The position numbers were made by a program, and so were the translations under genes. 64,000 nucleotides of DNA from Escherichia phage PNJ1809-36. A model generated the notes under the pieces. The model did no database searches. It was given only the letters and a program-made list of their open reading frames with translations, and was not told the origin of the DNA. Below, piece after piece: positions 1 to 64,000 of the stretch. The number at the start of each line of letters is the position of its first letter. The first letter of the stretch is position 1. The stretch lies in the sequence record MT944117.1. One strand, 5' to 3'.

Positions 1-2399
1 CATTCTTCAACTTTAGCAAGGCATTCTTTATCAATTTTCTTTTGTTCTTCAGGATCGTCTACTTTCTTCCAACCTAATGATTCAGGTGAAAACCATTTAA
101 ATTCTACAAGGTTACGAGAAACTTCAAGCTGGGCTTCATCGTGATATGCAATCATTTGTTGCACGAAATCTTTATTCTTCCAGTCATCTTTAAAGAAGTC
201 AACACTTAGTCCTTCTTCTTCGATCATGTCGTCATAAATAACCATTGCACGTTTAGCACAGATAACCCCACCACTTTGGAACAGAGAGTTAAGAATCGCG
301 TGAGCAGAACGAGTAGGAACCTTACGACCGTCAATACCCAAAACATATTGTTTACCAGTCTTAACCCAGAAATCGTTTAAACGTTCTTTAAGACGCGCCA
401 ATGGGAATGCAGCTTCCCAGAAAGCATCAAACACCAATTGACCTGTAAACTTATCGCTACCAATTGTTTTAGCAACCTTGTCGGCTTGTGCACCATAGGT
501 AATACCATACTTAACAGATTTAGCAGGACTACGTTCAAATTTACGTCCGATAGTTTCAGTGATACGTTTTGCCATCATTGTGTGAACATCATTAGGTTTC
601 TCTAACAACAGAGCGTTACAATACTCGTGTGGCTCCGGCTCGTACCGCCAACAGTAGTGTGATTCAATTTTTGCTTCCAAAGAGTCGAAGTCGTAGCCGA
701 TCTGGAAGTATTTAGGAACCTCTACACCAAACAAGTTACGCATCTCCCATCCAAACAAAGATGTGACACGAGGAATATTAGCTACAGACCTATGCTTCAT
801 ACGAGAGGTTGCAGCATCACATGTAGCGGCTGGTGTAGGAATACGCCCATCCGCCCTTACTGCGGCTAAGAAACCTTTATCATATTCTTGATCTTCCTCA
901 TCTTCTTCCCAATCAGCACCGCCACCTAAAATAGAGTTCCTACGATGCTTATACGTTAAGTATTCTACAATCTGTGTAGCATAAGGAAACTTCTCACCCA
1001 AAGCTTGCAGGTTAGGACAAATTTCTTTTTCCTGACCTTTGGTAAAACATGGGTTAGTCAATACTTTAAGACCGCGACCTTTACCTTTTGCTATACGCTC
1101 TTGAATCTTCCTTTCCAAGGTTTCCGGTGTGCACTCCAAATGATCACAACGATCCTGACAAAAATTAGAAGATAAAGTTTGCTCAACGTAAGCTCGAATA
1201 CCTTTCTGAAGTTCTTCCTCGCTCTTTTTAATTTTGGTGCCAGATTTAAGCGTCAAGTCTTTATCTTTATATTCAGACGGTACCCAACCTAATCCTACAA
1301 GCCAGTTTTTAATATGGGTTGTATCGTTCAATGTTGCAGGAATGTTAGGATCACATAGAGGCTCATCTGCTGCAACTGGCAGTTTCCACTCTTTCCCCAA
1401 CATAACTAACCACCAATCGCCATCCCTCTCTTCCAAATGACCATCATGTTTCTTAGCAAAATTGATCATATGGTTAGTTGGCTCTAAGTTCTTTTTAATT
1501 TGCAACTTAGGTGGAATAAAAGCTTTAAGATAACCTTTTGTTGCTGGTTTAGGTGGCAAAATAGGCTCAACGAGTAAACGAAGACGCTCCATTTCTGCAT
1601 CCAAAAAAGCAAGGTTCTCTTCTGCTTGTTTCATGTTAAAAGCAAACCCACGGTGTTCCTGGCGTGTAATAATGTCTGCTACACGTTGTTCAAGTTCAAA
1701 TGGACCTTCCCATTTATCATAATCACCCCATTCTTCCATAAGGTAATTATATACGCTCGTATTGGCTTTGTTGTCATAGATACAGTAATAAAGCATATCC
1801 GCAGCAAAAGTCTTAAATCGATCTTCTTCTGGAATCTCTTTACGGAAATCTATTTTTACATCACCACCTGCTTTTCGAGAAAGTGCTGCCAAGCTATGTC
1901 CTGATTTGCCCTCAATCTTTCGATCTGGGTTTAACACTTTACTCAAAATCAAGGAGTCAATAAGTTTTACCTTATTTTTGCCCCACGTATTATATTTAAC
2001 ACTGTAATCTAATCCATAAAACAGTTTTGTAGCCAACCAGTCGTAGTTGATACCGTTGTGAGCCACAGCCATTTCAACCAGATATTCAGGCTTGTCTTTA
2101 AAATAACCTTCATGATTAATAAAATCTGGGAAATCTTTTAGTTGAAAATGTGTGTAATCTTGCGCCACATACTCTTTAAGAACATATGTGTATTTACCAT
2201 CTGACTCTTCATAAGGACGCCCATCAAAGATGTATTTAGGGCCATCGTGGAAAGCTACTATTTCTCCTGTTTCATGGTTCTCTAAGACAATACAGTGCAT
2301 TTGAAATGTGTCTTTGAGACGATAAGGACTAGCTAAATAATCAATAGTGTCATTATTCAACAATCCGTTTGCTTCAATATCCCATGTAAACTTACTCAC
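1..2399 (-). CDS. DNA polymerase, family A (T7 gp5-like), partial: 3' end runs off window
   Basis: Manual minus-strand translation is open from GTG at 2397-2399 (AAGGAGGA SD upstream, start overlaps methyltransferase stop by 1 nt) to position 1. N-terminus VSKFTWDIEANGLLNND resembles the T7 gp5 exonuclease motif (MIVSDIEANALLE). Downstream motifs YDFDSLEAKI, KSVKYGITYGA and IAYHDEAQLEV fit pol A motifs A, B, C. Not in ORF track because no stop lies in the window. Confidence 0.85.
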   Translation of the reverse strand, partial: MSKFTWDIEANGLLNNDTIDYLASPYRLKDTFQMHCIVLENHETGEIVAFHDGPKYIFDGRPYEESDGKYTYVLKEYVAQDYTHFQLKDFPDFINHEGYFKDKPEYLVEMAVAHNGINYDWLATKLFYGLDYSVKYNTWGKNKVKLIDSLILSKVLNPDRKIEGKSGHSLAALSRKAGGDVKIDFRKEIPEEDRFKTFAADMLYYCIYDNKANTSVYNYLMEEWGDYDKWEGPFELEQRVADIITRQEHRGFAFNMKQAEENLAFLDAEMERLRLLVEPILPPKPATKGYLKAFIPPKLQIKKNLEPTNHMINFAKKHDGHLEERDGDWWLVMLGKEWKLPVAADEPLCDPNIPATLNDTTHIKNWLVGLGWVPSEYKDKDLTLKSGTKIKKSEEELQKGIRAYVEQTLSSNFCQDRCDHLECTPETLERKIQERIAKGKGRGLKVLTNPCFTKGQEKEICPNLQALGEKFPYATQIVEYLTYKHRRNSILGGGADWEEDEEDQEYDKGFLAAVRADGRIPTPAATCDAATSRMKHRSVANIPRVTSLFGWEMRNLFGVEVPKYFQIGYDFDSLEAKIESHYCWRYEPEPHEYCNALLLEKPNDVHTMMAKRITETIGRKFERSPAKSVKYGITYGAQADKVAKTIGSDKFTGQLVFDAFWEAAFPLARLKERLNDFWVKTGKQYVLGIDGRKVPTRSAHAILNSLFQSGGVICAKRAMVIYDDMIEEEGLSVDFFKDDWKNKDFVQQMIAYHDEAQLEVSRNLVEFKWFSPESLGWKKVDDPEEQKKIDKECLAKVEE

Positions 2400-3193
2400 T
2401 ATTCCTCCTTTCTAATGTTCTCCAGAACCCACTGAAGTTCTTTTAAACTTAAACTTCTTACTCCCGCAGTTTTACTAGCTTCAGCTTTAAGTAACGGGTA
2501 AGCCTCAATGATACGCGTTTTAAGATCAGAAGTCAAGGCTTTTAAAAAATAGGTAGATGCTTCAGATAAAGAATCCTCTTCTGATAACACTTTACCTGCA
2601 CTTGCTCCCGCTCTCCTAACGGCTATGTCGTAGTCTTTACTGTTGCCTAATACGAATAGTCGATTTTCTCCTAAAACAACAGGAGAACGCTTCTCGTTGC
2701 GTTTAATCCATATCTGGAATACACAAGGAACATCCCAAGGTTCTCCATGAAGAATAAAAGATCCTTTTGGACATTCTTCTTCGTAAAGAAGATGCATGTG
2801 GGGATTTAGTCTGTGTGCAAAAAAGATTTTTTGAAATGTGCGAGGCAAGATAAAACAAATACCACCTTCGTTATCCAACATTTCAGCACAATGGTTAAAG
2901 AACTTAATGGCAAGACTAGCATTTTTTCCAAACGGAGGATTACCGACAAAAGCAGTTACACTACCAACAGACTCAATAGATTGAGCTAAAAAATCTGCCT
3001 CAATACAATCTTCAAACTTAGGGTCAATATCAAAAGAAGTTATGTTTTTAAAACAAGAAGAGAAAGCCCCTTCTCCCGCAGATGGTTCTACGTAGTTAGC
3101 TTCCTCTCCAAAAATTTCTTTGATCTTATCACATAAGAACCCCGCATAAGCGGGGTTAGTGTAATATTGATCAAGTGTGTTCAACTTGCTCAA
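2399..3193 (-). CDS. DNA amino-methyltransferase (N6-adenine/N4-cytosine class)
   Basis: 264 aa; AdoMet motif VEPSAGEGAF and catalytic NPPF (VGNPPFGKN); N-terminal QYYT. TTG start with AAGGAGGA SD. Confidence 0.7.
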   Translation of the reverse strand: MSKLNTLDQYYTNPAYAGFLCDKIKEIFGEEANYVEPSAGEGAFSSCFKNITSFDIDPKFEDCIEADFLAQSIESVGSVTAFVGNPPFGKNASLAIKFFNHCAEMLDNEGGICFILPRTFQKIFFAHRLNPHMHLLYEEECPKGSFILHGEPWDVPCVFQIWIKRNEKRSPVVLGENRLFVLGNSKDYDIAVRRAGASAGKVLSEEDSLSEASTYFLKALTSDLKTRIIEAYPLLKAEASKTAGVRSLSLKELQWVLENIRKEE

Positions 3194-3202
3194 TAGTCCT
3201 CC

Positions 3203-3634
3203 TTAGTTGTTAGCGAACTCAATAGTGAGGTCAACTTTACCATCGTCAGAAATAACCATGTTTTTGGTATTTTTAAAGATGATATCTACTTTACCTTCAC
3301 TTACACGACAGAATGCAACACCATCTGCAACTTTATCGATATAATATTTGTAAGAAAGAATACCCACTTTACTACGACCAGCACCTTTTGTGAAAGAAGG
3401 GCTTACATCGAAACGGAAACCTTTAGAAGAAACAACACGGTAAGAACGTCCAGTTGGAAGATGTTCAATAACAGAGACATTATTCTCAACAACTTTTACA
3501 GCAAACTCTTCAGGATGATCCTCAACAATCATATGTGGGATGGCAAATGCCAACGCTTGTTTGTGTTTAATAACACCAGCACCCAGAGCACCAGCAGCTT
3601 TAACTTTTGCATTCAGATCGATTGTCATACGCAT
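3203..3634 (-). CDS. hypothetical protein (143 aa), own promoter and upstream terminator
   Basis: ORF track; ATG with AAGAGGAGAAG SD; no motif recognised. Confidence 0.6.
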   Translation of the reverse strand: MRMTIDLNAKVKAAGALGAGVIKHKQALAFAIPHMIVEDHPEEFAVKVVENNVSVIEHLPTGRSYRVVSSKGFRFDVSPSFTKGAGRSKVGILSYKYYIDKVADGVAFCRVSEGKVDIIFKNTKNMVISDDGKVDLTIEFANN

Positions 3635-3667
3635 TTTTACTTCTCCTCTTGTTTGGTTGATGAGACA

Positions 3668-3696
3668 AGTATAAGTCTCTTCCGTAAAGTTGTCAA
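3668..3696 (-). promoter_or_regulatory. consensus sigma70 promoter (TTGACA-17-TATACT) for the 143-aa gene
   Basis: Minus-strand read TTGACAactttacggaagagactTATACT. Confidence 0.6.
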
Positions 3697-3705
3697 CAGG
3701 TATTT

Positions 3706-3726
3706 TTAATAAAAGGGCCGAAGCCC
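3706..3726 (-). terminator. intrinsic terminator after primase-helicase
   Basis: Minus-strand gggc-UUCG-gccc followed by UUUUAUU. Confidence 0.5.
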
Positions 3727-5505
3727 TTAATAGTTGCTATCCGTAGGCAAATTAGCAGGATTGTTGAAATACTGCTCTTTGTCATGCAGAGTTGCAGTTC
3801 TAATGTCATAGTAAAACTGCCCTGCCGGACCAGTTTCTGAGAACTCACGGTTTTTTAGGATAAAGCAATGAGTCGTATTGCGTTCTACAGGGTCTTCAGC
3901 GGCTTTATCTCGTTCCAAAGCCAAGGTAATACCAGCACCTTTAGCCAAGAAACTACTACCCATTGCATCGTCCTCTGTTAAGTGTTCATTGCCACCATTA
4001 GCCGATTTCTTAACGTGTGAGATGACAATAATAGTTATAGCATACTCTTTCATGATGCGCTTCAACCATGTTGCTAACTCTTCCTGGGCTTGAACATCCA
4101 TACCAGAAAGCAAATCAGAATAAGGGTCGATAACAAGAATTGTTACTCCAAAATAGATGATCATCTCCAAAACTTTTTCTTTGATAGACTCCACATCTGC
4201 TCCACGATCATCACACACATAAAAACGTGGTGATCCATCTTCTCTTTCGTAAAAATCTAGGATTTTTTCTTTATTCTCTTCCAAGATTTGAAATTTCTCT
4301 TCCGGTGTTTTCCTGTGTAGAGGAATATGCAGGAACGAGGACAACAGGTTACGAGAATATTTCTTATAAGTTGCTTCCAAGGACAGAATACCTAGGGTAT
4401 GTTCTGGGTGCGCAACAATAATATGTTTGGTGATCTCGTTCACCATCAAAGTTTTACCGATACTGGTCTTTGCCAGGATAACTGTAATCTCTTCCTCTAC
4501 TAAACCACCACCCAGCATGTTTGCAGCTACACGCATAAAAGGAGGCAAGGTAATCATCTTGGATTCCAAGCATTCTAATGCAGCTTCATACAAGACATTA
4601 GAAGCATAAACACCTGCTGGGGTGTATAGACGAGCACTCCAAAAAGCTTTTACGAAATCTTTTGCACGGCCTTCTTCCAGATACTGATTGGCATCCTTTA
4701 GATCCATCTGCATACGGTAGACTTTGTTACGAGGCAGCACCTTAACAATATTTTCAAATGCCTCATTACCTGCTTTGTCATTATCCATGCAAACAATAAT
4801 CTTCTTAAATTTTTCAAAGAAAGGATATTGTGCCTGAACTTGTTTATACATACTGGTTTCACCAGTTGTGCCACTAACTACTGCTGGAAGTTCATATTTG
4901 TTGTCCAAGTTTTCAGACAGCATTTGATAAGCTGCCAGAGCATCGTGTTCACCACCTGTAATTACCACAGTGTGAGAACGGTCTGCAAAACGAATTTGTC
5001 CAAAAAGATCTACATCTTTACCTACTTGACCAATAGGTTTACTGAAATCTTTAGGATGAATACGACGCTTAAAACCAACCAATTCTTTACCGATGGTAGT
5101 CGGATATAAACAACTTTCTACTACCATCTGATCTCCTTCCTGACGGTATTCATAACGAACACCATAGAAAGATGAAACTTTTTCTTTAATGCCTCGATAA
5201 CCACGTGGGTTGGTTGATGTTTCTTGAACAATTTTACGATGAATCTGTTTATTAAATTCCGAACCCACAATCTCCTCCTCTTCTTCTAAAACTTCACCAT
5301 TTTCTCGTAACCATTCTACGCTAGGAATAGTGTATTCACACGCAAAGCACTTAGCACCTTTATGCTCTCCATTAGAATCTAATCCATAAACCATCAGGTT
5401 ATTACGAGAGCGATCCTTGCCATTTTTCATGCAGCGCGGACAACCTGTATGCCCTTCCTTGCTAAGATCAACATCAAATCCATATTTAGTTATAATGTGC
5501 GACAC
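3727..5505 (-). CDS. DNA primase-helicase (T7 gp4-like)
   Basis: 592 aa; N-terminal Cys4 zinc ribbon (CPRC...CFAC), TOPRIM-like VVITGGEHDALAA, C-terminal helicase Walker A ILAKTSIGKT and Walker B LVIDPYSDL; GTG start with AGGAG SD. Confidence 0.8.
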   Translation of the reverse strand: MSHIITKYGFDVDLSKEGHTGCPRCMKNGKDRSRNNLMVYGLDSNGEHKGAKCFACEYTIPSVEWLRENGEVLEEEEEIVGSEFNKQIHRKIVQETSTNPRGYRGIKEKVSSFYGVRYEYRQEGDQMVVESCLYPTTIGKELVGFKRRIHPKDFSKPIGQVGKDVDLFGQIRFADRSHTVVITGGEHDALAAYQMLSENLDNKYELPAVVSGTTGETSMYKQVQAQYPFFEKFKKIIVCMDNDKAGNEAFENIVKVLPRNKVYRMQMDLKDANQYLEEGRAKDFVKAFWSARLYTPAGVYASNVLYEAALECLESKMITLPPFMRVAANMLGGGLVEEEITVILAKTSIGKTLMVNEITKHIIVAHPEHTLGILSLEATYKKYSRNLLSSFLHIPLHRKTPEEKFQILEENKEKILDFYEREDGSPRFYVCDDRGADVESIKEKVLEMIIYFGVTILVIDPYSDLLSGMDVQAQEELATWLKRIMKEYAITIIVISHVKKSANGGNEHLTEDDAMGSSFLAKGAGITLALERDKAAEDPVERNTTHCFILKNREFSETGPAGQFYYDIRTATLHDKEQYFNNPANLPTDSNY

Positions 5506-5517
5506 TTTGTTCTCCTG

Positions 5518-5796
5518 TTAAAATGGTTCGTTAGTCTCCATCATATATTCTGCTTCTAGTTCTTCCATGTGCTTTCTAAATTGGAAAGCAATTTCTGCTA
5601 CAGTTACATTTAAATCTTTTTCAAAAACTTCTGTAGAGCCTTCATAAAAACGAATACCGTCGATTAAAAGCCCTCCGTGGTAATCCCAATCACTTTCACG
5701 AGAAAGCGGGTTAGGCTCTTCATAATAGTAATCCACCTCCACGACTAAGGCTTTCCCGTTACGAGTGGTGTATTCAAAATCAAAAGTGTTAATCAT
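5518..5796 (-). CDS. hypothetical protein (92 aa)
   Basis: ORF track; operon context; no motif recognised. Confidence 0.5.
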   Translation of the reverse strand: MINTFDFEYTTRNGKALVVEVDYYYEEPNPLSRESDWDYHGGLLIDGIRFYEGSTEVFEKDLNVTVAEIAFQFRKHMEELEAEYMMETNEPF

Positions 5797-6740
5797 TATA
5801 GCTCCTCAAATAAAAGTCTACGACGCTCATTCAACACATCAATGTGATAATGAGTCCTGACATACTTAGCTAATGCTAATCCTTTCTCCATGCAAACATC
5901 GGGAGCACTTAATAAGTATTCCGTAATATCTTTCCACTCGGAAGGTGTTTCAGCAAAGAATAACAAATCTTTAAACTCTTGTGTATGATAATTCTCACGA
6001 GGAGAACAGATCAAAGGTAAACCCTTAGCACCTGCCTCAAGAATTTTAAGATTGCTTTTTGCATTATTAAACACGTTATCAATCAATGGCGCAAGACTGA
6101 TTTGATGACCATCGTAAGATTCCATGTAGTTAGCATATGGTCTTACACCTTCATAAACACAAGTTGGTGCTACATTTTCTCTGATTACAGACCATTCACG
6201 ACTACTTAAAACTTCAGAATCCCTACGAAAACCACATATTGTAAGATCTTTACCAAAATCGGGCAAGATAGCCAAGTCTTGTTTATGTGTTTCACTTCCA
6301 GCCCAGACTAATGGAGTTTTGGAGTAGCGATCACGGGTCAACACAAATTGACCTTCATCGTAAGGAAGACCATTAGGGATTATGTGCACATTATCATTGT
6401 ATTGTGAAAGTTCAACTTGCAAAGCAGGTGTCGTAGTTGTAACAAGATCGCTGTGCTCTAAAAACCATTTTAAATGTTCACGAATACCTGATTCAAAAAT
6501 ACCTTCTAACATGTGTCCTTTTGGAATAACTAAAGAGTCATCCAAATCCATAACCATTTTAAAGCCTAGGTTTTTAAGGGCTAAAAAGCCCTCTTTACCT
6601 TTTGTTGGCACTCCGTTAAAAACGAAAACGTTGTGTTTAGGTTGTGAAGAGAACTGCCTTGAGTAAGGCAGCACTACCCTATGGAAATCGCAGACACTAT
6701 AATTGATTCCGTTACGATTGTCAAGAATTATTTGTCCCAT
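5796..6740 (-). CDS. glycosyltransferase-like protein, GT-B type, paralog 1
   Basis: 314 aa; paralog of 6748..7695 (shared DYHRIV, VVWAG, SNLKILEAGAKG-P-I-CS); C-terminal E-x-G-x-x-G-x-P-I pattern typical of GT-B sugar-nucleotide domain. Confidence 0.45.
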   Translation of the reverse strand: MGQIILDNRNGINYSVCDFHRVVLPYSRQFSSQPKHNVFVFNGVPTKGKEGFLALKNLGFKMVMDLDDSLVIPKGHMLEGIFESGIREHLKWFLEHSDLVTTTTPALQVELSQYNDNVHIIPNGLPYDEGQFVLTRDRYSKTPLVWAGSETHKQDLAILPDFGKDLTICGFRRDSEVLSSREWSVIRENVAPTCVYEGVRPYANYMESYDGHQISLAPLIDNVFNNAKSNLKILEAGAKGLPLICSPRENYHTQEFKDLLFFAETPSEWKDITEYLLSAPDVCMEKGLALAKYVRTHYHIDVLNERRRLLFEEL

Positions 6741-6747
6741 ACTTCAC

Positions 6748-7695
6748 CTACAAACTTTCAATAACCTGGCGTCGCAACTCGTTTGCATCTGCCAGATTAT
6801 AATGTGTTCGAACATGTTCAGCCAAGAACAAGCCACGATCTTCCCGATAGTTTGGATTGCGAAGAAGCTTAACAATTTCGTAATGCCATTCTGCTTTATT
6901 CTCTGCGTAAGCAACAGCGCGAGCATCTACAGGGTTAAAATAAGGTAATACCTTAGAACAAACAATTGGAATACCTTTTGCTCCAGCTTCCAGGATTTTG
7001 AGATTACTTTTACAATTATTAAAATCATTATCTACCAAAGGAGCTATAGCAATAGCATGACTTTCGTAAACACTCATGTAATTATCTAAATCTTTTACAG
7101 CGGCTTTATATTTGGCATTTGGTAAATTTCTGCGAATCTTAATCCACTCTTGTCCCGTGATGCTTTGTGATGCTTCATATCCCGCAATAGTAAGAAGTTC
7201 ATCATCGAAAGTATTAGAGACTAGTCGTAAGTCTGGTTCGTGACTAGCACCGCCAGCCCATACAACAGGGGTACCGGATGAACGATCATTTGACAAAGTG
7301 AATTGTCCGCTATCAAAAGGAAGTGCATTTCGGATCACAACAACATTCCTATTTAAGTGACGGATCTTATATGCCAAATATTCCGTAGTCACAATAACCA
7401 CATCAGCAAGCTTAACCATAGCTACAATAGCATGAGTGTTTGACTCGTATAGGCTTGCTAAATAATGTTCTGGATTAAGTTGGTAAAAATCATCTAAGTC
7501 TACAACAACCTTAACACCTTGACGTTTCAAAGATAAAACGTATTCTGCACCTTTAGAGTGGATACGGTTAAACACAACAACATCTTTCTTAGGTTGAATA
7601 TTATTGTTGTTAAATGGTATAACAATACGATGATAGTCACAACCGCTGTGAGGTTTTGCATCAATTTTTAGTTTAGACCATTTTTTATTTGACAT
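6748..7695 (-). CDS. glycosyltransferase-like protein, GT-B type, paralog 2
   Basis: 315 aa; tandem paralog of 5796..6740; KSNLKILEAGAKGIPIVCS. Confidence 0.45.
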   Translation of the reverse strand: MSNKKWSKLKIDAKPHSGCDYHRIVIPFNNNNIQPKKDVVVFNRIHSKGAEYVLSLKRQGVKVVVDLDDFYQLNPEHYLASLYESNTHAIVAMVKLADVVIVTTEYLAYKIRHLNRNVVVIRNALPFDSGQFTLSNDRSSGTPVVWAGGASHEPDLRLVSNTFDDELLTIAGYEASQSITGQEWIKIRRNLPNAKYKAAVKDLDNYMSVYESHAIAIAPLVDNDFNNCKSNLKILEAGAKGIPIVCSKVLPYFNPVDARAVAYAENKAEWHYEIVKLLRNPNYREDRGLFLAEHVRTHYNLADANELRRQVIESL

Positions 7696-8368
7696 GTGCT
7701 AGTGCCTCCTCATAGGAAATTCGGATTTTCCCATTTTTAATATCCTCTAAAGATGCTTTATATTCTTCCCAGTTAATCCCAATAGCAGCCTCTTTCTCTT
7801 CTTTTGTCAGGTTAGCAAAAGGCATAGGATTGTTTCCAAAAACATCGTCTGGGTGGATATAAGCCATGATACGAAGTGGACAAGGTGTTGCCTGAATACC
7901 ATGATTCAAACCAGCAGCTTGCAAACGGTGTCCCCATTCAGCATCTTCAAAACCATAACCGTGAGTGTAAGGACGGAAATAACCCATCTTCTCAACAACA
8001 GCACGAGAATACATTGCAAATTGACACATTGCAAGTTCCCAGAGAATAACTTCTCCTTTGCTTCCAACAACTTTATCTTTGAAGTACTCCGGCATACCAA
8101 AGAAATCCCATCCTCCAGAGACAGCTTGATCTACAAAATATGTTTCCCATCCCTCCATGACTGGGTAGCAATCGTCGTCAAAAATAAACCAATAATCATA
8201 ACCTTCTTCATAAAACTGGTGCATAAGTTCATTCCTGGCATAAGCTACACCTTTACGATCTGGATCGTTGAATACTCGAAAATCTGCACGTGGATCTGTT
8301 ACAAGGTAGTCTTTAAGTGGACGGACACCTACAGTGATAACACCCACTCCGATTTTAATATTTTCCAT
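7685..8368 (-). CDS. glycosyltransferase, GT-A (DxD) type
   Basis: 227 aa; DxD motif WFIFDDDCYP and YGFEDAEWGHR resembling the GT2-family (W/Y)G-x-ED-x-E...R motif; AGGAGAG SD. Confidence 0.5.
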   Translation of the reverse strand: MENIKIGVGVITVGVRPLKDYLVTDPRADFRVFNDPDRKGVAYARNELMHQFYEEGYDYWFIFDDDCYPVMEGWETYFVDQAVSGGWDFFGMPEYFKDKVVGSKGEVILWELAMCQFAMYSRAVVEKMGYFRPYTHGYGFEDAEWGHRLQAAGLNHGIQATPCPLRIMAYIHPDDVFGNNPMPFANLTKEEKEAAIGINWEEYKASLEDIKNGKIRISYEEALAHVK

Positions 8369-8376
8369 TTTCTCTC

Positions 8377-8940
8377 CTAAATAGTTTTACTGTGATCATG
8401 ACAGTGCAATAAATGATGTATAGACCATTGAGGATTTATTTGACCTAATCTGTAAATGTGAAACAGATACATTCCCCGCATCAATCCTAACCTCTTTCCT
8501 TTTTCATGTAAAGTGCGAGAGAAAATTAAGTCGAATTGGATAGATTTTTCTTCGAAAGGAATTTCATTCCACAATGATTTTCTAAAAAGCAAAAAGAAAC
8601 CTGCCAGAGGTGTTCCGAAAGGAACTTCTTCAACACTCACTTTATGATATTCTCTTGCAATCTTAGCATATTCTATATGGTTTAGAATATCGGGATCATC
8701 GTTAATTTGGTTAGAGAAAAGCTGATAACCACTACCTAACCTGTTACAAGTTGCACCTATTACATCAAAAGGCGGGTTTGACATAACAAGCTCTTCAAGC
8801 ATAGATGGTTGATCAGGTAGGAGGAACATTGTATCGGTATCTCTTAAACACACCCAACTATCATCTGGAAGAACGGCAATGGCTTCATTGATAGCCTTGC
8901 CGATATTTCCTGTCAGATAGGGAGTAATATAATAAATCAT
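8377..8940 (-). CDS. putative nucleotide-sugar transferase (GT-A-like)
   Basis: 187 aa; candidate DxD (CLRDTDTMFL); GGAGGGG SD. Weak call. Confidence 0.35.
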   Translation of the reverse strand: MIYYITPYLTGNIGKAINEAIAVLPDDSWVCLRDTDTMFLLPDQPSMLEELVMSNPPFDVIGATCNRLGSGYQLFSNQINDDPDILNHIEYAKIAREYHKVSVEEVPFGTPLAGFFLLFRKSLWNEIPFEEKSIQFDLIFSRTLHEKGKRLGLMRGMYLFHIYRLGQINPQWSIHHLLHCHDHSKTI

Positions 8941-8956
8941 TCTCCCCTCCGTTATA

Positions 8957-9148
8957 TTAACTGTCAGCTACAATCCCACGTTTAATCATTTCTTGTTGGA
9001 TCTGAATCACACGATCTCGTGCTTCCATATATTCTTTAAAAGATTCTTGGAGATGGTCACGGGCTACGTCCCGTAGTTTAATCAGTTTGTCGTTTGTCAC
9101 TTCTTGAAGAGAGATCTCGCCAGTTTCATTGGTCCCAAGCGTTTTCAT
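8957..9148 (-). CDS. hypothetical protein (63 aa)
   Basis: ORF track. Confidence 0.4.
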   Translation of the reverse strand: MKTLGTNETGEISLQEVTNDKLIKLRDVARDHLQESFKEYMEARDRVIQIQQEMIKRGIVADS

Positions 9149-9356
9149 TTACAACCTCCTTAATAGCTACTGCACAGTTCTTACAAATACATTGACCTTT
9201 GTTCTTAGAAATTTCAATGTAAGGTTCATTTTCGTTTTCTCCGCGTCGTGAGTCGTATATTACTGTATTGAAGCAGACAACGCAAATGTTTTTAATAACG
9301 ACATATTTTTGCACTTTCTGTTTAGTGCGAAAATTGACTTCAATGACTTCTCCCAT
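9126..9356 (-). CDS. hypothetical Cys-rich small protein (about 76 aa)
   Basis: ORF track 9126..9404 trimmed to internal ATG whose start overlaps the upstream stop (TGATG); CVVC...CICKNC. Confidence 0.4.
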   Translation of the reverse strand: MGEVIEVNFRTKQKVQKYVVIKNICVVCFNTVIYDSRRGENENEPYIEISKNKGQCICKNCAVAIKEVVNENAWDQ

Positions 9357-9640
9357 CAATGAATCTCCCCTAAAATGTTGTTTTGAGACATTACTGCGGA
9401 GCATTCTACAGCATCATGAGTCCTTGCAAAACGCTCCCACAACACAGCATCTACTTTAAGAACCATACAAGGATAAATACTGTCGTTGATCATGTCAATG
9501 CTATATTTATCTACATCCTTTTCATCTTCCATAAACAAAGTAGCGTATGCTTCTAAATGCTTACGGGTGTAGTATACATCCTCTTCAGTAAGACCGACAA
9601 CCAGGTAACTTGCTACAACAACAGTATTATCTTCTTGCAT
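9356..9640 (-). CDS. hypothetical protein (about 94 aa)
   Basis: ORF track 9356..9703 trimmed to ATG at 9638-9640 with AAGGGGAG SD just after the hydrolase stop. Confidence 0.4.
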   Translation of the reverse strand: MQEDNTVVVASYLVVGLTEEDVYYTRKHLEAYATLFMEDEKDVDKYSIDMINDSIYPCMVLKVDAVLWERFARTHDAVECSAVMSQNNILGEIH

Positions 9641-9641
9641 T

Positions 9642-10163
9642 TTAACTCCCCTTTGGTAGATAGAAACCATGCACTTTATCTCGATAAACAAGACGCATAT
9701 CACGTTCCCAGTGTGTTCTTATATTCCGTTTCTTGAAGTATAGAGCACCTTTAGTAACATCTAAAACAGACCGCAATTCAGGAAAATGTTTCTCTAAATA
9801 AAGTAAACGCTCCGCTATTGCTTTTGCTTCCTGCCATTTATCTTTCTCTGTTACGTTAAAAGTTTTCGCATATGAGAATTGCCCTTTCTGGAACAAGACT
9901 CCTCTGACTGTGTTAGGGAAGTAGGTATCATTTCTTCTGTTGATTACCACATTCCCAACGGCATTCATTCCTTTTTTACCCAGACCGCGACCTTCTGCGT
10001 AAATTGCACAAGCTAATAGAATTTTATCATTATATTGCTTTGTACATTTGTGAACTACTTTAGCGGTTTTTACGTTTGCAGCTTCGGCTTTCGCCACAAC
10101 AGGTGTAAATGTAAAAGCAGTTAAGGATAGTAACGCAACTGTTACAAAGTTTTTTATCAGCAA
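9642..10163 (-). CDS. secreted cell-wall hydrolase, SleB/CwlJ-like (candidate endolysin)
   Basis: 173 aa; signal peptide (MLIKNFVTVALLSLTAFTFTPVVAKA); ACAIYAEGRG...AVGNVVINR matches the Hydrolase_2 N-terminal signature; TTG start with AAAAGGAGG SD. Confidence 0.6.
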   Translation of the reverse strand: MLIKNFVTVALLSLTAFTFTPVVAKAEAANVKTAKVVHKCTKQYNDKILLACAIYAEGRGLGKKGMNAVGNVVINRRNDTYFPNTVRGVLFQKGQFSYAKTFNVTEKDKWQEAKAIAERLLYLEKHFPELRSVLDVTKGALYFKKRNIRTHWERDMRLVYRDKVHGFYLPKGS

Positions 10164-10195
10164 ATTTTGCCTCCTTTTTAAGTTAACGAATTTCT

Positions 10196-10224
10196 AGTAT
10201 AACACGATAGAGGCTTTATTGCAA
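10196..10224 (-). promoter_or_regulatory. sigma70-like promoter for hydrolase gene (TTGCAA-17-TATACT)
   Basis: Minus-strand read TTGCAAtaaagcctctatcgtgtTATACT about 30 nt upstream of the TTG start. Confidence 0.5.
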
Positions 10225-10244
10225 GAGGGGGATTTCTCCCCCTC
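10225..10244 (-). other. perfect 8-bp GC hairpin between TerD stop and hydrolase promoter
   Basis: gagggggaTTTCtccccctc; no U-tract on either strand, so not a canonical intrinsic terminator. Confidence 0.4.
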
Positions 10245-10262
10245 AAAATCATTTGTTAATTA

Positions 10263-10865
10263 TTACGGACATTCATACCATTCTTTTTTACCACCAAAGG
10301 CCATCACCACATCACAAATATCCAGACCAGCTTTACCTACACCATATGCTTTCAGCTTCCATTCCCCATCTTCACGAACCAAGGAAGCCACGTGGCAGAT
10401 TGTGTTGCCAGCTACTTCAGGAGCCAGGAAGTCAAAATCCAGAATTTCCACATTGCGCTCGGAGTCGAAGATTTTAAGCATACCTTCAGAAGCATGACCA
10501 AAACGTTTCAGACCTGTATCATCATCAATGGTCAGAACAAAGGCAATCTCTTGTGCATCAGGAGAGATTTTAGCCAGAGTAATATCAATCTGCTCCATGC
10601 TGCCAGTTCCATCACGAACATCGTCACCAGCGAAGGTAGAACGTTCAGGATCAAACTTGTTAGCATAGCAAACCAGATGACGTGCAGACAGCATTTCAGG
10701 ATTGCCAGCGGCATTGTGACGACAAACCAGTGCACTTACATCCAGATCTAGTTTAGAATCAGATTTCCAAGAGAATTCCAGGCGCAGTTCTTTCAGAGCC
10801 GGAGCAACTTTCTTCAGGGAAATTTTTTCGCTAGAGCCTTTTTTCAGGGAAATTTTATCAGTCAT
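10263..10865 (-). CDS. TerD-family protein
   Basis: 200 aa; N-terminal ISLKKG...ISLKK and GDDVRDGTGSMEQI Ca-binding-like motif typical of TerD/TerE/TerZ. Confidence 0.7.
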   Translation of the reverse strand: MTDKISLKKGSSEKISLKKVAPALKELRLEFSWKSDSKLDLDVSALVCRHNAAGNPEMLSARHLVCYANKFDPERSTFAGDDVRDGTGSMEQIDITLAKISPDAQEIAFVLTIDDDTGLKRFGHASEGMLKIFDSERNVEILDFDFLAPEVAGNTICHVASLVREDGEWKLKAYGVGKAGLDICDVVMAFGGKKEWYECP

Positions 10866-10880
10866 TTTTTGTCTCCTCTA

Positions 10881-11150
10881 TTATTTAAGTGTAATACCAG
10901 TTACAGTCAATTCTACTTCCAAAAGCTTAGATGTGTTTTGGATTGATACTAATTGTGCATGATGGTTTAGTTCTACAGCAGAATAATCATTTTCCCCATC
11001 ATCTACTTTTAAATAAACAATGATTTCACTAAGGTCTAAACCATTTTCGTCAAATGCATTTTCATAGACGAAAGTATCTCCTACATCCAAATCTTTAATG
11101 GTAAGGCATCGTTTATTTACTTTTTGCTCATCAATTTCGAAGTTTAACAC
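10881..11150 (-). CDS. small protein, paralog family A (89 aa)
   Basis: GTG start with GGAGGAAGAA SD; paralog of 12172..12450 (shared DLDVG-TF-Y, C-terminal L-x-VT-x-ITLK). Confidence 0.5.
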   Translation of the reverse strand: MLNFEIDEQKVNKRCLTIKDLDVGDTFVYENAFDENGLDLSEIIVYLKVDDGENDYSAVELNHHAQLVSIQNTSKLLEVELTVTGITLK

Positions 11151-11379
11151 TTCTTCCTCCTAATGTTATCTCCGGTTTGTATATACGAAGAATTATAGCA
11201 TTTTCATTTTCTTTGTCAACCCATTCTTCATAATCAGGCCATACATGAATCTCTACTCTACTTACAATATCTTCCATTCGCACAGTCCCAATGAAATACT
11301 CTTTGAGACTGCGTATAATGAAAGCTTCTCTCTCGCGCCAATAATTTTCTATGACTTGAGAGGCAAGCTCGTCGATCAT
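11131..11379 (-). CDS. hypothetical protein (82 aa)
   Basis: ORF track; start overlaps vWA stop. Confidence 0.45.
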   Translation of the reverse strand: MIDELASQVIENYWREREAFIIRSLKEYFIGTVRMEDIVSRVEIHVWPDYEEWVDKENENAIILRIYKPEITLGGRSVKLRN

Positions 11380-12170
11380 TTTTTAGCACCTACTTTAACA
11401 ACCCACTCTCCGAACTCTTCAGATAAGAGTTTGTCATAAAGCTCTGAATCTGTCAAGTCTAAATCTTTAATGCCAATAAAACCAACATTATCATAAGCAT
11501 TTGCCAGTTCTTTCAGGAAGCCAAACTTCTCATTACCAACGCCAACCATGAACCAATAAATAGGTTTATTCTTATTCTCTTCGATAAGACGACGAACAGC
11601 ACTAGGATCACCATTCTCACCATCAGTCTGGAAGAATACAACACCAGGGGTAACGTCAGCACCTGGTTCAGATACAGCTACAACTTTTTCACGCTCTACA
11701 GACACTGTTTCAGTTTTACCAAGCAGACGATTAAAGAAGCCTTTCTTTGGAGCCTCCTCTTGTACCACTTGTTTAGTGGTAATATATTTAGTAACAGTGC
11801 CAAAATACTCATCGTAGATATCTGCCATTACAGGGGCGTAATTTGTTCCACCTCCGATACGAACATTACGCATACATTTACCAACATAATCGTCGTAAAC
11901 ATTTGCTGTTGCTGGAGTAAGCTCTTGGGAACTCGTATTGAAGGCCCACATATCAATTTGTTGATTATCGTCGAACAGCATACCAAAAGGAAGCAGTTTA
12001 CCTACAAAATCACTCACTACCCCACTAGAATATAGACCATGCATACTACCAGAAATATCTAGAGCACATGCTACACGAAGAACAATCTTACCTTCATTCA
12101 GGTTCTTATTCTTTTTCAGAGAGAAAGCAAGGTTTTCTTGACGTTTTTTCAGGCTGATTTTCTCGGACAT
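11376..12170 (-). CDS. von Willebrand factor A domain protein (TerY-like)
   Basis: 264 aa; MIDAS DISGSM, FFQTDGENG; N-terminal ISLKK repeat as in TerD proteins. Confidence 0.6.
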   Translation of the reverse strand: MSEKISLKKRQENLAFSLKKNKNLNEGKIVLRVACALDISGSMHGLYSSGVVSDFVGKLLPFGMLFDDNQQIDMWAFNTSSQELTPATANVYDDYVGKCMRNVRIGGGTNYAPVMADIYDEYFGTVTKYITTKQVVQEEAPKKGFFNRLLGKTETVSVEREKVVAVSEPGADVTPGVVFFQTDGENGDPSAVRRLIEENKNKPIYWFMVGVGNEKFGFLKELANAYDNVGFIGIKDLDLTDSELYDKLLSEEFGEWVVKVGAKK

Positions 12171-12171
12171 A

Positions 12172-12450
12172 TTATTTCTCCTTCTTAAGTGTAATATTGG
12201 TAACTTCTAAATCTACTTCCACCATATTTGTATCTGGTGGGATGCAATGAGTATAGCCTCGTTGTGCTAGTGATCCATTAATACAAATCGCACTGTTTGT
12301 GGAATTTTTAATGAACACCAAGTTACGGTAGGTATCCAACCCTGCGTCTTCATAGGCATCATAATACATGAATGTGGCCCCTACGTCAAGATCTTCGAAA
12401 GCAATAGGTAAATCCTGACTTTTTTCTTCTTGAATATTGAATCTAAACAC
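12172..12450 (-). CDS. small protein, paralog family A (about 92 aa)
   Basis: ORF track 12172..12516 trimmed to GTG with GAGGAGG SD overlapping upstream stop; paralog of 10881..11150. Confidence 0.45.
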   Translation of the reverse strand: MFRFNIQEEKSQDLPIAFEDLDVGATFMYYDAYEDAGLDTYRNLVFIKNSTNSAICINGSLAQRGYTHCIPPDTNMVEVDLEVTNITLKKEK

Positions 12451-13006
12451 ACATACCTCCTCTACCAATTTTGAAGCCCAAATCGTAAGCTTCCTTAGTG
12501 ATCTTTTGTAACTCACTTATAGGAAGTGTTACAAGAGGATCATCTTCTTCAATTTCCATCTTGTCATCTTCTGTTTCAATGAGAGTATTATGCACTTTGT
12601 GATAAGGGTTGTCAACACGTTTAAACTTATTCTTTTCTGTGCTGAAAAAACAATCTGGATCTTCTTCACCATCACCCCAACCTTGGTTAGGATCTCCGTC
12701 AGATTGTTCTGTAGGGATTTCACCTGTAAAGTACTCTTCCAGCACCATAGCGATACCGTCCCTTGGATTTGAGGAATGCATCAAATCACAAACCTTACCC
12801 CAATCCATAGCCCATTCGAACCGTTCACGAACGCCGTTTTCATCCTCCTTTCCAGAGAAAACACAACCATAACTATCATAGTTGCCATACATCTCTTCAA
12901 TAACAACACCGTCCTTCAAAAGAAAGAGATAACAAGGTGATCCGTCGAAAGAAGTAGAAAGGGCAGCTTTGCCCGATTCTTTGCACAAAAAGCTAAAACA
13001 ACCCAT
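12443..13006 (-). CDS. hypothetical acidic protein (187 aa)
   Basis: ORF track; AGGAGG SD. Confidence 0.5.
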   Translation of the reverse strand: MGCFSFLCKESGKAALSTSFDGSPCYLFLLKDGVVIEEMYGNYDSYGCVFSGKEDENGVRERFEWAMDWGKVCDLMHSSNPRDGIAMVLEEYFTGEIPTEQSDGDPNQGWGDGEEDPDCFFSTEKNKFKRVDNPYHKVHNTLIETEDDKMEIEEDDPLVTLPISELQKITKEAYDLGFKIGRGGMCV

Positions 13007-13404
13007 TACAAACCCTCCTTCAGATTATCAAGAGCTACAGTGGTTTCACAAAATTCTCCATAAGCTTTATGATGTTCCAGAAAAGCTTCGGGTCCACCCC
13101 AGTCATTATCTTGTGTATTCCAGCCATCAATAAAAGCATCTTCAATGATTGTGATCAGTTCCTGTCGAGTCAACGTAATGGTATCAGGTTTCTGCGTAGT
13201 TTCCACACGGAACCCTGGTTCTTCATAAAAACCTTTAGTTACAATGGATTCTAACTCTTCTGCATCACAGAGGAAGTAGCCACAAAGATAACACCAACCG
13301 TCACCATCTTTCATTACTTCATAAACTTCACCACTTGCTAACTTGGTGAAAAGAGTAGGGTCTGTTACTGTAAGTTTTAAAAGAATACCTGTTGGATTAT
13401 ACAT
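13006..13404 (-). CDS. hypothetical protein (132 aa)
   Basis: ORF track; AGGAGGAAGAAG SD. Confidence 0.5.
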   Translation of the reverse strand: MYNPTGILLKLTVTDPTLFTKLASGEVYEVMKDGDGWCYLCGYFLCDAEELESIVTKGFYEEPGFRVETTQKPDTITLTRQELITIIEDAFIDGWNTQDNDWGGPEAFLEHHKAYGEFCETTVALDNLKEGL

Positions 13405-13570
13405 CTTCTTCCTCCTCTAAAATATGGAACCCGTAATTACAATAATCCTGAAAGGTTTCGTGTGCAAGATCTTCTATATCTTCTTGAGACATATCATCTT
13501 CAATTTCGATATCTACAACCTCATTGCATCCACACCAAGCAGTTTCAATATTCACTCGTAATATTTTCAT
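13397..13570 (-). CDS. hypothetical small acidic protein (57 aa)
   Basis: Manual translation MKILRVNIETAWCGCNEVVDIEIEDD...; start and stop overlap neighbouring genes; below ORF-track cutoff. Confidence 0.35.
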   Translation of the reverse strand: MKILRVNIETAWCGCNEVVDIEIEDDMSQEDIEDLAHETFQDYCNYGFHILEEEEDV

Positions 13571-13764
13571 TACTCCTCCTCATTGAAGTCAATATCTGCA
13601 AGGAGTTCGAATTTACGGAAGTTACGACAACCTTCATAAATATAACAATCACGACAAACTGCTAGAACACTTGGGGGATATATGCCTCCCATCGGTGCGA
13701 ATCGTTTTTCGTCATCATAACGGACACCAATGTCTTCATCAATTATATAGATACGGATTCTCAT
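13570..13764 (-). CDS. hypothetical protein (64 aa)
   Basis: ORF track; overlaps TelA-like stop. Confidence 0.4.
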   Translation of the reverse strand: MRIRIYIIDEDIGVRYDDEKRFAPMGGIYPPSVLAVCRDCYIYEGCRNFRKFELLADIDFNEEE

Positions 13765-14873
13765 TTACCAAGCCCTCGTTTCACAGCAGCTACCATCCCG
13801 TCTTCCAGAGATTGAACTTCATTAATATAATCAACACGAGCAGCACGGGCTTCCGTATTGATGCGGTTAGTTTCTTCCAACATCTTAACCAAGTTTTCCT
13901 GATCGTGACGCAGAGTTTCAATATCCAACACTTGACGGTTAGCCAGTGCTGCTGCTTCGATCTGATTCTGTGTGGCAAGATCGCTACCCAGTTTAATTGC
14001 CAGGTTAAATTCATCAAGAACGTTATTCTGCGTCTCTGCTGCTTTCATTTGACGTAAGCTCTCGATATACATTGAGAAGTTAGCAGAGTAAGCAGGAATA
14101 ACATTATTTACTATGTTACGCGCAGATCGCATTAAGCTTGCAGAAACTTTTTGCATACCTTGTACACGCGGTCCCATTTGGACACACAGTAGGCGCAATG
14201 CTTTTAAATCTGCAATACGAATCTCCAGAAGATCCAAAGTATCTCGGATCACTTGTCGCTGTTCTACTGCATCTTCTGGAAGAGCAGCCAAAGCTTGTTC
14301 TTCTTTTTCATAGGTTGCTGTTAGAAGCTGCATATCTCGGTTCAAACTTGCAGCATATTGTCCAATAGCTTGATGTAGCTTTTCAAGATATACCAAGGAA
14401 TCTTCTTCTTTGCGAATATCCATTTGAAGGTTCTTTACCAACTCTTCAATACGGTTATTAACATTATCAAACTCCCCAAACAGATCTTCTTTCATACCCA
14501 TAACTTTTTTAATGAGTTTAGTAATACCCTTGCTTTGTTTAATAGAGTTTGGATCAAGTTGTTTTGCCTGTTTAATCAAAGCTGTGAGTCGTTCACTCAT
14601 CTGATCGCCTTGATTACTACGTTGATGTTTTAATACCTCGGCATTCAAGGAACGCAAGGTTGTTCCTGCCTCTGCCCCAATCTCTTCAATCTCTTGTCGG
14701 GTCATAGAAGGCAAAACTGGAACTTCTTGCGGTGCCGCTGGTGCATAAACAGGACTGGCATCTAACACGCTTGGAGCGAATACAGATTTACTTGCATCGG
14801 TTGTTGCAGCAAATACGCTCATTTCAGGCTTCTTCTGACCACCAGTAGCTGCTTTTAAAAATGGACTTGTCAT
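13761..14873 (-). CDS. TelA/KlaA-like toxic-anion-resistance family protein (tentative)
   Basis: 370 aa, mostly predicted coiled-coil, size and position between TerD and TerC fit TelA; no diagnostic motif verified. Confidence 0.45.
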   Translation of the reverse strand: MTSPFLKAATGGQKKPEMSVFAATTDASKSVFAPSVLDASPVYAPAAPQEVPVLPSMTRQEIEEIGAEAGTTLRSLNAEVLKHQRSNQGDQMSERLTALIKQAKQLDPNSIKQSKGITKLIKKVMGMKEDLFGEFDNVNNRIEELVKNLQMDIRKEEDSLVYLEKLHQAIGQYAASLNRDMQLLTATYEKEEQALAALPEDAVEQRQVIRDTLDLLEIRIADLKALRLLCVQMGPRVQGMQKVSASLMRSARNIVNNVIPAYSANFSMYIESLRQMKAAETQNNVLDEFNLAIKLGSDLATQNQIEAAALANRQVLDIETLRHDQENLVKMLEETNRINTEARAARVDYINEVQSLEDGMVAAVKRGLGK

Positions 14874-15460
14874 TCTTCATTCTCCTCTTCTGCATCTCTT
14901 ATATATGGTGAAACACCGTACTCTTTAGCTACTTTAACCCAATCGTCCCATTTATACAACCATAATTTTCCTTCGGTCCCTTCTTTATCTGATTTCAACC
15001 ACATATTAGGTTGCTTACCTGGGTGCATGCGATTAGGTTTACGATTATAACCTCTAACACATCTTGTCGCAAACCTATCTACCAGAACAAGAACATATTT
15101 ATATTCGTGGTTCAACGGCTCTTTGGAAGTGGCTTTAGGATTAGCCCCTAATTCTGCTGCCAGTTTTTGCCAATGAGCACCGTGCCTACTAAACTTACCC
15201 ATACAACCATCAATAGCATGAGCAATTTCGTGCTTCATTGTATCCACGATCATATCTCTTGTGGAGTTCTTATGCAAGTGCCAATTTACAACAACAATTT
15301 TATCTCGGTAGTTGCACCAACCGAAAGAGTTATTCACTTTGTTTCTAACACAAGCTTTATATCCTGCTTCACGTAACATGTTGTAGTAAACAGGAAAATC
15401 TTCTTTTATTTCCTGCATCACTTCCCACCACAAGAGTTGCAAGTCTCTCTCGGTATACAT
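14870..15460 (-). CDS. SprT-like zinc metalloprotease domain protein
   Basis: 196 aa; HEIAHAIDG (HExxH) followed by HGAHW. Confidence 0.55.
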   Translation of the reverse strand: MYTERDLQLLWWEVMQEIKEDFPVYYNMLREAGYKACVRNKVNNSFGWCNYRDKIVVVNWHLHKNSTRDMIVDTMKHEIAHAIDGCMGKFSRHGAHWQKLAAELGANPKATSKEPLNHEYKYVLVLVDRFATRCVRGYNRKPNRMHPGKQPNMWLKSDKEGTEGKLWLYKWDDWVKVAKEYGVSPYIRDAEEENEE

Positions 15461-15463
15461 AAC

Positions 15464-16057
15464 TTACACCTTAAAAGTGAAATGCGTGGTCGTGGCTTCA
15501 AAATCAGGGCCAGATAAACGTGCACTGAAATCTGAAATATTTGTAATTAAAAAGCTTTTATGCATACCTAACACAGCCACGCTTTCAATATCTTCTACTA
15601 ACATTTCAATCATGTTAGAAACATGGCTGAACGTAGAGTTTTGTTTTTTGATGGTGTAGAAAGAAAGATTCCCACCTGCTGTATAAGATACCTCTTCAAA
15701 ATCTTTAATCGTATATTGTGTACCATCAGTAAAGAAAATGGTAGCTTTATTAGTAGCACGTTTCTTGTTTTTTGGTCCTTTTTTACGTTTACTGCGAGTA
15801 GGCAAACCGTTTGGGAACACCGTAGCTACAAATTCTTCAGGGGAAACCTCCTTACCGAAATCATAATCGTAAGAAACAGCGTCTATACACTCGTCGTCTT
15901 CATTTTTAAAATAATGAAAATAGGGCCAATTTGAGAGATTATCGAGCATCTTATGCGCATCCACAACAGAGAACGTATCCCTCAAAGCACGTGTGATTTG
16001 CAAAGCATTAGGCAAACTTTTAACACCTGTAATGGAAGTACGAATAGAAATTGTCAT
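15464..16057 (-). CDS. hypothetical protein (197 aa)
   Basis: ORF track; AAGGAG SD; lysine-rich patch KRKKGPKNKKR. Confidence 0.5.
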   Translation of the reverse strand: MTISIRTSITGVKSLPNALQITRALRDTFSVVDAHKMLDNLSNWPYFHYFKNEDDECIDAVSYDYDFGKEVSPEEFVATVFPNGLPTRSKRKKGPKNKKRATNKATIFFTDGTQYTIKDFEEVSYTAGGNLSFYTIKKQNSTFSHVSNMIEMLVEDIESVAVLGMHKSFLITNISDFSARLSGPDFEATTTHFTFKV

Positions 16058-16071
16058 TGTTTTTCTCCTTA

Positions 16072-16509
16072 TTAACGTCGCTTGCTACGAGATGAACTCT
16101 TTTTACTTAAAGGGCTATTGTAAGATTTACGAGTTGTATAGCTACTATTTGTTTTAAAAGTTTGTCTCGGCTTTTCATAAGTTTTTATCTCTTGTTTAGG
16201 CTTACCATAAAAATTAGTTTTCGGTTTAGGTGTATTATAATGCTTATTAATAATCGTTCTGTTATCGTTATAATCCCCACTGCTACGATTACTACCACCA
16301 CTCATCATATGCCCTAACAACATACCTGTAGCAAACTCACCAACACCGCTACTACTAGAACCGCCACCATTGTTGATAATAGTTGTATCTCCGTCAGATC
16401 CTTGTTGAGCGTATTGTTGAGGAGGTTGTTGGTATTGTGCAGGATTTGTTTCATCCTCGCAAGCTGTTAAAAAGATACAACCAATTAAAATCAGGGCTAG
16501 TTTTTTCAT
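16072..16509 (-). CDS. lipoprotein (Gly/Ser-rich)
   Basis: ORF track trimmed to ATG with GAGGA SD; MKKLALILIGCIFLTAC has a lipobox (LTAC). Confidence 0.5.
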   Translation of the reverse strand: MKKLALILIGCIFLTACEDETNPAQYQQPPQQYAQQGSDGDTTIINNGGGSSSSGVGEFATGMLLGHMMSGGSNRSSGDYNDNRTIINKHYNTPKPKTNFYGKPKQEIKTYEKPRQTFKTNSSYTTRKSYNSPLSKKSSSRSKRR

Positions 16510-16696
16510 ATTTGCTTTCCTCATTTTGACTATTAATACATCTGTGTTTGAAATCTCCAGAGAAGCAATAAAGTTGCTCTCCATCTCGGTATAAACTCAC
16601 TTTACTGCCGTTGATTACGCTTGTCAATACAAAAATTACAACAAACAACCCTATTGCAAAACAAATATTTTCAAACACAACCAACAAGTATTTCAT
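16451..16696 (-). CDS. possible small membrane protein (81 aa)
   Basis: ORF track; hydrophobic N-terminus; 3' part overlaps lipoprotein gene. Confidence 0.25.
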   Translation of the reverse strand: MKYLLVVFENICFAIGLFVVIFVLTSVINGSKVSLYRDGEQLYCFSGDFKHRCINSQNEESKYEKTSPDFNWLYLFNSLRG

Positions 16697-17043
16697 TTTA
16701 AAAATACCTCATCATCAGTCTCATTATCCCAGAAGAACAAATCCCAACCATTCGGATCATTCCATTTGGCTGCTGGAGAAGTCCATATTTGTTCGATATC
16801 AATATTCAAAACTTCACCGTTTCGTTTTGAAACAGCTTTAGTTAATTCCCAACGAGATACAGGCTCTACTTCCCCTGAACCACTCCCACAACAAGCTACC
16901 ACGTTAGGAGGCAAATTAATTGGATCTTTGGTCACGATCATAACGCTTACCCCAGGGTAAACTTTTGAAAGATAATCTAAAACGTAATCCACATCACCAG
17001 ATAAATCCCAAACAAGTTCTTGAATTTCATCAAAATTATTCAT
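16693..17043 (-). CDS. hypothetical protein (116 aa)
   Basis: ORF track; AGGAGAG SD. Confidence 0.5.
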   Translation of the reverse strand: MNNFDEIQELVWDLSGDVDYVLDYLSKVYPGVSVMIVTKDPINLPPNVVACCGSGSGEVEPVSRWELTKAVSKRNGEVLNIDIEQIWTSPAAKWNDPNGWDLFFWDNETDDEVFLK

Positions 17044-17053
17044 AAGTCTCTCC

Positions 17054-17079
17054 TATAAAATAGCCTCCCGAAGGAGGCT
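17054..17079 (-). terminator. intrinsic terminator after TerC
   Basis: Minus-strand gagccTCC-UUCG-GGAggcu followed by AUUUUAU. Confidence 0.5.
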
Positions 17080-17085
17080 CATCTA

Positions 17086-18060
17086 TTAAACAGCAGCTTC
17101 TTCTTTTTCAGGGAAGATAAAGCTTGCAATAACACCAAGAGCTAATGTGCCTAGAACAATCATCAGACTTACGTTAGGGGAAATATCATGCGGGAGGAAT
17201 GACCACTTGGCATGAAGTGTTTCACCGAACGGGTGATACATAAGTTTAGCACCAACAAACACCAGAACCACAGCAACAGCTTTCTCTAAGTGAACCAGAT
17301 ATTTCACAGCTACACTTAACACAAAGAAAAGTGCACGTAAACCAAGAACAGCCATCAGCATTGCAGAATAAACTAGCAGAGGTTCTTGTGTCACACCGAT
17401 CACAGCCGGAACTGAATCAAAAGAGAAGACAATATCTGTAAGCTCAATAACAAACACACAAAGAATAGCAGGAGTTGCATATTTAATACCATTCTTAATG
17501 GTGATGAACTTTTCACCATCCAGTGCATTGTGCACAGGCAGAACTTTACCTACTAAACGAACAGCCCAATGCTTAGAGTAATCAATATCCTCTTCTTCGT
17601 CACCACCTTTGATGATAGCCACGGCAGACCAAGCTACAATCAAACCGAACAACACTTGGACCGACCAATGAAGGTTAAACAAAGCGGTCCCTGCTGCAAC
17701 AAAAATACCTCGGAAGACAATGGCTCCTGCAATCCCCCAAAGTAAAATCTTATGTTGGAGATGTGTGCTCTTAATTCCAAAGCTTGCAAAAATTGCCATG
17801 AACACCATCAGGTTATCTACAGAAAGACTCTTTTCCAACACATAGCCACTTAGGAAAAGCGCGGCAAACTCTTTACCATGTTCTACCCAAATGAATGCGT
17901 AATATCCTAAAGCTAAAGCAATCCAAAAAACAGACCAAAGCAAAGCAGATTTAATTCCAATTTCTTTATTCTCTTTGTGACCAAAGAAATCAATACCAAT
18001 AGACAATGCTAAAATACCAACTAAAACAACTACATCAATAATTGGGAAACCAAGTTGCAT
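17086..18060 (-). CDS. TerC-family integral membrane protein
   Basis: 324 aa, multi-pass hydrophobic; LEKSLSVDN and FSFDSVPAV match the two TerC DN/DS motifs. Confidence 0.7.
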   Translation of the reverse strand: MQLGFPIIDVVVLVGILALSIGIDFFGHKENKEIGIKSALLWSVFWIALALGYYAFIWVEHGKEFAALFLSGYVLEKSLSVDNLMVFMAIFASFGIKSTHLQHKILLWGIAGAIVFRGIFVAAGTALFNLHWSVQVLFGLIVAWSAVAIIKGGDEEEDIDYSKHWAVRLVGKVLPVHNALDGEKFITIKNGIKYATPAILCVFVIELTDIVFSFDSVPAVIGVTQEPLLVYSAMLMAVLGLRALFFVLSVAVKYLVHLEKAVAVVLVFVGAKLMYHPFGETLHAKWSFLPHDISPNVSLMIVLGTLALGVIASFIFPEKEEAAV

Positions 18061-18077
18061 TCTTTTCTCCTCTCTTT

Positions 18078-18136
18078 GCGGGGAACTATTCCCCGCTTCA
18101 TGTGATATATCTTACTCTTTTTAAGAACTATGTCAA
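18078..18136 (-). promoter_or_regulatory. promoter plus leader-hairpin cassette driving TerC (TTGACA-16-TAAGAT, hairpin gcggggaaTAGttccccgc)
   Basis: Same architecture as the rightward cassettes at 40.3-50 kb, on the minus strand. Confidence 0.55.
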
Positions 18137-18139
18137 CAC

Positions 18140-18361
18140 TTATTTTGTTGAATGAGAGGAAAAGATTCCTCGTAATACAGCCAGAATAAACGAAACACAA
18201 ACCACGGTCCAGAAGGTTACTGGGACAGTGATATCTGCATGACCCATAACTTCAGCAACATAGTTGTAAGCCAGCAACAGTAACCAAGCTGGAATCAAAC
18301 TAAGCATAAAAGCAATAACAAAAAAGCTTACCACTGCAACAATACCTGCAAAAACACCCAT
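18140..18361 (-). CDS. small membrane protein (73 aa)
   Basis: ORF track; two hydrophobic segments; GAGGAG SD. Confidence 0.45.
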   Translation of the reverse strand: MGVFAGIVAVVSFFVIAFMLSLIPAWLLLLAYNYVAEVMGHADITVPVTFWTVVCVSFILAVLRGIFSSHSTK

Positions 18362-18373
18362 ACTAATCTCCTC

Positions 18374-18847
18374 TTAAAGTTTATAAATAGTCACATCGTG
18401 ACCTGTTTTTACTAAAGTTTCTTCAATCATCACTTGGATGATAGCCCAATTACCTCCAGCATATCCAGCGCCAATCATAGGTAAGCCGATCTTACATTTT
18501 TGGTCACGGAGAAGCAAATCGTTAGCCATAGCTATTAGTGCATCGTAAAGTGCATCATAGTCCAACTGACGACCTTTAGCATTGTATCCGTAACGGTATT
18601 GCCCGTATAGATTATATACCAAAGGGTCTGATTGTTCGTCTGGCACCCCTAAACTAAAACAACCTAGTTTACTTTGATCACCAGCCATTGTGTCTAAGTC
18701 TGCTGCATATGCGTAAGGAAATGCTTGTTTGATTTGTGGGGCAATACCTGCCCCCATATTACACATACAGTTGCAACAATGAGCAATAACAGTTACTTCA
18801 CCTGCTTTAGCGGCATCAATAAGATTACCTGTTTTCATTTTAAGCAT
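18374..18847 (-). CDS. macro-domain-like protein
   Basis: ORF track trimmed to ATG with AAGGAG SD right after PRTase stop; GNLIDAAKAGEVTVIAHCCNC...GAGIA and KIGLPMIGAGYAGG resemble the macro-domain N- and C-terminal motifs. Confidence 0.5.
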   Translation of the reverse strand: MLKMKTGNLIDAAKAGEVTVIAHCCNCMCNMGAGIAPQIKQAFPYAYAADLDTMAGDQSKLGCFSLGVPDEQSDPLVYNLYGQYRYGYNAKGRQLDYDALYDALIAMANDLLLRDQKCKIGLPMIGAGYAGGNWAIIQVMIEETLVKTGHDVTIYKL

Positions 18848-18860
18848 TTTTAGCTCCTTA

Positions 18861-19688
18861 TTACAGAATGTGTTGTTTTGTGTAACGATCCAAGAATTCA
18901 AAGTTTTCAGCATACTTTGAAATTCGGTTGTAACCTTCTCCCAAGCATCCAAAGAAAAGTTGCTCTACATAGTAATGTGGCAATTGGCTAAGAATGATTT
19001 TGAAGTCTTCATGATTTTGGCCCATAAGATACTTAATAGGACGAACAAGACACTGTGCATCACGTTCTTCATTAATCATTTTAACAAACGCTTCTGGTGT
19101 ATTAATGTAGTTAAAATTCAGTTTAGCTTCGGTATCTGCTTGATTACCTTCGTATTTTGCAAAATACAAGAAGTAAACATCATTTTTAACTTGATTTTCA
19201 TCAAGGATCTCAATCAGTTTGTCTTCATGCGTTCCAGTGATATTTACATCATCAATGAATACAAGCTTCTTATCACCCCAGAATTCTTTGTTACAGTAGA
19301 ATGTATCCCCATCAATAAGTTTCTTACGACTAGCTTTATCCAAGAAACCATAATCGTTGATATAGCTAACTTTACGATGAATAATGTCCAGTTCTGCTGA
19401 ACGACCTTGATCATATTGTGCTTGCAACATATTAAAGTAATTAATAAAATGATCTGTCATCATTGTTGCAGCATTATGCACATGGTTGTAAGGAGAAGGA
19501 ATGATAACAAATTGTTCCCCAATATGTTTCATTGCCACTTGAGCAAAAAACTGAAGTGCCAATTCTTTACCCATACGACGCGCGGCTTGGTTACTACCAA
19601 ATTTCAATTTTGAATAATCTTGGATATCAAAAGTAGCAGTTTCCAGGTCATCAAATTTATTTGCAAAAATTTGAGTTTGATTACGCAT
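18861..19688 (-). CDS. phosphoribosyltransferase (PRTase) domain protein
   Basis: 275 aa; type I PRTase PRPP-binding motif KLVFIDDVNITGTHED. Confidence 0.6.
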   Translation of the reverse strand: MRNQTQIFANKFDDLETATFDIQDYSKLKFGSNQAARRMGKELALQFFAQVAMKHIGEQFVIIPSPYNHVHNAATMMTDHFINYFNMLQAQYDQGRSAELDIIHRKVSYINDYGFLDKASRKKLIDGDTFYCNKEFWGDKKLVFIDDVNITGTHEDKLIEILDENQVKNDVYFLYFAKYEGNQADTEAKLNFNYINTPEAFVKMINEERDAQCLVRPIKYLMGQNHEDFKIILSQLPHYYVEQLFFGCLGEGYNRISKYAENFEFLDRYTKQHIL

Positions 19689-20337
19689 TTACAATTTCTC
19701 CTCTTTTAAGTTTCTCTAGTAAGTCGTTAGGGTTCTTAATATGACAGAAGTTAAATCCTAAGTCAACACATTTTCCATCATATTCTTCACTATCGCCTAC
19801 GTGCAATACTTCGTGCCCTAACAGAGGGATCGGAGAATACGTGAGCGTGCGAGCAAAGAATCGCGGATCTGGTTTACAAAGTAAAGCTTCATCCGAGAAA
19901 TGGGTGAACTCAAAACAATTCCAACTATCAAACTTACAAGCACGACGCAGGATATCCCCTGATATAAAGTTGGTATTGCTCTTAATACTCAAATCATAAC
20001 GTCCCGAAAGATACAGCAAGTACATCGGCAGATCCACGGCTACGTGTGGTGGAAACTTAAGGAACCACTGTTCACACTCGAAACGAAGCTTTGCAGACTT
20101 CCAAGGTGTTATCCCAAGTTCAGAACCAAGTCTTTCCCAGGCGTATGCTGCACACTCGGCTTTGCCTTGAAGTGCTGCATTATCCAGTTCCTTTTTGATC
20201 TTTTTATAAGCTGCTCTTGCTTCAACTTCCGTAATATCTCCATATTTTGCGATAGTCCAGGCTCGCATGTCTGCGTAATTGGAGTTTGCTGTGATCAGTG
20301 TGTTCCATACATCAAAAGAGATATGTTTAATAGTCAT
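19681..20337 (-). CDS. HAD-superfamily hydrolase (variant motif I)
   Basis: 218 aa; ISFDVWNTLI (second Asp replaced by Trp), KPDP, VLHVGDSEEYD. Confidence 0.55.
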   Translation of the reverse strand: MTIKHISFDVWNTLITANSNYADMRAWTIAKYGDITEVEARAAYKKIKKELDNAALQGKAECAAYAWERLGSELGITPWKSAKLRFECEQWFLKFPPHVAVDLPMYLLYLSGRYDLSIKSNTNFISGDILRRACKFDSWNCFEFTHFSDEALLCKPDPRFFARTLTYSPIPLLGHEVLHVGDSEEYDGKCVDLGFNFCHIKNPNDLLEKLKRGEIVNA

Positions 20338-20338
20338 A

Positions 20339-20944
20339 TTAAGCCCACCATGCGTCTAAGTTAAGATTACTGTCCACTACCACTTGTTCTATGTGGTAGC
20401 CTTTTATCTGTATCCCACTGTTCAAGAGCATATCATACGCTTCATTGAAACGCAACTTATCTTCTGCGGAATATAAGCGAGCATTATAAAATCGGTAATC
20501 AACTTCTTCAGCATTAGAAGAAATACGGAAGAAGTTTGTTTCTACTTCGGGATCACTTGCTGAAGTCTTAATGTGAACTTCTCCGTAATTTTCTTTACTT
20601 AGATCCATGAAAAGAACACAGGCAACATGTTTAAACATTCGTTCCAGTTTGTAACGAACAACATTGAAGCCTGCATTCTCAAGTTTTTCTACACACTGCA
20701 ACATTAAAGTAGTGTCGAGATCGCTTTGATACTTTGTTAACATACGATCACGTTGAGACTTTGTATCCCGATGTAAATCAATTGTTGTGCATTTGGCACC
20801 AATAATCTTAGCTGCTTTCATCAACTCTTCAGAACTAACGTTAGATAAAGTAAGATGAAAATGGGCTTTCCACACTTTTTTAGCAGGGACACCAAAAGAT
20901 TTATCCCCACTATTCGGCATGTTGACTACTACACTATGTTGCAT
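20339..20944 (-). CDS. hypothetical protein (201 aa) co-operonic with HAD/PRTase
   Basis: ORF track; GAGGAG SD. Confidence 0.5.
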   Translation of the reverse strand: MQHSVVVNMPNSGDKSFGVPAKKVWKAHFHLTLSNVSSEELMKAAKIIGAKCTTIDLHRDTKSQRDRMLTKYQSDLDTTLMLQCVEKLENAGFNVVRYKLERMFKHVACVLFMDLSKENYGEVHIKTSASDPEVETNFFRISSNAEEVDYRFYNARLYSAEDKLRFNEAYDMLLNSGIQIKGYHIEQVVVDSNLNLDAWWA

Positions 20945-20959
20945 TACTTATCTCCTCAC

Positions 20960-21151
20960 TTAAAATGGAAGTCTTTGAAGTTCATCTCCTCCGATATCAA
21001 GTAATTTAGCAACATCTCGATCAGAAAGCAACTCTTTTCTTTGTAAAATATCCACAAGGGTTGCAAGAATGTCCTTAACGTCCCGATCACTGTTCTTCAA
21101 AAGTTCTCCTGCCGTCCCTACCCTATCTCCTACAGCAAAATATGTAACCAT
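20960..21151 (-). CDS. hypothetical small protein (about 63 aa)
   Basis: ORF track trimmed to ATG with TAGGAGG SD. Confidence 0.35.
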   Translation of the reverse strand: MVTYFAVGDRVGTAGELLKNSDRDVKDILATLVDILQRKELLSDRDVAKLLDIGGDELQRLPF

Positions 21152-21164
21152 AAAACCTCCTAAG

Positions 21165-21635
21165 TTAATCTGATTGCCAACCACTTGCCGTTTTGGTCCA
21201 TAATCTTTGATTATCTGACCCTCTGAAAGGTTTTGTAGTTGGATTGTTTATTTCATACTTTCCGTCTACAATAATGTCAACAAGATTTTTAATATACAAA
21301 GGCACTTCCTCAAAAGTATATCCTGTATACACCATTATATCTTTGCTTGACCCATAAACGTCTCTAACCTTTTCTATAAGGTTTTTAACATTGTAAATAT
21401 TCTGCGGATCTAATGGCTCTCCTCCTAAAATTGTTAAACCTTTTACAAACGGTCTTGACAAATCTTTTAAAACTTGCTCTACATTTTCGTGAGTAAACGG
21501 TTTCCCATAAGAATAAGACCAAGCTTTTTGGTTAAAACAGCCACGACAACCGTGGCTACAACCACTAACCCAGAGGGAGCACCTAACTCCCTCACCATTA
21601 ATAAGATCTACAGGTTCATATCCTGCAAAATTCAA
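21165..21635 (-). CDS. nrdG: anaerobic ribonucleotide reductase activating protein (radical SAM)
   Basis: 156 aa; CSHGCRGC cluster, GGEPL; TTG start overlapping nrdD stop. Confidence 0.8.
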   Translation of the reverse strand: MNFAGYEPVDLINGEGVRCSLWVSGCSHGCRGCFNQKAWSYSYGKPFTHENVEQVLKDLSRPFVKGLTILGGEPLDPQNIYNVKNLIEKVRDVYGSSKDIMVYTGYTFEEVPLYIKNLVDIIVDGKYEINNPTTKPFRGSDNQRLWTKTASGWQSD

Positions 21636-23446
21636 AGATGTTTCTCCCTTTGCAAAACTTCCTGCATTTTACCTTTGTTGTAAGGCCGTGAATTAGGGGC
21701 AGAAAGATACCCTGATACACGTCTAACTACAGAAATAGTTTCTTCTTCATGGTTGCCACAATCAGGACACTCAAACCCTTTAGCCGTTGCCTTAAATTCT
21801 CCATGAAAACCACACTTAAAGCATTGATCCACGGGCTGATTAATACCAAAATAGTGAATATGTTCATAAGCGTAGTCTACTAAAGTCTCCAAAGCTTCTA
21901 AGTTATTCTTTAAGTTTGGTGTTTCGACATAACTTATGTTACCACCATTACTAATCTGTGCAAAACCTGCTTCATAATCCCATTTTTCAAAAGGATTTGT
22001 TACCAACCACACAGGTTGATGAAAAGAGTTAGTAAGATAGTCTCTTTCTACCAAACCTGGGTATTTTTCATTTAAAGCTGTTGCAAACTTATAGCACAAA
22101 GATTCTGCTGGAGTTCCATAGAGACTAAACGCCAACTTAGATCGTTCTTTAAACACAGCACACACATCTTTCATATGTTGCAGAATGTTTTTACCAAGTT
22201 CCTTTTTATCTTTTTCTTCTGGATAAAGGATTTCCAAAGCTTCGGCAAGACCTACATAACCAATACTAATAGAAGCATAACCACCTTCAAACAAAACACC
22301 AATTTCATCATTGGCATTTAAACGCGCTAAAGCCCCTTCCATGAAAAGAATAGGGTTTTCAGATGCTTTGGTATGTCTGATACGGTTTACACGTAGCATG
22401 TGAGCATCGTAGGCTATCTCCATATGTTTATTAAGGAGATCGGTGAAAGATTCTCCTTTACTTCTCGCTTCCGCAGCGATTAGAGGTAAGTTGATAGAAA
22501 CTACCCCAAGGTTGAATCGTCCATCGTATTTTTCTCCTTGTTCGGTGGCATAGTACGACAAAAAGGAACGACAACCCATACTCGTAACAGTACCCTCTGC
22601 TGATCCCGTAACTTCTTTGTTCAAAGGAACAGAAATAAAATCTGGATAAATACGATCAGCACAACATGCCAAAGCTTGTTGCTTAAGATCGTAGTTAGGA
22701 TCACCAGGTTTCATGTTAACACCTTCTTGTAAAAAGAAAATAACTTTAGGGAATACAGGCGTTACATGATCTTTGCCTAGACCGTTACTATGCACTTTAA
22801 GATAGTTAGCTGTGATCATTCTGCCAAAAACAGAGGTATCCAGACCCATACTGATTGTAATAAAAGGAGATTGTCCATTAACACTCATTAAAGTATTAAC
22901 CTGATACAAGAGAGTTTGCATAGCATCGTATACATCTTGTTCGGTCATTTCTAGGGCTTCTTTCCTTGCATAACAACCGTAGCGACGTTTGGTTATCTCC
23001 ATGTTTTTAAGGAAACTAGCTTCAACATAAGGACTAAGACCTTTATCAATGTGCGCACACGTCTGACCTCCATACTGACTGGAGGCAACAGCTTGGATGA
23101 TTTGAGTTAGCACTGTGGTAGCTACTCCAATAGATTTTGGTTTTTCTATCTGTGCAGCACCGATCTTAAAACCATTTTCTAACATATCTTGATAATTAAC
23201 AAGACAACAGTTTGTAAGAGGAGAGAGCAGATAATCCAAGTCGTGAATATGTCCAAAACCTTCTGTATGCCATTCTGACAAGTTTTTTGGCAGTATCTGT
23301 GTCATTGCCATATGTTTGCTTAAAATCCCCGCCAAGAGATCCCTATGCGTGTTAACGAGGTGGGAAGGTTTGTTTGCATTCTCTCTAGTGTATGTTTCTG
23401 AAGTGCGATCTAAAAAAGAAAAAACATCTTGGTACAAATCTTTCAT
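21632..23446 (-). CDS. nrdD: anaerobic ribonucleoside-triphosphate reductase (class III)
   Basis: 604 aa; C-terminal Zn ribbon CFKCGF...CPDCG and glycyl-radical motif RVSGYL. Confidence 0.85.
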   Translation of the reverse strand: MKDLYQDVFSFLDRTSETYTRENANKPSHLVNTHRDLLAGILSKHMAMTQILPKNLSEWHTEGFGHIHDLDYLLSPLTNCCLVNYQDMLENGFKIGAAQIEKPKSIGVATTVLTQIIQAVASSQYGGQTCAHIDKGLSPYVEASFLKNMEITKRRYGCYARKEALEMTEQDVYDAMQTLLYQVNTLMSVNGQSPFITISMGLDTSVFGRMITANYLKVHSNGLGKDHVTPVFPKVIFFLQEGVNMKPGDPNYDLKQQALACCADRIYPDFISVPLNKEVTGSAEGTVTSMGCRSFLSYYATEQGEKYDGRFNLGVVSINLPLIAAEARSKGESFTDLLNKHMEIAYDAHMLRVNRIRHTKASENPILFMEGALARLNANDEIGVLFEGGYASISIGYVGLAEALEILYPEEKDKKELGKNILQHMKDVCAVFKERSKLAFSLYGTPAESLCYKFATALNEKYPGLVERDYLTNSFHQPVWLVTNPFEKWDYEAGFAQISNGGNISYVETPNLKNNLEALETLVDYAYEHIHYFGINQPVDQCFKCGFHGEFKATAKGFECPDCGNHEEETISVVRRVSGYLSAPNSRPYNKGKMQEVLQREKHL

Positions 23447-23512
23447 TATTAATCCTTATTTTGTGAGTAGAACTATTATTCTACCTCTTCTAACCGAAAA
23501 AAGCTTTGAGGA

Positions 23513-23541
23513 AAATCAAAAAAGGCGCAAAGTGCGCCTTT
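23513..23541 (-). terminator. intrinsic terminator downstream of 472-aa gene
   Basis: Minus-strand aaaggcgca-CUU-ugcgccuuu followed by UUUUUUGAUUUU. Confidence 0.6.
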
Positions 23542-23546
23542 AAGTT

Positions 23547-24935
23547 TTATCGTTTGGAGAGGAATTGTCTTCCCATGATCTTACCGTTCTTTACAGCGGT
23601 CCCATCGTGTCCATTATAATCCCAAGTTCCATCAATGTTACGCAAGAAGCTATCACGAACAGTGTAGGCTTTACCGTTCTCTACTTTACTTTCTTCAACA
23701 ATGATTGCCATAACAAGCTTATTTTCAATTTCGGTAGTAACCGATTCTTTAATACCCTCTGTAACTTCACGATCATATTGGATATAAACTCGCTCCTCGG
23801 TCACTTGCACGTCTACCACATTTTTAAATGTGTATGTCTGCTGTGTAGTGTAAAGGACACGAACAACACTCTTCTTACCTACTGGCGGCTTCTTACGAGG
23901 CTTACGGTAACGTGGTTTAGGGTTGTTAGTTGGAAGCCAACCAACAATATCCCGATCATATCCAACATGACCCCAAGTGAAATGCGTAGCCGATCCACTA
24001 TCCGTAGTTCCGTCACGAAAGAGAACTTCTACGTGACCACCACAAGGGCGGTGTCCACCATTATTATAGTTGTATTTTGCCGTGCGCGGGAGAATGAAGT
24101 ATTCTTTAATCGCCCACTCTTCCAGATTGTCGATATTCCAAGTGAATACTGTTCCCTTAGCAACATCTGTTTGACCATTGTTGAAGCGAACCTGCACGAA
24201 ATCTTCTGAAGGCATAACACCTGTGTTCGGCAGATATTCAAATGCAGTATCTTCCGCTACAAACTGTTCTTCCTCTTGCTCCTCAATACTTGGCACAGGC
24301 GCAGCTTCATCGTATTTCGCAGCAAACATATTTTTAAATTCTTGGGCCGTGACTTCTACAAGGCCGCGATCACCAGTAGCAGCAGAGTGTGGGCGTGGTA
24401 AATCCCCAACTTCAATATGCATTGCATCTAAACCTGCTTGACGATCAAAGAAGATAACCTTGCGGAATTGTTTATCTTTATATTGTGGTAGTTCATACAT
24501 ACTTGGGTCGATTGTCTTCAAACGTTCAGCATCTTCTGGCTTCCAGAAGCTTTTACCTGTTGCAAATCTAAAGTCTACCAGTAGTTTAACAACATCTCCT
24601 AATGATAAACTATCTGCATCTACGAAAACGTCTTCGATTCCCAATAACCCTGATTTCTTAAGAATCAGATCTAACATGTAACCTCCTGTGGTTTGTTCTG
24701 CGTCTGGATAACGATCAACACTGGTGCTGGTTACACCGTTTATTTCACCAGTGGAGGCATTGTAGGAAATATATGGGAAGGTCATATCGTTCATTGCAAA
24801 ATCACCTGAACAGGTTGGATCATCTTCTCCCTCCCAGCCATACACCTTCACAATACCTTCACACAATTTGTCATACACACCAGCGCGACGTGCTGCTTCA
24901 GCAACTTCCTGTTTACGGGCAAATTTATTAATCAT
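23547..24935 (-). CDS. hypothetical protein (about 462 aa)
   Basis: ORF track trimmed to ATG with AGGAGGA SD; basic patch PKPRYRKPRKKPPVGKK. Confidence 0.5.
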   Translation of the reverse strand: MINKFARKQEVAEAARRAGVYDKLCEGIVKVYGWEGEDDPTCSGDFAMNDMTFPYISYNASTGEINGVTSTSVDRYPDAEQTTGGYMLDLILKKSGLLGIEDVFVDADSLSLGDVVKLLVDFRFATGKSFWKPEDAERLKTIDPSMYELPQYKDKQFRKVIFFDRQAGLDAMHIEVGDLPRPHSAATGDRGLVEVTAQEFKNMFAAKYDEAAPVPSIEEQEEEQFVAEDTAFEYLPNTGVMPSEDFVQVRFNNGQTDVAKGTVFTWNIDNLEEWAIKEYFILPRTAKYNYNNGGHRPCGGHVEVLFRDGTTDSGSATHFTWGHVGYDRDIVGWLPTNNPKPRYRKPRKKPPVGKKSVVRVLYTTQQTYTFKNVVDVQVTEERVYIQYDREVTEGIKESVTTEIENKLVMAIIVEESKVENGKAYTVRDSFLRNIDGTWDYNGHDGTAVKNGKIMGRQFLSKR

Positions 24936-25485
24936 GATTCCTCCTGTTAATTGCCATAGATGCACGAGGTTCGGCTATGGCTGTTGCATAAATATATGGA
25001 TGACCTTGTGGGGACAATCTTGTTCCGAATGACCCTAATTCTAAACCATTCATGTCTTCCACGTCAAGCCCTATTTCTGTTTCTACAATTCTTGTTTGGA
25101 CTTTGTAGTAGGTCCAGAAGAAGTATCGCATTTCTTCGGCATACTCTTTCACTTCACCAAAGCTGGGATAGAACTCAATCAACTCCAGTTTCAAGAAGAT
25201 GTTGAAGTGAGAATCATCCAACACTTCCTCTGTGCGGTAACATGGTGTCAGGGCCATGTAGGGATGACCAGCGATAAACTCGTAGCCATCCTTTTCCATT
25301 TGCAAGAATGATTGCTCGGCACTGGCAACATAAAACTTCCCATTAGGATGCCCCAAAGGAGCATCTTCTTTGCCAGGTGGCAGTGTGAATGCCAAAATAT
25401 CTGCATCCACTAAATAAGGAACATCTAACATTTCAGCAAAGCGTCCATAACTCTGGATGGCTTCGGCAATCACACCTGTGTTCAT
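24928..25485 (-). CDS. hypothetical protein (185 aa)
   Basis: ORF track; AGGAGGAAGG SD. Confidence 0.5.
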   Translation of the reverse strand: MNTGVIAEAIQSYGRFAEMLDVPYLVDADILAFTLPPGKEDAPLGHPNGKFYVASAEQSFLQMEKDGYEFIAGHPYMALTPCYRTEEVLDDSHFNIFLKLELIEFYPSFGEVKEYAEEMRYFFWTYYKVQTRIVETEIGLDVEDMNGLELGSFGTRLSPQGHPYIYATAIAEPRASMAINRRNHD

Positions 25486-25733
25486 GACCTTCCTCCTGTG
25501 CGAAACGCACGTTTAGTAATGTTTGACATAATGATCAAATCTTGTAAAGTCATATCTGGGAACTGTTGTTCTAAAACTCCCTCGACAGCACCTATAATAT
25601 CTGACAATTCAACAAGTTGCATTATTTTGCAATCCTGCTCAACAGCATCAAAAAGTTCTTCTACTTCCTCTTTAATCTTTTCTATGCTGCCATAAGGTTG
25701 TTTCTTAATGTCTGTTATGTGATACCCCGCCAT
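25482..25733 (-). CDS. hypothetical protein (83 aa)
   Basis: ORF track; ATG directly after helicase stop. Confidence 0.45.
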   Translation of the reverse strand: MAGYHITDIKKQPYGSIEKIKEEVEELFDAVEQDCKIMQLVELSDIIGAVEGVLEQQFPDMTLQDLIIMSNITKRAFRTGGRS

Positions 25734-27326
25734 TTAACGATCCTCTCTGATTTGATTAATCTTACGAGCAAGGGCAGCTATAAGCTTATCTTCTTCGGAT
25801 ACAGGAGCCGTGCTCTTACCTAAACGATGCATGTCTAAAATCTCTTGAACAGTCCGGTTCCATTGCAGACATTTAATACAACGTGTATGTGCAACATACA
25901 GAAGATTTCGTTCTGATTCTTCAAGACCTACCCACTCACCCTTCTTATCATAATTGGAAGGGAAGTCATTTGCAACAATAACCTGATCCCATTCCAAACC
26001 TTTTGATTTGTGGGCTGTAGTTAAAGTAACTTTAGCCGTTGGAGAGTTACGGTGCATACGTAAAGTATATGCAATATTATTAGCTTTACCAGAAACAACA
26101 ATGTTTAAAAGTCGTTTTGCATCAGGATCTGATTCTGCACACTCTACAAATTCTTCCCAAGAAGTGTAAGGGAGAACTGTCTCATGCTTAACTTTGTCCA
26201 AATCACCTCTACGTAAAGCATTAACACTATCAACCATAGAAATGAAATCTTTGGTATCTACGTTAATAATAATCTCTTCTCCGTTAGCGATTCGGTCCAT
26301 AGCTTCGAGCAACAGAGTCAAATTCTTACGGAAAATAATGGTGTAAGGTTTACTATAATCTACCACATCAGAATGAAAACTTCCAGTGACAGTATCATAA
26401 CCTTTGCCTACCAGCGGATGCTTCAGAGGTGAACGATCAGAAAGGATCGCATTAGCAATTTCCGCAACTTTAGGACCAAAGCGAAAACAAGCTGTCAGAG
26501 GCAACTCAACCCCATATGTAGCCGTTTGCTTCATCATGTTCTGGCTTCCACGGAACTGATAAATACTCTGAAATTCATCACCCACAACAACAATACGTTT
26601 AGCCGATTTAGCATTGCGAAGGATAGACAGGAATGCAGGGTTAACATCCTGGAATTCATCTCCGAAAATAATATCATATCCTAAGTCTTCTTTGCTCAAT
26701 TCAAATAGTTTCACATAGGTGTCATGAGTCATAATTGTTTCTGATTTAGGATCAATACGCTCACGCCAAAGTTGCTTCGCATATTTAACAACTTCGTTAA
26801 TAAGTTTTTGTTCGTTGATGTTTTTACGTTTTAGGTCTGACATGTGCACTTTAGGAAAATGTTTATGTCCAATATGTTCATCGTCAGAAAACTCATATTT
26901 AGCTAAAGTTTGTTTGACCATTAACCCGATCATTGCACGAGTCAGTAGCACTTTACCTTTCTTATCGATCAAGTTCTGAATCTTGAATTTCTTGGCAATC
27001 TCACTACCAGTTCCAGCTACGTTAACATATTGACCTTCTGGACGAGATAATTTGTGTCGAAGGTTTTGTGGAAGACGCTGGTAACAGATAGAATGTAGCG
27101 TTCGGCACATAACATTAGGCGGCATTTTACGTCGAGCTTCCTCTGCCATACTTTTGTTAAATGCCAAGTATAGAATACTATCATTTGTGCCATTAGCCAA
27201 CATATACAGTGTTGACGTTTTACCTGATCCAGATTTAGCTTGAATTGTAACGAAACGATTTTCTTTATACCCGCTTTCAATAGCGTATTGTTCCTCGGTA
27301 GGTGTAAAACTCAATTGTGTAGACAC
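25734..27326 (-). CDS. UvrD/Rep-like superfamily 1 DNA helicase
   Basis: 530 aa; Walker A AKSGSGKTS, motif II FGDEFQDVNP, motif III VGDEFQSIYQFRGS, motif V/VI TAHKSKGLEWD; GTG start with AGGAG SD. Confidence 0.85.
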   Translation of the reverse strand: MSTQLSFTPTEEQYAIESGYKENRFVTIQAKSGSGKTSTLYMLANGTNDSILYLAFNKSMAEEARRKMPPNVMCRTLHSICYQRLPQNLRHKLSRPEGQYVNVAGTGSEIAKKFKIQNLIDKKGKVLLTRAMIGLMVKQTLAKYEFSDDEHIGHKHFPKVHMSDLKRKNINEQKLINEVVKYAKQLWRERIDPKSETIMTHDTYVKLFELSKEDLGYDIIFGDEFQDVNPAFLSILRNAKSAKRIVVVGDEFQSIYQFRGSQNMMKQTATYGVELPLTACFRFGPKVAEIANAILSDRSPLKHPLVGKGYDTVTGSFHSDVVDYSKPYTIIFRKNLTLLLEAMDRIANGEEIIINVDTKDFISMVDSVNALRRGDLDKVKHETVLPYTSWEEFVECAESDPDAKRLLNIVVSGKANNIAYTLRMHRNSPTAKVTLTTAHKSKGLEWDQVIVANDFPSNYDKKGEWVGLEESERNLLYVAHTRCIKCLQWNRTVQEILDMHRLGKSTAPVSEEDKLIAALARKINQIREDR

Positions 27327-27340
27327 GTATTTCTCCTCTC

Positions 27341-27850
27341 TTAATAAAAACTCTTGACAATCCTCATCATTTCCTTAGCTCTGCTGGCATAAGGTTCTTT
27401 TAGATTAGGTGGCAAATGTGCATTAATGTACCCCATTTGTTTTTCCCATGTCCACTTATCTTTAAATCTTGGCATGGTGTCTCCTGCTAAACTGTTTTCT
27501 TTTCGTGTTTGAATAATCCAATTGCATGGAAAATGCACACCACCTTTACGGAAGGGAATATAATGTCCCAATGTGAATGCCTTATTGTTCTTTAAACGTC
27601 CAGCTAAATTAAGATTAACAATAAGACTACGAAACACGTAGTATTGATAAAGATTGTCAACAGTATATACAGAGTAGTATGCTCTAAGTGCATTATCTCT
27701 ACTAAGATTACCAACATCCAAACTGCACCAGTTTAAATTACTTGGATCGTAGTTGTGATTATCAATCCATTCTTCTCTTTCCTCAAATTCTGCATTAACA
27801 GCAGACTGCCCTGCTGTAGATACAAAAAGAGAATTTGCATCAAAGAACAT
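27341..27850 (-). CDS. hypothetical protein (about 169 aa)
   Basis: ORF track trimmed to ATG with GGGGGAG SD. Confidence 0.5.
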   Translation of the reverse strand: MFFDANSLFVSTAGQSAVNAEFEEREEWIDNHNYDPSNLNWCSLDVGNLSRDNALRAYYSVYTVDNLYQYYVFRSLIVNLNLAGRLKNNKAFTLGHYIPFRKGGVHFPCNWIIQTRKENSLAGDTMPRFKDKWTWEKQMGYINAHLPPNLKEPYASRAKEMMRIVKSFY

Positions 27851-27869
27851 ACTCACTCCCCCCCTTTTT

Positions 27870-28223
27870 TTAGTTTACATCGTTTAGAGCATTACCAATC
27901 TTTAAGATAATAACATCATTAAGAGCTTCTTCTCCATTAAGGCCAGAGAAAGCAGGAGTAACGAAAGTTACCATATAATAATGGTCTTCTTGTAGGATTG
28001 CGATAACGCCGTCTAGTTTAACATCTCCTGTGAAACGAAAAACTTTCAACTTTTGTTCTAAAGGAAGATCTCCTTCAACATTTAAAACCATATCTCCGAC
28101 ACCAAACCTTTCTGCCCCGATGTAGATGTAAGCTTGGTCCTCTTTTTTATGATAATACAATGTTGCTTGTTTGTCTTGTAGTGTTGTGATACCAAACACA
28201 TCTACATCAATAATATTTTTCAA
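27870..28223 (-). CDS. hypothetical protein (about 117 aa)
   Basis: ORF track 27870..28280 trimmed to TTG with GGAGGAG SD overlapping upstream stop. Confidence 0.4.
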   Translation of the reverse strand: MKNIIDVDVFGITTLQDKQATLYYHKKEDQAYIYIGAERFGVGDMVLNVEGDLPLEQKLKVFRFTGDVKLDGVIAILQEDHYYMVTFVTPAFSGLNGEEALNDVIILKIGNALNDVN

Positions 28224-28588
28224 AAATTCTCCTCCCAAATCCAATAATTGTCTACATAAGTAGGATGCCTTTTGTCCCACTCTTTTCTAGCCCAAGCTAC
28301 GGCTGCTACCAATACATCTCCATGACAAAGTTGAGGTGAGCAGAAGCAAACTAAATCTTTCCCTTCTAACTCTAATAAATCTTCAAGAGGGATCTTACCA
28401 CAACGAATTTGCTCCCACAACCACTCTTTATACCTTTGTATGGTTGATCCTCGTGGTTCATCATCTTTTAACTTAAAAGGATTTGCAAACTTAGAGGCTT
28501 TTAGTCCCATATGTGGCATTGCTCTACCAATATAAACAGCACCCTCTGGGATTGTTTTGCCTAAATGGTAAAAGTTTAATACCTTCAT
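28220..28588 (-). CDS. DUF4326-like protein
   Basis: 122 aa; GAVYIGR...SKFANPF resembles the DUF4326 signature. Confidence 0.45.
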   Translation of the reverse strand: MKVLNFYHLGKTIPEGAVYIGRAMPHMGLKASKFANPFKLKDDEPRGSTIQRYKEWLWEQIRCGKIPLEDLLELEGKDLVCFCSPQLCHGDVLVAAVAWARKEWDKRHPTYVDNYWIWEENF

Positions 28589-28589
28589 A

Positions 28590-28952
28590 TTAACCTAAAC
28601 ACATACGTGCGATCAGACCCTGGATGAGTTTATCTGCTTCTTCACGATCATAGTCGGTATCTTCTATACCACCATCTTCGTCACGATAAACTTTACCTTC
28701 CAGGTACCCAGCATCGATCAAACCAATAATCAAATCGAACTGCCAGCAAGAGTTACCGAAAGGGCGTTTTCCACTGAAACTATCTTCTTCTTCCTAAAGC
28801 GTAGAGAGCAGTCGTCTGAAATATTCACGCACAGTAACAGTGCCAAGATCATCGTCTTCAAAAACAACATCTAAAGCATCTGGTTCAGCTTTCTCTACAA
28901 CAGGCACATAACGTTGACCATTAATAACAACATCTACGATTGTTTCTCTCAT
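28590..28952 (-). pseudogene. 120-codon reading frame interrupted by a single in-frame TAG (28794-28796)
   Basis: ATG at 28950-28952 overlaps upstream stop; 52 codons, then TAG, then 67 further sense codons in the same frame with no start of their own. Confidence 0.4.
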
Positions 28953-29311
28953 TTTTCCTCCTTTTTGTATTCAATGAACATATCTGTATAGTAAGCTTTA
29001 CGTTCTTCAAATTTAGCAGGGTTTACCACAATGAACAACACCTTTCTGTTGTCTTGTGGTTCTTTGACTGTAATATATAAATCTTTTGTGCAATAGAAAC
29101 CTGTGGCTTTGTAAGCGTCACCCCAATTATCCACTCCACGATCTATACGATCAAACTTGCAGTTATACTTTTTATCATCCACCTGGTAGACAGCCTCCCC
29201 ACCATACCAAGTGAAGAATTGGCTACCTTCCACCCCAATCTTGAAACCATCACGGGCGGCTGTAGCATTGGTGGCAATCATCAACATAAGGACACAAAGT
29301 AGCCTTTTCAT
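28949..29311 (-). CDS. secreted protein (120 aa)
   Basis: ORF track; signal peptide MKRLLCVLMLMIATNATAA. Confidence 0.5.
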   Translation of the reverse strand: MKRLLCVLMLMIATNATAARDGFKIGVEGSQFFTWYGGEAVYQVDDKKYNCKFDRIDRGVDNWGDAYKATGFYCTKDLYITVKEPQDNRKVLFIVVNPAKFEERKAYYTDMFIEYKKEEK

Positions 29312-29617
29312 TTAGAATTCCTCTTCAGTCTTCTGTCGGTTTTTGAAGAATACTACGTCATATACCTCTCCGTAACCATCTTTTACACAAAACATAATAA
29401 AACGATCATCTTCTGCTGTTGGTGCACGATGTTCAAGTTCAAAACTTTCAATAAAACCGCGTGAATTTACGTAGTAGATTTCATCCTCACCAGAGAACAT
29501 CCAATCCCTGTCTATCAGATAGAAAGCTAAACTCACAGGCGACAACTCATCCTTCACAGAATCATTGTACAGCATGTGGGCTGCAACTGCCAAACTTAAA
29601 GTCGTATTGTGCCGCAT
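29312..29617 (-). CDS. small protein, paralog family B (101 aa)
   Basis: ORF track; paralog of 29617..29925 (TLSLAV, YELE-RAP, DEDD-YIM-YV). Confidence 0.5.
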   Translation of the reverse strand: MRHNTTLSLAVAAHMLYNDSVKDELSPVSLAFYLIDRDWMFSGEDEIYYVNSRGFIESFELEHRAPTAEDDRFIMFCVKDGYGEVYDVVFFKNRQKTEEEF

Positions 29618-29925
29618 TACATCTCCTCGTCGGACTTCAAGGCTTTAGAGAATACTACATTAAACATTTCACCGCAACCATTATTAACATAATACATGAT
29701 GTAATTATCATCTTCGTCTACAGGCGCACGATACTCCAGTTCATAACTATACAAATTAGAATCACTTGTGCAACCTTGTGGATACCAAAAGTAGAGTTCA
29801 TCCCCAGATTCTACCCATTTAAGACCAGTCCGATCTTCAAACACCAATGTAGAAGGGTTTTCTGAATCTTTCACAGCTTCTTCATACTGTTGATGTACCA
29901 TAACTGCTAATGATAATGTACTCAT
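29617..29925 (-). CDS. small protein, paralog family B (about 102 aa)
   Basis: ORF track trimmed from GTG to adjacent ATG. Confidence 0.5.
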   Translation of the reverse strand: MSTLSLAVMVHQQYEEAVKDSENPSTLVFEDRTGLKWVESGDELYFWYPQGCTSDSNLYSYELEYRAPVDEDDNYIMYYVNNGCGEMFNVVFSKALKSDEEM

Positions 29926-30098
29926 CACGCCTCCAAATAGTGTTTACAAATGACAAAACGCCATGTTTGTTTGTAATAGTCTCTTTTTTCAAGAGCCTCT
30001 TTGTAAGAGGGTATACGTTGCGACAGAAGCATCCATTCACAATCTGCACCCATTCTTCCATAAAGCGCGTAACGGATGTTACTTTGTTTATCTCCCAT
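29925..30098 (-). CDS. hypothetical protein (57 aa)
   Basis: Manual translation MGDKQSNIRYALYGRMGADCEWML...; AAGGAGG SD; stop overlaps next start. Confidence 0.4.
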   Translation of the reverse strand: MGDKQSNIRYALYGRMGADCEWMLLSQRIPSYKEALEKRDYYKQTWRFVICKHYLEA

Positions 30099-30141
30099 AA
30101 ATGCCTCCTTAATCTTGTTTACAAGTATACCCTCTAATTAG

Positions 30142-30339
30142 TTACACTTTTTCCCAAGTACCAAAAGCACAGGAAGGGTAGATTCCAACTTGAGGGTTTC
30201 CGTTATCATCTTTGAAAGTAAAACTGTTGTTGTCTTTATCAAGAACTGTAGAATAAATCTTACCAACAGTAACGCAGTTGGAAGCTTGACCCAGTTCAGT
30301 GAGAGTAAGACATTTCATTTTCTGTTTCTTTGTAGCCAT
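30142..30339 (-). CDS. hypothetical protein (65 aa)
   Basis: ORF track; own promoter upstream. Confidence 0.45.
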   Translation of the reverse strand: MATKKQKMKCLTLTELGQASNCVTVGKIYSTVLDKDNNSFTFKDDNGNPQVGIYPSCAFGTWEKV

Positions 30340-30369
30340 TTATAAAATCTCCTTAGTAAGTGAATCTTT

Positions 30370-30399
30370 ATTCTACACAAAGAGCTTTGCACATGTCAA
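30370..30399 (-). promoter_or_regulatory. sigma70-like promoter (TTGACA-18-TAGAAT) whose -35 is flanked by an 8-bp inverted repeat
   Basis: Minus-strand read acaaagagttacTTGACAtgtgcaaagctctttgtgTAGAAT. Confidence 0.45.
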
Positions 30400-30421
30400 G
30401 TAACTCTTTGTCAGATTAGTC

Positions 30422-30691
30422 TTAATGATTGGTGATGTTGATGACAATCTTAGTTTCAACCTTAGCCCAACAGTAATCTGCTTCATTAAAACGACTAGTC
30501 ACAATGTATTCTCCTGCACGAGAACCTGTTAAGCACACTGCACCTGTATCTGTAGCTAAGTAGTAGTCCCGTTCTTGTTCACTTACTTCTGAATCGTAGT
30601 AGTAGAAAACAGACATAGGTTCAATTTCAGATAAACGGTATAACTTTGGAACAGGGGATTTCTCGATAAACTCAACAGAAGTTTTACTCAT
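30422..30691 (-). CDS. hypothetical protein (89 aa)
   Basis: ORF track; TAGGAGAAAA SD. Confidence 0.45.
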   Translation of the reverse strand: MSKTSVEFIEKSPVPKLYRLSEIEPMSVFYYYDSEVSEQERDYYLATDTGAVCLTGSRAGEYIVTSRFNEADYCWAKVETKIVINITNH

Positions 30692-30885
30692 TTGTTTTCT
30701 CCTAGATCTAAACTAATTAAGAAGTCACGAAGGATGATCATTTGTTCTGTAGACAATGATAATACACCTTCTCCATAAATATCACCAGACCATTCAGCAG
30801 TTAGATCTAGTGTACCAGTACCAGGAAACCAATCAACAGTGATCTGATTACCATTAGAGTCAGGTAGTATTCCACTGACTAACAT
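30688..30885 (-). CDS. hypothetical protein (about 65 aa)
   Basis: ORF track 30688..30924 trimmed to ATG with AGGAGAG SD. Confidence 0.4.
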   Translation of the reverse strand: MLVSGILPDSNGNQITVDWFPGTGTLDLTAEWSGDIYGEGVLSLSTEQMIILRDFLISLDLGENK

Positions 30886-31054
30886 AACACACTCTCCTAT
30901 TATTGTTCTTGATCTTACGATCATCTACCGATAAGAACAAGTACTTAAATCTCTGTTCTTCGAACATCTAACGATAGAGATTAATCTATTACATAATCTA
31001 TACTCGCTATCGCTCGACCCTTCGGGGTTAGGGTAGCATATTTTTTGAAAAAAG

Positions 31055-31378
31055 TCAACACTTATTTTTGGTAAGTAGATAAATCAATTGTTCACCTGCC
31101 TCTGGTGCATATAGTGCTTTAGTATCGAAGTCAAAGAAGTGAGTGACCCCTGTTACTTTGGATGCCTGAATAGATAATCGTGCAAGCTTAAGCAGATTAT
31201 CCATTTCCGCAATCTTTGCACGAAACACTGCACGTGTAGCGTCAAAAGCTGCATGTGGCATGTATTTACGATTTAGACTACTACGTTTAAATTTACGATA
31301 ATCTGCAATGATCCTGTTACGTTCTTTGTTTAAGTGCTTTACCAGTGCAGTATATACATGTGGTTCTTTGTTAGCCAT
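31055..31378 (-). CDS. hypothetical basic protein (about 107 aa)
   Basis: ORF track trimmed to ATG with AGGAGA SD. Confidence 0.45.
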   Translation of the reverse strand: MANKEPHVYTALVKHLNKERNRIIADYRKFKRSSLNRKYMPHAAFDATRAVFRAKIAEMDNLLKLARLSIQASKVTGVTHFFDFDTKALYAPEAGEQLIYLLTKNKC

Positions 31379-31583
31379 TGTTAATCTCCTCTTCATATGT
31401 TGGTAGTGCATGGTATGCGATCACAGGTGCCAAGTCAAAATAAAAATGACCATTGATAACAGCTATCGTGCCATTGCATGTTTTGTTAACTTCACAGAAT
31501 CCCTTCTTGCCGTTTGCCATGATTACAAGCCACTCTCCGATAGGAACATCCTCAGTACCAGATACTTTAATCCATCCACTCAC
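31371..31583 (-). CDS. hypothetical protein (70 aa)
   Basis: ORF track. Confidence 0.45.
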   Translation of the reverse strand: MSGWIKVSGTEDVPIGEWLVIMANGKKGFCEVNKTCNGTIAVINGHFYFDLAPVIAYHALPTYEEEINNG

Positions 31584-31840
31584 TTTACTTCCCCTTTGTA
31601 ATCGGACACTATACCAGGTCTTACTTTTGCCTTAAGATGTTTCAACTCTGCCATAGGAGTTGCCACTTGTATAAGGTTAATAATTTCAACCTCGTAGATA
31701 GTATACTCATAACCCGCATACTTCCCGATGGAATGCAGGTATTTGATAGCATGTTCAGGTGAATCTGCTTCAACATACCCCAAATCTTTTGTAGTGCGGC
31801 CTTCACAGTCGCCTTCTGTAGTTACGTGATAAAGTGTCAT
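31580..31840 (-). CDS. hypothetical protein (86 aa)
   Basis: ORF track. Confidence 0.45.
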   Translation of the reverse strand: MTLYHVTTEGDCEGRTTKDLGYVEADSPEHAIKYLHSIGKYAGYEYTIYEVEIINLIQVATPMAELKHLKAKVRPGIVSDYKGEVK

Positions 31841-32160
31841 AAAACCTCCTTCTTGTTGGCTGCTTCAATCATAGCGTTAAGAGTCTCCATACCGCTTTCA
31901 ACTGCTTGAGCAATCTCTTGGAACACAGACTTCTTAAAGATGTATAAAGACCCTGCCTGTAAGCGTTGCACACAACATAAAATCGCTTGGTGATCCATCA
32001 GGAAGTCGCCGTAGGCTGAATCAATCTTACCTGTAATTGGGTTCTCTCGTGAACGAGGATCGTATTCTAATGTGATATGCGTTACACCAGGTAAAGTAAC
32101 AAACTGACAACGGATGTTGACACGTGGTGCAATTGACACGCTAAACAGGCTGTTTGACAT
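31837..32160 (-). CDS. hypothetical protein (107 aa)
   Basis: ORF track. Confidence 0.45.
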   Translation of the reverse strand: MSNSLFSVSIAPRVNIRCQFVTLPGVTHITLEYDPRSRENPITGKIDSAYGDFLMDHQAILCCVQRLQAGSLYIFKKSVFQEIAQAVESGMETLNAMIEAANKKEVL

Positions 32161-32307
32161 TTAAACCTCCTCGTAGTAAGGCAAAGCTTTAATCAATTGT
32201 TCTGAAGTACCATTCTCTATCCACGTAGCCCCGTTGTCAAGAGAAACATACCCTTTCTTATCGATAAATTTACGGAGACAGCCAGTGAACTTGTTTTTGT
32301 AGATCAT
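32161..32307 (-). CDS. hypothetical small protein (48 aa)
   Basis: Manual translation MIYKNKFTGCLRKFIDKKGYVSLDNG...; start overlaps upstream stop (ATGA). Confidence 0.3.
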   Translation of the reverse strand: MIYKNKFTGCLRKFIDKKGYVSLDNGATWIENGTSEQLIKALPYYEEV

Positions 32308-32747
32308 TTCTTCTTTCCTTTCTTTAATTTGTTGTGACCTTTACCCTTATAAAGCTTGTGATTACGAGCAGACGGGTTATTTTGGTTCTCCAGTCGGCTA
32401 ACAGGTGTATTCCAAAGGTTTCCTGCTACAAAAGATGCTGCCACAAGTTCTTCCAGGTATACAAAATCCAAAGCAGGTATCTTTGTTTCCCTCATCTCGC
32501 GTTCTACATTAGACAACACGCCTTCTTCCTTACTATCTTCTTTTTCAATTACAGACCAACCCTCTTCCTGCCAAGCTTCCCCTCTGAACCAAGTTTCCAT
32601 GTTATAACCTTGTTCGTCGAGAATAACACCATCTCGCATCTCAAACCATTCGCCACCACAAAAATGGCGGTGCTCAACACGTCTACCTTCCTTCATTGCT
32701 TCTTTAGCTTCGAGCCAAGTCAGTTTGATGTTTTGGATGTTTTGCAT
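32304..32747 (-). CDS. hypothetical protein (147 aa), first gene of leftward operon
   Basis: ORF track; GGAGAA SD; lysine-rich C-terminus. Confidence 0.5.
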   Translation of the reverse strand: MQNIQNIKLTWLEAKEAMKEGRRVEHRHFCGGEWFEMRDGVILDEQGYNMETWFRGEAWQEEGWSVIEKEDSKEEGVLSNVEREMRETKIPALDFVYLEELVAASFVAGNLWNTPVSRLENQNNPSARNHKLYKGKGHNKLKKGKKK

Positions 32748-32777
32748 TTGTTTTCTCCTTTTGTTTGGTAGGAGTTG

Positions 32778-32805
32778 ATCTTAACAAGATTAAAAAGTAT
32801 GTCAA
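32778..32805 (-). promoter_or_regulatory. leftward sigma70-like promoter (TTGACA-16-TAAGAT)
   Basis: In the 114-bp divergent intergenic region; minus-strand read. Confidence 0.5.
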
Positions 32806-32808
32806 TAC

Positions 32809-32836
32809 TTGATCTGAAATTATTTTCAGGTATCAT
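32809..32836 (+). promoter_or_regulatory. rightward sigma70-like promoter (TTGATC-16-TATCAT)
   Basis: About 25 nt upstream of the ATG at 32862. Confidence 0.4.
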
Positions 32837-32861
32837 GTATGAACATTAACAAGAGAGGTAG

Positions 32862-33155
32862 ATGATGAACATTACTTTAGCAACTAAGAATATTTCTGAA
32901 ACAATTAACGGTTTTGGTGTTATTGTAGCCTTGCACGGTAACAACGAGAAATGGTTGGCTTCTTTTGAAGAGGATCGTCAACACAATATCATTTTAGACG
33001 CTCCTATAAAAGTTATGCATATCCTTGGTGAAAACAAAGTGCTCACTTCCTCCCGTTCAAAGGAACAAATTACAAACGAATTAGTAAAACTGCTTGACAA
33101 TGTTCTTAACATGTTCGATAATGCACCTATCGACACAAAACGTGTCTTAATGTGA
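32862..33155 (+). CDS. hypothetical protein (97 aa)
   Basis: ORF track; AGAGAGG SD. Confidence 0.5.
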   Translation: MMNITLATKNISETINGFGVIVALHGNNEKWLASFEEDRQHNIILDAPIKVMHILGENKVLTSSRSKEQITNELVKLLDNVLNMFDNAPIDTKRVLM

Positions 33156-33167
33156 AAGGAGAATATA

Positions 33168-33659
33168 ATGGCTTACCCTGATTACATTGACGAACGTGCT
33201 ATGGGTTTCTTCCGTAACTTCTTGGTTGGTCGTTCTCACGGAGACAACGGTTCCAGTTATAAAACAAGCTGGGATAGTCAATGTGGCGCTAAGGCTACCA
33301 AAACTTTGAAAATGCCAGGTCGTCCGTTGTGCGCGTATTGTGGTAATGAAGCCTTAGCTCTTCAACCTGGTATTGAACATGGTGATTATACTATTAAAGG
33401 TTACACTTGTGTCTGCAAAGGTGCAATGGACGAGGCGGATTGGGTAAAAGAAAAAGCAGAGATGGAGGAACGCCATAAACGAGAAGTTTATGAAATGGAA
33501 AAACGTATGCCTGTTCCAGATTTGCAAGTTAAGAAAAATATTGTTGCGAAAATGATGGAAAAAGTCCAGAAAGCAGAGACGGAAGAAGACCTAAACCGTG
33601 CACTGGAAAACTTGCGTAATTTTAAAGAAGAAAAAGAGTTGCGCGAGATTATGTGGTAA
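33168..33659 (+). CDS. hypothetical Cys-containing protein (163 aa)
   Basis: ORF track; CAYCG...CVCKG; AAAGGAGAA SD. Confidence 0.5.
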   Translation: MAYPDYIDERAMGFFRNFLVGRSHGDNGSSYKTSWDSQCGAKATKTLKMPGRPLCAYCGNEALALQPGIEHGDYTIKGYTCVCKGAMDEADWVKEKAEMEERHKREVYEMEKRMPVPDLQVKKNIVAKMMEKVQKAETEEDLNRALENLRNFKEEKELREIMW

Positions 33660-33696
33660 GGTATACTATTTCCATCAATTAAGAGAGGAGAACCAA

Positions 33697-33984
33697 ATGT
33701 ATTATTCACAAGATGAAGTAGCAAACATTAAACTGGCAGTGGGCGATCTTATTGTGTCACCTAACTACTATTGGGATAACACAGATTTGGTTGAAGTAGT
33801 AACCTATGTTGGAGTTGAAGGTATTGTGCTCTACACACTAGGTGGAGGTGTTGTTGGGGAAATGGAACGTTATACGACAACGAAGAAACTGGTAAGCTCT
33901 TATCACATGTTTTTACACCAAGGTTCGGAAGAGTATACAGCTTTCTTGTTGAAATTAGATGCAGATCGGGAGAAGGCACGATGA
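33697..33984 (+). CDS. hypothetical protein (about 95 aa)
   Basis: ORF track 33598..33984 trimmed to ATG with AGAGAGGAGAA SD. Confidence 0.45.
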   Translation: MYYSQDEVANIKLAVGDLIVSPNYYWDNTDLVEVVTYVGVEGIVLYTLGGGVVGEMERYTTTKKLVSSYHMFLHQGSEEYTAFLLKLDADREKAR

Positions 33985-34337
33985 AAATTGTACACGATGA
34001 AATTCAAATAGAAGAAAGTGACCTGATGGATTTGGATGCAGCTTTGGGGAAGGTAATCTATGCAGGAATTAAAGCCTTCCGTGAGAAGGCAAACAATAGC
34101 ACGTTTGTCATGATCCCCACTAAACTGATGCGTGTTTTGTATCCAAATAGAAGTGCGCCGTATACAGATGAAGAAGAGGAGACAGGTAGAAGAGAGTGGT
34201 TAAATATTTTAGAAAAGATGGAGAATGCTTTTATTGATAGTGGTAATCCAGAAATCGTGTATGCTGAAGATCAAAGGAAGGCACGGTTAGAGGGCCGTCT
34301 TTTATTCGCTAGTTATTTTGATAATCTTTGGAGCTAA
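33981..34337 (+). CDS. hypothetical protein (118 aa)
   Basis: ORF track. Confidence 0.45.
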   Translation: MKIVHDEIQIEESDLMDLDAALGKVIYAGIKAFREKANNSTFVMIPTKLMRVLYPNRSAPYTDEEEETGRREWLNILEKMENAFIDSGNPEIVYAEDQRKARLEGRLLFASYFDNLWS

Positions 34338-34339
34338 AT

Positions 34340-34516
34340 ATGTCTGAATTCTTCACAATGGCTTTCTTAGGGATCTATCTGATTATTAGTGCTGTTGGCT
34401 TAATCATGTCTCTAATAGAGGAAATGGGGATTAAGTGGAATTGTGCATTCGGTATAGCTCTTATGCTCACTCCAGTTTGGATTTACATTTGCAAATCGGT
34501 TGAACTAATTGGTTAA
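34340..34516 (+). CDS. small membrane protein (about 58 aa)
   Basis: ORF track trimmed to ATG; two hydrophobic segments. Confidence 0.4.
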   Translation: MSEFFTMAFLGIYLIISAVGLIMSLIEEMGIKWNCAFGIALMLTPVWIYICKSVELIG

Positions 34517-34526
34517 TGGAGGTAAT

Positions 34527-34865
34527 ATGTTTAGTAAAGAAATGAGAGAGGTAATCGCTACTCTGGTAGTTGATCATGGTGTTGAAGTTGAGCGTCACGT
34601 TTGGAAAGACGAGCCTCCTTTCTTTGATTTGGCATCACGGGCTAAAAGTCACATGTATCTCCTTGAAGATGATAAGGATTTTATTCTGCGTATGCGTTAT
34701 GATCGAGAGTTTAGAATTCCTCTTGACACAGATCCTGATGATGTAGTATTGTGGTTGGCAGAGCATTTCGCATTTAACGCTCTACATGGAAGAAGTTTTG
34801 GTAATGAACGTTGGGATACCATTTGTCGTAAACATAATATTGAACCAGAATACGGGAGTATGTAA
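34527..34865 (+). CDS. hypothetical protein (about 112 aa)
   Basis: ORF track trimmed to ATG with GGAGG SD. Confidence 0.45.
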   Translation: MFSKEMREVIATLVVDHGVEVERHVWKDEPPFFDLASRAKSHMYLLEDDKDFILRMRYDREFRIPLDTDPDDVVLWLAEHFAFNALHGRSFGNERWDTICRKHNIEPEYGSM

Positions 34866-35116
34866 TGTTAAGTATCAAACCTAAAATGATTACTGAAGAT
34901 CAAAAAGATTACATTTATAAATGTGGTCGGGTGTGGAAAGAATACACTAAAGGTAATGAAGTTATTGTAGTTACGGAACATGCTATTTCTTTATCAGATC
35001 TTTTTGGTGATTATTTGCAAGTCATTAAAATTGGTATTGACAGAGGTTTGGTGCAGGTGTTAACATTATCCCAAGTTGAAGCAGAACACTTAGACAAAAT
35101 CATTGTCGAGTTCTAA
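34865..35116 (+). CDS. hypothetical protein (83 aa)
   Basis: ORF track. Confidence 0.45.
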   Translation: MLSIKPKMITEDQKDYIYKCGRVWKEYTKGNEVIVVTEHAISLSDLFGDYLQVIKIGIDRGLVQVLTLSQVEAEHLDKIIVEF

Positions 35117-35129
35117 GAGGAGAAAGAAT

Positions 35130-35294
35130 ATGATCTCTTTAGAATCAATAGCTTTTAAGAAAGGGTATACCGCAGGGTTCAAGTTTGGTATGTTTAATAA
35201 AGTAAATCCATATTGTCCAATGACACACAAAAAGGAATTCGAAGAATGGGAAGATGGATTTTCTAAAGGCTATCAGGCAAAAGGTTGGTTGTAA
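35130..35294 (+). CDS. hypothetical protein (about 54 aa)
   Basis: ORF track trimmed to ATG with AAGAGGAGAAAG SD. Confidence 0.4.
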   Translation: MISLESIAFKKGYTAGFKFGMFNKVNPYCPMTHKKEFEEWEDGFSKGYQAKGWL

Positions 35295-35303
35295 GGAGAG
35301 AAT

Positions 35304-35468
35304 ATGATTTTAAACTTCATCATCAACTTGTGTTTGACATTGGGATTACTCTGTGCAATAGTATCCCCTCTGGTTGGTGAATATTGTTCTGAACTGGCGA
35401 TGTTTATAGTTCTTGGTGCGGCTATTGCTAATATGTTTATCGCTGCGATTTGTATGTTGTGGGAATAG
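35304..35468 (+). CDS. small membrane protein (54 aa)
   Basis: Manual translation MILNFIINLCLTLGLLCAIVSPLV...; AAGGAGAG SD. Confidence 0.4.
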   Translation: MILNFIINLCLTLGLLCAIVSPLVGEYCSELAMFIVLGAAIANMFIAAICMLWE

Positions 35469-35479
35469 GAGGGAAGTTT

Positions 35480-35836
35480 ATGAAAAAACTAATCTTAGCC
35501 ACATTGCTGGCTACCGTAAGCTTCACCACTTACGCTCAAAAATTTGTAGCAGTTAAAACGGATATTGGTAAAGATGTTGTGATCACAGGCAACAAATTTT
35601 ACTATACACCTGGGAATGGTGTTCTAGAAGAGTGCCAAGATGTTGAGGCATATACAGGAAAAGAAGATAACACGGAACGTCCTTTTTATTCGATTATAGC
35701 TACTTGCAAAAATGAAATAGTAGCTATTAAACAATACAAAGATGCCCCTGGAGGAGAGTACTTGTTAGTCAAGAATATTAAGAGTGAAAAAACTGCAAAG
35801 TTTACAGTAATTATTTTAAAAGGAGAAACGTTCTAA
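35480..35836 (+). CDS. secreted protein (about 118 aa)
   Basis: ORF track trimmed to ATG with GGAGGGAAG SD; signal peptide MKKLILATLLATVSFTTYAQ. Confidence 0.45.
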   Translation: MKKLILATLLATVSFTTYAQKFVAVKTDIGKDVVITGNKFYYTPGNGVLEECQDVEAYTGKEDNTERPFYSIIATCKNEIVAIKQYKDAPGGEYLLVKNIKSEKTAKFTVIILKGETF

Positions 35837-36975
35837 TGAAATACACTATTTTTGGAGATGTAGCTGTTGTAAATAAGGAATATGGCGTTGAAGCTAATAA
35901 ACTTCCTGCTGGAGTTTGGGTTGTCAACTGCGATCCGCACGGTAACTACTCTTTAGTGCGTGGCGAAAGTTTCTCTCTTCCGAACACTCTTTATGGGGAA
36001 ACTAAAGATCGCGCCGCACATGTTATTAAAACATTTGCTCGTCGTAGTAAAGAAGGTAAAAATACTGGGGTGTTACTGACAGGGACAAAAGGCAGTGGTA
36101 AGACGATGTTAGCTAAACTGATTAGCATGTCTCTAATGTCCACAGAAGGTTTAGGTATTCCAACCATTTTGGTTACACAGCCTTACACAGATGCTGGATT
36201 CTTAGAATTTATGAGTAAAATTACAGATCGTGCTGTTGTTTTATTTGACGAATTTGATAAAGTGTATGCTAAGAAAGAAGATCAGGAAGCACTGTTGACC
36301 TTGTTGGATGGAACAGGAAGTGGGAATAAACTTTACATCCTCACTAAAAATAGTGGTTATATCTCGGAATATTTTGTAAACCGTCCTAGTCGTATCTACT
36401 ACAGTTTCAATTACGATAAACTGTCTAGTGAAACTATGTTAGATTACTTGGATAAGAACTTGGTAAATAAAAAACACGTAGATAACTTCCAACGTTTATG
36501 GGATGTTAGCACAGAGTTGTCTTTCGATGTTATTCAAGGCATTGTAGAAGAATTGAATTTCTATCCAAAAATGACTTTTAAAGAATGTCTTGAAATGATG
36601 GGTATTTCTTTAGGCAATGATGCTAAATGGAATGTGGTTTCTATTGTAGCTAATGGCAAAACCTTGAAGGTGAATTGGATCAATAACTGGCACGACTTTA
36701 CCCCTACTAAGTTTTTGTCGGGTGCTTGTTCCTTGAACATCTATCTACAAAGCTTGAAAGATGATGAAGTGGAAGCAATGGAAACCAATAGTTATGTTAT
36801 CCTAGACGAAGATGGCGACCCACATATTGATCTATGTGCAACTGCTGATGGTCTAACTTGTGATCTGATTGAAGGTGGTAAGATCCTGGTGATGAGCACT
36901 ACACCAGGAAACACTCTGCGAGTGGTGCTGGAGCCTGTAACGCAGCGATCTACCACACTGGGTAGCGTATTCTGA
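35836..36975 (+). CDS. AAA+ ATPase
   Basis: 379 aa; Walker A GTKGSGKT, Walker B VVLFDEFDK. Confidence 0.55.
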   Translation: MKYTIFGDVAVVNKEYGVEANKLPAGVWVVNCDPHGNYSLVRGESFSLPNTLYGETKDRAAHVIKTFARRSKEGKNTGVLLTGTKGSGKTMLAKLISMSLMSTEGLGIPTILVTQPYTDAGFLEFMSKITDRAVVLFDEFDKVYAKKEDQEALLTLLDGTGSGNKLYILTKNSGYISEYFVNRPSRIYYSFNYDKLSSETMLDYLDKNLVNKKHVDNFQRLWDVSTELSFDVIQGIVEELNFYPKMTFKECLEMMGISLGNDAKWNVVSIVANGKTLKVNWINNWHDFTPTKFLSGACSLNIYLQSLKDDEVEAMETNSYVILDEDGDPHIDLCATADGLTCDLIEGGKILVMSTTPGNTLRVVLEPVTQRSTTLGSVF

Positions 36976-36991
36976 TACAGCACAAATAGCT

Positions 36992-37016
36992 AAACCCGCT
37001 TCGGCGGGTTTTGTTA
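36992..37016 (+). terminator. intrinsic terminator after AAA+ ATPase gene
   Basis: aaacccgc-UUCG-gcggguuu followed by U-tract. Confidence 0.65.
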
Positions 37017-37053
37017 TATTGATTTCAGTTTAATAGGAAGAGAATTGTTAGAT

Positions 37054-38052
37054 ATGCCAGTAAAGAAGAGTATTGAAACATATATGGAAGAATGTAAGCC
37101 GATAGCTGAGGCTAAAGGGATTACCATTCTCGGCACGTATGGAGAAGATAAAGGTGTGCATACGAAGATGATCAATCGTTGTGAGCATGGTCATGAATGG
37201 AATACTACAACGTTTCACAGTTTTAAAGATGGTCGAGGTTGTCCTAAGTGCGCCTACAGGGAACGTTCGAAAAAGAGAAGCAAAGCTATCACTATTCCAG
37301 ACCAGCAACACATACAAGATTTTATGAAGGTAGGTAAATTTAAGGAAGGCACTATTTTCACCAATACAGGAGAACGTAAAGGGTGTGATATAGTATGGAT
37401 GGTTGAATGTCCTGTTTGCTCTCATGATGAATATGTGGAAGCTGGGGTGTGTGATGGTAAATTCTATGCTACCGGAAGTCATCTTAAACGTGGGTGTCTC
37501 CCTTGCCGCTGTTCTACAAGTTACAAATACACAGAGGATCAGACCACCTATAGAACAAGAAAGGAAGTAGAAAGGAGAGGATATATATGGGTAGGATGGA
37601 TCGGTAAACCTTCAACAATGGGTAAGTTTAAATATGGATGTAAGGAGCACGGGGAACAGATAGGGCGTGCAGATGGTTTGCTACATAAGGGGAGTGGGTG
37701 TCCGCAGTGCGGGGGCCAAAACCAACAACAATGTTACATTAATCATATTTATGATGAAGATGGTATTCTTTGTGCACTGAAGTTTGGTATTGCCAATAGT
37801 AGTGATCGCCGTATCAAAGAACAGAATAGCCGCAATGTGTTTACTATGAGACAAGTTCAAGTGTGGCAGTTCCCCACTGTGAAGCAGTGCAAAAATTCAG
37901 AAAAGTATTGCAAAAAGGTGTTAGACACAGAAGCAGTGAGCAAATATGCTATGCCAGACGGCTACACAGAAACAGTGGAGCTATCTTGTCTGGCATCAAT
38001 ACAAAACATTTATAAACTTTATGGTGGAATATTACAGGAGGAAACATGTTAG
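37054..38052 (+). CDS. Cys-rich protein with repeated CxxC pairs (about 332 aa)
   Basis: ORF track trimmed to ATG with AGGAAGAG SD; GCPKC, CPVC, CLPCRC, GCPQCGG suggest several zinc ribbons; fold unknown. Confidence 0.5.
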   Translation: MPVKKSIETYMEECKPIAEAKGITILGTYGEDKGVHTKMINRCEHGHEWNTTTFHSFKDGRGCPKCAYRERSKKRSKAITIPDQQHIQDFMKVGKFKEGTIFTNTGERKGCDIVWMVECPVCSHDEYVEAGVCDGKFYATGSHLKRGCLPCRCSTSYKYTEDQTTYRTRKEVERRGYIWVGWIGKPSTMGKFKYGCKEHGEQIGRADGLLHKGSGCPQCGGQNQQQCYINHIYDEDGILCALKFGIANSSDRRIKEQNSRNVFTMRQVQVWQFPTVKQCKNSEKYCKKVLDTEAVSKYAMPDGYTETVELSCLASIQNIYKLYGGILQEETC

Positions 38053-38411
38053 TTGACGTTCAAATTATGCGCAACGAAAGAATGGACTTCTTTGAAGCAG
38101 TAGAGAAACATCTGATCAGATGGGACTATGAATTTGTTCCTGCTGGATGTGGACCAGTAGAGCATTTAGCGGAAGACGATGATGTATACATGATCATTCG
38201 TCAAGTGTACCAGACAGACCAGTGTGAAGAAACTCCCGAACTGATTTTGTTTGAGTGTAAAGATCTTGCAAAATATTTTGACTATGGCGGAAAAGAGGGT
38301 CATAATCTCTCCAGATACAATAAACGTCTACTTATCTTAGACTACATGCGGAACAACAAACACAAACTCATCGACGCAGACGCAGTTTATGGCTACTGGT
38401 GGATGGATTAA
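38046..38411 (+). CDS. hypothetical protein (121 aa)
   Basis: ORF track; GGAGGA SD. Confidence 0.45.
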   Translation: MLVDVQIMRNERMDFFEAVEKHLIRWDYEFVPAGCGPVEHLAEDDDVYMIIRQVYQTDQCEETPELILFECKDLAKYFDYGGKEGHNLSRYNKRLLILDYMRNNKHKLIDADAVYGYWWMD

Positions 38412-38424
38412 CAAAGGAGAAACT

Positions 38425-38613
38425 ATGGCACGTTTAGCAGATAACCCTGTATTCTACCCCGTTCTTGATCTTTATGATGAATTGACATATGTTGTGGAGC
38501 GGTATAATTACAATGAAGACCTCTTGGAGACAAACCTTAAAGTAGTTCTGATGAAAGCCTATCAGCAAGGGCAACGTGAAATTTTGGAGAGTATGAAAAA
38601 TGCGAATAACTGA
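38425..38613 (+). CDS. hypothetical protein (about 62 aa)
   Basis: ORF track trimmed to ATG with AAAGGAGAAA SD. Confidence 0.4.
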   Translation: MARLADNPVFYPVLDLYDELTYVVERYNYNEDLLETNLKVVLMKAYQQGQREILESMKNANN

Positions 38614-39142
38614 TGATTATGTATTCTTCTTTTCACATAAAGATGTTTTTAGTAATTGGTATATTGCACCCTTTACAGAAACCGAACCAAGTTACAATCA
38701 GACATTTAATTGTGTCGAACAATACATGATGTGGCGTAAAGCTTTGCTTTTTAATGATCACAACACTGCACAGGCTATTCTGACTCATAGCTTAAAACGA
38801 GAAGATGAGAAGATACAAGCTTATTACAAACGTATGGGTAGGGCAGTAGCAGGTTTCGATAACAAAATATGGGAAGAGAATCGTGAGCGTATTGTTATGC
38901 GAGGTTTATGCTTGAAGTATGTACAGAATCCAGACTTGTATGCCGATTTACGTCTATATCAATACAAAACATTTGTTGAAGCAAGTCCTTACGATAAGGT
39001 ATACGGAATTGGAATGGGGATGTATGAACCAGGGGTGCTAAACCCTGCCACCTGGAAAGGGCAGAATCTTTTAGGCAAATATCATAACAAACTGATCGAA
39101 ATACTTTTCCCAGACAAAATACCGCAAAGACGATATTTGTGA
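38600..39142 (+). CDS. NADAR (DUF1768, YbiA-like) domain protein
   Basis: 180 aa; FFFSHKDVFSNW, NCVEQYMMWRKALLF and ASPYDKVYGIGMG...GQNLLGKYHNKL parallel the E. coli YbiA/NADAR motifs (FSNF, EHYFQAQKF, DAYWGDG...GKNRLG). Confidence 0.7.
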   Translation: MRITDDYVFFFSHKDVFSNWYIAPFTETEPSYNQTFNCVEQYMMWRKALLFNDHNTAQAILTHSLKREDEKIQAYYKRMGRAVAGFDNKIWEENRERIVMRGLCLKYVQNPDLYADLRLYQYKTFVEASPYDKVYGIGMGMYEPGVLNPATWKGQNLLGKYHNKLIEILFPDKIPQRRYL

Positions 39143-39197
39143 TATTTTAACTTTTTTCATTTTTAGAACAAAGGTGTCACTTTGTAGCACAGAAATA

Positions 39198-39234
39198 AGG
39201 CTCCTACAGCACCGTAGAGAGCCTGTTATTTTGT
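39198..39234 (+). terminator. intrinsic terminator after NADAR gene
   Basis: aggcuccuac-AGCACC-guagagagccu followed by GUUAUUUUGU. Confidence 0.5.
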
Positions 39235-39365
39235 CCTATACAAACCCTTATCTTTTTCAGTTTGCATCACTAGGATTCGATCTAAGTGGGTTCCTGAAGG
39301 TTTACCAATAAGATTAAAGGTTATCTCAAATTCCCACTACCTATTATCTCAAAAATCCCTCAAAT

Positions 39366-39431
39366 TATTTAAACTTTTTAAGAATTTACAAAAGTGAAAG
39401 TTGAAAACCAAAATTTAAAGTTTAGGAAAAT
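39366..39431. repeat. direct repeat copy 1 (about 65 bp, AT-rich)
   Basis: atttaaac...tttacaaaagtgaaagttgaaaaccaaaatttaaagtttaggaaaatt, imperfect copy of 39505..39570. Confidence 0.6.
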
Positions 39432-39504
39432 TATCTTAAAATGTTAGATACAAAACAAAACTCAAAAGTCAAGGAAAATTTTAAAAATTTTGCGCGCCCA
39501 CAGT

Positions 39505-39570
39505 ATTTAAAGTTTTTTTGCTTTTACAAAAATGAAAGTACAAAAGCAAAATTTAAAGTTTACAAAAATT
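39505..39570. repeat. direct repeat copy 2
   Basis: atttaaag...tttacaaaaatgaaagtacaaaagcaaaatttaaagtttacaaaaattt. Confidence 0.6.
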
Positions 39571-39610
39571 TATGCAGATGGGAATGAGAAGAGTTCTCAT
39601 ATGGAAATGC

Positions 39611-39631
39611 AAATGATAATGATTCGCATTT
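39611..39631. promoter_or_regulatory. Fur-box-like operator A
   Basis: aaATGATAATGATTcgCATTt versus E. coli Fur consensus GATAATGATAATCATTATC. Confidence 0.4.
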
Positions 39632-39668
39632 AGGTTTATAAATGAGATTGATTCTTATTTGATAAGGT

Positions 39669-39689
39669 AAATGATAATCATTCTCATTT
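39669..39689. promoter_or_regulatory. Fur-box-like operator B
   Basis: aAATGATAATCATTcTCATTt. Confidence 0.45.
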
Positions 39690-39915
39690 AGAGAATGACG
39701 CGCAGGGGCGGTGTTTGTCTCGCGCTCCCGTGTCCCCTCGCCATGTAATAAGAATAACAGATCCAGCCAGGAAAGCAAGCGATTATTTTATCTTTACATT
39801 TCTTTACAAATATATAGCGCCCAGCCTACCGGCGATCAACCTTCCAACCAGCGCCCTGGTATGTTAGCCCCGCCTTTACGCCGTGGGGTGGCGCTTCCTC
39901 TTCTGTATGTAAAAC

Positions 39916-39944
39916 AGTATAAGCCCGATCCCTGGGCTTGTCAA
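39916..39944 (-). promoter_or_regulatory. consensus sigma70 promoter (TTGACA-17-TATACT) firing leftward into ORF-poor GC-rich DNA
   Basis: Minus-strand read TTGACAagcccagggatcgggctTATACT; spacer holds the palindrome agccc/gggct. Confidence 0.55.
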
Positions 39945-39946
39945 GA

Positions 39947-40213
39947 TTATTTTTTGTTTTCTTGCCAGGAAAGGACACCTAACCAAAAATGCATATCGCC
40001 CCGCGCCCCTGGTGGGATCTTGCTTTCCCCGCCGCCACTGCAAGCCCATAAATAACCATCAGCAAACGGATCAAAATGGTCTATCTCTTCCACCTTATGA
40101 TCGCCCAGGTTGAGAACGGTTTCAACCTTTAAGCCCGTTGCGCTTGCTACCTGGTGCACCGTGCCGCCTTGCCAGCCCAATGAGTGCATAAGGTGTAATG
40201 TAGTATTTGTCAT
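39947..40213 (-). CDS. hypothetical protein (88 aa) in GC-rich island
   Basis: ORF track; coding-like composition; upstream promoter TTGCTA-17-TATCAT at 40261..40289 and a GC leader hairpin. Confidence 0.35.
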   Translation of the reverse strand: MTNTTLHLMHSLGWQGGTVHQVASATGLKVETVLNLGDHKVEEIDHFDPFADGYLWACSGGGESKIPPGARGDMHFWLGVLSWQENKK

Positions 40214-40260
40214 GGTGTCGCCCTTTCTTTGTTGTGCGCCCTGGTTGGCGCGGTAGAAAG

Positions 40261-40289
40261 ATGATAGCCCTTTCTTTTATATATAGCAA
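40261..40289 (-). promoter_or_regulatory. sigma70-like promoter (TTGCTA-17-TATCAT) for the 88-aa gene
   Basis: Minus-strand read; followed by GC hairpin gcgcc-AACCAG-ggcgc. Confidence 0.4.
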
Positions 40290-40322
40290 GCAAAAAGAAA
40301 ATAAAAAAGATTGAAAAAGTGA

Positions 40323-40381
40323 TTGACGTTCGCCAGGTGGCGGCATAATATTTACCACGTAGGGCGGCAATGGTGCCGCTC
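40323..40381 (+). promoter_or_regulatory. promoter-hairpin cassette U1 (TTGACG-17-TAATAT, leader hairpin gggcggcAAUGGUgccgcuc)
   Basis: -35/-10 then a GC hairpin at the predicted transcript 5' end, then SD and ATG at 40401. Confidence 0.6.
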
Positions 40382-40400
40382 ATTATTTGGAGTTAAGATC

Positions 40401-40598
40401 ATGGCAACATTGCACATTGTGGCGAAAGCTGGACAAATCAACGTAATAGTAAACGGTTTTACTGAGTTCAGTCATCCCCAGGATGATCATGAAACGGTTT
40501 TATCTTTCATTGATTCACTGTTAGAAATGGGAGTAATTACAGAAGATCAGCATACTGCAAAATGCAAGCGCGTTAAGCAGATTGCAGGAATAGAATAA
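40401..40598 (+). CDS. hypothetical protein (about 65 aa)
   Basis: ORF track 40323..40598 trimmed to ATG after SD; the track start is the TTG of the -35 box. Confidence 0.45.
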   Translation: MATLHIVAKAGQINVIVNGFTEFSHPQDDHETVLSFIDSLLEMGVITEDQHTAKCKRVKQIAGIE

Positions 40599-40603
40599 AA
40601 GTC

Positions 40604-40666
40604 TTGACAACAAGCCACAACCTGATAAGATGTATCACATAGGGCGGCGGAATGGTCCAGCCGCTC
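40604..40666 (+). promoter_or_regulatory. promoter-hairpin cassette U2 (TTGACA-16-TAAGAT)
   Basis: Hairpin gggcggcggAAUGGUccagccgcuc. Confidence 0.6.
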
Positions 40667-40689
40667 ACAACAGAAGAGAGATTATAATC

Positions 40690-40962
40690 ATGGCATCATA
40701 TAGCGCAACAATGATCGTAGCTGGCACAACTGGTAAACCTATGAGCGGTGGCGGATCTTTCGCTAATATCAATATTGACGGGCGTTTATCCCTGGACGCA
40801 GCGATTGCCATTGCACGGGAAACATTTAAGAAAGAATGTAATTTCAACAAGCAAGATTATCTCGGTTTCGCTATTGAAAAAACCGCGCGCTTTGTTGATT
40901 ATAAAAGCCCGAAAATGGTTGATACTACACTAAAAGCGCAAGATGTAGCGTTTTTGCTTTAA
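40690..40962 (+). CDS. hypothetical protein (about 90 aa)
   Basis: ORF track trimmed to ATG with AGAAGAGAG SD. Confidence 0.45.
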   Translation: MASYSATMIVAGTTGKPMSGGGSFANINIDGRLSLDAAIAIARETFKKECNFNKQDYLGFAIEKTARFVDYKSPKMVDTTLKAQDVAFLL

Positions 40963-40965
40963 GGC

Positions 40966-41020
40966 TTGACATTAACGAATAATTTGTTAATATGTTACAT
41001 AAAGCGGGAATAGTTCCCGC
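40966..41020 (+). promoter_or_regulatory. promoter-hairpin cassette U3 (TTGACA-16-TAATAT)
   Basis: Hairpin gcgggaAUAGUUcccgc. Confidence 0.6.
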
Positions 41021-41038
41021 TATTTGTAAGGTGGTAGA

Positions 41039-41296
41039 ATGTTTTACATCAAATTAAAAGGTCACGTGATCGCGTTCAAAGATAACGCTTTTTACAGATT
41101 AGCAAAATATGCGTTAATACATCCCCACTATGTTTATATAAGGGGGCGTGATGAAATAAATATCTTTGATCAAACAACATGCGAGAACATCGAGATCCGC
41201 AAGGTTGGCGTACGTGATTATCGTACATCTTTCTACCCTTGCAAGGATTCAGCAAGTCTTTTTAAAGTATGCCAATTGTTGAAAAAAGGTGGTTAA
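41039..41296 (+). CDS. hypothetical protein (85 aa)
   Basis: ORF track. Confidence 0.45.
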   Translation: MFYIKLKGHVIAFKDNAFYRLAKYALIHPHYVYIRGRDEINIFDQTTCENIEIRKVGVRDYRTSFYPCKDSASLFKVCQLLKKGG

Positions 41297-41297
41297 T

Positions 41298-41855
41298 ATG
41301 GGCCGCGAATATGTGATCCAGTCTTGGGTAAAACATGAAGCAGATGATCCGCGCATCATTCCCGATCATCTTATCGATGAATCCACGGGATATAGCGGTG
41401 AGCAAATAGGTAACAGATTAGCACGTAGTAACGGCAACGTAAAAGCGCGTTATGTGCGCCCTGGCTGGCTGGCAAATGGTAACGCTGATTTATCCAGTGC
41501 GGAAGATGCGAGCGACGGCGCGAAAGATAATCCTTTGTACAAAGTTGATCCGGCTTTTCGTGTCCTGGATGAATACCCCAGCAAGATAGCGGCGCTTGAT
41601 GAAGCATTAGAAAGTAAGCGCATAACCTGGACCGCTTACAACATGGCAAAAAACGTACTTGATGGTAAATTGATTCAAGCCGAAAGAAAATTAGCCAAAA
41701 TTGCAGCCATAGCCCAGGAGGAAGACGAGGAGACAACGGAAGAGGAAGAGTACGAAGAGATCCCGCCGTTGTTGTGTATTGATGCTTTTCCTGATTATCA
41801 GCCGACAGAGGAAGAAAAAAGGATCGCACTAGAAAACTTTGAAAATAGTCTTTGA
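41298..41855 (+). CDS. hypothetical protein with acidic C-terminus (about 185 aa)
   Basis: ORF track trimmed to ATG; no own promoter. Confidence 0.45.
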   Translation: MGREYVIQSWVKHEADDPRIIPDHLIDESTGYSGEQIGNRLARSNGNVKARYVRPGWLANGNADLSSAEDASDGAKDNPLYKVDPAFRVLDEYPSKIAALDEALESKRITWTAYNMAKNVLDGKLIQAERKLAKIAAIAQEEDEETTEEEEYEEIPPLLCIDAFPDYQPTEEEKRIALENFENSL

Positions 41856-41910
41856 CATATCGCCGCCACTGGTATAATATTTACCACGTAGGGCGGCAAT
41901 GGTGCCGCTC
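41852..41910 (+). promoter_or_regulatory. promoter-hairpin cassette U4 (TTGACA-15-TATAAT)
   Basis: -35 overlaps upstream stop; hairpin identical to U1. Confidence 0.6.
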
Positions 41911-41937
41911 ATAGTGAAATTATGCAAGAGGTTTACA

Positions 41938-42033
41938 ATGATTAATAAAGAAAATAGCTTGACGGTTGGAACGATTAACGCTATCATTTTCGCCGTTCCA
42001 TTTTGGGTTGTAGTAGCGGCTATTATTTTCTAA
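41938..42033 (+). CDS. small hydrophobic peptide (31 aa)
   Basis: Manual translation MINKENSLTVGTINAIIFAVPFWVVVAAIIF; sole ORF behind cassette U4. Confidence 0.3.
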   Translation: MINKENSLTVGTINAIIFAVPFWVVVAAIIF

Positions 42034-42041
42034 AAATATTC

Positions 42042-42102
42042 TTGACAACGTTTTTTAATCTGATAAGATGTATCACATAGGGCGGCGGAATACTTCCCCG
42101 CC
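42042..42102 (+). promoter_or_regulatory. promoter-hairpin cassette U5 (TTGACA-16-TAAGAT)
   Basis: Hairpin gggcggcggaaUACuuccccgcc. Confidence 0.6.
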
Positions 42103-42123
42103 AAAACAAAAAAGGGTAACACA

Positions 42124-42486
42124 ATGAGCAAGCAAATCAATACTATCATGTTTAATCTGGTATCTTTCCGCGATGATATGAAAAATTTACCACGTGAAAC
42201 GGTTGATATTCATGTTTCAGCTTATCGCGCCCTTATTGATATGTTACCGCTAAAACGTGATCAACATGCCGCTAATATGATGCTTAATGCTATGCTTAAA
42301 AAGATGATTCAAACGGATCTTACTCTGGCGTATGAGTATCAAGGGCGCTTATATGCTACTTACAACAAGGCGGTACCTGGTCTGGGAAGTACCGAAGAGT
42401 TGCACGGCTTAAACTTGGATCAGAACACTTGGGATAGTATGCGCCGCGTTATGGTATGGGCCGAAAGCGGTAAAATTTACGAATAA
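42124..42486 (+). CDS. hypothetical protein (120 aa)
   Basis: ORF track. Confidence 0.45.
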   Translation: MSKQINTIMFNLVSFRDDMKNLPRETVDIHVSAYRALIDMLPLKRDQHAANMMLNAMLKKMIQTDLTLAYEYQGRLYATYNKAVPGLGSTEELHGLNLDQNTWDSMRRVMVWAESGKIYE

Positions 42487-42492
42487 AAACGG

Positions 42493-42552
42493 TTGACACT
42501 GTTTAAAATTCCGGTATAGTTTACCACATAGGGCGGGAAGTGGTTTCCCGCC
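42493..42552 (+). promoter_or_regulatory. promoter-hairpin cassette U6 (TTGACA-16-TATAGT)
   Basis: Hairpin gggcgggaaGUGGUuucccgcc. Confidence 0.6.
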
Positions 42553-42574
42553 AACAATGAAAAAGGTTATCATC

Positions 42575-42940
42575 ATGGCTATTAATATTAATGTTTCCTC
42601 TTATGCTACCCTGGCTAACACGGCTAAAATTGAATTATCCAGCATTGAGGCGGTGCATATTAGCGCCCGTCGCTGGTTTCAACAGTCCTACGGTAACACA
42701 TATTTTTCTTTAATGGTTGACGTTGAGATCGGCGGTAAACTGATCGAGGTGGTTAACGTTCCGTTTCAATATGGCTATGGTGATCATTTTGATACCGTCG
42801 CCCTGGAAGAATTTAGCAAGGTTATCAACCTTGAGGGCAAGGAATTTTCACGCGGCGCGTATCTTTCCCGTTTTTGCCGTGACAATGGGATCACTGTATA
42901 CAGTCATGCAAGCGATGTTAAACGTAAAAAAGATCTATAA
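42575..42940 (+). CDS. hypothetical protein (about 121 aa)
   Basis: ORF track 42557..42940 trimmed to second ATG (MAININ) by analogy with 43447. Confidence 0.4.
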   Translation: MAININVSSYATLANTAKIELSSIEAVHISARRWFQQSYGNTYFSLMVDVEIGGKLIEVVNVPFQYGYGDHFDTVALEEFSKVINLEGKEFSRGAYLSRFCRDNGITVYSHASDVKRKKDL

Positions 42941-42946
42941 AAAGCA

Positions 42947-43008
42947 TTGACAGCACGAATAAAAAGAGTAAACTGTATTACATAGAGAGCGGGAACACTT
43001 CCCGCCTC
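42947..43008 (+). promoter_or_regulatory. promoter-hairpin cassette U7 (TTGACA-16-TAAACT)
   Basis: Hairpin gcgggaaCACuucccgc. Confidence 0.6.
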
Positions 43009-43029
43009 ACTGAAAAAGAGAGAAAAATC

Positions 43030-43269
43030 ATGGCTAAATCTAAAATGTACAACGGTCACAAAAACAAAACTCATTGGAATGTAAGCCTGTGGATTAATAA
43101 CGATGAGGGATTGTATCGGTTTGCATTGGGATTGATCAATGAGTGCGGTAATAAAGATCAGGCGGCTGATTTAATGTGCTACCGTTTGAAACAGGATGGA
43201 ATCACTACAACGCCAGACGGCTTTAAGTATAGTAAAACTGCAATCCGCGCCGCTATGGTTGGAATGTAA
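43030..43269 (+). CDS. hypothetical protein (79 aa)
   Basis: ORF track. Confidence 0.45.
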   Translation: MAKSKMYNGHKNKTHWNVSLWINNDEGLYRFALGLINECGNKDQAADLMCYRLKQDGITTTPDGFKYSKTAIRAAMVGM

Positions 43270-43282
43270 AGGAGACATAAAA

Positions 43283-43363
43283 ATGAAACATCGTTCGACC
43301 TATCTCACAAAACGTTTTAGCTTAGATCATAAATTGGGCTATTACGGAAGAAATAGAAAATAA
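43283..43363 (+). CDS. possible 26-aa peptide
   Basis: AAGGAGACATAAAA then ATG; MKHRSTYLTKRFSLDHKLGYYGRNRK; very short. Confidence 0.2.
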   Translation: MKHRSTYLTKRFSLDHKLGYYGRNRK

Positions 43364-43364
43364 T

Positions 43365-43424
43365 TTGACAACGTTTAAAATTAGTGTAAGATGTATCACA
43401 TAGGGCGGGAAGTGGTTTCCCGCC
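43365..43424 (+). promoter_or_regulatory. promoter-hairpin cassette U8 (TTGACA-16-TAAGAT)
   Basis: Hairpin identical to U6. Confidence 0.6.
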
Positions 43425-43446
43425 AACAACAGAGAGATTAAAGATT

Positions 43447-43674
43447 ATGGCTATCAATATTGTTCGTGTATCCGGCACCGTTGGCAGTTCCCAGGTTGTA
43501 GCAGTTGTAACAAACAAAAAGATTAATGATGTATGTGAGATCTTGAATAAGTGGGCTATTGCTAATTTTGGAGAATATGCGAGCGTCGAGTACATCGAAT
43601 CCTACCAGGTGCCAACCATCAGCCTAACCGATCTCAACGTTGATCGCCTGTTATGCCTGGATGAATTAATCTGA
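43447..43674 (+). CDS. hypothetical protein (75 aa)
   Basis: ORF track. Confidence 0.45.
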   Translation: MAINIVRVSGTVGSSQVVAVVTNKKINDVCEILNKWAIANFGEYASVEYIESYQVPTISLTDLNVDRLLCLDELI

Positions 43675-43683
43675 AAAAGATTG

Positions 43684-43741
43684 TTGACACGGGAAAGAAA
43701 AAGAGTAAACTGTATTACGTAGGGCGGCAATGGTGCCGCTC
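43684..43741 (+). promoter_or_regulatory. promoter-hairpin cassette U9 (TTGACA-16-TAAACT)
   Basis: Hairpin identical to U1. Confidence 0.6.
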
Positions 43742-43764
43742 ACAACAGAAGAGAGATTATCACG

Positions 43765-43980
43765 ATGGCTAATATCCGCACACTGTTAAAAAATGCAAGT
43801 CAAGTTTTATTTTCAGATGACGAGTATTTCAATAAAGACATTACGGGCGTAAAAAGTCTTAAAGATGTAAAGGATGTAATAGGTATTCGCGGATCTTTAC
43901 GTAAGGGCGATTACTACGGTAACAAGGTGCAATATAAACTGTCAAAAGATTATGATTTTACTTTGACAATTATCAACTAA
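43765..43980 (+). CDS. hypothetical protein (71 aa)
   Basis: ORF track. Confidence 0.45.
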   Translation: MANIRTLLKNASQVLFSDDEYFNKDITGVKSLKDVKDVIGIRGSLRKGDYYGNKVQYKLSKDYDFTLTIIN

Positions 43981-43991
43981 GGGATCACAAA

Positions 43992-44150
43992 ATGAAAACT
44001 TGCCAATGTGGTAAAAAGTCTATCTCTGGTTTAAAACGTGGCGTTGCTCTTTGTCAATACCACTATAACGCTCAAACGTGGGGTAAGCAGTGGGCGGATC
44101 AGGTGGAAGAGGCAAAGAAAGAAAATATAAAAGTAGTTGCAAAGAAATAA
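43992..44150 (+). CDS. hypothetical small Cys-containing protein (52 aa)
   Basis: Manual translation MKTCQCGKKSISGLKRGVALCQYHYN... Confidence 0.35.
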   Translation: MKTCQCGKKSISGLKRGVALCQYHYNAQTWGKQWADQVEEAKKENIKVVAKK

Positions 44151-44199
44151 AAATAGAGTAAACTGTATTACATCAAGGCGGCGGAATGGTCCACCGCCT
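44137..44199 (+). promoter_or_regulatory. promoter-hairpin cassette U10 (TTGCAA-16-TAAACT)
   Basis: Hairpin ggcggcggAAUGGUccaccgcc. Confidence 0.5.
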
Positions 44200-44222
44200 A
44201 ACAAAGAGAAGAGGAAAATATC

Positions 44223-44390
44223 ATGATCACTTTCGCTACCCGTGAAGCCGCTCGCAACGTTGCACGTAAAGTTAACGCCGCCAACTTGGGCGCTACGCTT
44301 AAAGCCCCTGTAAAAGATGAATCAGGAAAATGGATCTTACCTGGTCTGCGTCATGCTGACAAGTTAGGTACTTTAAGCCTTAAAAAATAA
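44223..44390 (+). CDS. hypothetical basic protein (55 aa)
   Basis: Manual translation MITFATREAARNVARKVNAANLG... Confidence 0.4.
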   Translation: MITFATREAARNVARKVNAANLGATLKAPVKDESGKWILPGLRHADKLGTLSLKK

Positions 44391-44393
44391 TCG

Positions 44394-44431
44394 TTGACTT
44401 TTCGTTATAGCGCCTTATAATGGGCGCTATA
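44394..44431 (+). promoter_or_regulatory. promoter U11 (TTGACT-16-TATAAT) with -10 inside the loop of a 9-bp palindrome
   Basis: tatagcgccTTATAATGggcgctata. Confidence 0.5.
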
Positions 44432-44464
44432 GAGAAGAGAAACCACTATTAACAAGGAAACATC

Positions 44465-44686
44465 ATGATTACTTTTGCTATTGTCGCCGTTGTTGCTGGT
44501 CAGGTTTACGTAAACGAGACATTTACTACAGAAGACAAGGCCGCAGGAGATATAACCGCCGTTTACAATGAGTGCAAGGCAGTAGAAAGGATGTTATCGC
44601 CTTGTATGCTAATGAGTGAACGTCAGGATGGGATAACAGTATTTACTAACATTGAAACAGGGTACCAAATGGTAGTAACAAAATAA
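44465..44686 (+). CDS. hypothetical protein (73 aa)
   Basis: ORF track. Confidence 0.45.
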   Translation: MITFAIVAVVAGQVYVNETFTTEDKAAGDITAVYNECKAVERMLSPCMLMSERQDGITVFTNIETGYQMVVTK

Positions 44687-44689
44687 AGC

Positions 44690-44747
44690 TTGACACGTAT
44701 TTAATTTTCAGTAAACTGTTACACGTAGGGCGGGAATAGTTCCCGCT
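44690..44747 (+). promoter_or_regulatory. promoter-hairpin cassette U12 (TTGACA-16-TAAACT)
   Basis: Hairpin gggcgggaAUAGUUcccgcu. Confidence 0.6.
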
Positions 44748-44764
44748 AAAAAGAGAGAAAGACC

Positions 44765-45118
44765 ATGAAAGCACAAAATGCAATTAAAGAGTACATCCTT
44801 GCCGCTATCGATTTTAATGATTATGGTATTACAACCGAAAAAGAGAAGATCGCGGAATTGATGCGCCGTTTTAATTCCGAGTACTGGTACCCTGATAACC
44901 AATCACGTTTTAATTATAGTATTGTTAAAGCACTTGCATCATGGTTACAAGGTTTGCCATCAGATATTAATATCGCTTTCGAATATTGGGAAATTGATCG
45001 CTTGTTAACATCCTGGGGATACATTAAAGAGAATAGCAGCGATGATAAAATCCAACGAGAAAGGGAAAATTATTGGCTTTATATTGCAGGCGTGATCCTT
45101 GCTTGCTCTTATGAATGA
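44765..45118 (+). CDS. hypothetical protein (117 aa)
   Basis: ORF track. Confidence 0.45.
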   Translation: MKAQNAIKEYILAAIDFNDYGITTEKEKIAELMRRFNSEYWYPDNQSRFNYSIVKALASWLQGLPSDINIAFEYWEIDRLLTSWGYIKENSSDDKIQRERENYWLYIAGVILACSYE

Positions 45119-45124
45119 TAAACC

Positions 45125-45178
45125 TTGACAATTTTACAAAACAGTTTAAATTAATAATATAGCGGCAATGGTGCCGCT
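45125..45178 (+). promoter_or_regulatory. promoter-hairpin cassette U13 (TTGACA, AT-rich -10 region)
   Basis: Hairpin agcggcAAUGGUgccgcu; exact -10 register ambiguous. Confidence 0.5.
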
Positions 45179-45197
45179 CATATAAAGAGGAAACAAA

Positions 45198-45344
45198 ATG
45201 AATACATCTAATCGCGCAGAAAAAATTCAATCTTCCAAGATCCGCAAGGCCTGGAATGAGGAAGTGATCCGCAAAGGCGACAAGCGCAATAAAACAAAGC
45301 GCGGGAAGAGTGACAAATATAATTGGATGGATTTAGAGAATTAA
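45198..45344 (+). CDS. hypothetical basic protein (48 aa)
   Basis: Manual translation MNTSNRAEKIQSSKIRKAWNEEVIRKG... Confidence 0.4.
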   Translation: MNTSNRAEKIQSSKIRKAWNEEVIRKGDKRNKTKRGKSDKYNWMDLEN

Positions 45345-45350
45345 CATAAC

Positions 45351-45378
45351 AAGGGCGCACCAAGCGCCCTTTCTTTTT
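45351..45378 (+). terminator. intrinsic terminator, copy 1 of a duplicated 28-mer
   Basis: aagggcgcACCAAgcgcccuu followed by UCUUUUU; same sequence at 50806..50833. Confidence 0.7.
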
Positions 45379-45399
45379 ACATGTAGAGGATAAACAAAA

Positions 45400-45585
45400 A
45401 TGACTTTAAACGAGCTTAAAACAGCCTATAACGCAACATTAAAAATAGCCGTGCGTTACCGTGACGAATACGGTTTTATTGCGCAGGGCGTGATCCTGGG
45501 CTTTTCTGACGATGGTTTGATCTATGTTGATGCACATCACAACAAGGTTAAACTTGAAAACGTCATTAGCATAAAATATCTTTAA
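45400..45585 (+). CDS. hypothetical protein (61 aa)
   Basis: ORF track. Confidence 0.4.
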   Translation: MTLNELKTAYNATLKIAVRYRDEYGFIAQGVILGFSDDGLIYVDAHHNKVKLENVISIKYL

Positions 45586-45591
45586 AAGTGG

Positions 45592-45651
45592 TTGACACCA
45601 TAACCGGACCTGTTAAACTGTATTACATCAGGCGGGGAATAGTTCCCCACC
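45592..45651 (+). promoter_or_regulatory. promoter-hairpin cassette U14 (TTGACA-16-TAAACT)
   Basis: Hairpin ggcggggaAUAGuuccccacc. Confidence 0.55.
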
Positions 45652-45670
45652 ATACAAAAAGGTAAATATT

Positions 45671-45877
45671 ATGATCACCGCAAAACAAGAAAAAATCATT
45701 ATCGACGTTGCAGCCGTTGCCGCTATTGCTATTATCGGTACCTACTATGACACCGCGCGTCCTTCCTCCTTGCATGAGATCGCCGCCGTTGCATCAGTTG
45801 GCGTGCTGTTTTACGTTGGTAAACGTTATTTATCACCAATGATTAACAAGCTGACACCGTGGAAAAATAAAGGTTGA
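45671..45877 (+). CDS. small membrane protein (68 aa)
   Basis: ORF track; hydrophobic segments. Confidence 0.45.
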   Translation: MITAKQEKIIIDVAAVAAIAIIGTYYDTARPSSLHEIAAVASVGVLFYVGKRYLSPMINKLTPWKNKG

Positions 45878-45932
45878 TCCTGTTTTATATTGTGTTATAG
45901 TTATCGTGTAGGGCGGCAATGGTGCCGCGCCC
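45874..45932 (+). promoter_or_regulatory. promoter-hairpin cassette U15 (TTGATC-16-TATAGT)
   Basis: Hairpin gggcggcAAUGGUgccgcgccc. Confidence 0.5.
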
Positions 45933-45948
45933 CTTTGAGGATGCAATC

Positions 45949-46233
45949 ATGAGTAAAGCTAACACCGTGCTAATGTTTTCCCTGATTAATGATCCCGCTT
46001 ACTTGTCCAACATGACGCAGGAGGGTAACACATTAACGGCAACATTCACCAATAAGCTTGACCGAGTGATCATCATCTCACTGAAAACAGTTAGTAAAGG
46101 CTTTTACTCGTTAGCTTATCATTGGATCACTGATACCGATGAGACAAGCCAGGACTATAGCGCCCCTTTCCCTGAATCAATGGCACGGGAGATCATCGCC
46201 GCCGTTGTAAATGATGGTTTGTTTACTGCATAA
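45949..46233 (+). CDS. hypothetical protein (about 94 aa)
   Basis: ORF track 45919..46233 trimmed; the track start is the AUG inside the hairpin loop. Confidence 0.45.
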   Translation: MSKANTVLMFSLINDPAYLSNMTQEGNTLTATFTNKLDRVIIISLKTVSKGFYSLAYHWITDTDETSQDYSAPFPESMAREIIAAVVNDGLFTA

Positions 46234-46251
46234 AATAATTTAGAAAAAGGC

Positions 46252-46308
46252 TTGCAATCATTTTGAGATAGTGTATATTTAATTCATAGGGCGGCGGGAA
46301 TAGTTCCC
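46252..46308 (+). promoter_or_regulatory. promoter-hairpin cassette U16 (TTGCAA-16-TATATT)
   Basis: Hairpin gggaaUAGuuccc with 5' gggcggc extension. Confidence 0.5.
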
Positions 46309-46331
46309 AAAGCAAACGAGAGGATTACACG

Positions 46332-46451
46332 ATGAGCAAGTACACAGTAGAATACACGGTAGAGAATCCGGTAGTATCCGAAGGTAAAAAGATGACATTT
46401 GCCATCAGTATAATCGCTTTCGTTGTCACTATCTTATCAATCATCTTATAA
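46332..46451 (+). CDS. small membrane-anchored protein (39 aa)
   Basis: Manual translation MSKYTVEYTVENPVVSEGKKMTFAISIIAFVVTILSIIL. Confidence 0.35.
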   Translation: MSKYTVEYTVENPVVSEGKKMTFAISIIAFVVTILSIIL

Positions 46452-46461
46452 GGTGCACACC

Positions 46462-46623
46462 ATGAAAATAACAGACATTATCAAAGAGATCGCCCTTGCC
46501 GCTGGCGTTGAAGTCGAGGAAGTGATCGCGCTCAATCTTACAGAAAACGATCTGCGCAACTATGAAGCGGAAAGCGTGAAAGCAAGCGGCGCGGTCCTGG
46601 TATATGATCCGGCTAACAAGTAA
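46462..46623 (+). CDS. hypothetical protein (about 53 aa)
   Basis: ORF track 46423..46623 trimmed to ATG with AAGGTG SD. Confidence 0.4.
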   Translation: MKITDIIKEIALAAGVEVEEVIALNLTENDLRNYEAESVKASGAVLVYDPANK

Positions 46624-46632
46624 GGGGATAAC

Positions 46633-46743
46633 ATGAATCCGAAAGATATGCAAGCATGGAAAGGGTACGACGATCTAAGCGCCTTGCGCAATAAGTCAAG
46701 CCGTAACCTTAGACGGTTGGAAGCAAAGAAAAAGAAAAAATAG
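46633..46743 (+). CDS. possible basic peptide (36 aa)
   Basis: Manual translation MNPKDMQAWKGYDDLSALRNKSSRNLRRLEAKKKKK. Confidence 0.3.
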   Translation: MNPKDMQAWKGYDDLSALRNKSSRNLRRLEAKKKKK

Positions 46744-46744
46744 T

Positions 46745-46802
46745 TTGACAAGTCCGCGTAGTCTGATAATATGTATCTTGTAGCGCGGCAATGGTGCCGC
46801 TC
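46745..46802 (+). promoter_or_regulatory. promoter-hairpin cassette U17 (TTGACA-16-TAATAT)
   Basis: Hairpin gcgcggcAAUGGUgccgcuc. Confidence 0.6.
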
Positions 46803-46821
46803 ACAAGAAGAGAGAAAAATC

Positions 46822-47106
46822 ATGAAAATTACAAAAAGCCTAACTAATTATGCAGCACGTCGCGGATTATGCTTAACCGTTGAAAACTTAGGGAAAGAAG
46901 ACTTTTTGTGTTTTTGGGAGCTTGAGAATGATTGCGAGTGGATGTTTTCTTATTCTATCTGCGAAGATCAAAACGGTTGTTTGTTAACCTGGCGCGGTAA
47001 TATCTATTTACCGGAAGAAATTAAAGAAGAGTTACCAGGTACGATCATGACAGAGAGACAGCTTAAGGAAGTGATCAATTTTGTAGGGCAAAACATTAAA
47101 AAATAA
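46822..47106 (+). CDS. hypothetical protein (about 94 aa)
   Basis: ORF track 46771..47106 trimmed to ATG. Confidence 0.45.
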   Translation: MKITKSLTNYAARRGLCLTVENLGKEDFLCFWELENDCEWMFSYSICEDQNGCLLTWRGNIYLPEEIKEELPGTIMTERQLKEVINFVGQNIKK

Positions 47107-47107
47107 T

Positions 47108-47170
47108 TTGACAGTAGGCAAACAACGTAGTAAAGTTTATTACATAGAGCGGCGGAATGGTCCACCGCTC
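47108..47170 (+). promoter_or_regulatory. promoter-hairpin cassette U18 (TTGACA-17-TAAAGT)
   Basis: Hairpin gagcggcggAAUGGUccaccgcuc. Confidence 0.6.
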
Positions 47171-47191
47171 ACAACAGAAGAGAAACAAATC

Positions 47192-47362
47192 ATGATCCCG
47201 ACTATGTTTTATGTATCGCGCAAAGGTCACAATATTTTTTGGTCTGAAGATTTAAATGAAGCTATGACGTTTGCCCGTGATCGTGTTGCTATCGGTGGCG
47301 TTAACATCACCGTAACCGATGAAAATGGCATTGAATACTATAACGGCGACGATGAAGAATAA
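47192..47362 (+). CDS. hypothetical protein (about 56 aa)
   Basis: ORF track 47108..47362 trimmed; the track start is the -35 TTG. Confidence 0.4.
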   Translation: MIPTMFYVSRKGHNIFWSEDLNEAMTFARDRVAIGGVNITVTDENGIEYYNGDDEE

Positions 47363-47369
47363 TTAATGA

Positions 47370-47390
47370 GGCGGGGGAGTATTCCCCGCC
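47370..47390 (+). other. intercistronic GC hairpin without promoter
   Basis: ggcggggGAGUAUUccccgcc between the stop at 47362 and the next SD. Confidence 0.45.
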
Positions 47391-47409
47391 GTCAATAAAG
47401 AGGTAAATC

Positions 47410-47679
47410 ATGAAAATATCATTAGACGTTGCAATCAAGGCCATCGAATCTGGTTACATCCTGGTAAAAGATGATAAGGCTAAAATAGTGCATCATGTTA
47501 ACAAGGAAACAGGTGAAAGCATGATCACATATAAAGCCGCCTACTTTCTCCAATCAGTAGCAGATCCGCGCGTACAACGCCAGGTTACGGCGGCTATTGC
47601 TAAAAAATTATGTGCTTTACAGGGTACAAGTTTTAACGAGATCGCCCCGTGTTTTGAGTGGTCAAGCTTGAAAAAATAA
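47410..47679 (+). CDS. hypothetical protein (89 aa)
   Basis: ORF track. Confidence 0.45.
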   Translation: MKISLDVAIKAIESGYILVKDDKAKIVHHVNKETGESMITYKAAYFLQSVADPRVQRQVTAAIAKKLCALQGTSFNEIAPCFEWSSLKK

Positions 47680-47680
47680 T

Positions 47681-47742
47681 TTGACAACAATTATAAATCG
47701 GGTAGAATGTATTTCGTAGGGCGGGGCAATAAGGCAACGCCC
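47681..47742 (+). promoter_or_regulatory. promoter-hairpin cassette U19 (TTGACA-16-TAGAAT)
   Basis: Hairpin gggcg-(14-nt loop)-cgccc. Confidence 0.5.
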
Positions 47743-47760
47743 ATTAATGAGGGTAGAATC

Positions 47761-47865
47761 ATGTTAGAGAAAATTTTCACGGTCGTAGTAGTGGGCCTGG
47801 CGTTATCGGTTGGAGTGGTTGCGACTATGGCTAACATGATCCTATCTTCCCACGGTATCGGCTAA
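47761..47865 (+). CDS. small hydrophobic peptide (34 aa)
   Basis: Manual translation MLEKIFTVVVVGLALSVGVVATMANMILSSHGIG. Confidence 0.3.
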   Translation: MLEKIFTVVVVGLALSVGVVATMANMILSSHGIG

Positions 47866-47879
47866 AAGAGAGACACAAC

Positions 47880-48266
47880 ATGAAAACAGAAATCATTATT
47901 GAAATCATCAACGGCTATAAAGAAGCCTTTATTTTTGCTGAATCAGCAAGGGATCATGAAGGTAATTTTATTGATAACTTAGACGATTATGATTTTTCTC
48001 CTAGCGCGGACGAACGGATCGCCCAGGATGTAACAGCCTTTATTAATGCTAATCTTGCCGCTATCTCTGAGGCAATGAGCGACGGCGCAACAGCCAACCA
48101 GATCGGGAATGATTTACATTTTACCCGTAACAGTCACGGCGTAGGCTTTTGGGATCGCCCTGAAATATACACCACTAACACAGCCAACCGCCTAACCAAT
48201 GCAGCTAAGTTTATGCCGAACGTGTCGGCTTACATTGGTGAAGATAATTTGATTTATATTGAATAA
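47880..48266 (+). CDS. hypothetical acidic protein (128 aa)
   Basis: ORF track. Confidence 0.45.
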   Translation: MKTEIIIEIINGYKEAFIFAESARDHEGNFIDNLDDYDFSPSADERIAQDVTAFINANLAAISEAMSDGATANQIGNDLHFTRNSHGVGFWDRPEIYTTNTANRLTNAAKFMPNVSAYIGEDNLIYIE

Positions 48267-48272
48267 AAAGTA

Positions 48273-48329
48273 TTGACACAGATCGCCAGTGTGCTAATAT
48301 TTACCACGTAGGGCGGCAATGGTGCCGCC
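48273..48329 (+). promoter_or_regulatory. promoter-hairpin cassette U20 (TTGACA-16-TAATAT)
   Basis: Hairpin gggcggcAAUGGUgccgcc (no wobble pair). Confidence 0.6.
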
Positions 48330-48347
48330 GATAATGAGGAAAGTAAA

Positions 48348-48647
48348 ATGGAAACTATCGCTATTGTTACCGTAGAAAAACTGGTTGTTGGTGATGTATT
48401 CGCGTTAATGGTGCCTAACAGCAGCAAGCTGGGCGCTTATGAAGTAATGGATCATAAAAATGAATCATTTGGCGACGGTTGCACAATGGCGGTAAAATCC
48501 TTAAAGGATGGAATCATCCGTCAAGCTAATTGGCACAAAGGGAATCAAGTCGGATTAATATCAGCTAATTTCTTGCCAGAAGAGCAAACGTTAGACCAAC
48601 TATCAGGCGGTAAGACGTTAGCCGAACTACTGGAAACAGCGATCTAA
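48348..48647 (+). CDS. hypothetical protein (99 aa)
   Basis: ORF track. Confidence 0.45.
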   Translation: METIAIVTVEKLVVGDVFALMVPNSSKLGAYEVMDHKNESFGDGCTMAVKSLKDGIIRQANWHKGNQVGLISANFLPEEQTLDQLSGGKTLAELLETAI

Positions 48648-48655
48648 TCAACAAA

Positions 48656-48669
48656 GGGCGGCAACGCCC
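48656..48669 (+). other. intercistronic GNRA-tetraloop hairpin
   Basis: gggcgGCAAcgccc. Confidence 0.45.
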
Positions 48670-48690
48670 CACATCAGAAAGGAAAAGATT

Positions 48691-48927
48691 ATGAGTATTG
48701 CAACAGTATTAACCGCCGTTAAAACCGCTGAATCATCCGGCTTGCATGTTGAGCTTATAGATCAACCAGGTGGCGATCTCCTTGTCCAGGTTTACCCGCC
48801 GAAAGTAGGAGATGATTATTATTGGTGCTATTCTGATACGTTCGAACAAGTAGACACGAAAGCGATCACGGCTTTTATTTTAAAAGCTGTTGAAGAAAAT
48901 AACTTTCATTATAACATCAATCAATAA
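48691..48927 (+). CDS. hypothetical protein (78 aa)
   Basis: ORF track. Confidence 0.45.
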   Translation: MSIATVLTAVKTAESSGLHVELIDQPGGDLLVQVYPPKVGDDYYWCYSDTFEQVDTKAITAFILKAVEENNFHYNINQ

Positions 48928-48937
48928 ACTTTAAGCA

Positions 48938-48951
48938 GGGCGGTAACGCCC
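48938..48951 (+). other. intercistronic GNRA-tetraloop hairpin
   Basis: gggcgGUAAcgccc. Confidence 0.45.
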
Positions 48952-48982
48952 TATTAAACGCAATAGGAAGAGGATAGAAAGC

Positions 48983-49273
48983 ATGAAAAAGATGATCGCA
49001 GTAGTTGCCCTGGTTGTTGGTATTAACGCGCCTGCAATGGCTAATGATTTGCCTGAATCCATCACGTTAACCGATATCAACGCGGTAAACCGGATCGGTG
49101 TTAATTATCGCCTATGCCTTGCCGCTAAAACTTTCCAGGACGGCACGACAGAATACCACGGATTCGAGGGTATCCGCTGCGGTGAGCTTGCACGCGACCT
49201 TAAGGAAGATCCAGACCTTGAGGCCATACCGATGACCGTAAACGGTAAAGCTTACGTAAACCGCCAACAATGA
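48983..49273 (+). CDS. secreted protein (96 aa)
   Basis: ORF track; signal peptide MKKMIAVVALVVGINAPAMA. Confidence 0.45.
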   Translation: MKKMIAVVALVVGINAPAMANDLPESITLTDINAVNRIGVNYRLCLAAKTFQDGTTEYHGFEGIRCGELARDLKEDPDLEAIPMTVNGKAYVNRQQ

Positions 49274-49284
49274 GAAAGGTAATC

Positions 49285-49404
49285 ATGACAATGGGGATCA
49301 TAGTAGCAACGCTGGCGCTGATCCCCTTCCTGGTTGAATATGTGCTGATTAGTGTTGTCCTGGTAGTCAGTGACTTATTGGAAACGGTTGGCACCTGGTT
49401 TTAA
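49285..49404 (+). CDS. small membrane protein (39 aa)
   Basis: Manual translation MTMGIIVATLALIPFLVEYVLISVVLVVSDLLETVGTWF. Confidence 0.35.
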   Translation: MTMGIIVATLALIPFLVEYVLISVVLVVSDLLETVGTWF

Positions 49405-49416
49405 GGAGTAATAAAA

Positions 49417-49608
49417 ATGAATGCAGAACAAGTTAGAAAGGTATTAGCAGCGTTGCGGTATCACAACCATAGCAAGGTAAAGAATGATCCTGATTATGTG
49501 GATTCAAGCCTGGAAGAAGACACATTGCAAGCTATAAGCCATATGCAAGAATTGTTTAAGCGTATGACAGAGAAAAACAGATCTGATTATATAGGTGACG
49601 AGATCTAA
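49417..49608 (+). CDS. hypothetical protein (63 aa)
   Basis: ORF track. Confidence 0.45.
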   Translation: MNAEQVRKVLAALRYHNHSKVKNDPDYVDSSLEEDTLQAISHMQELFKRMTEKNRSDYIGDEI

Positions 49609-49614
49609 TCCTTA

Positions 49615-49647
49615 CAAAAACAGGGCTTGCTTTTGTCCTGTTTTTTG
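49615..49647 (+). terminator. intrinsic terminator
   Basis: aaaacagg-(12-nt loop)-ccuguuuu followed by UUG. Confidence 0.5.
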
Positions 49648-49785
49648 TTATACTTATTGAACGGGCGGCACCTGGTAGCAGGGGAAGATAATCACCGGAC
49701 GACCCCGCTATATATTGATAGCTAACATCTATCAAACAACAAAACATCAAAGAAATAAACTATCAAATCTTTACAATGCTACCTA

Positions 49786-49846
49786 TTGACACCGGATCAC
49801 GCTTACATTATTATTTATCACGTAGGGCGAGCAATACAGCAAGCCC
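49786..49846 (+). promoter_or_regulatory. promoter-hairpin cassette U21 (TTGACA-17-TATTAT)
   Basis: Hairpin gggcgagcAAUACagcaagccc. Confidence 0.5.
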
Positions 49847-49863
49847 ACAAAGAGGAAAATAAA

Positions 49864-50232
49864 ATGAGCAAATCAGCAATTAAAGCACTTGAAAAAGCAC
49901 AAGAAGTGATCGCAACGTCAACCACTGGCGCAAAGGTTAATCTCGTTGGTTATCTGACAGATGAAACTATCCGTAAAAATTGGCGTAATGCTGATTTACT
50001 GGCTTGCTTATTGATTAATAGTGTCGCTAATGCTTTCCAGTGTGAAACAGCCGAGAGCCTGGAGGCAAACTTGTTCGACAGTATGGATCAAGCCATTGAA
50101 ACCTATATTCAATCAAATTTAGATAGCTGGAACAATAAAACATGGCCCGACAACTTACGCGATACAACTGATCAACTGATCCGCCTTGCCGTGATGGTTG
50201 AACGCGATAACGTTCACAACCGCACAAAGTAA
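49864..50232 (+). CDS. hypothetical protein (about 122 aa)
   Basis: ORF track 49786..50232 trimmed to ATG with AAAGAGGAAA SD. Confidence 0.45.
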   Translation: MSKSAIKALEKAQEVIATSTTGAKVNLVGYLTDETIRKNWRNADLLACLLINSVANAFQCETAESLEANLFDSMDQAIETYIQSNLDSWNNKTWPDNLRDTTDQLIRLAVMVERDNVHNRTK

Positions 50233-50241
50233 GATTATACA

Positions 50242-50263
50242 AGGGGCGCACTAAGCGCCCTTT
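50242..50263 (+). other. GC hairpin after gene (weak terminator)
   Basis: aggggcgcACUAAgcgcccuu with only a short U run. Confidence 0.35.
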
Positions 50264-50290
50264 AACGTAAAGAAATGTAAATAATGCGCT

Positions 50291-50327
50291 ATCCCCTATT
50301 GACAGGGGATCGGCGTTATATTATATT
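50291..50327 (+). promoter_or_regulatory. promoter (TTGACA-17-TATATT) with -35 embedded in a perfect 7-bp inverted repeat (operator-like)
   Basis: atcccctATTGACaggggat. Confidence 0.5.
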
Positions 50328-50372
50328 TAACTCACTGGCAGCAAACAACGAAACGAAACAAAGGACAACACC

Positions 50373-50792
50373 ATGAACATTAAATCAAATAATCCAGCTT
50401 ACTCCTTCGATAACGCTTTTTGTCACGGTAGCGCCGCCAAAGGCTTCGAAATCGATGGTAAATTGGTTATCGTGAACGTTGACGGGGAAGAGGTTGCAGT
50501 ATATCCGGTAAACGATGTTAAAAGCCGTTTACAATGCCGCATGGATGTTACCGCATATCAGCTTGATCCGGTCCGTGTAGTTGCCCTGGTATTAGAGGAA
50601 GAGATCAAAGCAATGCATCATAGTAATAAGTTTATTGGTGACGCGCAGGATAATATGAACGTTTGCCGCCATAAAGTTAATGAAGCCTTGAAAGAATGCG
50701 GTTTTAAGGATCTGATGATTAAACGTGATGAAAAATTCCGCTTTCGTAATGACCTGGCAAACCGGATCTACTCAATCTATGAAGCGTTATAA
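50373..50792 (+). CDS. hypothetical protein (139 aa)
   Basis: ORF track. Confidence 0.45.
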   Translation: MNIKSNNPAYSFDNAFCHGSAAKGFEIDGKLVIVNVDGEEVAVYPVNDVKSRLQCRMDVTAYQLDPVRVVALVLEEEIKAMHHSNKFIGDAQDNMNVCRHKVNEALKECGFKDLMIKRDEKFRFRNDLANRIYSIYEAL

Positions 50793-50805
50793 TTGACAAC
50801 AAAAC

Positions 50806-50833
50806 AAGGGCGCACCAAGCGCCCTTTCTTTTT
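50806..50833 (+). terminator. intrinsic terminator, copy 2 of the duplicated 28-mer
   Basis: aagggcgcACCAAgcgcccuu followed by UCUUUUU. Confidence 0.7.
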
Positions 50834-51038
50834 GCCCGAATAATGTTGATAGATTCCGCCTATGAAAAACCGACACAGAACAAAACTGAATAGATCGCGG
50901 TATCGAGCTAATCAACCATTAAACGAATAACCATACCTCCCAGGGTAACAGGTTGTTAGAGAGCCATTTAGAGCGGTTAAAATCGATCAACAACCAACAA
51001 CAAACCATCAAAAACACCCTTTTACCTCCTTTCTAGTG

Positions 51039-51058
51039 CAATGATAACCATTATCATC
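51039..51058. promoter_or_regulatory. Fur-box-like operator C
   Basis: gcAATGATAAcCATTATCatc. Confidence 0.45.
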
Positions 51059-51383
51059 TATCCATGTTTATCTATGCAATATAAGTGCATAACTATAATG
51101 TTGATAATAGTTCGCAACAACTAACTAACCAACAACCTAAAACAATAAGCAAACTAATCATAATCAAAGGAATAATAGCAAGATGATTGATAACGACAAA
51201 CAATCAAACCATGATGAATACTAAGCAAGATAACGATAACACGACAAAACAACCAACTAACGAACAATAACAAACGAAACCATTAAAATAACAACTATTA
51301 GCAAAATAGTGCCTGAATGAAATCATTACAAAACGAATCATTCACAGGATCATCATTAGCACGCTATGCCGGACACATAGCGA

Positions 51384-51511
51384 GCTAATAATAAGCCAAC
51401 TACACCCCAACAATCATAACCATCGGTGATGGTTATTTCTTGTTACTGCGTAGCTTGCAATAATTGCAAGCGTAATGACGCTTACACTTATTGCGCTGGC
51501 TTATTATTAGC
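51384..51511. repeat. nested inverted repeats
   Basis: Outer arms gctaataataagccaac / gctggcttattattagc; inner palindromes aaccatcGGTgatggtt, cttgcaataattgcaag, agcgtaatgacgct. Confidence 0.55.
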
Positions 51512-51826
51512 ATTATATGTAATTACCAAGATCATAACATTAGCGCAATAACAATAATCATTGTGGTAATTACAAGATGAAATAATCGCTATCGCTCAAA
51601 GATTATTAGCAAGATGAATAATTGCACGTAGCAACATGAGCGAATAGCGACAGGTTGCATAGTGTGCACATAGATGTACACGCAGTGTATAAACATACAG
51701 GAAAATAAAGGCTAATCTTTTGGGGGCGAATACTATCGCGTAGCGATATGTTGAGCATCTTCTCTTAAACGTAAATAAAATCAGAAAATTCTTGATTTAT
51801 TTTAATTTTTATGTTAATAAACGTTT

Positions 51827-51845
51827 AAATAATAATCATTCTCAT
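51827..51845. promoter_or_regulatory. Fur-box-like operator D
   Basis: taAATAATAATCATTcTCat. Confidence 0.35.
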
Positions 51846-52006
51846 ATGAATAATAGTCTGCTTGTCATGAGCGGGATTAGTTGACAATGTTCCGTCATAT
51901 GATGAGGTTGCCAAACCATTGATAAATAAGTGTTTGTGTGATTTATAATCAAGCGGCCCACCTTGTCGCTATGTTGGCATGAGCCTTGCATAAGTCATTG
52001 AATACG

Positions 52007-52025
52007 AATGATAATTATTCTCATT
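52007..52025. promoter_or_regulatory. Fur-box-like operator E
   Basis: AATGATAATtATTcTCATT. Confidence 0.4.
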
Positions 52026-52284
52026 CGCATGATATTTGGGAATTGTCGCTGCGTGGACCTGACGGCCCGAAAATTCGCGTTAAGCACTTCTTACGTATGT
52101 GCCATGATTTTTGCCATATGATATTGATTCTACTAGATATTCTTGCCATGATTGCCATGAAACAGGGTGTCCCGAAATAATCTCTCCCTGTAGATATTTT
52201 GGGTTACTTTTTATACAAGAGTGGGGTGTCAAAAATAATTGGTATATATGGGATAATTGATAGGAATCCCCTATGATAATTCGA

Positions 52285-52313
52285 TTGTAATTCCCTAAGA
52301 TTGATCGTATGAT
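52285..52313 (+). promoter_or_regulatory. candidate sigma70-like promoter (TTGTAA-17-TATGAT)
   Basis: About 55 nt upstream of the ATG at 52367. Confidence 0.35.
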
Positions 52314-52366
52314 GTTGGTGATTGATGATTGCCATGAAAGATGGCTAACGATGAGAGGAGATTATC

Positions 52367-52741
52367 ATGCAAGAGAGTAAAAATGTTCCGTTGAGTAGTG
52401 CAACATTGCTTCGCTTCTATAAAGCATGGATTGCCAACTATCCTGCAATGAATCGCACAACGAGTGGCTTATGTGGTTGTCTGGTAGATTATGTAGATGA
52501 TTTTGTTGGTGAGACAACTAGAGAAGAAGATAGAAGATGGCGTGATCATTTGTTGGACCGTTTGAAATATGAAATGAGGAAACAATTTACATGTGCAGGG
52601 CTGGACTACAATCTTCCGTTCAATGCAGATTGCATGGATTACCTTTCAGAGTGTATAAACTTGGCGTGTCATACCAACACGTTACGTCTTCAATGGGTGA
52701 AAGACAGAATCGAAGATGCAAATAATGCTTGCATTGAATAA
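52367..52741 (+). CDS. paralog family C member 1 (124 aa)
   Basis: ORF track; shares FY-x-W...GLC-C-L...EM...AGL...PF...L-x-W-VKDR with 57054, 60283, 61048. Confidence 0.5.
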   Translation: MQESKNVPLSSATLLRFYKAWIANYPAMNRTTSGLCGCLVDYVDDFVGETTREEDRRWRDHLLDRLKYEMRKQFTCAGLDYNLPFNADCMDYLSECINLACHTNTLRLQWVKDRIEDANNACIE

Positions 52742-52812
52742 AAATGTCTGTATGATGGTTTGCATGAGAGGTGCGATATCGCGCATAACAAACAGCTAAT
52801 GAGGAGATTGGA

Positions 52813-53025
52813 ATGCATAGCATGAAACGCATGAAAATTCGTATTGAGAATGATGGTGGTTATAAAGGATTGGCACATGCAAAATTTCCACTTGTGCTGG
52901 AAGCTACGGTGGAATACAGTGGGCTTGCTCATGTGCGATTCTCGAAGATGATGGAAGTGCAGGAGTGGTTTTGGGACGAGATAGATGCACGAGAAGGGGG
53001 AAGATTATGTTTTCTTTCCTCATGA
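52813..53025 (+). CDS. hypothetical protein (70 aa)
   Basis: ORF track. Confidence 0.45.
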   Translation: MHSMKRMKIRIENDGGYKGLAHAKFPLVLEATVEYSGLAHVRFSKMMEVQEWFWDEIDAREGGRLCFLSS

Positions 53026-53056
53026 ATATGAAATCGTTTATTAAAGGTTGTGTGCA

Positions 53057-53296
53057 ATGATCACACCACAACAGAATGAAGCAGCAATGGATCTTCTTGA
53101 TAGTTTGTATTTCGATAATTGGTACTCTGAATGTGAATGGATGAATATGCAAACTCTGAAAGAGAAGACAGAAGCGTTGATTACCGTAGATCAATTTCTT
53201 GCAGAGACGGAAAGAATGAATTATGATATGGCATCTCGCGCACGACGCGTTTCCATTTTCAATAAAATGTTAGCATTATGGGGAGGTAGAAAATGA
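53057..53296 (+). CDS. hypothetical protein (about 79 aa)
   Basis: ORF track trimmed from TTG to ATG. Confidence 0.45.
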   Translation: MITPQQNEAAMDLLDSLYFDNWYSECEWMNMQTLKEKTEALITVDQFLAETERMNYDMASRARRVSIFNKMLALWGGRK

Positions 53297-53754
53297 GACA
53301 ATTCACTATACTGGCAGCTTATGTGCAATGTGTTCACGATTATGTTAGTGCTCATACAGGTTTGCTGGAAGTTAATAGTAAAATTGAAGGCAATATGGGT
53401 ACTGTCTATGTGCAACATACTTTATCTAACGTGCCGTATAAAGTGTTCACTGTTGTAGCTGCCGATTACAATCGTGTAGATGTGCGTTTCTTGGATCATA
53501 ATTTTCGTAACGCACTAGATAATATCGAAGATTATCTTCCCGTGAAACCTTTGTCATTTCCACCGAGTCGTGCAAATAATGTAGTGACAAACCTTAATGA
53601 AAGGAATGTGGCTATGCACAAAAAAGTCCGTCAACTGAAAACGCTGATGGAAATGCAAGAAGAGATTGAAAAAGAACTGAAAGAAGATTTTGGTATGCTT
53701 CCAAAAGACGCTTTGAAATGGTATGATGAACTAGGAGGAGAAAGTTATGAATAA
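53293..53754 (+). CDS. hypothetical protein (153 aa)
   Basis: ORF track. Confidence 0.45.
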   Translation: MRQFTILAAYVQCVHDYVSAHTGLLEVNSKIEGNMGTVYVQHTLSNVPYKVFTVVAADYNRVDVRFLDHNFRNALDNIEDYLPVKPLSFPPSRANNVVTNLNERNVAMHKKVRQLKTLMEMQEEIEKELKEDFGMLPKDALKWYDELGGESYE

Positions 53755-53777
53755 AGAGACTACTGTATATTTAGTGA

Positions 53778-53921
53778 CTAAGAACACCCCAGGTTGGAAT
53801 CAGTGCTCAACACCTCGAAAAAATTCTCTCCAATGATAGCAGCAATACTGTTATCAAAGGTAGAATATAGTCGCATATAATCTTCATCCTGGAAACGGTA
53901 GACATGACCTTCTTTAAACAT
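53778..53921 (-). CDS. antisense-oriented small protein (about 47 aa)
   Basis: ORF track 53778..54002 trimmed to ATG with AAGGAG SD; only leftward gene in this block. Confidence 0.35.
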   Translation of the reverse strand: MFKEGHVYRFQDEDYMRLYSTFDNSIAAIIGENFFEVLSTDSNLGCS

Positions 53922-54005
53922 TGTATGCTCCTTCTTGTTCAAGAGTGAAAGGAATGATTTCACCATAGCTGTATCGCATAGCATCAACTTCTGCTTCTGC
54001 ACGTT

Positions 54006-54389
54006 GTGCTAGTTCTAGTGTTGCACAGATTTTATATGGGGTTGTTGAGCACTGATGCAAATGGTAATATCTTGTCAATTGTTGTGATAGGGAGAGACGG
54101 TATTATCACTGCTAGTGATGGGGATCGTTACATAATCAATTCTGCTCATATAGATTATTTTGTTGACGGTGGTATTCGTGGTGGTCGTGGAAAACCCCAA
54201 GAAGAACCTGTTGATACAACAAAAGAAGAGTGGTATGTTGTAATGACTGATGACACCTGTATTTCTGGATTTGAAAGTTATGAAGAAGCTTTGAAAGAAG
54301 CAGCAGAGCATAAAATGGCTAATCCTACAGAAGAGGTTGAAGTTTATAAACGTTTGGTTGTTGCTACCATCGGCGTATCTTTTGTTTAA
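54006..54389 (+). CDS. hypothetical protein (up to 127 aa, start uncertain)
   Basis: ORF track; no convincing SD at GTG 54006 or ATG 54036. Confidence 0.35.
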   Translation: MLVLVLHRFYMGLLSTDANGNILSIVVIGRDGIITASDGDRYIINSAHIDYFVDGGIRGGRGKPQEEPVDTTKEEWYVVMTDDTCISGFESYEEALKEAAEHKMANPTEEVEVYKRLVVATIGVSFV

Positions 54390-54401
54390 AAGGGGAATGT
54401 T

Positions 54402-54839
54402 ATGTTTAAAGTTAATGCTGTTTACTGTTTCAAAACTAAAGCTGCCCGTGAAGCTTTCTCTATGATCTCTGATGAAAATTTCAAAATGGCAGCTTTGATT
54501 GAAGGGTCTTGTTTCCGCGTCGAAGATGTTAGTGAATCAGGCTCTGTTTGCTCATTGACTTTATTGGACAGCGGGGATATTATTGAAGCTGGACAGTATC
54601 CGTTCAGAAGTTGGGGGATATTGTTAGCTCGCGGAGAGCGTAACTTTTTTATGTGCGTGTCTGCGGGGGAAGTTGTGAAAGAAACTAAGGATGTTTCTGT
54701 TTACAATTCTGAATTTATAAGTTATAGTGAGTATCAACATCTGGAAGGCATTGTTGGTCACTTGTTATCTCTGATTAATATTGAATGTGACTTGCCTGAA
54801 TCATTGAAAGAAGAGTTGAAAGCATTAGATCTGCTATAA
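54402..54839 (+). CDS. hypothetical protein (145 aa)
   Basis: ORF track. Confidence 0.45.
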   Translation: MFKVNAVYCFKTKAAREAFSMISDENFKMAALIEGSCFRVEDVSESGSVCSLTLLDSGDIIEAGQYPFRSWGILLARGERNFFMCVSAGEVVKETKDVSVYNSEFISYSEYQHLEGIVGHLLSLINIECDLPESLKEELKALDLL

Positions 54840-54866
54840 TGTTTCACACAACGAAAGGAGAATAAG

Positions 54867-55166
54867 ATGAATCTGACTGAACAGTTACGCCGTATTGCAA
54901 AAGAAGCTTCCTTCAACTTCCCTGTTGAAGAAGTGATCGAGACATGTTTTGCTGAAGCACGAGCGGGAAACTCTTCAAGAAATTTCACGCCATCTGATTT
55001 TGGTTTGGATAATTCTCCTACTCACCCAGGGGAAATCTACAATCAGGTGAAATGGATGGATGAAGCAGTAGCAATTCTTCGTGAGCGTGGGCTTATTGTT
55101 TATAAAGAAATGGATCTGAACGGGGCATACGAGTGGATCACTATTGATTGGTCGGAGGTGAAATAA
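54867..55166 (+). CDS. hypothetical protein (99 aa)
   Basis: ORF track. Confidence 0.45.
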   Translation: MNLTEQLRRIAKEASFNFPVEEVIETCFAEARAGNSSRNFTPSDFGLDNSPTHPGEIYNQVKWMDEAVAILRERGLIVYKEMDLNGAYEWITIDWSEVK

Positions 55167-55375
55167 TGGTTACTATCACGTTGACAGTTACACAAGAGCA
55201 AGCAGAAGAATTACGTGATGCACTGGCATATATGGGACGCGCTTATTATATGCCTCACAAATCTCAAGATGTTTTTGCTACAGCCGTTGAGAAAGCTTTA
55301 AACAAATACCGAGAAACTCATGCCGTTCCTAAAGTATCAGCGGAAGAGTTTGGCACTTGGCACGAAGTTCACTGA
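55166..55375 (+). CDS. hypothetical protein (about 69 aa)
   Basis: ORF track trimmed to ATG. Confidence 0.4.
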   Translation: MVTITLTVTQEQAEELRDALAYMGRAYYMPHKSQDVFATAVEKALNKYRETHAVPKVSAEEFGTWHEVH

Positions 55376-55385
55376 GGAGGTTTCG

Positions 55386-55619
55386 ATGAAAGGTAACAAG
55401 ATGAAAGTTAATCAAGTGCCGAGCGCATACACTTTGTGGCTTGCGCGAGCGTTACACCAGACGATCAAAAACCCTAAGAAGCCAATGAAGAGCGGGAAGA
55501 AGTTTATGTCTAAGGGCAAAACAACCTTTGGCTTCACTCGTATGTCTGTTAAGATGAAAAGACTGGGGTACAAGCCAAACTACGCTCGTTACCCTTCTGA
55601 ATACAACTGGTTTGACTAA
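55386..55619 (+). CDS. hypothetical basic protein (about 77 aa)
   Basis: ORF track trimmed to ATG with GAGGAGG SD. Confidence 0.45.
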   Translation: MKGNKMKVNQVPSAYTLWLARALHQTIKNPKKPMKSGKKFMSKGKTTFGFTRMSVKMKRLGYKPNYARYPSEYNWFD

Positions 55620-55631
55620 AAGGAGAAAGCA

Positions 55632-56105
55632 ATGGCAGGTTTGAAACTGGAGATGTTGACAAAGCAAGAATTTGTTCCCGAACACGGTGAAACTTACATT
55701 GCTTTCTTGATTAGTGATTTTTATGGGGATTTAGAGTATGTTGAACTGGAGTGTGAGTTTCACTACCAAATGATTGACGCAGAAACTGGTTATTGTTTGG
55801 GTACGTCTGCGGTGTATAATGGTGATAATGGCATTCCTTTTCATACCCCAATGAGGTACGAAGCGAAAAGCCGATTCAAACTTCTCACAGAAGAAGAAAA
55901 AGAGACATATAAATATCACGAAGAGGAGGATCAACGCTTCTGGTGGGAGAAAACTTGGTTCCTGTCTGATCGCCGTAATCTTCAGATTCACCCAGAAGAA
56001 CTGGATGAAATGTCCATCGGGATTATGAAGAAGAAAGACTTCATGTACCAGGTGAGAGAAGCTAATAAGTTCCGTGTTGCAACTAAAGAGGAGAACAAAA
56101 CATGA
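55632..56105 (+). CDS. hypothetical protein (157 aa)
   Basis: ORF track. Confidence 0.45.
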   Translation: MAGLKLEMLTKQEFVPEHGETYIAFLISDFYGDLEYVELECEFHYQMIDAETGYCLGTSAVYNGDNGIPFHTPMRYEAKSRFKLLTEEEKETYKYHEEEDQRFWWEKTWFLSDRRNLQIHPEELDEMSIGIMKKKDFMYQVREANKFRVATKEENKT

Positions 56106-56320
56106 AAACATTTATTCGCGTAAAACATGATCCAAACAGCAGTTACCCATACGCGTATGTTGAACGTCATGAAGGAGCCTATTACACCATAAAACGTAAA
56201 GTCCCAACTGATACAGGGTTTAACTTTGATGTTATTGCGCTGGATGATCAAGGTGTTGATAATCTGGTGAATGCATTACTCGCATTGAAGGAAGTACGAT
56301 ATGAAAATCAGACTAATTGA
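56102..56320 (+). CDS. hypothetical protein (72 aa)
   Basis: ORF track. Confidence 0.45.
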   Translation: MKTFIRVKHDPNSSYPYAYVERHEGAYYTIKRKVPTDTGFNFDVIALDDQGVDNLVNALLALKEVRYENQTN

Positions 56321-56492
56321 AAAGGGTGATACCATCTTCGAAACCCGTAAAGGTGAAATCACAGAGATTCCAGAAGAAAGATCAACAATCCTTGTCGATG
56401 GTGTTTTGAAATATTGCTGTAGTGTCTATAAATCTTACGAGAAGGATCAGTATGGCGATCCAGAAATCTGGTTTGTAGGAGATGTGTATTAA
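56301..56492 (+). CDS. hypothetical protein (63 aa)
   Basis: ORF track. Confidence 0.4.
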   Translation: MKIRLIEKGDTIFETRKGEITEIPEERSTILVDGVLKYCCSVYKSYEKDQYGDPEIWFVGDVY

Positions 56493-56501
56493 GGGGGTAA
56501 A

Positions 56502-56861
56502 ATGAGCGGAGAATTTCGTAAAGTAAAAGATATCTCCTTGTTTGAAGGAGATGTTGTTAGGATGAACGGAAGATTGTTAAAATTTCACCAGTTGATGCAT
56601 CCAAGCACAACACGTAACGTGATGGTCATCTTCCAGGATGCTTTTGCTGCCAGCGATTACACTCCATATTCAGCAGAAACTGAAGTATATTTTGAAGGAT
56701 ATGTTGATCGACCACTTGCAAAAGAGATGTGGGACAAGTATCATATAAACATTACAGATTCACGGGGTGTCTTCTGGAACTACCCTAGTGAAGGTAAAGT
56801 GGCTTTCGATTCTTGTGATCGTTTAGCCGAAGAGATTGCCGAATGGCGCGATACTCACTAA
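56502..56861 (+). CDS. hypothetical protein (119 aa)
   Basis: ORF track. Confidence 0.45.
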   Translation: MSGEFRKVKDISLFEGDVVRMNGRLLKFHQLMHPSTTRNVMVIFQDAFAASDYTPYSAETEVYFEGYVDRPLAKEMWDKYHINITDSRGVFWNYPSEGKVAFDSCDRLAEEIAEWRDTH

Positions 56862-56876
56862 AACAGGAGAAAGATT

Positions 56877-57053
56877 ATGGCTACTTTTCAACAACTGAAA
56901 GATGTTTCACGTTTAGTAAGAAAAATCCGAGAAGCAGACGCTGCTGTGCGGAATGCATTAACGCCAGCAGAGCGTGAAGATCTTGAAGAGGAGGTGAAAA
57001 CAGCCGAGAATGCTTTTGCTGCGTATCTTTCAACACTGTACACAGGAGGTTAA
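56877..57053 (+). CDS. hypothetical protein (58 aa)
   Basis: Manual translation MATFQQLKDVSRLVRKIREADAAVRNALTPAERED... Confidence 0.4.
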   Translation: MATFQQLKDVSRLVRKIREADAAVRNALTPAEREDLEEEVKTAENAFAAYLSTLYTGG

Positions 57054-57368
57054 ATGTCAGAAGAACTAAAAGAATTTTATCAGGCATATCATAACTGGCT
57101 GTTAGCTGGCGCTCCAGATAATAATCCTTTCTGGCACGATAAAGGATTATGTAGTTGCCTCTACCTTTGGACTGGTGGTTACGATGATCTAAATTATGAA
57201 ATGCAAATGCAATTTCGAGAAGCAGGGTTGTCTGAAGAATACCCGTTTGATGACGGAGACTGGTTTAAATATGATTTTGCACAAAGAAACGGGCTATTGC
57301 ATTTGAATGCTGCCCGTATAAAATGGGTAAAAGATCATGCTACACAGGAGGATGTGCAATGCCAATAG
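57054..57368 (+). CDS. paralog family C member 2 (104 aa)
   Basis: ORF track; FYQAYHNWLLAGAP...GLCSCL...PF...IKWVKD. Confidence 0.5.
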   Translation: MSEELKEFYQAYHNWLLAGAPDNNPFWHDKGLCSCLYLWTGGYDDLNYEMQMQFREAGLSEEYPFDDGDWFKYDFAQRNGLLHLNAARIKWVKDHATQEDVQCQ

Positions 57369-57559
57369 TGTTTAGTTTCTTGGTAATTGTTATGGTTGTT
57401 CTTTTCGCGGCATGGCTTTGGGATTTTGACCCAGGAGCAGCGCAGCAAAGAGCTACAGACTGGAAAGAACAGTGTATTGTGCTCAAACATGAACGAAATG
57501 CGGAGAAATTTCTTGACCTGGAGTGTGATCGCCTTGTAAGATACAAGCAAGATAAATAA
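57359..57559 (+). CDS. small membrane-anchored protein (about 66 aa)
   Basis: ORF track trimmed to ATG with AGGAGGA SD. Confidence 0.4.
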   Translation: MPIVFSFLVIVMVVLFAAWLWDFDPGAAQQRATDWKEQCIVLKHERNAEKFLDLECDRLVRYKQDK

Positions 57560-57573
57560 CCTTGAGGTGCAAA

Positions 57574-57762
57574 ATGGTAATTGAGATTAAACTTGAATAT
57601 GCTGGGGCTGTTGCCCTGATCGCACAAATGTTGGGAGCAAAGATTGAAGAAGTGTATATCAATGCCTGGAGTGTAGAGATTGATGTTCCTATGGATAACA
57701 TTGCTAATCGCTTGCTGGTGGCAGAGTGTGAACGCACCAACATAATCTACAAAGGAGCATAA
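57574..57762 (+). CDS. hypothetical protein (about 62 aa)
   Basis: ORF track trimmed to ATG. Confidence 0.4.
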   Translation: MVIEIKLEYAGAVALIAQMLGAKIEEVYINAWSVEIDVPMDNIANRLLVAECERTNIIYKGA

Positions 57763-57763
57763 T

Positions 57764-57985
57764 ATGAAAATCAGAGTTTGTGATGTATTGGGTTATGTTG
57801 GTTTTAAGAATGTTCAGATTCCTTTTGTTGTTGAAGCACATCTTGTTAGCGATGATATGACAACATTCTTTGTTACGATAGAAGAAATGTCCAAAGTTGA
57901 GGGATGGGAGTGGTTTGAAGAAGATGTTTGGGAAGGTTGTGATTACGTATTTTTCTCTGATGAAGTGAATGTTCTTTCGGAGTAG
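57764..57985 (+). CDS. hypothetical protein (73 aa)
   Basis: ORF track. Confidence 0.45.
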   Translation: MKIRVCDVLGYVGFKNVQIPFVVEAHLVSDDMTTFFVTIEEMSKVEGWEWFEEDVWEGCDYVFFSDEVNVLSE

Positions 57986-57987
57986 GT

Positions 57988-58194
57988 ATGTCTTGTTTTA
58001 CAAAAGCAGTATCCATATGTAAGAAACAGTATGAAAGTGATTACGGGATATTTAATATTCCAGCGGATCATACGGAGTATTGTTCATGTGGTGGCAGAAT
58101 GAAGAAAACAGTGATTTATGCGGATAATGAAGATGAACTTGTTCCGGTTATGGTTTGCAAAGCTTGTCATTCTGTTAAAACATTAAAAGCGTAA
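57988..58194 (+). CDS. small zinc-ribbon-like protein (68 aa)
   Basis: ORF track; CSCGG...CKAC. Confidence 0.45.
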   Translation: MSCFTKAVSICKKQYESDYGIFNIPADHTEYCSCGGRMKKTVIYADNEDELVPVMVCKACHSVKTLKA

Positions 58195-58289
58195 GGAGTC
58201 GGGACACCCGACGATTGGAGCTAAAAATTTTGCGTACAACCCTTTCCGCCCAACAGGGGCGCGTCGGGTAAATAAAGAGGAGAGTTTAT

Positions 58290-58688
58290 ATGAAAAAGAT
58301 CATCGTAGGTTTATTGTTACTCATTGCATCACTCGGAACAGCAAATGCGTCTCAAGTTTATGAGTGTGTGTCAGATGTGGTTGTTAAAAATCTGAAAGGT
58401 GAAGTGATTTCTGGTCCTAAGAAAATGGCTTCTGTTGTCATTAATAAAGATAACTCCTTTATCCTTAAAAATTCAGGTGGTGCTTTGATGAGTGGCATTC
58501 TGCAATACACAGGAGAAAAAAGTAAAGATGGTAGTGCTATGTATGGTTCACAACAGTTTATTGGCACTACTGAAGTTGTGATGATGCGCACAGAGTATCG
58601 AGACACTTTAGCTTGGTTTGCATTTCTAAAAAATGATAAAACAATAACGAATGTTCTTACTCTAGAAGCTGATTGTACGCAACGATAA
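58290..58688 (+). CDS. secreted protein (132 aa)
   Basis: ORF track; signal peptide MKKIIVGLLLLIASLGTANA. Confidence 0.5.
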   Translation: MKKIIVGLLLLIASLGTANASQVYECVSDVVVKNLKGEVISGPKKMASVVINKDNSFILKNSGGALMSGILQYTGEKSKDGSAMYGSQQFIGTTEVVMMRTEYRDTLAWFAFLKNDKTITNVLTLEADCTQR

Positions 58689-58697
58689 GGGGGATTT

Positions 58698-59153
58698 ATG
58701 ACTAAAATGAGACATTACGCTGTAAACTGCAACGATGCTTGGCGTTTGTGTCCTGATGATCCGACAGAAGGTACATTTGTAAGATATGAGGATTATAAAG
58801 AGTTATCGGATGCTGTAATCGCATTGTTAACTGATATCCGTTCACGTTATCCAGGACAAGATTTCACTTGCCCTCACATCAAACTTCTTGCTTGCCTGGT
58901 AGAAGGTGAGAAAGAAGTGGAAGATGGCTTCAAGCGTGTAGAGTATCAAGGTGAAACTTTAGATGTTCCTGAATTTGTTAATTATATTGCAACAGATTCA
59001 AGTGGCGAGCGTTATGGTTACACTCATAAACCGGAGATTCCAGATTTCGCTTATGCGTGGCGTATTCCTTATGAAGTTTTTAATGTTGCAGATTGCTGGT
59101 ATTTAGGAGAAGGAAACAACCTTAATTGGCGTGATTCCTTGGTTCAGGTTTAA
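58698..59153 (+). CDS. hypothetical protein (151 aa)
   Basis: ORF track. Confidence 0.45.
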   Translation: MTKMRHYAVNCNDAWRLCPDDPTEGTFVRYEDYKELSDAVIALLTDIRSRYPGQDFTCPHIKLLACLVEGEKEVEDGFKRVEYQGETLDVPEFVNYIATDSSGERYGYTHKPEIPDFAYAWRIPYEVFNVADCWYLGEGNNLNWRDSLVQV

Positions 59154-59157
59154 CAAT

Positions 59158-59421
59158 ATGAAAGAGACATTGCCAGCAGCATACCGTTTGAATGATGAAC
59201 GTATTTGGGAGTGGACCGACGTTTCTTGTTTTTACCCTGAAATAGTTCAATATTGGCGAGCAAAAGGGTGTGTTGTAGTTATCAACCCATGTGGACCAGT
59301 GGATGAAGATTGCTTGTATCTCGATGGAAAGTGGCACAGTTATTGTCGCTGGCCTTTTGAGTGGATGTGTAAAGAAGATCTCCCAGAGGGTTGGGAGTAT
59401 CCAAAAGCAAATAGGAGATAA
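59158..59421 (+). CDS. hypothetical protein (about 87 aa)
   Basis: ORF track trimmed to ATG. Confidence 0.4.
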   Translation: MKETLPAAYRLNDERIWEWTDVSCFYPEIVQYWRAKGCVVVINPCGPVDEDCLYLDGKWHSYCRWPFEWMCKEDLPEGWEYPKANRR

Positions 59422-59422
59422 T

Positions 59423-59785
59423 ATGTCTGAAGATTTTGTTGAAGTGTTTGTCAAAGACGAAGAAACTGGTTTAGGCACAGGTTTCATTTGTGAAGAAACC
59501 TTTAAACGTGAACAAGAAAAAGCTATTCTTATGCGAAACTATGATCACGCATTAGAACAATGGAAAAATGCAGAACAAAAATGCAAAAACCTTTATGCAG
59601 AAAATAGAAAACTACAAGATCAAATGGAGTTGTTAGCTATCAGTTTACGATCTCTCATTTTGGCTGTAGAAGATGGTTTTAAAAATCCAGATGGTTTTCC
59701 TGTGAGCGATATTGAACATGATTTGTATCTTGCTCGTGGTGCTTACTTCTATGTTAAACAGAAGTCTGTAGAAGGAGAGAAGTGA
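59423..59785 (+). CDS. hypothetical coiled-coil protein (about 120 aa)
   Basis: ORF track 59291..59785 trimmed to ATG with AGGAGA SD. Confidence 0.45.
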   Translation: MSEDFVEVFVKDEETGLGTGFICEETFKREQEKAILMRNYDHALEQWKNAEQKCKNLYAENRKLQDQMELLAISLRSLILAVEDGFKNPDGFPVSDIEHDLYLARGAYFYVKQKSVEGEK

Positions 59786-59982
59786 TGGAAGAAAAACTGG
59801 AACGTATTATCGAGTTAGCCATGTCTATTGGCTACGACGATTGTTTTCTCCAAACTATTGGAGAAACAGAGAACGATTACGACTCTTGGGTGAAAGAGTT
59901 GGAAGAACTTAAAACTTCCTTGATTGCTGACTTTGCTGAAGCAGAGGATAAAGCAGATCGTTACAACTATCTGTGTCGATAA
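59785..59982 (+). CDS. hypothetical acidic protein (about 65 aa)
   Basis: ORF track. Confidence 0.4.
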   Translation: MEEKLERIIELAMSIGYDDCFLQTIGETENDYDSWVKELEELKTSLIADFAEAEDKADRYNYLCR

Positions 59983-59985
59983 GCC

Positions 59986-60013
59986 TTGACATTTATTTTA
60001 TGTATGGTATACA
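59986..60013 (+). promoter_or_regulatory. sigma70-like promoter (TTGACA-16-TATACA)
   Basis: Directly after the stop at 59982, about 30 nt upstream of the ATG at 60045. Confidence 0.5.
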
Positions 60014-60044
60014 TACATTATCAACGTGAGCAAGGTGGTGTAAT

Positions 60045-60317
60045 ATGAATAAAGATCGGTTTCTTTCTTTAGTCGCGGAAGCTCCTTTTGATGTTCTTGG
60101 GGTGAGATTATGGAAAGACAGAAACTATGGGTTAGATGTTCAAACATACTCTCTTTGGTTGGTTGGGGAGCACAGTTTAGATGAAAGCTTGTGCATGGGT
60201 AGGGATTCTCGTTCCCTCTGTTTAAAGTTCAGAAGCTTAGAACGCGCAAACAAAGAGCAAGAAAAACTAACGAGGTGGCTAAATGAAAACAAGCGCAAGG
60301 TTGATGGAGTTTTATAA
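60045..60317 (+). CDS. hypothetical protein (90 aa)
   Basis: ORF track. Confidence 0.45.
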   Translation: MNKDRFLSLVAEAPFDVLGVRLWKDRNYGLDVQTYSLWLVGEHSLDESLCMGRDSRSLCLKFRSLERANKEQEKLTRWLNENKRKVDGVL

Positions 60318-60609
60318 AATTTATTTAGCATGGATTGATGTTGGTGCTCCTGATGGTAAACCTTTTCGGCGGGATTGCGGTTTGTGTGCCAACTTATTCG
60401 ACTATGTGCACGCGGATGGCTACAATCCCCTTATAACAACCTTGTCAGATGAAATGCACGCACAGTTTTACCACAAAGGGTTGAGTCAAGAATTACCCTT
60501 CAATGAGAACTACGATGCATATGTCTTAGAATCAGATGCAGAGGTATGTCACCTGAATGTGGACAGGATTAATTGGGTAAGAGATCGTATTGCAGAGGAG
60601 GATGAATAA
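60283..60609 (+). CDS. paralog family C member 3 (108 aa)
   Basis: ORF track; FYKIYLAWIDVGAP...GLCANL...PF...INWVRDR. Confidence 0.5.
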   Translation: MKTSARLMEFYKIYLAWIDVGAPDGKPFRRDCGLCANLFDYVHADGYNPLITTLSDEMHAQFYHKGLSQELPFNENYDAYVLESDAEVCHLNVDRINWVRDRIAEEDE

Positions 60610-60836
60610 TGTCGGATTATAACTGGTATGAACTTGAGGCTGTTTGTCAGTTTTATGACTCAATAGTTCTGCGTGATCCAATCTGTCAAGAATTGAGTCG
60701 CCGTGCAAGTGCATTGGCAATCCGTGTTAAAATAAACGGTTGGAACGCAGATTTGGAAAAAGAGTTGGAATTTCTCTTAGAAAACACGCGGGTCTTCCGC
60801 AAAGTGTTCCCTGAATGGTTTGAGATGGAAGAATGA
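60609..60836 (+). CDS. hypothetical protein (75 aa)
   Basis: ORF track. Confidence 0.45.
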   Translation: MSDYNWYELEAVCQFYDSIVLRDPICQELSRRASALAIRVKINGWNADLEKELEFLLENTRVFRKVFPEWFEMEE

Positions 60837-61051
60837 TCATGTGGATTGTGCGTCTTAAGTATGATGGCAAGTTTCCGTGGGAGAAAGATGTTTGTGCTTG
60901 TGATTCGGCAGCACATGCCAAAGCAGCGGGTCAGGCAGTAGTTGACATGTATAACAACACTTCCGTTGATCCAGAAATGGCAGGTGTTACAATGAGCATG
61001 TTCACTTACTATTCTTTTGAGGTTTACTATCATGAAGGAGAGTGGAAATGA
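60833..61051 (+). CDS. hypothetical protein (72 aa)
   Basis: ORF track. Confidence 0.4.
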   Translation: MIMWIVRLKYDGKFPWEKDVCACDSAAHAKAAGQAVVDMYNNTSVDPEMAGVTMSMFTYYSFEVYYHEGEWK

Positions 61052-61368
61052 GCGAAGAACTATTAACATTTTACCGCACGTATTTGGCATGGTTGGAAGC
61101 TGGTGCTCCTGAAGGCGAACCGTTCACCCGTTGCACAGGTTTGTGCTCGAACCTCTATCATTTTTACGATATGGGTGAAAGCGAACGATACGAACCCGTA
61201 CTGGATGAAATGCATGAGCAGTTCTACCGCAAAGGTTTGGTTATGGTGTTGCCTTTCAACAGTAATTTTGGAAAGTACACCTTAGAAGCGGAAAAAAGCC
61301 GCTGTCACTTGAATGTGGATCGTGTGAACTGGGTAAAAGAACGTGTAGCAGAAGAAATAATTGGTTGA
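61048..61368 (+). CDS. paralog family C member 4 (about 106 aa)
   Basis: ORF track trimmed to ATG with AAGGAGAG SD; FYRTYLAWLEAGAP...GLCSNL...PF...VNWVKER. Confidence 0.5.
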   Translation: MSEELLTFYRTYLAWLEAGAPEGEPFTRCTGLCSNLYHFYDMGESERYEPVLDEMHEQFYRKGLVMVLPFNSNFGKYTLEAEKSRCHLNVDRVNWVKERVAEEIIG

Positions 61369-61393
61369 CAGAGGGATCTGTCTTTGTCATAAT
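61365..61393 (+). promoter_or_regulatory. sigma70-like promoter (TTGACA-17-CATAAT)
   Basis: -35 overlaps the stop at 61368; spacer holds gacag/ctgtc inverted repeat. Confidence 0.45.
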
Positions 61394-61422
61394 CATCTCA
61401 TCGAAACAGAGAGGAGAGAATC

Positions 61423-61836
61423 ATGAAAAAGTTTATTTGCACCCGTTCCACTAACAGTGATATCCTTGTAGGTAAGGTTATCAAAGGAGAACTCTTCCAT
61501 GCAAACGGTAAGAAATATATTCTGCTGAAAGATTCTTTCAACGGGGAATATCCGCGCTGCACTTTCTTCAATTACAACACTCCATTTGCTTTAGAAGGAG
61601 ATGCTTGGGACTGGGCTGAACTCAATCCTTGTTGTGAGGAAGAAGAATCTATGTTCTTAGGTTTAAACGTTTACCGTGTAGATTACACCATGTGCGGAGC
61701 GGAACATTCTGTTCGCGTAGAAGCCGAATCCAAGCTACAAGCACCTTTCAAGGCGGGATTGCCTTTGGGTCATTGTTTGGCAAACATTGAAGATGTTGTG
61801 ATCCAAAGAGTTGTTTTAGAGAAAGGGGCTATTTGA
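61423..61836 (+). CDS. hypothetical protein (137 aa)
   Basis: ORF track. Confidence 0.45.
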   Translation: MKKFICTRSTNSDILVGKVIKGELFHANGKKYILLKDSFNGEYPRCTFFNYNTPFALEGDAWDWAELNPCCEEEESMFLGLNVYRVDYTMCGAEHSVRVEAESKLQAPFKAGLPLGHCLANIEDVVIQRVVLEKGAI

Positions 61837-61889
61837 CAGAAAACGGTACAATATTTAAAATATAAAGATTAACCACAAAAGGAGAGAAA

Positions 61890-62189
61890 ATGCAAGTTGA
61901 AGACCTGATCCAGATTCTGAATAGAGCCAAAGAGAAGGGTGCTATCAAAGACTGGAAACGTGAAACGAGTGAAGACCTATCTCACTGTTGCCGAGAATTT
62001 TACATCGAAGGTATTGCTGACGATCATTATACTATCGAATGGTATATCAACTTAATGACCCTTAAGCACGGTTCATTTGAGATTTGGTTTGATGACATTG
62101 ATGTAAATGGTTTTCATCCTGGCTATAAAATCGCTATGCAGTTATCTTATCGTAGAGAAGTTGTAGCACATTTGGGTTTACATAACTAA
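61890..62189 (+). CDS. hypothetical protein (99 aa)
   Basis: ORF track. Confidence 0.45.
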   Translation: MQVEDLIQILNRAKEKGAIKDWKRETSEDLSHCCREFYIEGIADDHYTIEWYINLMTLKHGSFEIWFDDIDVNGFHPGYKIAMQLSYRREVVAHLGLHN

Positions 62190-62199
62190 GGAGAAAAGA

Positions 62200-62523
62200 A
62201 TGCAAGCAGTTGTTAACGAAGCTATTATGAACTTATCCTTCTTGTTAGCTGGTTTAGGAGGTGTTCTCATAGGTTTGGGTCTTATCTGGTGTATTCGTCG
62301 ATTAATCGGGTACCGACAAAAAGGTGTTTCATGTTTTGTATCTTACAATTTTACAACTGCTTACAGCAATGAAGTTGGATCTGGTAATGCTCAAGCATTT
62401 TTACCAACATATCCTCCTACGGTGGAAGATATTCGAAACTTGGAAGTACAACTTATGGGACTAGGTGATAACTATACATCTCTAGTTATTCAAAATATTT
62501 TTCGACTAAAACAGGGGGCGTGA
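62200..62523 (+). CDS. membrane-anchored protein (107 aa)
   Basis: ORF track; N-terminal transmembrane segment. Confidence 0.45.
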   Translation: MQAVVNEAIMNLSFLLAGLGGVLIGLGLIWCIRRLIGYRQKGVSCFVSYNFTTAYSNEVGSGNAQAFLPTYPPTVEDIRNLEVQLMGLGDNYTSLVIQNIFRLKQGA

Positions 62524-62736
62524 ATGAAGGTACATTACCCTCATCCCTTTGATCCTAAAAACAAAGCCGTAATTCTTCGTCAGTGGCAACGGGTTTGTCG
62601 TACTAAATGTCCAATCAATAGCCCACACAATGTAGACAAGGACTATCTTGGTACATTTGTTGAATACACTTACATAGACAAAAACAAGCGTAAACAACAT
62701 GTCGAGGAATACTGCTTAAGAGTAGAATGGCTGTAA
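62524..62736 (+). CDS. hypothetical protein (70 aa)
   Basis: ORF track. Confidence 0.45.
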   Translation: MKVHYPHPFDPKNKAVILRQWQRVCRTKCPINSPHNVDKDYLGTFVEYTYIDKNKRKQHVEEYCLRVEWL

Positions 62737-62748
62737 ATAATAAATACC

Positions 62749-62777
62749 TTGACAAGTGTTTATTCGTTTTGTAAAGT
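62749..62777 (+). promoter_or_regulatory. sigma70-like promoter (TTGACA-17-TAAAGT) for recombinase gene
   Basis: About 30 nt upstream of the ATG at 62807. Confidence 0.5.
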
Positions 62778-62806
62778 GGGAATACAGCAATGGTTTAGGA
62801 GTGGTT

Positions 62807-63478
62807 ATGAAAAAGTTTGTTGTTTACAGTCGTCTTTCTAAACAGAAAAAAGGTGAGGCACAATATGGTATGGAGAGCCAAGAGAATGATATCCGTTACT
62901 TCTTAGACTCTGTGCCTGATGCGGAAGTTATTGGTCAATTTTCTGAATACTATTCGGGTAAGGGCGATTGGAAGCAACGTAAGGAACTGGTTAAAGCGGT
63001 TGAAATGTGTAAAGCTACCGGAGCAACTTTATTGGTAGCTAAAGTTGACCGCTTGGGTCGTAACAACGCCTCTGTAGCAACTCTTCTAGAGATGATCGAT
63101 GTTAAGATAGCCATCATGCCAGACGCAGATAAAATGGTTATACAGCTTCTGTCTGTTCTGGCTGAACAAGAAGTTAGAGGTATTGCTGATCGTATTAAAA
63201 AGGGTCTTGCTGTAGCAAAAAGCAAAGGTGTTTTATTAGGCAGTGCTAATCCTAAAACTGCCGCTGCACGTAGAAAAGGGAAAATGGAATACAACTCTGT
63301 TAAAGCAGACGCTTTTGCAGAGACATTCCGTGAACGCTTGGAGATCCTTAGAGATTTAAATACACCTTACAAAACTATTGCTGAAAAATTCAATAGTAAG
63401 AAAATAGCAACAGCACGTGGTGGTAAATGGGATGCTAAAACTGTTTCTCGTTTGTGTGCCAGACTGAACATTAAATAG
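62807..63478 (+). CDS. small serine recombinase (resolvase/invertase family)
   Basis: ORF track 62756..63478 trimmed to ATG; N-terminal VVYSRLSKQKKGE resembles the catalytic-Ser motif; VAKVDRLGRN. Confidence 0.6.
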   Translation: MKKFVVYSRLSKQKKGEAQYGMESQENDIRYFLDSVPDAEVIGQFSEYYSGKGDWKQRKELVKAVEMCKATGATLLVAKVDRLGRNNASVATLLEMIDVKIAIMPDADKMVIQLLSVLAEQEVRGIADRIKKGLAVAKSKGVLLGSANPKTAAARRKGKMEYNSVKADAFAETFRERLEILRDLNTPYKTIAEKFNSKKIATARGGKWDAKTVSRLCARLNIK

Positions 63479-63486
63479 GAGAGGAT

Positions 63487-63909
63487 ATGAAACAAGAAAA
63501 TGAATCTGTAGATCACTTAATCATGCTGTCAGCCCTTTTTGCCGGATGGGACGTATTTTTTGAAAATTTGTTCAATTCTTCTACAGATGGTTCCGATTTT
63601 ATGCGCCAGTTTAAACGACGAACTGTTGAGGACTATGCTTTCTATTCAGGTCGGATTGAAAAAGGTTACGAAGATACAAATACAACACTCACCATTAAAG
63701 TTTTAGATGTGATGTTTAGTGTTATAGATGCTATCGACGAAAGTCTTCCGATCCTAGACAATTGTAATACGAAAGCCTATGTTTACAAAATAGCTCGTGC
63801 TTATGTGTCTGCAAACAGTTGTCTTCTTTCCACCCAGATTGCCGTGAACAATCTTGCCAACTTGTTTGATGAAGGAGAAACTTTTTATGACAATCGATTT
63901 GAAGTGTAA
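63487..63909 (+). CDS. hypothetical protein (140 aa)
   Basis: ORF track; AGGAGAGG SD. Confidence 0.45.
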   Translation: MKQENESVDHLIMLSALFAGWDVFFENLFNSSTDGSDFMRQFKRRTVEDYAFYSGRIEKGYEDTNTTLTIKVLDVMFSVIDAIDESLPILDNCNTKAYVYKIARAYVSANSCLLSTQIAVNNLANLFDEGETFYDNRFEV

Positions 63910-64000
63910 GAGGATTCTTTTAGATTTCTATAATAATTGGTTAGAACACCTCCGTCTCTTTCCAAGAGAAAGTGGTTACGCTGATGTTGGCTTATGCCGA

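Follow-up and report, generated by a model that had tools for sequence, protein, structure and literature searches.

The region described here lies within a 64,000-nucleotide stretch of DNA from Escherichia phage PNJ1809-36 (MT944117.1; the whole stretch is called the window below), which showed 96–97% DNA identity to SKA64, Ro121c4YLVW and phAPEC8, so that on sequence identity its source is taken to be a Phapecoctavirus, a phAPEC8-like myovirus. The last gene of a rightward operon (50,373–50,792) is followed by an intrinsic terminator on the plus strand (50,806–50,833; 8-bp stem with six G-C pairs, and a T tail) that closes the operon and is annotated at the same position in the phAPEC8 and Schickermooser records. 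It was called on both strands, the minus-strand tail also being T-rich in this phage, whereas alignment showed that the minus-strand tail of the phi92 counterpart is not T-rich. From 50,836 to 52,366 no gene was found: the longest ORF, of 64 aa with a TTG start, was no longer than those of 500 shuffled sequences (mean 69, SD 16) and most deposited relatives carry no annotation at the homologous region, which bears out the ORF-free character claimed in a preliminary description of this DNA. A tRNA and tmRNA scan gave no match, and neither did a Pfam search with the small proteins flanking the region.

To the left of a terminal repeat at 51,754 lies a non-coding right arm of 0.9 kb that carries a G-poor tract and nested palindromes. 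It starts with a conserved block (50,839–50,985; about 80% identity to phi92 and other Justusliebigvirus), beyond which the arm has diverged in those phages. A sequence within this block, TTGATAG..CCTATGA (50,846–50,865), is repeated at 52,257–52,276, just upstream of the first left-end gene (repeat family D5). The arm finishes with a variable spacer (51,515–51,753) of 190–251 nt across clades, in which close relatives, when aligned, differ by indels and fall into two alleles. A short hairpin (51,735–51,747; ATCGC-GTA-GCGAT) ends this spacer 6 nt to the left of the putative cut site, and in Schickermooser, BI-EHEC, ETEC-TG and phiWec190 its arms are instead CCGCC..GGCGG.

The direct terminal repeat itself (51,754–52,082; 329 bp, 35% GC) is unannotated in the record. 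Exact terminal redundancies of 329, 328 and 328 bp are present in the deposited genomes of Schickermooser, Mt1B1_P17 and BI-EHEC, respectively, and map to 51,754–52,081/2; the repeat ends in the window were transferred from relatives at 94–98% identity. The phi92 record (FR775895.2) has two identical 343-bp copies, PHI92_DTR-L at 1–343 and PHI92_DTR-R at 148,270–148,612. Both phi92 and Schickermooser are homologous in sequence to the window here, with repeat boundaries that align to the base, and share the order of last right-end gene, terminator, about 1 kb of non-coding DNA (about 1.1 kb in phi92), 329–343-bp repeat, promoter region and first left-end gene. They differ from the window in that there the repeat is present once and unannotated, between right-arm and left-arm DNA, as in a concatemer junction or a circularised assembly.

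The two boundaries of the repeat carry related motifs on the plus strand, GTTG|AGCA on the left (51,750–51,757; the genome left end begins at 51,754) and GTTA|AGCA on the right (52,079–52,086; genome right end at 52,081/52,082), and GTTR|AGCM was common to both in every clade examined. The left motif was present throughout as (A/T)TGTTG|AGCM and the right one was kept in every clade as GAAAAT(T)CGCGTTA|AGCAC, for which about 0.1 chance matches are expected per 1.3 kb. The spacing of the motifs was 329–344 bp in every relative checked except for one IMG/VR contig (412 bp). Virion DNA is linear in this phage group and carries a short exact repeat at its two ends. From the boundary motifs in relatives, the ends are predicted to be fixed at specific sequences and not permuted; the relatives have the same sequence at both physical genome ends and, with the positions transferred, this isolate probably does too.

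Overlapping contig ends can be left by assemblers, and the records of ESCO5, ESCO37, ABPW7 and ESCO13 end elsewhere in the region, so the deposited terminal redundancy might be an assembly artefact and the region an ordinary intergenic spacer. We regard this as extremely improbable, as the same 328–329 bp was obtained by three laboratories, a terminal repeat with homologous boundaries was annotated by the authors of phi92, the BME3 repeat was sized at 342 bp by PhageTerm (PMC12210895), and the shared boundary motif, conserved across genera, occurs at the repeat's two ends only. Because the ends of related records and the terminal repeat map inside it, the ORF-free stretch of about 1.5 kb is very probably the genome-end, or concatemer-junction, region of a phAPEC8-like phage, in support of the packaging or recombination site that had been among the functions suggested for it. 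The size published for the Schickermooser repeat is 328 bp (Korf et al., 2019; PMC6563267), and direct terminal repeats are stated to be the genome ends of all Stephanstirmvirinae (PMC12695924). The terminal repeat itself is already known biology for this subfamily and, since the positions of the ends were known, finding it here mainly corrects an unannotated record. The 10C3 record also starts at 51,754, which may be a simple re-orientation to a reference.

The right arm had been described as containing A/C-only runs and as almost free of G and T at about 50,900–51,360. Such runs exist, and the A+C maximum of the window does lie in this tract (0.80 per 100 nt at 51,196 and 0.72 per 300 nt at 51,113; window mean 0.51, SD 0.04), but the composition of 50,900–51,360 (A 44%, C 21%, G 12%, T 22%; A+C 66%) showed that the absence of G and T had been overstated. 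On the plus strand the tract proper (50,986–51,345) is 47% A, 22% C, 9% G and 22% T. What is conserved in other genera is the depletion of G on this strand of the arm (9–14% G; 9% in phi92 and 13–14% in the Klebsiella relatives), not that of T.

Runs such as CAACAACCAACAACAAACC and AACAACTAACTAACCAACAACC, with little G, could be read as (AAN)n repeats of the kind bound by Hfq, the A/C-rich plus strand being transcribed as an unstructured RNA sponge. However, a strong terminator stands immediately upstream of the tract, for which no promoter was detected, the 3-nt periodicity is weak, and A/C-richness is not conserved, the phi92 arm having 34% T. Rho termination acts on G-poor, C-containing, unstructured and untranslated RNA, and a transcript of this strand would be an expected substrate. 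A sponge is consequently a very unlikely function for the tract.

To the right of the tract, a 17-bp inverted repeat (51,384–51,400 / 51,495–51,511; 16 of 17 positions complementary) encloses three palindromes (51,416–51,436, 51,453–51,471 and 51,468–51,483), as the preliminary description had it. The nested palindromes are a strand-specific folded element of about 175 nt on the minus strand (51,342–51,514), kept by compensatory substitutions and situated about 240 bp to the left of the terminal repeat. The outer stem of its fold has 14 bp and is equivalent to the 17-bp inverted repeat; the other parts are a long hairpin, a stem of 8 bp with a 9-bp hairpin as its cap, and then an 8-bp hairpin. 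RNAalifold analysis of 15 sequences from three clades gave 53 pairs, and at 15 of these both sides had changed in a compensatory manner; the fold paired 99.9% of cells, a value reached by none of 500 shuffles, and slid controls gave 52% at most. When the window was searched with a covariance model, the element scored 197 bits and the only other match 12.5 bits (E 0.19).

Strand specificity was evident from 11 pair positions with minus-strand G.U against none in the reverse orientation, from three minus-strand G.U pairs that are invariant across clades in which the neighbouring pairs covary, and from minimum free energies that were better for the minus strand by 13–24 kcal/mol in all 14 of 14 sequences. 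With G.U confined to the minus strand, the fold would be that of a minus-strand RNA or of single-stranded DNA. The palindromes as double-stranded protein sites or as a cruciform are disfavoured, because the stem sequences differ entirely from clade to clade and the wobbles are all on one strand. The structured non-coding RNA suggested earlier can therefore be retained for a part of about 175 nt that shows strand-specific covariation, but it is not long and may be either RNA or single-stranded DNA. An Rfam search, also proposed in the preliminary description, matched no family: the whole window gave no match to Rfam 15 at gathering scores, and at E up to 10 the region gave nothing credible (best 20.7 bits against a threshold of 39). 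Pattern scans of IMG/VR gave only four loci, all from clades already sampled, and in a metagenome scan with a degenerate 15-base pattern two of 120 loci were true homologues (L077 and L044), so that almost no diversity was added because the pattern was too degenerate.

The element could encode a small or leader non-coding RNA, made by leftward transcription from the right end of the genome and functioning as RNA instead of as a DNA signal for packaging or replication. The 11 G.U positions and the better minus-strand RNA fold in every sequence would suit such a gene, and the C-poor minus strand of the arm would, judging from composition, shield an untranslated RNA from Rho. In the window a perfect TATAAT lies immediately next to the outer stem on the minus strand, and three other clades have −10-like hexamers 10–45 nt upstream, but such a promoter keeps neither its position nor its quality between clades: a scored search in four clades, made outside the Klebsiella phages, arall and ECGD1, placed no sigma-70 promoter at a constant position upstream of the element on that strand. 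Against an RNA gene there are also the lack of a U-tract terminator after the last hairpin, the phi92 version of the 50,806 terminator, which is not bidirectional, and the failure to match any Rfam family. Furthermore, folded single-stranded DNA tolerates G.T wobble as well, and the fold was equally significant with DNA parameters (z-scores of −9.9 for the minus and −8.2 for the plus strand). On balance we regard an RNA gene as a distinct possibility, though not as the probable outcome. A non-coding RNA is compatible with the position of the repeat.

Both the right arm and the repeat contain palindromes that resemble the Fur box of Escherichia coli (19-bp consensus GATAATGATAATCATTATC; 7-1-7 unit TGATAATnATTATCA). 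The first, AATGATAACCATTATCAT (51,040–51,057), matches the 7-1-7 unit at 14 of 15 positions and is conserved in position in phi92 and in the Klebsiella phages; the second (51,828–51,845) and third (52,007–52,024) lie 179 bp apart inside the repeat and are conserved in phi92. Nine strand-matches to the unit were found in the window, against 0.21 expected, all of them in non-coding DNA. They come from six sites, five matching at 13–14 of 15 positions and the sixth at 11 of 15, and one window site matches the 19-bp consensus at 16 of 19 positions. The three sites outside the present region are in another non-coding region of the window (39,612–39,688). The phage sites share the consensus match with the E. 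coli Fur box but, unlike it, are located in a terminal repeat and a further non-coding region and not before iron-uptake genes. The promoter candidates overlapping the boxes were weak and not conserved, and nothing usable came from published work on subfamily transcriptomes or on Fur boxes of virulent phages. The palindromes may be operators for host Fur or for a phage-encoded regulator of early promoters that recognises a similar site, the two being equally possible.

To the right of the repeat is a left-arm leader of about 280 bp of promoter-like DNA (52,083–52,366, plus strand) leading into the first left-end gene, with a sigma-70-like site (TTGCCA-18-AATAAT; 52,152–52,181), a block conserved to phi92 (52,223–52,276) and a ribosome-binding site, GAGAGGAG, at 52,353–52,360 before the ATG at 52,367. 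A sigma-70 scan gave sites at a number not above that of shuffled sequences (15 against 15.4). Four or five copies of TGCCATGA had been reported here: four are exact (52,100, 52,144, 52,153 and 52,330; about 0.06 expected locally, and eight against 2.3 expected in the whole window), but a fifth exists only as the variants TGCCATATGA at 52,112 and TGGCATGA at 51,975. The copies are not conserved in phiWec190, phiWec179, EF1-1 or phi92. We discarded the idea that TGCCATGA represents a set of −35 elements, as a usable −10 was available for only one of five TTGCCA hexamers.

Short repeats of this kind raise the question of whether the region is, or contains, a replication origin, in which an initiator would recognise candidate iterons (ATTAGCA and TTGNCATGA), melting would take place in the AT-rich start of the repeat, and priming or helicase loading would occur at the minus-strand hairpins. 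ATTAGCA occurs four times in 310 bp (0.22 expected), in one orientation and accompanied by a related ATTAGCG, five TTGNCATGA sites are clustered at 51,862–52,337, and there is an AT-rich stretch at 51,770–51,850. In its strand-specific folding, the element also recalls single-strand initiation signals. However, neither TGCCATGA nor TTGNCATGA is conserved in phiWec190, EF1-1 and phi92, the region contains no DnaA box, and no initiator gene was identified adjoining it, the flanking proteins having no Pfam match. Cumulative skew, which had been put forward as a check, showed no GC or AT inflection here, the GC skew turning only at about 33 kb in the window, where gene orientation switches. The origin proposed in the preliminary description is therefore unsupported, and we consider it unlikely.

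As a genome-end region, the locus resembles the concatemer junction of T7/T3-type phages, which likewise has a short exact repeat and non-permuted ends, the repeat being flanked on the left by a palindrome-bearing non-coding right arm and on the right by early host-type promoters. The packaging signal pacB of T7/T3 lies in unique DNA on the left side of the repeat, and Chung, Nardone and Hinkle (1990) reportedly described an intermediate with a palindrome-derived 'hairpin end' at such a junction. There is, however, no sequence or protein homology with these phages; the present phage is a 150-kb myovirus with a repeat twice as long, and its palindromes form a strand-specific multi-branch fold rather than a simple inverted repeat. 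It is also without a phage RNA polymerase of its own, so far as this is known for rV5-like phages (PMC3606486). The mechanism that generates ends with short exact repeats is still called poorly understood (PMC13595956).

For the ends of the present phage we infer the following course of events. Replication would produce head-to-tail concatemers with one copy of the repeat per junction, terminase or an associated nuclease would cut or nick at the two GTTR|AGCM motifs, and strand-displacement synthesis would duplicate the repeat, in the way put forward for T7/T3-type phages. The folded element would act in cis at cutting and duplication or at end replication, in the form of either displaced minus-strand DNA or a transcript running leftward, and the G-poor plus strand may keep readthrough transcripts sensitive to Rho, or the leftward RNA resistant to it. 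We tentatively suggest, without regarding it as probable, that the minus-strand fold might represent a new family of phage cis-acting single-stranded elements or non-coding RNAs, present across the Stephanstirmvirinae and needed for duplication or processing of the repeat or for priming of end replication, and that host Fur might be recruited to the boxes in the repeat and to those of another early control region, whereby iron status would bear on early expression or on end processing, or Fur would be titrated.

The boundary motif, the folded element and the Fur-like boxes are not mentioned in the accessible literature, which did not include the phi92 genome paper, or in the records examined, and the last two appear to be undescribed so far. 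The boundary motif, the folded element about 240 bp away and the hairpin 6 nt from the left cut provide candidates that can be mutated in studying how short exact repeats are cut and duplicated. Phages of the phAPEC8-like and phi92-like groups are common in phage-therapy collections, and their true ends and cis signals matter for genome engineering and rebooting. Should Fur bind the Fur-like sites in the repeat of a virulent phage, infection would be tied to the iron status of the host in an unexpected way.

A related arrangement is seen in the rV5-like phages (Vequintavirus), in which the non-coding region holds a 459-bp terminal repeat (LL12; PMC6658697). In rV5 a homologue of the window gene at 50,373–50,792 (86% DNA identity) adjoins a large ORF-free region with the genome ends (PMC3606486; PMC6658697). 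Beyond this flanking gene, the 2.6-kb non-coding region of rV5 has no detectable similarity to the window, and it contained no match to the covariance model, no GTTR|AGCM and no Fur-like motif. The flanking transcripts, in contrast to those of the window, converge in rV5.

The region at 50,836-52,366 had been described as free of credible genes, and its longest ORF (64 aa, from a TTG start) is indeed no longer than expected from composition-matched shuffles (mean 69). Over the surrounding 1.8 kb, identity to Escherichia phages SKA64, vB_EcoM-Ro121c4YLVW and phAPEC8 is 96-97%; these are myoviruses of ~150 kb in the genus Phapecoctavirus (subfamily Stephanstirmvirinae). The counterpart in phAPEC8 is a 1.5-kb gap without annotation, running from a terminator to gene 0018, and it is likewise unannotated in most other phage records. 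Judged from sequence comparison, the finding is genuine and mostly accounted for by known biology: the region carries the terminal repeat of a genome of the phi92/phAPEC8 type. Three features are new to the extent of our searches, namely a motif at the repeat boundaries, a strand-specific covarying fold beside the repeat and Fur-like boxes, for all of which we infer the functions.

A database search found many phage genomes whose records terminate inside the region. Three have exact redundancy between their two ends, of 329 bp in Schickermooser (Germany) and 328 bp in both Mt1B1_P17 and BI-EHEC (Indonesia); in the window their left ends fall at 51,754 and their right ends at 52,081/52,082. The Schickermooser repeat is given as 328 bp by Korf et al. 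(PMC6563267). In the sister genus, the phi92 record carries annotated left and right direct terminal repeats of 343 bp each, the right copy being separated from the last gene by ~1.1 kb of non-coding DNA, and on alignment their boundaries coincide to the base with those of Phapecoctavirus. The BME3 repeat is 342 bp by PhageTerm (PMC12210895), and a 2025 paper (PMC12695924) states that Stephanstirmvirinae genomes terminate in direct terminal repeats. The record-end redundancy and the aligned phi92 boundaries therefore place one repeat copy at 51,754-52,082, between the end of the right arm (to its left) and the start of the left arm (to its right). Thus, the physical genome ends appear to lie in the ORF-free region, arranged as they would be at a concatemer junction or in a circularised assembly. 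That the redundancy is an assembly artefact can be excluded, because three records, an author-annotated repeat, a PhageTerm result and a conserved boundary motif concur. The preliminary description had also offered a replication origin, but this was not supported, as the skew has no inflection at the ORF-free region and no DnaA box was found in it.

The repeat boundaries read TGTTG^AGCA on the left and CGCGTTA^AGCA on the right (^, boundary). In a search of eleven relatives (three clades, complete sequence) for GTT[GAC]AGC[AC], all eleven had the motif at both homologous boundaries, left and right, with a spacing of 329-344 bp except in one IMG/VR contig (412 bp), and it was almost absent elsewhere in their fetched stretches (chance expectation ~0.1 per 1.3 kb). 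We read it as the putative recognition or cut site of an end-forming nuclease. This would be the terminase, and the repeat would be duplicated by staggered nicks and strand displacement, after T7-type models. The Klebsiella phages have one or two additional tandem copies of the left motif, which could be alternative or decoy cut sites. In Klebsiella phage FKP3 and in KP2025, two or three tandem ATGTTG^AGCA, spaced by 67-69 bp, lie 300-510 nt right of the folded element (nested palindromes; 51,342-51,514, minus strand, in the window) and precede the copy ~344 bp from the right motif.

In the Klebsiella phages of the subfamily, BLAST still detects the right arm only at 51,355-51,513. The outer stem of the folded element is the 17-bp inverted repeat reported at 51,384-51,511, which is complementary at 16 of 17 positions and does enclose three palindromes. 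Alignment of 14-15 distinct sequences from Phapecoctavirus, Justusliebigvirus and the Klebsiella group showed that the stems differ in sequence yet remain complementary: one hairpin stem passes from GCTATG/CATAGC to GCTACG/CGTAGC and CCTACG/CGTAGG, the outer stem from AAGCC/GGCTT to AACGC/GCGTT, ACCGC/GCGGT and AACAC/GTGTT, and one hairpin is wholly swapped, from ATAACCATC to ATTACTATT and GGAATAATC. RNAalifold on the minus strand gave five helices with 53 pairs, 15 of them changed on both sides, and standard pairs filled 99.9% of the 791 cells. None of 500 shuffles reached the observed pairing or covariation, and sliding the partners by 1-3 columns lowered pairing to 23-52%. A covariance model built from the alignment had a single match in the 64-kb window (197 bits) and none in rV5; Rfam held no matching family. 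G.U pairs occur on the minus strand at eleven pair positions (A.C mismatches on the plus strand), three of them invariant, and the reverse occurs at none. The minus-strand fold was better by 13-24 kcal/mol in 14/14 sequences, and with DNA parameters the z-scores were -9.9 (minus) and -8.2 (plus). Because of the G.U asymmetry, which is decisive, and the better minus-strand folding, the element appears to be a conserved strand-specific fold that functions in single-stranded form with minus polarity, as either a leftward-transcribed RNA or minus-strand DNA. Conserved G.U pairs would be more usual in an RNA, but upstream of the element no promoter is conserved, and beyond it there is no U-tract terminator.

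Within the right arm, variability is greatest in the spacer that separates the folded element from the repeat, where indels and two alleles occur. The last feature of the spacer is a hairpin 6 nt short of the left cut; the stem of this hairpin also changes by compensation. At 51,572-51,748, at least two unrelated alleles were seen among phages otherwise 95-98% identical, one in the window, Mt1B1_P17 and phAPEC8 and the other in Schickermooser, BI-EHEC and ETEC-TG, suggesting recombination or rapid turnover adjoining the cut site.

The first ~150 bp past the terminator (50,806-50,833, plus strand) are conserved to phi92 and include TTGATAG..CCTATGA, which recurs immediately before the first left-end gene (ATG at 52,367). 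The claim that the top strand at 50,900-51,360 is almost free of G and T was overstated (44% A, 21% C, 12% G and 22% T), although nowhere in the window is A+C higher. Within Phapecoctavirus the A/C-rich tract is conserved; in phi92 and the Klebsiella phages the right arm is T-richer, and plus-strand G depletion (9-14%) and A excess are kept. This composition may render readthrough plus-strand RNA Rho-sensitive or leftward RNA Rho-resistant, or may be a trace of cytosine deamination on a frequently single-stranded minus strand. The proposed RNA-binding-protein sponge, taken as a plus-strand RNA, is unlikely given the strong terminator directly ahead and the Rho-prone sequence. The last right-arm gene (50,373-50,792; 139 aa), for which no Pfam match was found, has 86% DNA identity to rV5 ORF164 (106,618-107,037 in the fetched record), which borders a 2.6-kb non-coding region; despite the homologous flanking gene, that DNA is unrelated to the window's. 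The gene is a conserved genome-end neighbour in both subfamilies.

The left-arm leader, the 284 bp ahead of the first gene, carries a ribosome-binding site, one good sigma-70-like site (TTGCCA-18-AATAAT, 52,152-52,181) and, at 52,223-52,276, a block whose conservation extends to phi92. The reported recurrence of TGCCATGA amounts to exactly four copies, at 52,100, 52,144, 52,153 and 52,330 (~0.06 expected locally), and these belong to a looser family, TTGNCATGA, with five same-strand copies at 51,862-52,337. On alignment the family is not conserved in phiWec190, phiWec179, EF1-1 or phi92 and therefore lies outside the core end machinery. In most relatives the repeat is followed by two small paralogous genes, identical over their first ~11 codons (ATGCAAGAGAGTAAAAATGTTCCGTTGAGTAG; 614-1,316 in Schickermooser, 7,022-7,724 in the phAPEC8 stretch); the window has only one (52,367-52,741), so a gene of ~0.3 kb is missing or has been recombined out.

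Fur-box-like palindromes resembling AATGATAATCATTCTCAT occur at 51,040, in the right arm outside the repeat, and at 51,828 and 52,007 inside it, with three more (39,612-39,629, 39,642-39,659 and 39,670-39,687) in a second ORF-free region. Nine strand-matches were observed versus 0.21 expected. Compared with the Fur 7-1-7 unit TGATAATnATTATCA, the six sites agree at 11-14 of the 15 positions (13-14 in five of them), one palindrome of the 39,612-39,687 cluster matches the Fur 19-mer at 16/19, and phi92 and the Klebsiella phages have the palindromes conserved as well. Each cluster precedes a rightward early-gene block, which makes both candidate operators and suggests control by host Fur or a phage regulator. 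The second region (39,143-40,320, ~1.1 kb) contains a GC-rich stretch along with several repeats of the 'aaaatttaaagttt' type, and lies just upstream of a rightward small-gene block that runs to the right genome end; just before the region, at 37,045-39,142, genes encode CapR homology (PF21817, E 1.5e-23) and NADAR (PF08719, E 4e-36) domains. The 20-mer GTAGGGCGGCAATGGTGCCG has seven plus-strand copies (0 expected), at 40,359, 41,888, 43,719, 45,157, 45,908, 46,780 and 48,308; it is confined to 40.3-48.3 kb, with none after the repeat. The phAPEC8 annotation labels it 'PHIRE promoter', and two of the four copies annotated there are directly downstream of a sigma-70-type promoter (TTGACA..N17..TAATAT-type). 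Since it itself forms a hairpin (GGCGGCA-ATG-GTGCCGCC), a conserved stem-loop in the 5' leaders of early mRNAs seems a better description of it than a promoter.

Follow-up and report, generated by a model that had tools for sequence, protein, structure and literature searches.

Diverged paralogs of the coliphage N4 gp3 family in the small-gene block of Escherichia phage PNJ1809-36

Introduction

Several described phage proteins resemble the small proteins studied here. Ocr from T7, the ArdA-type DNA mimics, Tad1, Tad2 and Acb2 are likewise about 100 aa long, mostly acidic, encoded early, restricted to phages and partnerless. However, no sequence or fold similarity exists between any solved example and our family, whose strongly conserved polar motif set and many old paralogs per genome are atypical of these types. 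T4 Arn, which inhibits McrBC and H-NS by mimicking DNA (PDB 3WX4), is also a small acidic phage protein, and CAM6581850.1, which clusters with one of the copies described below (paralog A), is named "anti-restriction nuclease" by its source. This label was rejected, since the family shows neither sequence nor fold similarity to T4 Arn or 3WX4. Atd1, an anti-TIR protein, was reported from the same genus, Phapecoctavirus. It is a MazG-like nucleotide pyrophosphatase and, as the copies studied here match neither MazG nor any other Pfam family, it is unrelated to them.

The closest known counterpart is gp3 of coliphage N4 (YP_950481), which is similarly long (about 104 aa) and homologous over the whole domain, with the GLC, PFN and HLNxxRIxW motifs in common. 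It differs in being a single copy in N4, as against 5-10 in Phapecoctavirus, and identity is 20-33%. No role for N4 gp3 was found in the literature searched, N4 reviews included, and neither phrog_2510, the family to which gp3 belongs, nor accessions of its members were found there in any functional context. The main text of the phage essentiality screens consulted names neither N4 nor Phapecoctavirus.

Results

We analysed a stretch of 64,000 nucleotides (hereafter the window) from Escherichia phage PNJ1809-36 (MT944117.1), which belongs to the Phapecoctavirus (phAPEC8-like) group of E. coli myoviruses with genomes of about 150 kb. An original prediction, made from the letters alone, had proposed four dispersed paralogs of one small-protein family. 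The four open reading frames were found on the + strand exactly where it placed them, and their homology was confirmed; the count of four was too low, as a fifth copy begins at 63887. The features are as follows.

52367-52741, + strand: paralog A, 124 aa, which has diverged furthest of the window copies (phrog_2510 E = 2.3e-25)
52386-52399, + strand: crossover zone in gene A, a tandem-pair collapse within shared 'PLSS' codons
57054-57368, + strand: paralog B, 104 aa, in the slot with the strongest conservation (phrog_2510 E = 8e-29)
60283-60609, + strand: paralog C, 108 aa, the copy used for modelling (phrog_2510 E = 3.5e-32)
61048-61368, + strand: paralog D, 106 aa from the ATG, with an alternative GTG start at 61042 (phrog_2510 E = 1e-30)
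63887-64000, + strand: paralog E, N-terminal 38 codons (MTIDLKCKRILLDFYNNWLEHLRLFPRESGYADVGLCR...), cut by the window end

Each of paralogs A-D is preceded by a Shine-Dalgarno-like motif 5-9 nt upstream. Among the 656 six-frame ORFs of the window, the four complete ORFs were the sole matches to an HMM built from them. Paralog E, truncated, matched this HMM weakly. Its 38 codons and the 13 codons preceding them are identical to those of phAPEC8_0051 (121 aa), of which it is the orthologue and which itself matches the family HMM with E = 1.8e-18. The window copies are acidic, with a pI of 4.5-5.2 (median of 5.45 for 92 family members).

The four-way alignment of paralogs A-D contains 23 invariant columns and recovered the conserved blocks described in the original prediction, namely FY..(Y)..W, GLCxxL, EMxxQF, GLxxxxPF and HxNxxRxxWV. 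GAPxxxPF is found in three of the four copies, as had been stated: it is present in B, C and D and absent from A, which also has 13 extra residues inserted between helices 2 and 3. The similarity, which had been open to refutation by shuffled controls, proved highly significant. Smith-Waterman scores between pairs were 100-306, against 26-27 +/- 4.7 for shuffles (z = 15.8 to 60.1), and none of 1000 shuffles scored above 57. Identity between paralogs is 24-50% for the proteins and 48-60% for the DNA, C and D being closest to each other (about 50%), and the distance between paralogs is comparable to their distance from N4 gp3.

Paralogs A-D are members of phrog_2510, the profile of which covers nearly the full length of each. 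The same profile detects N4 gp3 with E = 7.8e-24 and phAPEC8_0018, 0051 and 0054 with E of about 1e-26 (0051: 3.5e-26). When a 92-sequence family alignment was compared with N4 gp3 by hhalign, the probability was 99.4% (E = 5e-21, 98 aligned columns). The family is large, comprising 1,964 clusters at 50% identity (E <= 1e-3), and its members are found in 258 phage records, whose hosts are all Proteobacteria. Plasmids gave 1 match in 72,556, and a degenerate DNA pattern for HLNxxRIxWVKD was found in two viral contigs only. Above the curated thresholds of Pfam and NCBIfam, nothing was detected for A-D, for 10 distant members or for any of the 92 aligned members, and no family was matched by more than one of the 92. 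Matches of family members to YaeQ (E = 0.08) and PifA (E = 0.02) were discarded as noise. A word-indexed protein search with a broader family alignment gave no informative names, and the fusion partners of family members (a zinc ribbon, N- and C-terminal extensions) matched only PHROGs of unknown function.

In relatives of PNJ1809-36, 5-10 copies are present per genome and occupy fixed syntenic slots; phAPEC8 has seven in the same block. Elsewhere in the family, tandem arrays and twofold or threefold fusion proteins occur, and the description of the family as repeatedly duplicated is thus borne out. The same is true of the accessory nature of the block, which consists of about 70 small unannotated genes on the + strand and differs in gene content among relatives: slot D is missing from phage ESCO5, and the pair 0018/0019 is collapsed in PNJ1809-36. 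Paralog A is a recombinant of this tandem pair. To the left of the crossover, it has the upstream DNA and the first 33 nt of phAPEC8_0018 (window 52201-52399 corresponds to phAPEC8 6856-7054, 99.5%) and, to the right, the body of phAPEC8_0019 (window 52386-52753 corresponds to phAPEC8 7369-7736, 98.4%). Copy number changes by local duplication and by unequal or homologous crossover between copies. In the ORF-poor 1.5 kb 5' of gene A, Rfam and repeat scans gave no above-threshold match. For a temperate-phage-like fusion gene (L004), near-identical DNA was not found in complete E. coli genomes.

We then looked at the position of family genes in other phages. In N4, the RNAPII cofactor gene gp2 and the RNAPII genes flank gp3, which is located at 1.2 kb, and in N4-like phages the family gene is 1-6 kb from the left end. 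In T7-like podoviruses, a type unrelated to the N4-like phages, it is again found in the early region, as JG068 gp5 and as RSB1 ORF5, just 5' of a gp0.7-like kinase gene. Host-dependent promoters are annotated in the phAPEC8 block. In the window, a sigma-70 scan gave four 11/12 matches on the + strand and 0 on the - strand; the total of promoter-like sites (47) shows no excess over shuffled DNA (40 +/- 7). From gene position and these promoter-like sites, we infer early expression in PNJ1809-36. Clustering of neighbouring genes at nine diverse loci revealed no recurrent partner with a known function, suggesting that the family protein acts without an obligate partner.

The structure predicted for paralog C is a five-helix domain (pLDDT 95.2, pTM 0.87) with helices at residues 5-19, 34-42, 50-64, 77-85 and 93-107. 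A search of BFVD returned uncharacterised family members from other phages only (TM 0.77-0.87), and no solved structure matched the model. Winged-helix DNA-binding domains (MarR, RosR, Rex) were rejected, as significant superposition combined with a basic DNA-binding surface was not found. Structure prediction and fold search, two of the checks put forward with the original prediction, have given a confident helical fold and no solved relative: the phrog_2510 domain is confidently predicted to be a compact unit of five helices and about 100 residues, with a fold absent from solved structures. In the fusion P0046, both halves are predicted to adopt the paralog C-like fold, and natural twofold fusions retain the motifs in both halves. 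The existence of twofold and threefold fusions hints that the domains may associate with each other.

Conservation was examined in 92 diverse members (numbering of paralog C). W17, L34, C35, P72, F73, R95 and W98 are invariant; C35, P72, F73, R95 and W98 are also invariant columns of the four-way alignment, and W17 is present in all four copies, being shifted by a gap in paralog A. Cys35 and Arg95 are conserved in 100% of members, Asn92 in 97%, Gln61 in 95%, Glu57 in 92% and His90 in 85%. At position 90, about 15% of members have Tyr, Phe or Pro instead of His, and conservation is lacking at Cys89 and His102, making a classical metal site unlikely.

Finally, selection was measured on orthologues of each copy from seven relatives (amino-acid identity within sets 93-99%). 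Orthologues only were used, since synonymous sites are saturated between paralogs at 48-60% DNA identity. Pooled dN/dS is 0.157 for A, 0.018 for B, 0.227 for C and 0.200 for D; 32 neighbouring genes give values of 0.008-0.53, and all four copies lie within these limits. This dN/dS analysis, also put forward as a check, thus detected purifying selection at every slot and no acceleration relative to neighbours. Together with the low identity between paralogs, these values indicate that A-D are old duplicates maintained by purifying selection, and the view of the family as rapidly diverging was not upheld.

Discussion

The best reading of these results, which we hold tentatively although it may well be right, is that the copies are early host-directed binders with one target specificity per paralog. 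The proteins would be synthesised soon after infection begins and function on their own as soluble cytoplasmic proteins, each paralog binding a host component stoichiometrically, for host takeover or counter-defence. The invariant framework of Trp17, Gly-Leu-Cys35, Pro72-Phe73, Asn92, Arg95 and Trp98 would provide the common scaffold and a putative site, and what each paralog binds would depend on the segments that vary, indels included (residues 39-56, 63-71 and 75-90). Such paralog-specific targets would give a reason for 5-10 diverged copies to be kept rather than homogenised or lost. The early-region homologues in N4-like and T7-like podoviruses fit a host-directed role, and to this extent they support the host-interaction function originally proposed. 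Its anti-defence part is plausible, although PADLOC models gave no match for A-D and a fold search against solved defence and anti-defence proteins (Ocr, ArdA, Tad1/2, Acb2, Gad1 and others) gave none either. Also against the binder reading, homology connected the family with no host target and no defence system, and the low dN/dS is unlike what a target-chasing arms race predicts.

Moreover, a fixed site for a ligand or for catalysis would account for the conserved polar residues no less well than a protein-protein interface. The domain could instead bind or modify a small molecule (for instance a metabolite, a metal or a signal derived from nucleotides), with paralogs differing in ligand or kinetics, through the invariant Cys35, Arg95, Trp17 and Trp98 and the near-invariant Glu57, Gln61, Asn92, Tyr80 and His90. 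These polar residues are unusually conserved among members otherwise 25-45% identical and are present in both halves of tandem fusions, and a fixed chemical target is consistent with low dN/dS. We nevertheless consider this explanation unlikely: no solved sponge, enzyme or metal-binding protein matches the fold, the Pfam signature of an enzyme is absent, and immune-signal sponges are normally single-copy, as against 5-10 copies here. It is quite unlikely that the copies serve the phage's own programme, as transcription or replication cofactors comparable to N4 gp1 and gp2 or as DNA-binding early-to-middle regulators. The arsenal put forward in the original prediction, read as evolving fast and diversified by selection in a continuing contest with the defences of the host, would account for the turnover in copy number, the chimeras produced by recombination between copies and the location in a variable small-gene block. 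It is improbable, however, given an orthologue dN/dS of 0.02-0.23, not above that of neighbouring genes, and given that the paralogs diverged long ago and are about as distant from one another as from N4 gp3. Decaying or selfish duplicates devoid of function would agree with the dispensability of some slots in relatives. This reading has very little chance of being right and is effectively refuted by the confident fold prediction, by the conservation of residues and motifs across about 2,000 clusters and by strong purifying selection (0.018 for B); frames are also intact and Shine-Dalgarno motifs present at all copies.

A broader proposal, which goes beyond the binder reading and which we regard as doubtful, is that the domain of N4 gp3 and its relatives represents a new fold and founds a hitherto unrecognised class of early effectors in phages that infect Alpha-, Beta- and Gammaproteobacteria. 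One conserved site centred on Cys, Arg and Trp would be used, and large phages would maintain 5-10 diverged copies, or twofold and threefold fusions, to counter a different host factor or defence system with each.

The family is among the larger components of phage "dark matter": no curated model covers its roughly 2,000 clusters (50% identity), and it occurs both in the model phage N4 and in therapeutic-candidate phages of E. coli, Klebsiella, Achromobacter, Burkholderia and Ralstonia. The link to N4 gp3 makes it experimentally tractable, as N4 has established genetics and encodes just one copy, in a defined early operon. The sharply conserved residues are obvious targets for mutagenesis, and the batteries of 5-10 copies constitute a natural specificity panel. 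If the copies prove to act in host takeover or counter-defence, they would matter for predicting the host range of these widely used therapeutic phages.

The four paralogs and a truncated fifth

The four small genes of the original prediction were all recovered at the positions given there, with Shine-Dalgarno-like motifs upstream, and a truncated fifth copy was added:

52367 (start), +, paralog A, 124 aa
57054 (start), +, paralog B, 104 aa
60283 (start), +, paralog C, 108 aa
61048 (start), +, paralog D, 106 aa
63887 (start), fifth paralog, cut by the window end

The four-way alignment contained 23 invariant columns and the motifs originally listed. Chance resemblance was decisively rejected, since Smith-Waterman scores of the pairs were 100-306 against about 27 +/- 4.7 for 1000 shuffles (z = 15.8 for A/B, the weakest pair, and 60.1 for C/D). 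The count of four holds for complete copies, as an HMM of the four found no further complete one within the window, but it is an undercount: a weak match at 63848-64000 proved to be the N-terminal part of another paralog, the fifth, whose available codons are identical to those of phAPEC8_0051, itself matching the family HMM at E = 1.8e-18.

Other paralog pairs were also present in the window:

52813-53025 (70 aa) and 57764-57985 (73 aa), +, 33% identity over 66 residues, E = 2e-7
29312-29617 and 29617-29928, -, adjacent tandem pair, 44% identity
5796-6740 and 6748-7695, -, adjacent tandem pair, 41% identity
10881-11150 and 12172-12516, -, 34% identity

The members of the 70/73-aa pair lie shortly downstream of A and B, respectively, and may be what is left of a two-gene cassette that was duplicated.

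Family distribution

PHROG phrog_2510 (function unknown) was matched by all four proteins, the extra phAPEC8 copies and gp3 of coliphage N4, and hhalign of a 92-sequence family profile against N4 gp3 gave a probability of 99.4% (E = 5e-21). The profile search, run exhaustively over 1.84 billion cluster representatives, returned 1,964 clusters at E <= 1e-3 (1,032 at E <= 1e-10), many being two- or three-domain tandem fusions and a few bearing N-terminal hydrophobic segments or a C-terminal zinc ribbon. By tblastn, the family was detected in 258 phage records, every one of them from a phage of Proteobacteria, including N4-like, T7/phiKMV-like, Drexlerviridae, rV5-like, Justusliebigvirus and jumbo phages; a single match was found among 72,556 plasmids. 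No Pfam, NCBIfam or PADLOC family was consistently matched by any member, the published reports we found gave homologues as hypothetical proteins only, and gp3 is given no role in reviews of N4.

The label "Anti-restriction nuclease" is attached to one database member, but direct comparison with T4 Arn (PDB 3WX4) revealed no relationship. Atd1, an anti-defence gene reported for Phapecoctavirus, shares the genus but is MazG-like and unrelated to the family.

The Burkholderia jumbo phage BcepSaruman (MK552140) carries a double fusion (1581-2396, 271 aa) and a triple fusion (8001-9035, 344 aa), separated by 6 kb within a block of small genes that lack annotation. The records of B15, vB_AbaM_ABPW7 and PsgM04F, which are named as phages of Campylobacter, Acinetobacter and Pseudomonas, closely match this E. 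coli phage group over 52000-62000 (about 96% DNA identity for B15 and vB_AbaM_ABPW7; 81.5% protein identity for PsgM04F paralog C), and their host labels are probably wrong or due to contamination.

Predicted structure and conserved residues

AlphaFold2 modelled paralog C very confidently as five helices (34-sequence alignment, pLDDT 95.2, pTM 0.87). Searched against a viral predicted-structure library, the model had 18 matches at E <= 1e-3, each an uncharacterised phage protein belonging to this family, and the fold is apparently unprecedented. A natural tandem fusion, P0046, was modelled as two such domains (pLDDT 93.6, pTM 0.73), with the motifs kept in both halves. Across 92 diverse members (paralog C numbering), W17, L34, C35, P72, F73, R95 and W98 were invariant, L7, F10, Y11, Y14, G21, G33, E57, Q61, F62, Y80, N92 and V99 were at least 90% conserved, and H90 and R30 reached 85% and 82%. 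With so many polar residues among them, these positions suggest a defined functional site rather than a scaffold alone. The proteins are mostly acidic (pI 4.5-5.2 for the window copies; median 5.45 across the 92, 67% below pI 6).

Copy turnover under constraint

Slots were syntenic among relatives, and the family HMM run on the fetched genomes counted, per block, at least five copies in SF1-1, five in ESCO5 (which lacks slot D), six in Ro121lw, seven each in phAPEC8, Mt1B1_P17 and AV125, and ten in PsgM04F, against four complete and one cut here. Gene A has a recombinant origin: the DNA upstream of it and its first 33 nt correspond to phAPEC8_0018, the remainder to phAPEC8_0019, so that a crossover in the 14-nt overlap collapsed this tandem pair into a single gene. 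The metagenomic protein P0022 combines 0018 and 0019 in a different way. Tandem arrays occur elsewhere, with two copies after gp1 and gp2 homologues on an N4-like contig and three on another viral contig. The proposed repeated duplication is thus borne out.

The accompanying idea of rapid divergence did not survive. Pooled Nei-Gojobori dN/dS against seven relatives was 0.157 (A), 0.018 (B), 0.227 (C) and 0.200 (D), inside the range of 32 neighbouring genes (0.008-0.53). The paralogs are old: they share 24-50% identity, N4 gp3 being about as distant (20-33%), and a neighbour-joining tree of poor resolution placed them at scattered positions among metagenomic sequences, with local clusters formed by C+D and by the A-type array alone. 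Taken with the syntenic slots and the recombinant gene A, these values indicate an old, retained and constrained family with turnover by recombination.

Genomic position

A 10-kb query spanning the four genes matched 126 phage records. Escherichia phage Mt1B1_P17 was the top match (96.9% identity, 97% coverage); where the taxonomy of other top-matching records was read, they too are Phapecoctavirus (Stephanstirmvirinae), E. coli myoviruses of ~150 kb. The paralogs sit in a long + strand run of small genes after a strand switch near 32 kb. The equivalent phAPEC8 block holds ~70 genes, almost all "hypothetical protein", with annotated host-dependent promoters, and ends at a terminator ahead of a Sir2-like gene on the opposite strand. 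All four top-scoring sigma-70-like sites of the window (11/12 matches) fall on the + strand, the total count being not above shuffled expectation. A Pfam scan of 10 neighbouring proteins recognised only a serine recombinase. Features of this region include:

50806-50826, strong bidirectional terminator-like hairpin
about 50830-52366, ~1.5 kb upstream of A with short ORFs only (50-64 aa)
58290-58688, +, 132-aa protein, signal-peptide-like N-terminal segment (MKKIIVGLLLLIASLGTANA)
58698-59153, +, 151-aa protein
62807-63478, +, serine recombinase (resolvase; PF00239, E = 5e-18)

The ORF-poor stretch follows the hairpin; Rfam gave nothing above threshold for it, its repeats are short and at chance level, and its phAPEC8 equivalent (5512-7022) is unannotated. 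The 132-aa protein, encoded mid-block, is probably exported, judging from its N-terminus, and its 'RNA ligase' label in one relative looks wrong. The 151-aa protein has a homologue at 2544-2825 of locus L015 (31% identity, E = 4e-10), adjoining a family member in Acinetobacter phage vB_AbaM_AB4P2, which points to another small gene family travelling in early blocks of this type. Relatives label the recombinase resolvase, DNA invertase or, wrongly, 'methionine ABC transporter ATP-binding protein'.

In N4, gp3 belongs to the early region that the virion RNAP transcribes; it sits at 1.2 kb, with gp1 and gp2 ahead of it and the RNAPII genes behind. The copy of N4-like phages infecting Achromobacter, Erwinia, Rhizobium and Delftia is found 1-6 kb from the left end. 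Two members from phiKMV/T7-like phages, JG068 gp5 and RSB1 ORF5, are early-region genes, the second lying just ahead of the gp0.7-like kinase gene. Across nine diverse loci, no neighbour gene of known function recurred.

Discussion

The homology, predicted fold, selection, copy dynamics and genomic position described here are best accounted for, at somewhat under even odds, by stand-alone, soluble proteins that bind host components. They would be made early in infection and act without a partner gene, serving takeover or counter-defence, and the paralogs would differ in specificity. The conserved polar site would also suit a ligand-binding or catalytic role, which is the main rival but unlikely. 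Regulation within the phage is somewhat less likely still, as the proteins are acidic, the family is spread over phages with different transcription strategies, and slots are dispensable in close relatives. The rapid arms race first envisaged is weakened by the dN/dS values and seems improbable; of that interpretation, only part stands.

As these genes are already deposited as "hypothetical protein" in many genomes and fall within an existing PHROG, they are a new member set of a known, uncharacterised family. To this family, our analysis adds the link to N4 gp3, its size and fusions, an apparently new fold, a conserved residue set, and evidence of purifying selection with recombinational copy turnover.

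Follow-up and report, generated by a model that had tools for sequence, protein, structure and literature searches.

What a small serine recombinase does in a virulent phage is the question raised by a locus near the right end of the 64,000-nucleotide stretch of Escherichia phage PNJ1809-36 DNA (MT944117.1) that was analyzed here (hereinafter, the window). An earlier note, made from the sequence alone, described a 223-aa resolvase/invertase-family protein with its own promoter at the end of a rightward gene block of a virulent-type genome, and proposed that it could drive an invertible segment, resolve replication multimers or be a remnant of a mobile element. The genome type was recognized correctly: the window shares 99.1% identity with ASO2A and tuntematon, two phages of the genus Phapecoctavirus, and on this evidence represents Phapecoctavirus, that is, a phAPEC8-like virulent myovirus of ~150 kb, from a genus that has been described as lytic (PMC10282059). 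The gene is already known in that some records annotate it as a DNA invertase, resolvase or serine recombinase; our survey of the literature on the Phapecoctavirus gene yielded annotation-level remarks only. To our knowledge, the subfamily has never been studied biochemically, and we know of no integration in this phage group.

Recombinase genes are red flags in the screening of lytic phages for therapy, which is why this gene comes up in several papers on Phapecoctavirus; for such screening, it would be useful to know that the enzyme is conserved and apparently active and comes without integrase architecture, a host copy or an attachment site. Furthermore, a serine recombinase that does not vary among dozens of strictly lytic phages, and occupies two loci within one subfamily, points to unexplained replication or conflict biology.

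Gene organization and domain architecture

The recombinase gene (62807..63478, plus strand; homolog of phAPEC8_0049, ASO2A_048 and phi92 gene 053) runs from an ATG at 62807 to the end of a stop codon at 63478 and translates into 223 aa. A ribosome-binding site, AGGAG (62797..62801, plus strand), can be read directly 5 nt upstream of the ATG, and a sigma-70-type promoter match (62749..62777, plus strand) consists of TTGACA (62749-62754), a 17-nt spacer and TAAAGT (62772-62777). This match scores 10/12 in the promoter scan, which yielded 9 sites over 2.7 kb where 7.0+/-2.3 would be expected, so that, taken alone, the match is not above chance. The promoter is retained in ASO2A and Schickermooser, the phiWec181 version is TTGACA-17-TAAAAT, and a TTGACA/TTGACT-17-TAnnnT or CATACT match precedes the homologous gene by 30-40 nt in all contexts that were read (ASO2A, Schickermooser, phiWec181, phi92, Klebsiella phage phi1_175008, Vibrio phage 1.170.O and ICP1). 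The next ORF starts at 63487, 8 nt past the recombinase stop codon, with no terminator between the two. Thus, the promoter reported in the earlier note is present and recurs in comparable form next to the homologs, but it appears to head a small operon rather than to be private to the gene. Nor does the gene close a rightward block: in ASO2A, same-strand genes run for ~6 kb further, up to convergent terminators at ~23.4 kb, and, judging from this relative, the apparent block end is the edge of the window. Upstream of the gene, the non-coding DNA is only ~70 bp long.

The family assignment made in the earlier note is borne out by profile searches: the protein matches the Pfam Resolvase domain PF00239 over residues 5-142 (E=5e-18, 66 bits, with a cut-off of 23.3 bits) and PHROG 125, labeled "DNA invertase" (E=3e-32). 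Alignment, an AF2 model and a profile search against the PDB delineate a catalytic domain with a long E-helix at residues 1-145 (62807..63241, plus strand). In the model (pLDDT 89.8), a mixed alpha/beta core is followed by the E-helix at residues 109-139; Foldseek matches it to Sin, gamma-delta, TP901-1 and Bxb1, with a probability of 1.00 each, and the best-scoring solved catalytic domain in the profile search is that of Gin (4m6f, 9e-18), with gamma-delta at 8e-16. The nucleophile, Ser11 (codon 62837-62839), is part of the Y-x-R-x-S motif, present as Y7-S-R9-L-S11; Y7, R9 and S11 are invariant in our alignment of 37 family members (~220-aa proteins, 31-78% identical to the window protein), as are Q25, R58, D81, R82 and R85. 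As in Tn3 and gamma-delta resolvases, the catalytic residues align one to one: R58, D81, R82 and R85 correspond to the region of "KLDRLGRD", and the active-site Arg/Asp cluster of gamma-delta consists of R45, D67, R68 and R71. All catalytic residues are invariant in a family that diverges to ~30% identity, which would hardly be expected if catalysis were lost, and, on the strength of sequence and model, the protein is apparently an active, catalytically competent small serine recombinase.

The C-terminal part (residues 146-223; 63242..63475, plus strand) is a predicted helical DNA-binding domain, with helices at 149-172, 175-183, 188-197 and 210-219. In the small resolvase/invertase group (Tn3, gamma-delta, Hin, Gin), this position is occupied by an HTH_7-type helix-turn-helix of ~40 aa, and Pfam gave no HTH_7 match in this region of the phage protein. 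The C-terminal 78 aa align only with large serine recombinases: the profile alignment extends to the Bxb1 and SPbeta integrases as far as residue 202-216, the top Foldseek match of the model is Bxb1 (9iu2_A), and PF07508 scores 18.2 bits over residues 187-216, below its cut-off of 21.1 bits and covered only at profile positions 19-48 of 102. In the 37-sequence alignment, the linker after helix E reads LG.a.P and lacks a GR arm, which we take to be the large-serine-recombinase type. Thus, sequence and model suggest that this domain resembles the N-terminal part of the "recombinase domain" of large serine recombinases, and that the subfamily (~220 aa) combines a resolvase-type catalytic domain with a short, predicted DNA-binding domain of that kind. 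In relatives of the phiWec181 type, the C-terminal domain is swapped, with 37% identity compared to 95% in the N-terminal domain.

This architecture does not fully coincide with that of any characterized group. The protein shares with the large serine recombinases (Bxb1, phiC31, SPbeta SprA/YokA, A118) the C-terminal helices and a "G..W....V..iL" motif that matches the start of the recombinase domain; those enzymes, however, comprise ~450-700 aa, with a complete recombinase domain and a zinc-ribbon domain with a coiled coil, whereas the phage protein stops at residue 223 without these elements and thus would lack the attP/attB directionality apparatus. An integrative life style, with attP beside the gene and prophage copies in hosts, does not fit either, given that none of the 5,426 complete E. 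coli genomes searched has a DNA match and that the genus is described as lytic. With Gin, Hin, Cin and Pin, the protein has in common that it is phage-borne, the closeness of its catalytic domain to Gin, and a candidate dyad with the 12-2-12 geometry known from hix and gix sites, but it comes without HTH_7, an adjacent invertible segment or alternative tail-fiber ends. A possible autoregulatory site over the promoter is reminiscent of Tn3 and gamma-delta; unlike in those systems, there is no transposase, no room for a three-subsite res of ~120 bp, and the C-terminal domain is different. The Bacteroides master invertase Mpi gives a near-full-length NCBIfam match (residues 22-193) that is weak, at 22.6 bits far below the 272-bit cut-off. 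Finally, IS607-type serine transposases start with a MerR-like HTH and have the catalytic domain at the C-terminus, whereas here the catalytic domain is N-terminal (residues 5-142).

Conservation and distribution in phages and plasmids

In 62 GenBank phage records, the recombinase has an identity of at least 99% (100% among the matches listed), and the phages with near-identical proteins were obtained on a variety of E. coli, Shigella and Klebsiella hosts. Compared to two close relatives, the gene shows 3-6 synonymous and 0 non-synonymous differences whereas the neighboring genes accumulate non-synonymous ones, a pattern of sequence change indicating that the gene is under strong purifying selection. 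Together with the invariance of the catalytic residues, such conservation contradicts the option of a remnant of a mobile element.

Within Phapecoctavirus, the gene is present as a single copy at one fixed position, with no copy-number polymorphism, and only in the record of Schickermooser does the copy appear to be disrupted. The locus differs in the phi92-like phages (Justusliebigvirus) and a Klebsiella phage, with the flanking genes staying collinear. Only two positions are found across the subfamily, so movement of the cassette is rare. The neighbors vary by lineage and contain no Pfam domain other than DUF7202 upstream. In ICP1, the gene is present in only 8 of the 85 records, in a variable accessory block of one outbreak lineage, and the ORF is inserted precisely between a resident promoter and the gp39 ribosome-binding site. 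Relatives are also found in Bacteroides and Parabacteroides phages, and further homologs in prophages and plasmids; a search of 5,426 complete E. coli genomes with the gene and its upstream region returned no DNA match. The ends of the tuntematon and EP57 records near the gene, considered as physical termini, fall in a short tandem repeat and thus are assembly breaks.

Full-length homologs, with 35-40% identity, are encoded in 109 plasmid records, 92 of them non-mobilizable, and several of these plasmids are replicons of only 5.8-6.4 kb. In Paracoccus, Leisingera and Marinovum plasmids, the homolog adjoins parA and, in pLM20P5, repA as well; among the modules published for pLM20P5 is a multimer resolution system, a label that is an in-silico annotation (PMC4447125). 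Directly upstream of the homolog, the Leisingera plasmid has a 10/12 dyad (P=0.003), and a Klebsiella plasmid has a 34-bp palindrome centered 50 nt before the ATG. Collectively, these associations suggest that the subfamily, with its resolvase core and truncated recombinase-domain-like module, appears to serve as the resolvase of many small plasmids. The phage protein is like these uncharacterized plasmid proteins (pLM20P5, pMaD11, and small Klebsiella and Synechococcus plasmids) in its length of ~220 aa and full-length homology at 35-40%, as well as in its gene being solitary, directly preceded by a dyad and without a second site in the replicon. Serine recombinases that resolve plasmid multimers include ParA of RK2/RP4, Sin and beta; Sin, the only one of the three that was compared, matches the catalytic domain alone. 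The phage differs from such plasmid systems in being a virulent replicon of ~150 kb without a par or plasmid-type rep module, and in having only ~70 bp of non-coding DNA upstream of the gene.

Candidate recombination sites and an inversion at 53.8 kb

The best candidate for a recombinase-binding or crossover site, hypothetical at this stage, is an imperfect 12-2-12 dyad of 26 bp at 62739..62764, AATAAATACCTT GA CAAGTGTTTATT, with 9/12 symmetric positions, centered on the -35 hexamer of the recombinase promoter, 55 nt upstream of the ATG. With up to 3 mismatches allowed, the window has no second copy of the dyad, and there is none in the composite genome; nor do the window and the composite contain a second copy of the 70-nt region upstream of the gene. 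Of 130-nt stretches drawn at random from the window, ~5.5% contain a dyad that is as good (P about 0.055), and 2 of the 25 promoters have a dyad over the -35 hexamer. In phiWec181, with its swapped C-terminal domain, the same promoter region carries a different 9/12 dyad, and the dyads upstream of the phi92 and Klebsiella phage genes are not significant (P about 0.35). As a recombinase site, the sequence-derived dyad is a candidate that is suggestive only.

The earlier note suggested a search for inverted repeats beyond the window, and none that are long were found in the 152-kb composite genome; neither the composite nor the window contains long inverted or direct repeats that could form a site pair, the repeats present being terminator hairpins, promoter cassettes and chance 12-15-bp repeats only. 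No three-subsite array near the gene and no set of promoter invertons turned up, and Rfam returned nothing above noise for the ORF-free 1.5 kb. Several specific candidates were considered and rejected. A Mu-like tail-fiber inversion is not supported: all tail-fiber genes are co-oriented and the relatives are collinear over the 25 kb of the tail-fiber region, each of the 30 best-matching Phapecoctavirus records listed being collinear in a single place. For the 24-nt inverted repeat at 51375/51497, which flanks 98 bp, all 72 records show collinearity. In the promoter-plus-hairpin units at 40-48 kb, stem sequences differ while the pairing is kept, suggesting structural (RNA or terminator-like) elements rather than protein-recognition sites. 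The prophage homologs (in P. aeruginosa and in a prophage that also carries a large serine recombinase), taken as models of an adjacent invertible segment, show no convincing flanking inverted repeats.

The only inversion that we found, 8.7 kb upstream of the recombinase gene and unique to this genome, involves a 230-bp segment, 53813-54042 (53799..54056 with its repeats), that has the opposite orientation in all relatives compared. Its breakpoints lie exactly at perfect 14-bp inverted repeats, ATCAGTGCTCAACA (53799-53812) and TGTTGAGCACTGAT (54043-54056), and in silico re-inversion restores full collinearity with TSP7_1 and P3322. Across a 1-kb stretch around the segment, 0 of 110 matching GenBank records are collinear, and among the 60 matches listed the remainder of the 1-kb query sits as a second place; in four records aligned directly, the segment is inverted, and the other orientation is likewise present in 6 of 6 further assemblies that were aligned. 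Of the positions in the left repeat copy, 7/14 agree in ASO2A, TSP7_1 and P3322 and 12/14 in tuntematon, 3A1 and L027, which have the closest allele, even though the recombinase is identical in ASO2A, TSP7_1, P3322, 3A1 and L027, and 99.6% identical in tuntematon. The inversion truncates two conserved early ORFs, with no swap of coding ends. Both base differences from the nearest allele make the repeat perfect, as could be expected from template switching at a quasi-palindrome. Searches of IMG/VR with junction-specific 28-mers in either orientation gave 0 matches, and a search for exact protein matches retrieved no entry for the ORFs that arise through the inversion. Because the repeat is not conserved, the inversion looks like a one-off event, and the recombinase probably does not use the segment as a programmed substrate. 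Thus, for the proposal in the earlier note that the enzyme drives an invertible segment, the searches identified no conserved substrate.

Possible roles of the recombinase

The role that we tentatively favor over the others is single-site resolution or circularization of phage DNA combined with autoregulation. The gene would probably be transcribed early by the host RNA polymerase, as suggested by its position inside the early-gene block and by the sigma-70-type promoter. The enzyme would use one cognate site per phage genome, given that the window and the 152-kb composite contain no plausible site pair and that the dyad, the best candidate for this site, is single-copy. Recombination of the resolution type could then occur between directly repeated copies of the site, such as would be present in circular multimers, concatemers or terminally redundant ends, with monomeric circles as the product, and the enzyme, when bound at the dyad over the -35 hexamer, would also act as a repressor of its own promoter. 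Tn3 and gamma-delta resolvases repress their own promoters at res. Among the three options of the earlier note, multimer resolution seems to us the best supported, by comparison with the plasmid homologs in rep/par backbones and by the single dyad, although the dyad is only marginally unusual, and those of phi92 and the Klebsiella phage are not significant. Several other observations argue against this role: it is not obvious why a phage that packages from concatemers should need multimer resolution, the ~70 bp upstream are too small for a three-subsite Tn3-type res of ~120 bp, and the gene is dispensable in ICP1. Moreover, a gene with different loci in sister genera looks more like an accessory gene than like one with a core role in replication.

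That the target is not phage DNA but that of the host, a prophage, a satellite or a competitor appears unlikely; the enzyme might flip or excise a defense locus, or bind or poison the att sites of large serine integrases. Predicted early sigma-70 expression in every lineage and the lack of a site pair in the phage genome are compatible with such a target, and the swapping of the DNA-binding domain next to a 95% identical catalytic domain is a pattern typical of conflict systems. The place of the ICP1 gene in a variable accessory block of one outbreak lineage is compatible with such a target as well. There is also a precedent, in Adi and the PLE2 Int, for a lytic phage that exploits serine-recombinase chemistry against a satellite (PMC9638900). 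All this is circumstantial, however; no DNA match was found in the E. coli genomes, and the invariance of the protein over many hosts argues against the tracking of a variable host target.

A broader version, which we regard as quite unlikely, is that the protein is an early weapon or genome-engineering tool. It would either direct an exchangeable DNA-binding domain of the large-serine-recombinase type against host, prophage or satellite DNA, for example, serine-integrase att sites or invertible defense loci, or rearrange, with relaxed specificity, the phage's own hyper-mosaic early region, in which case the 230-bp inversion at 53.8 kb would be a visible product.

It is improbable that the enzyme is a DNA invertase that flips a phage segment, with the inversion at 53.8 kb as one product, programmed or off-target. 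The affinity of the catalytic domain to Gin and the label of PHROG 125 are in line with an invertase; the inversion is real, given its precise breakpoints and the collinearity restored by re-inversion, and a 14-bp repeat is far too short for mis-assembly. Nevertheless, the presence of the other orientation in the relatives aligned implies that there is no switch at equilibrium, and the left repeat diverges in phages with an identical or near-identical recombinase. Known serine recombinases act on crossover sites of 24-30 bp that consist of two half-sites, whereas the two sites here share 14 bp only and neither is itself dyad-symmetric. Truncation of early ORFs without exchange of coding ends, base differences of the kind that template switching would produce, and the collinearity of the tail-fiber region in the best-matching relatives, and of the 51375/51497 repeat, also weigh against programmed inversion.

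There is similarly little likelihood that the gene is a selfish or moron-like mobile element that moves between phages with no benefit to them. The compact cassette of ~740 bp at different loci in Phapecoctavirus and in Justusliebigvirus and the Klebsiella phage, the precise insertion in ICP1 and the homologs in prophages and plasmids are in line with such a gene. However, in the genus, the gene has one fixed position and a single copy, disrupted apparently in one record only, the cassette junctions have neither terminal repeats nor target duplications, movement is rare, and the protein is more conserved than the products of the neighboring genes. A DNA-binding regulator that only represses or activates promoters, without recombination activity, would account for the dyad that overlaps the enzyme's own -35 hexamer, but is highly improbable, given that the serine nucleophile and all other catalytic residues are invariant across the family.

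An intact recombinase gene in a lytic phage

At the level of sequence, the analysis establishes an intact, selected serine recombinase gene with a predicted sigma-70-type promoter among the early genes of a lytic phage. Over its last 4 kb, the window shares 99.1% identity with Escherichia phages ASO2A and tuntematon and 95-99% with about 60 more Phapecoctavirus records; this genus of the Stephanstirmvirinae consists of phAPEC8-like myoviruses of ~150 kb that are described as lytic (PMC10282059), so that the virulent type assigned to the genome in the earlier note holds. The recombinase is a homologue of phAPEC8_0049 and ASO2A_048, and is labelled in GenBank as a hypothetical protein, DNA invertase, resolvase, serine recombinase or recombinase family protein, the adjoining gene being misannotated as an ABC transporter in some records. 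The gene is thus already known, with the correct family name in public records and a passing mention in the genus papers; added here are evidence of an active enzyme, a binding module like that of large serine recombinases and its swap between relatives, two alternative loci in the subfamily, a negative inverton search, a link to plasmid maintenance backbones and an inversion unique to this genome.

The ORF with the best start runs on the plus strand from ATG at 62807 to TAG at 63476-63478, preceded by an AGGAG ribosome-binding site (62797-62801), and encodes the 223-aa resolvase/invertase-family protein that the earlier note had described, with Pfam Resolvase (PF00239) covering residues 5-142 (E=5e-18). 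A simple promoter scan matched TTGACA-17-TAAAGT at 62749-62777 (+), and the span proposed previously extends exactly from the first base of this promoter-like hexamer to the stop codon. Because the scan count (9 sites against a shuffled expectation of 7.0+/-2.3) is not above chance, the case for a genuine promoter rests on conservation: the element is unchanged in ASO2A and in the related phage Schickermooser, reads TTGACA-17-TAAAAT in the relative phiWec181, and a TTGACA/TTGACT box is located 30-40 nt 5' of the homologue in phi92 (a Justusliebigvirus-type phage), a Klebsiella phage, Vibrio phage 1.170.O and ICP1. The downstream ORF begins 8 nt past the stop codon and no terminator was found between the two; therefore, the promoter heads a small operon and is not the recombinase's alone. 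The placement of the gene at the end of a rightward block turned out to be an artefact of the window edge, given that the same-strand early genes of ASO2A run for ~6 kb further, to convergent terminators near 23.4 kb.

When 5.8 billion proteins were searched, 93 clusters of homologues were recovered, nearly all of ~210-260 aa. Aligning 37 of these proteins, which are 31-78% identical to that of the window, showed Y7, R9, S11, Q25, R58, D81, R82 and R85 to be invariant, so that the catalytic serine, the presence of which had been left to be checked, is accounted for; the aligned positions of gamma-delta resolvase are Y6, R8, S10, R45, D67, R68 and R71. The AlphaFold2 model built on this alignment is confident (pLDDT 89.8) and has a catalytic alpha/beta core followed by a long E-helix (109-139) and, towards the C-terminus, four more helices. 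For the catalytic domain, a PDB profile search gave similar scores to Gin invertase (9e-18) and gamma-delta resolvase (8e-16). All codon differences in the gene, 6 from ASO2A and 3 from iGC_PHA_EC001, are synonymous; in the same comparisons, non-synonymous differences equal or outnumber synonymous ones in three of the four flanking genes, DUF7202 being the only exception. These numbers are small, yet they agree with the near-invariance of the protein, which shows 99% identity or more across 62 records (tblastn). From these comparisons and the model, we conclude that this is a putatively functional recombinase under purifying selection, and not the mobile-element remnant that had been considered, which is contradicted by the invariant catalytic residues and the purely synonymous changes.

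The Schickermooser copy (NC_048196, 1500-1830; equivalent to window 62807-63130) has six small deletions (1, 1, 7, 1, 2 and 7 nt) in the first ~220 nt of the gene, the remainder being almost identical to the window gene, and the record annotates just a 128-aa C-terminal ORF at this locus; either the copy is a pseudogene in nature, which would make the gene dispensable, or the deletions are a local cluster of sequencing errors.

The C-terminal half lacks an HTH_7 domain in the Pfam search. Residues 187-216 match the start of the Pfam Recombinase domain (PF07508) below threshold (18.2 bits compared to the 21.1-bit cut-off), past residue 156 the PDB profile search aligned the protein to large serine recombinases only (Bxb1 and SPbeta YokA), and Bxb1 is the best Foldseek match of the model. 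Where a large serine recombinase would continue with the remainder of the recombinase domain, a zinc ribbon and a coiled coil, the window protein ends. The protein thus combines the size of a small serine recombinase with a predicted DNA-binding module of the large-serine-recombinase type. This module is exchangeable between relatives: the phiWec181-type protein is 95% identical to the window protein in residues 1-145 but just 37% identical in 146-223, and nucleotide similarity between the genes stops at ~nt 434.

Candidate substrates and the possible role of the recombinase

No inverted or direct repeat pair resembling recombination sites was found in the window or in the 152-kb composite genome obtained by joining the window to ASO2A 17.5-105.8 kb, so the search for inverted repeats beyond the window, suggested in the earlier note, yielded no site pair. 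The tail-fibre genes share one orientation throughout, and tail-fibre inversion was rejected given that the Phapecoctavirus records listed are collinear over the 25-kb structural region. The 98-bp segment between the arms of a 24-nt inverted repeat (51375/51497) was likewise rejected as an inverton, with 72 of 72 records collinear.

The only candidate site adjoining the gene is a 12-2-12 dyad, AATAAATACCTT GA CAAGTGTTTATT (62739-62764; 9/12 symmetric positions), which is single-copy and centred on the -35 hexamer, 55 nt 5' of the ATG. An equally good dyad occurs, empirically, in 5.5% of 130-nt stretches of the window, and one of this quality lies across the -35 hexamer at 2 of 25 promoter-like sites. 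In phiWec181, with its different binding domain, a different 9/12 dyad is present in the same region (P=0.04); the upstream dyads of phi92 and the Klebsiella phage are not significant. The putative site is a lead and not a result.

Considering the family context and this single dyad, we tentatively propose that the recombinase acts in one-site resolution combined with autorepression. Each phage genome would carry one recombination site; where multimers, concatemers or terminal redundancy supply this site in direct repeat, recombination between the copies would release monomer circles, and the enzyme would repress its own promoter. Homologues with 35-40% identity were identified in 109 plasmid records (translated search); in 103 of these, the match spans 80% or more of the protein length. 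The homologue-bearing plasmids, 92 of which are non-mobilizable, include 5.8-6.4 kb replicons with five or six genes. The homologue adjoins parA in Paracoccus, Leisingera and Marinovum plasmids, and is located between repA and parA in the stretch of pLM20P5 read, a plasmid for which the authors' module list names a multimer resolution system (PMC4447125). Rhodobacterales plasmids share a conserved dyad, CGCACTTGCGTA AA TACGTAAATGCG, just 5' of the gene (10/12, P=0.003), and in a Klebsiella plasmid a 34-bp palindrome is centred 50 nt 5' of the homologue ATG.

That the target lies in non-phage DNA (host, prophage or satellite) seems unlikely. The lack of a site pair in the composite genome would fit such a target; against it, none of 5,426 complete E. 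coli genomes matches the recombinase gene at the DNA level. Prophage homologues are located at prophage ends or behind tail genes, with no clear invertible segments nearby.

We consider it improbable that the enzyme is an invertase whose product is a rearrangement seen at 53.8 kb, where window 53799-54040 aligns to ASO2A in reverse orientation. The inverted segment (230 bp, 53813-54042) is bounded at both ends by a perfect 14-bp inverted repeat (ATCAGTGCTCAACA, 53799-53812; TGTTGAGCACTGAT, 54043-54056), and its in silico re-inversion produces one collinear alignment to the related phages TSP7_1 (97.4%) and P3322. Not one of the 110 GenBank records that match here aligns collinearly with the window: the 60 of these that were listed have a second matching place, and the piece lies on the opposite strand in all four relatives aligned directly; the other records are collinear in the ASO2A orientation, and six further assemblies aligned, phAPEC8 included, also have the orientation other than that of the window. 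The breakpoints fall inside two conserved early ORFs, both truncated in the window, that are homologues of the 64-aa ASO2A_022 and a 151-aa TSP7_1 gene (PHROG 24303 and PHROG 3710 homologues; function not assigned). The right repeat copy is kept in 7 of 8 relatives read, whereas the left copy matches at 7/14 positions in ASO2A, TSP7_1 and P3322 and at 12/14 in the closest allele (tuntematon, 3A1, L027), so that its perfect form is confined to this genome; 11 perfect inverted repeats of at least 14 bp within 6 kb occur in the composite genome by chance. Against programmed inversion, the two sites have just 14 bp in common, neither is dyad-symmetric, the window's orientation is seen in this genome alone among more than 110 related ones, and the repeat is absent from relatives carrying the same recombinase. 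We think that these comparisons point to a one-off rearrangement rather than a programmed substrate. Template switching or short-homology recombination would account for it, and the same process would explain why each of the two differences from the nearest allele perfects the repeat; an off-target reaction of the recombinase is possible, and the inversion could be an escape or loss-of-function rearrangement.

There is also a small chance that this is a selfish mobile gene. The phi92 order lysozyme-PhoH-HslV-methyltransferase-gp055-gp054-[recombinase]-gp052-gp051-phosphatase-DprA is collinear with ASO2A 36.4-28.9 kb (minus strand; tblastx) except for the recombinase, which in ASO2A is at 16.3-17.0 kb, in the early rightward block; the Klebsiella member of the subfamily has the phi92 locus and phiWec181 the phAPEC8 locus. 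At the 'empty' site, ASO2A has nothing but a terminator and the ribosome-binding site that follows. Of 85 ICP1 records, 8 carry the homologue (those listed are 2017 DRC isolates), its ORF slotted exactly between the resident gp39 promoter and ribosome-binding site; compared to the ICP1 reference, the gp40-gp39 intergenic region of these 8 records (2317-4756 in 2017_DRC_82) has gained 342-aa and 182-aa genes plus the recombinase ORF, between flanks ~91% identical to the reference. The gene has moved between loci, but rarely: no terminal repeats or target duplications were found at the junctions examined, and in Phapecoctavirus it is present in one copy at a fixed position. A non-catalytic regulator is highly improbable for a protein with these invariant catalytic residues.

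Other features of the early region

The early region (39001-64000) is extremely mosaic: relatives that are 95-98% identical where aligned cover just 45-87% of the 25 kb, in 5-23 pieces, whereas the tail-fibre 25 kb is covered to at least 80% in one place by each of 63 records. At 40300-48400, at least 11 units form an array. Each has a promoter (TTGACA-17-TAAGAT/TAAACT), a GC hairpin ~10 nt on and, behind it, a ribosome-binding site and ATG; from unit to unit, the stems vary in sequence while the pairing is kept, and a window/ASO2A alignment breakpoint (48323) falls inside one unit. These units are similar to the 'promoter-early stem-loop' shuffling cassettes of T4-type phages. Five copies of a AATGATAA(C/T)CATT(A/C)TCAT-like palindrome (39610, 39668, 51040, 51828 and 52007) resemble the consensus of the E. 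coli Fur box, and iron-responsive control of early phage regions is a possibility.

The ~1.5 kb at 50830-52360 contain no credible ORF in a genome that is gene-dense elsewhere, and are conserved genus-wide and unannotated in every relative listed. This stretch is AT-rich and contains many short repeats, the 24-nt inverted repeat with its 98-bp interval (51375-51520) and, internally, a perfect palindrome, GCTTGCAATAATTGCAAGC; it has no Rfam match and may serve as an origin or pac region or encode a non-coding RNA.

A 28-nt unit, CCCAAAGCCATGCCGCGAAAAGAACAAC (57393-57428), occurs once in the window, whereas tuntematon has three tandem copies. Two records, those of tuntematon and EP57, begin or terminate at this unit, which therefore marks assembly breaks and not physical termini. 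Paralogous 108-aa early genes (60283-60609, 61042-61368 and around 57087; pVOG 7392 in the annotation of relatives) recur several times in the early block and, in relatives, also 3' of the recombinase. Finally, ASO2A 8104-8409 (window ~53620-53800 plus flank) shares 93% DNA identity with phi92 genes 001-003, much more than the two genera usually show, which points to a probable recent exchange between Phapecoctavirus and Justusliebigvirus.
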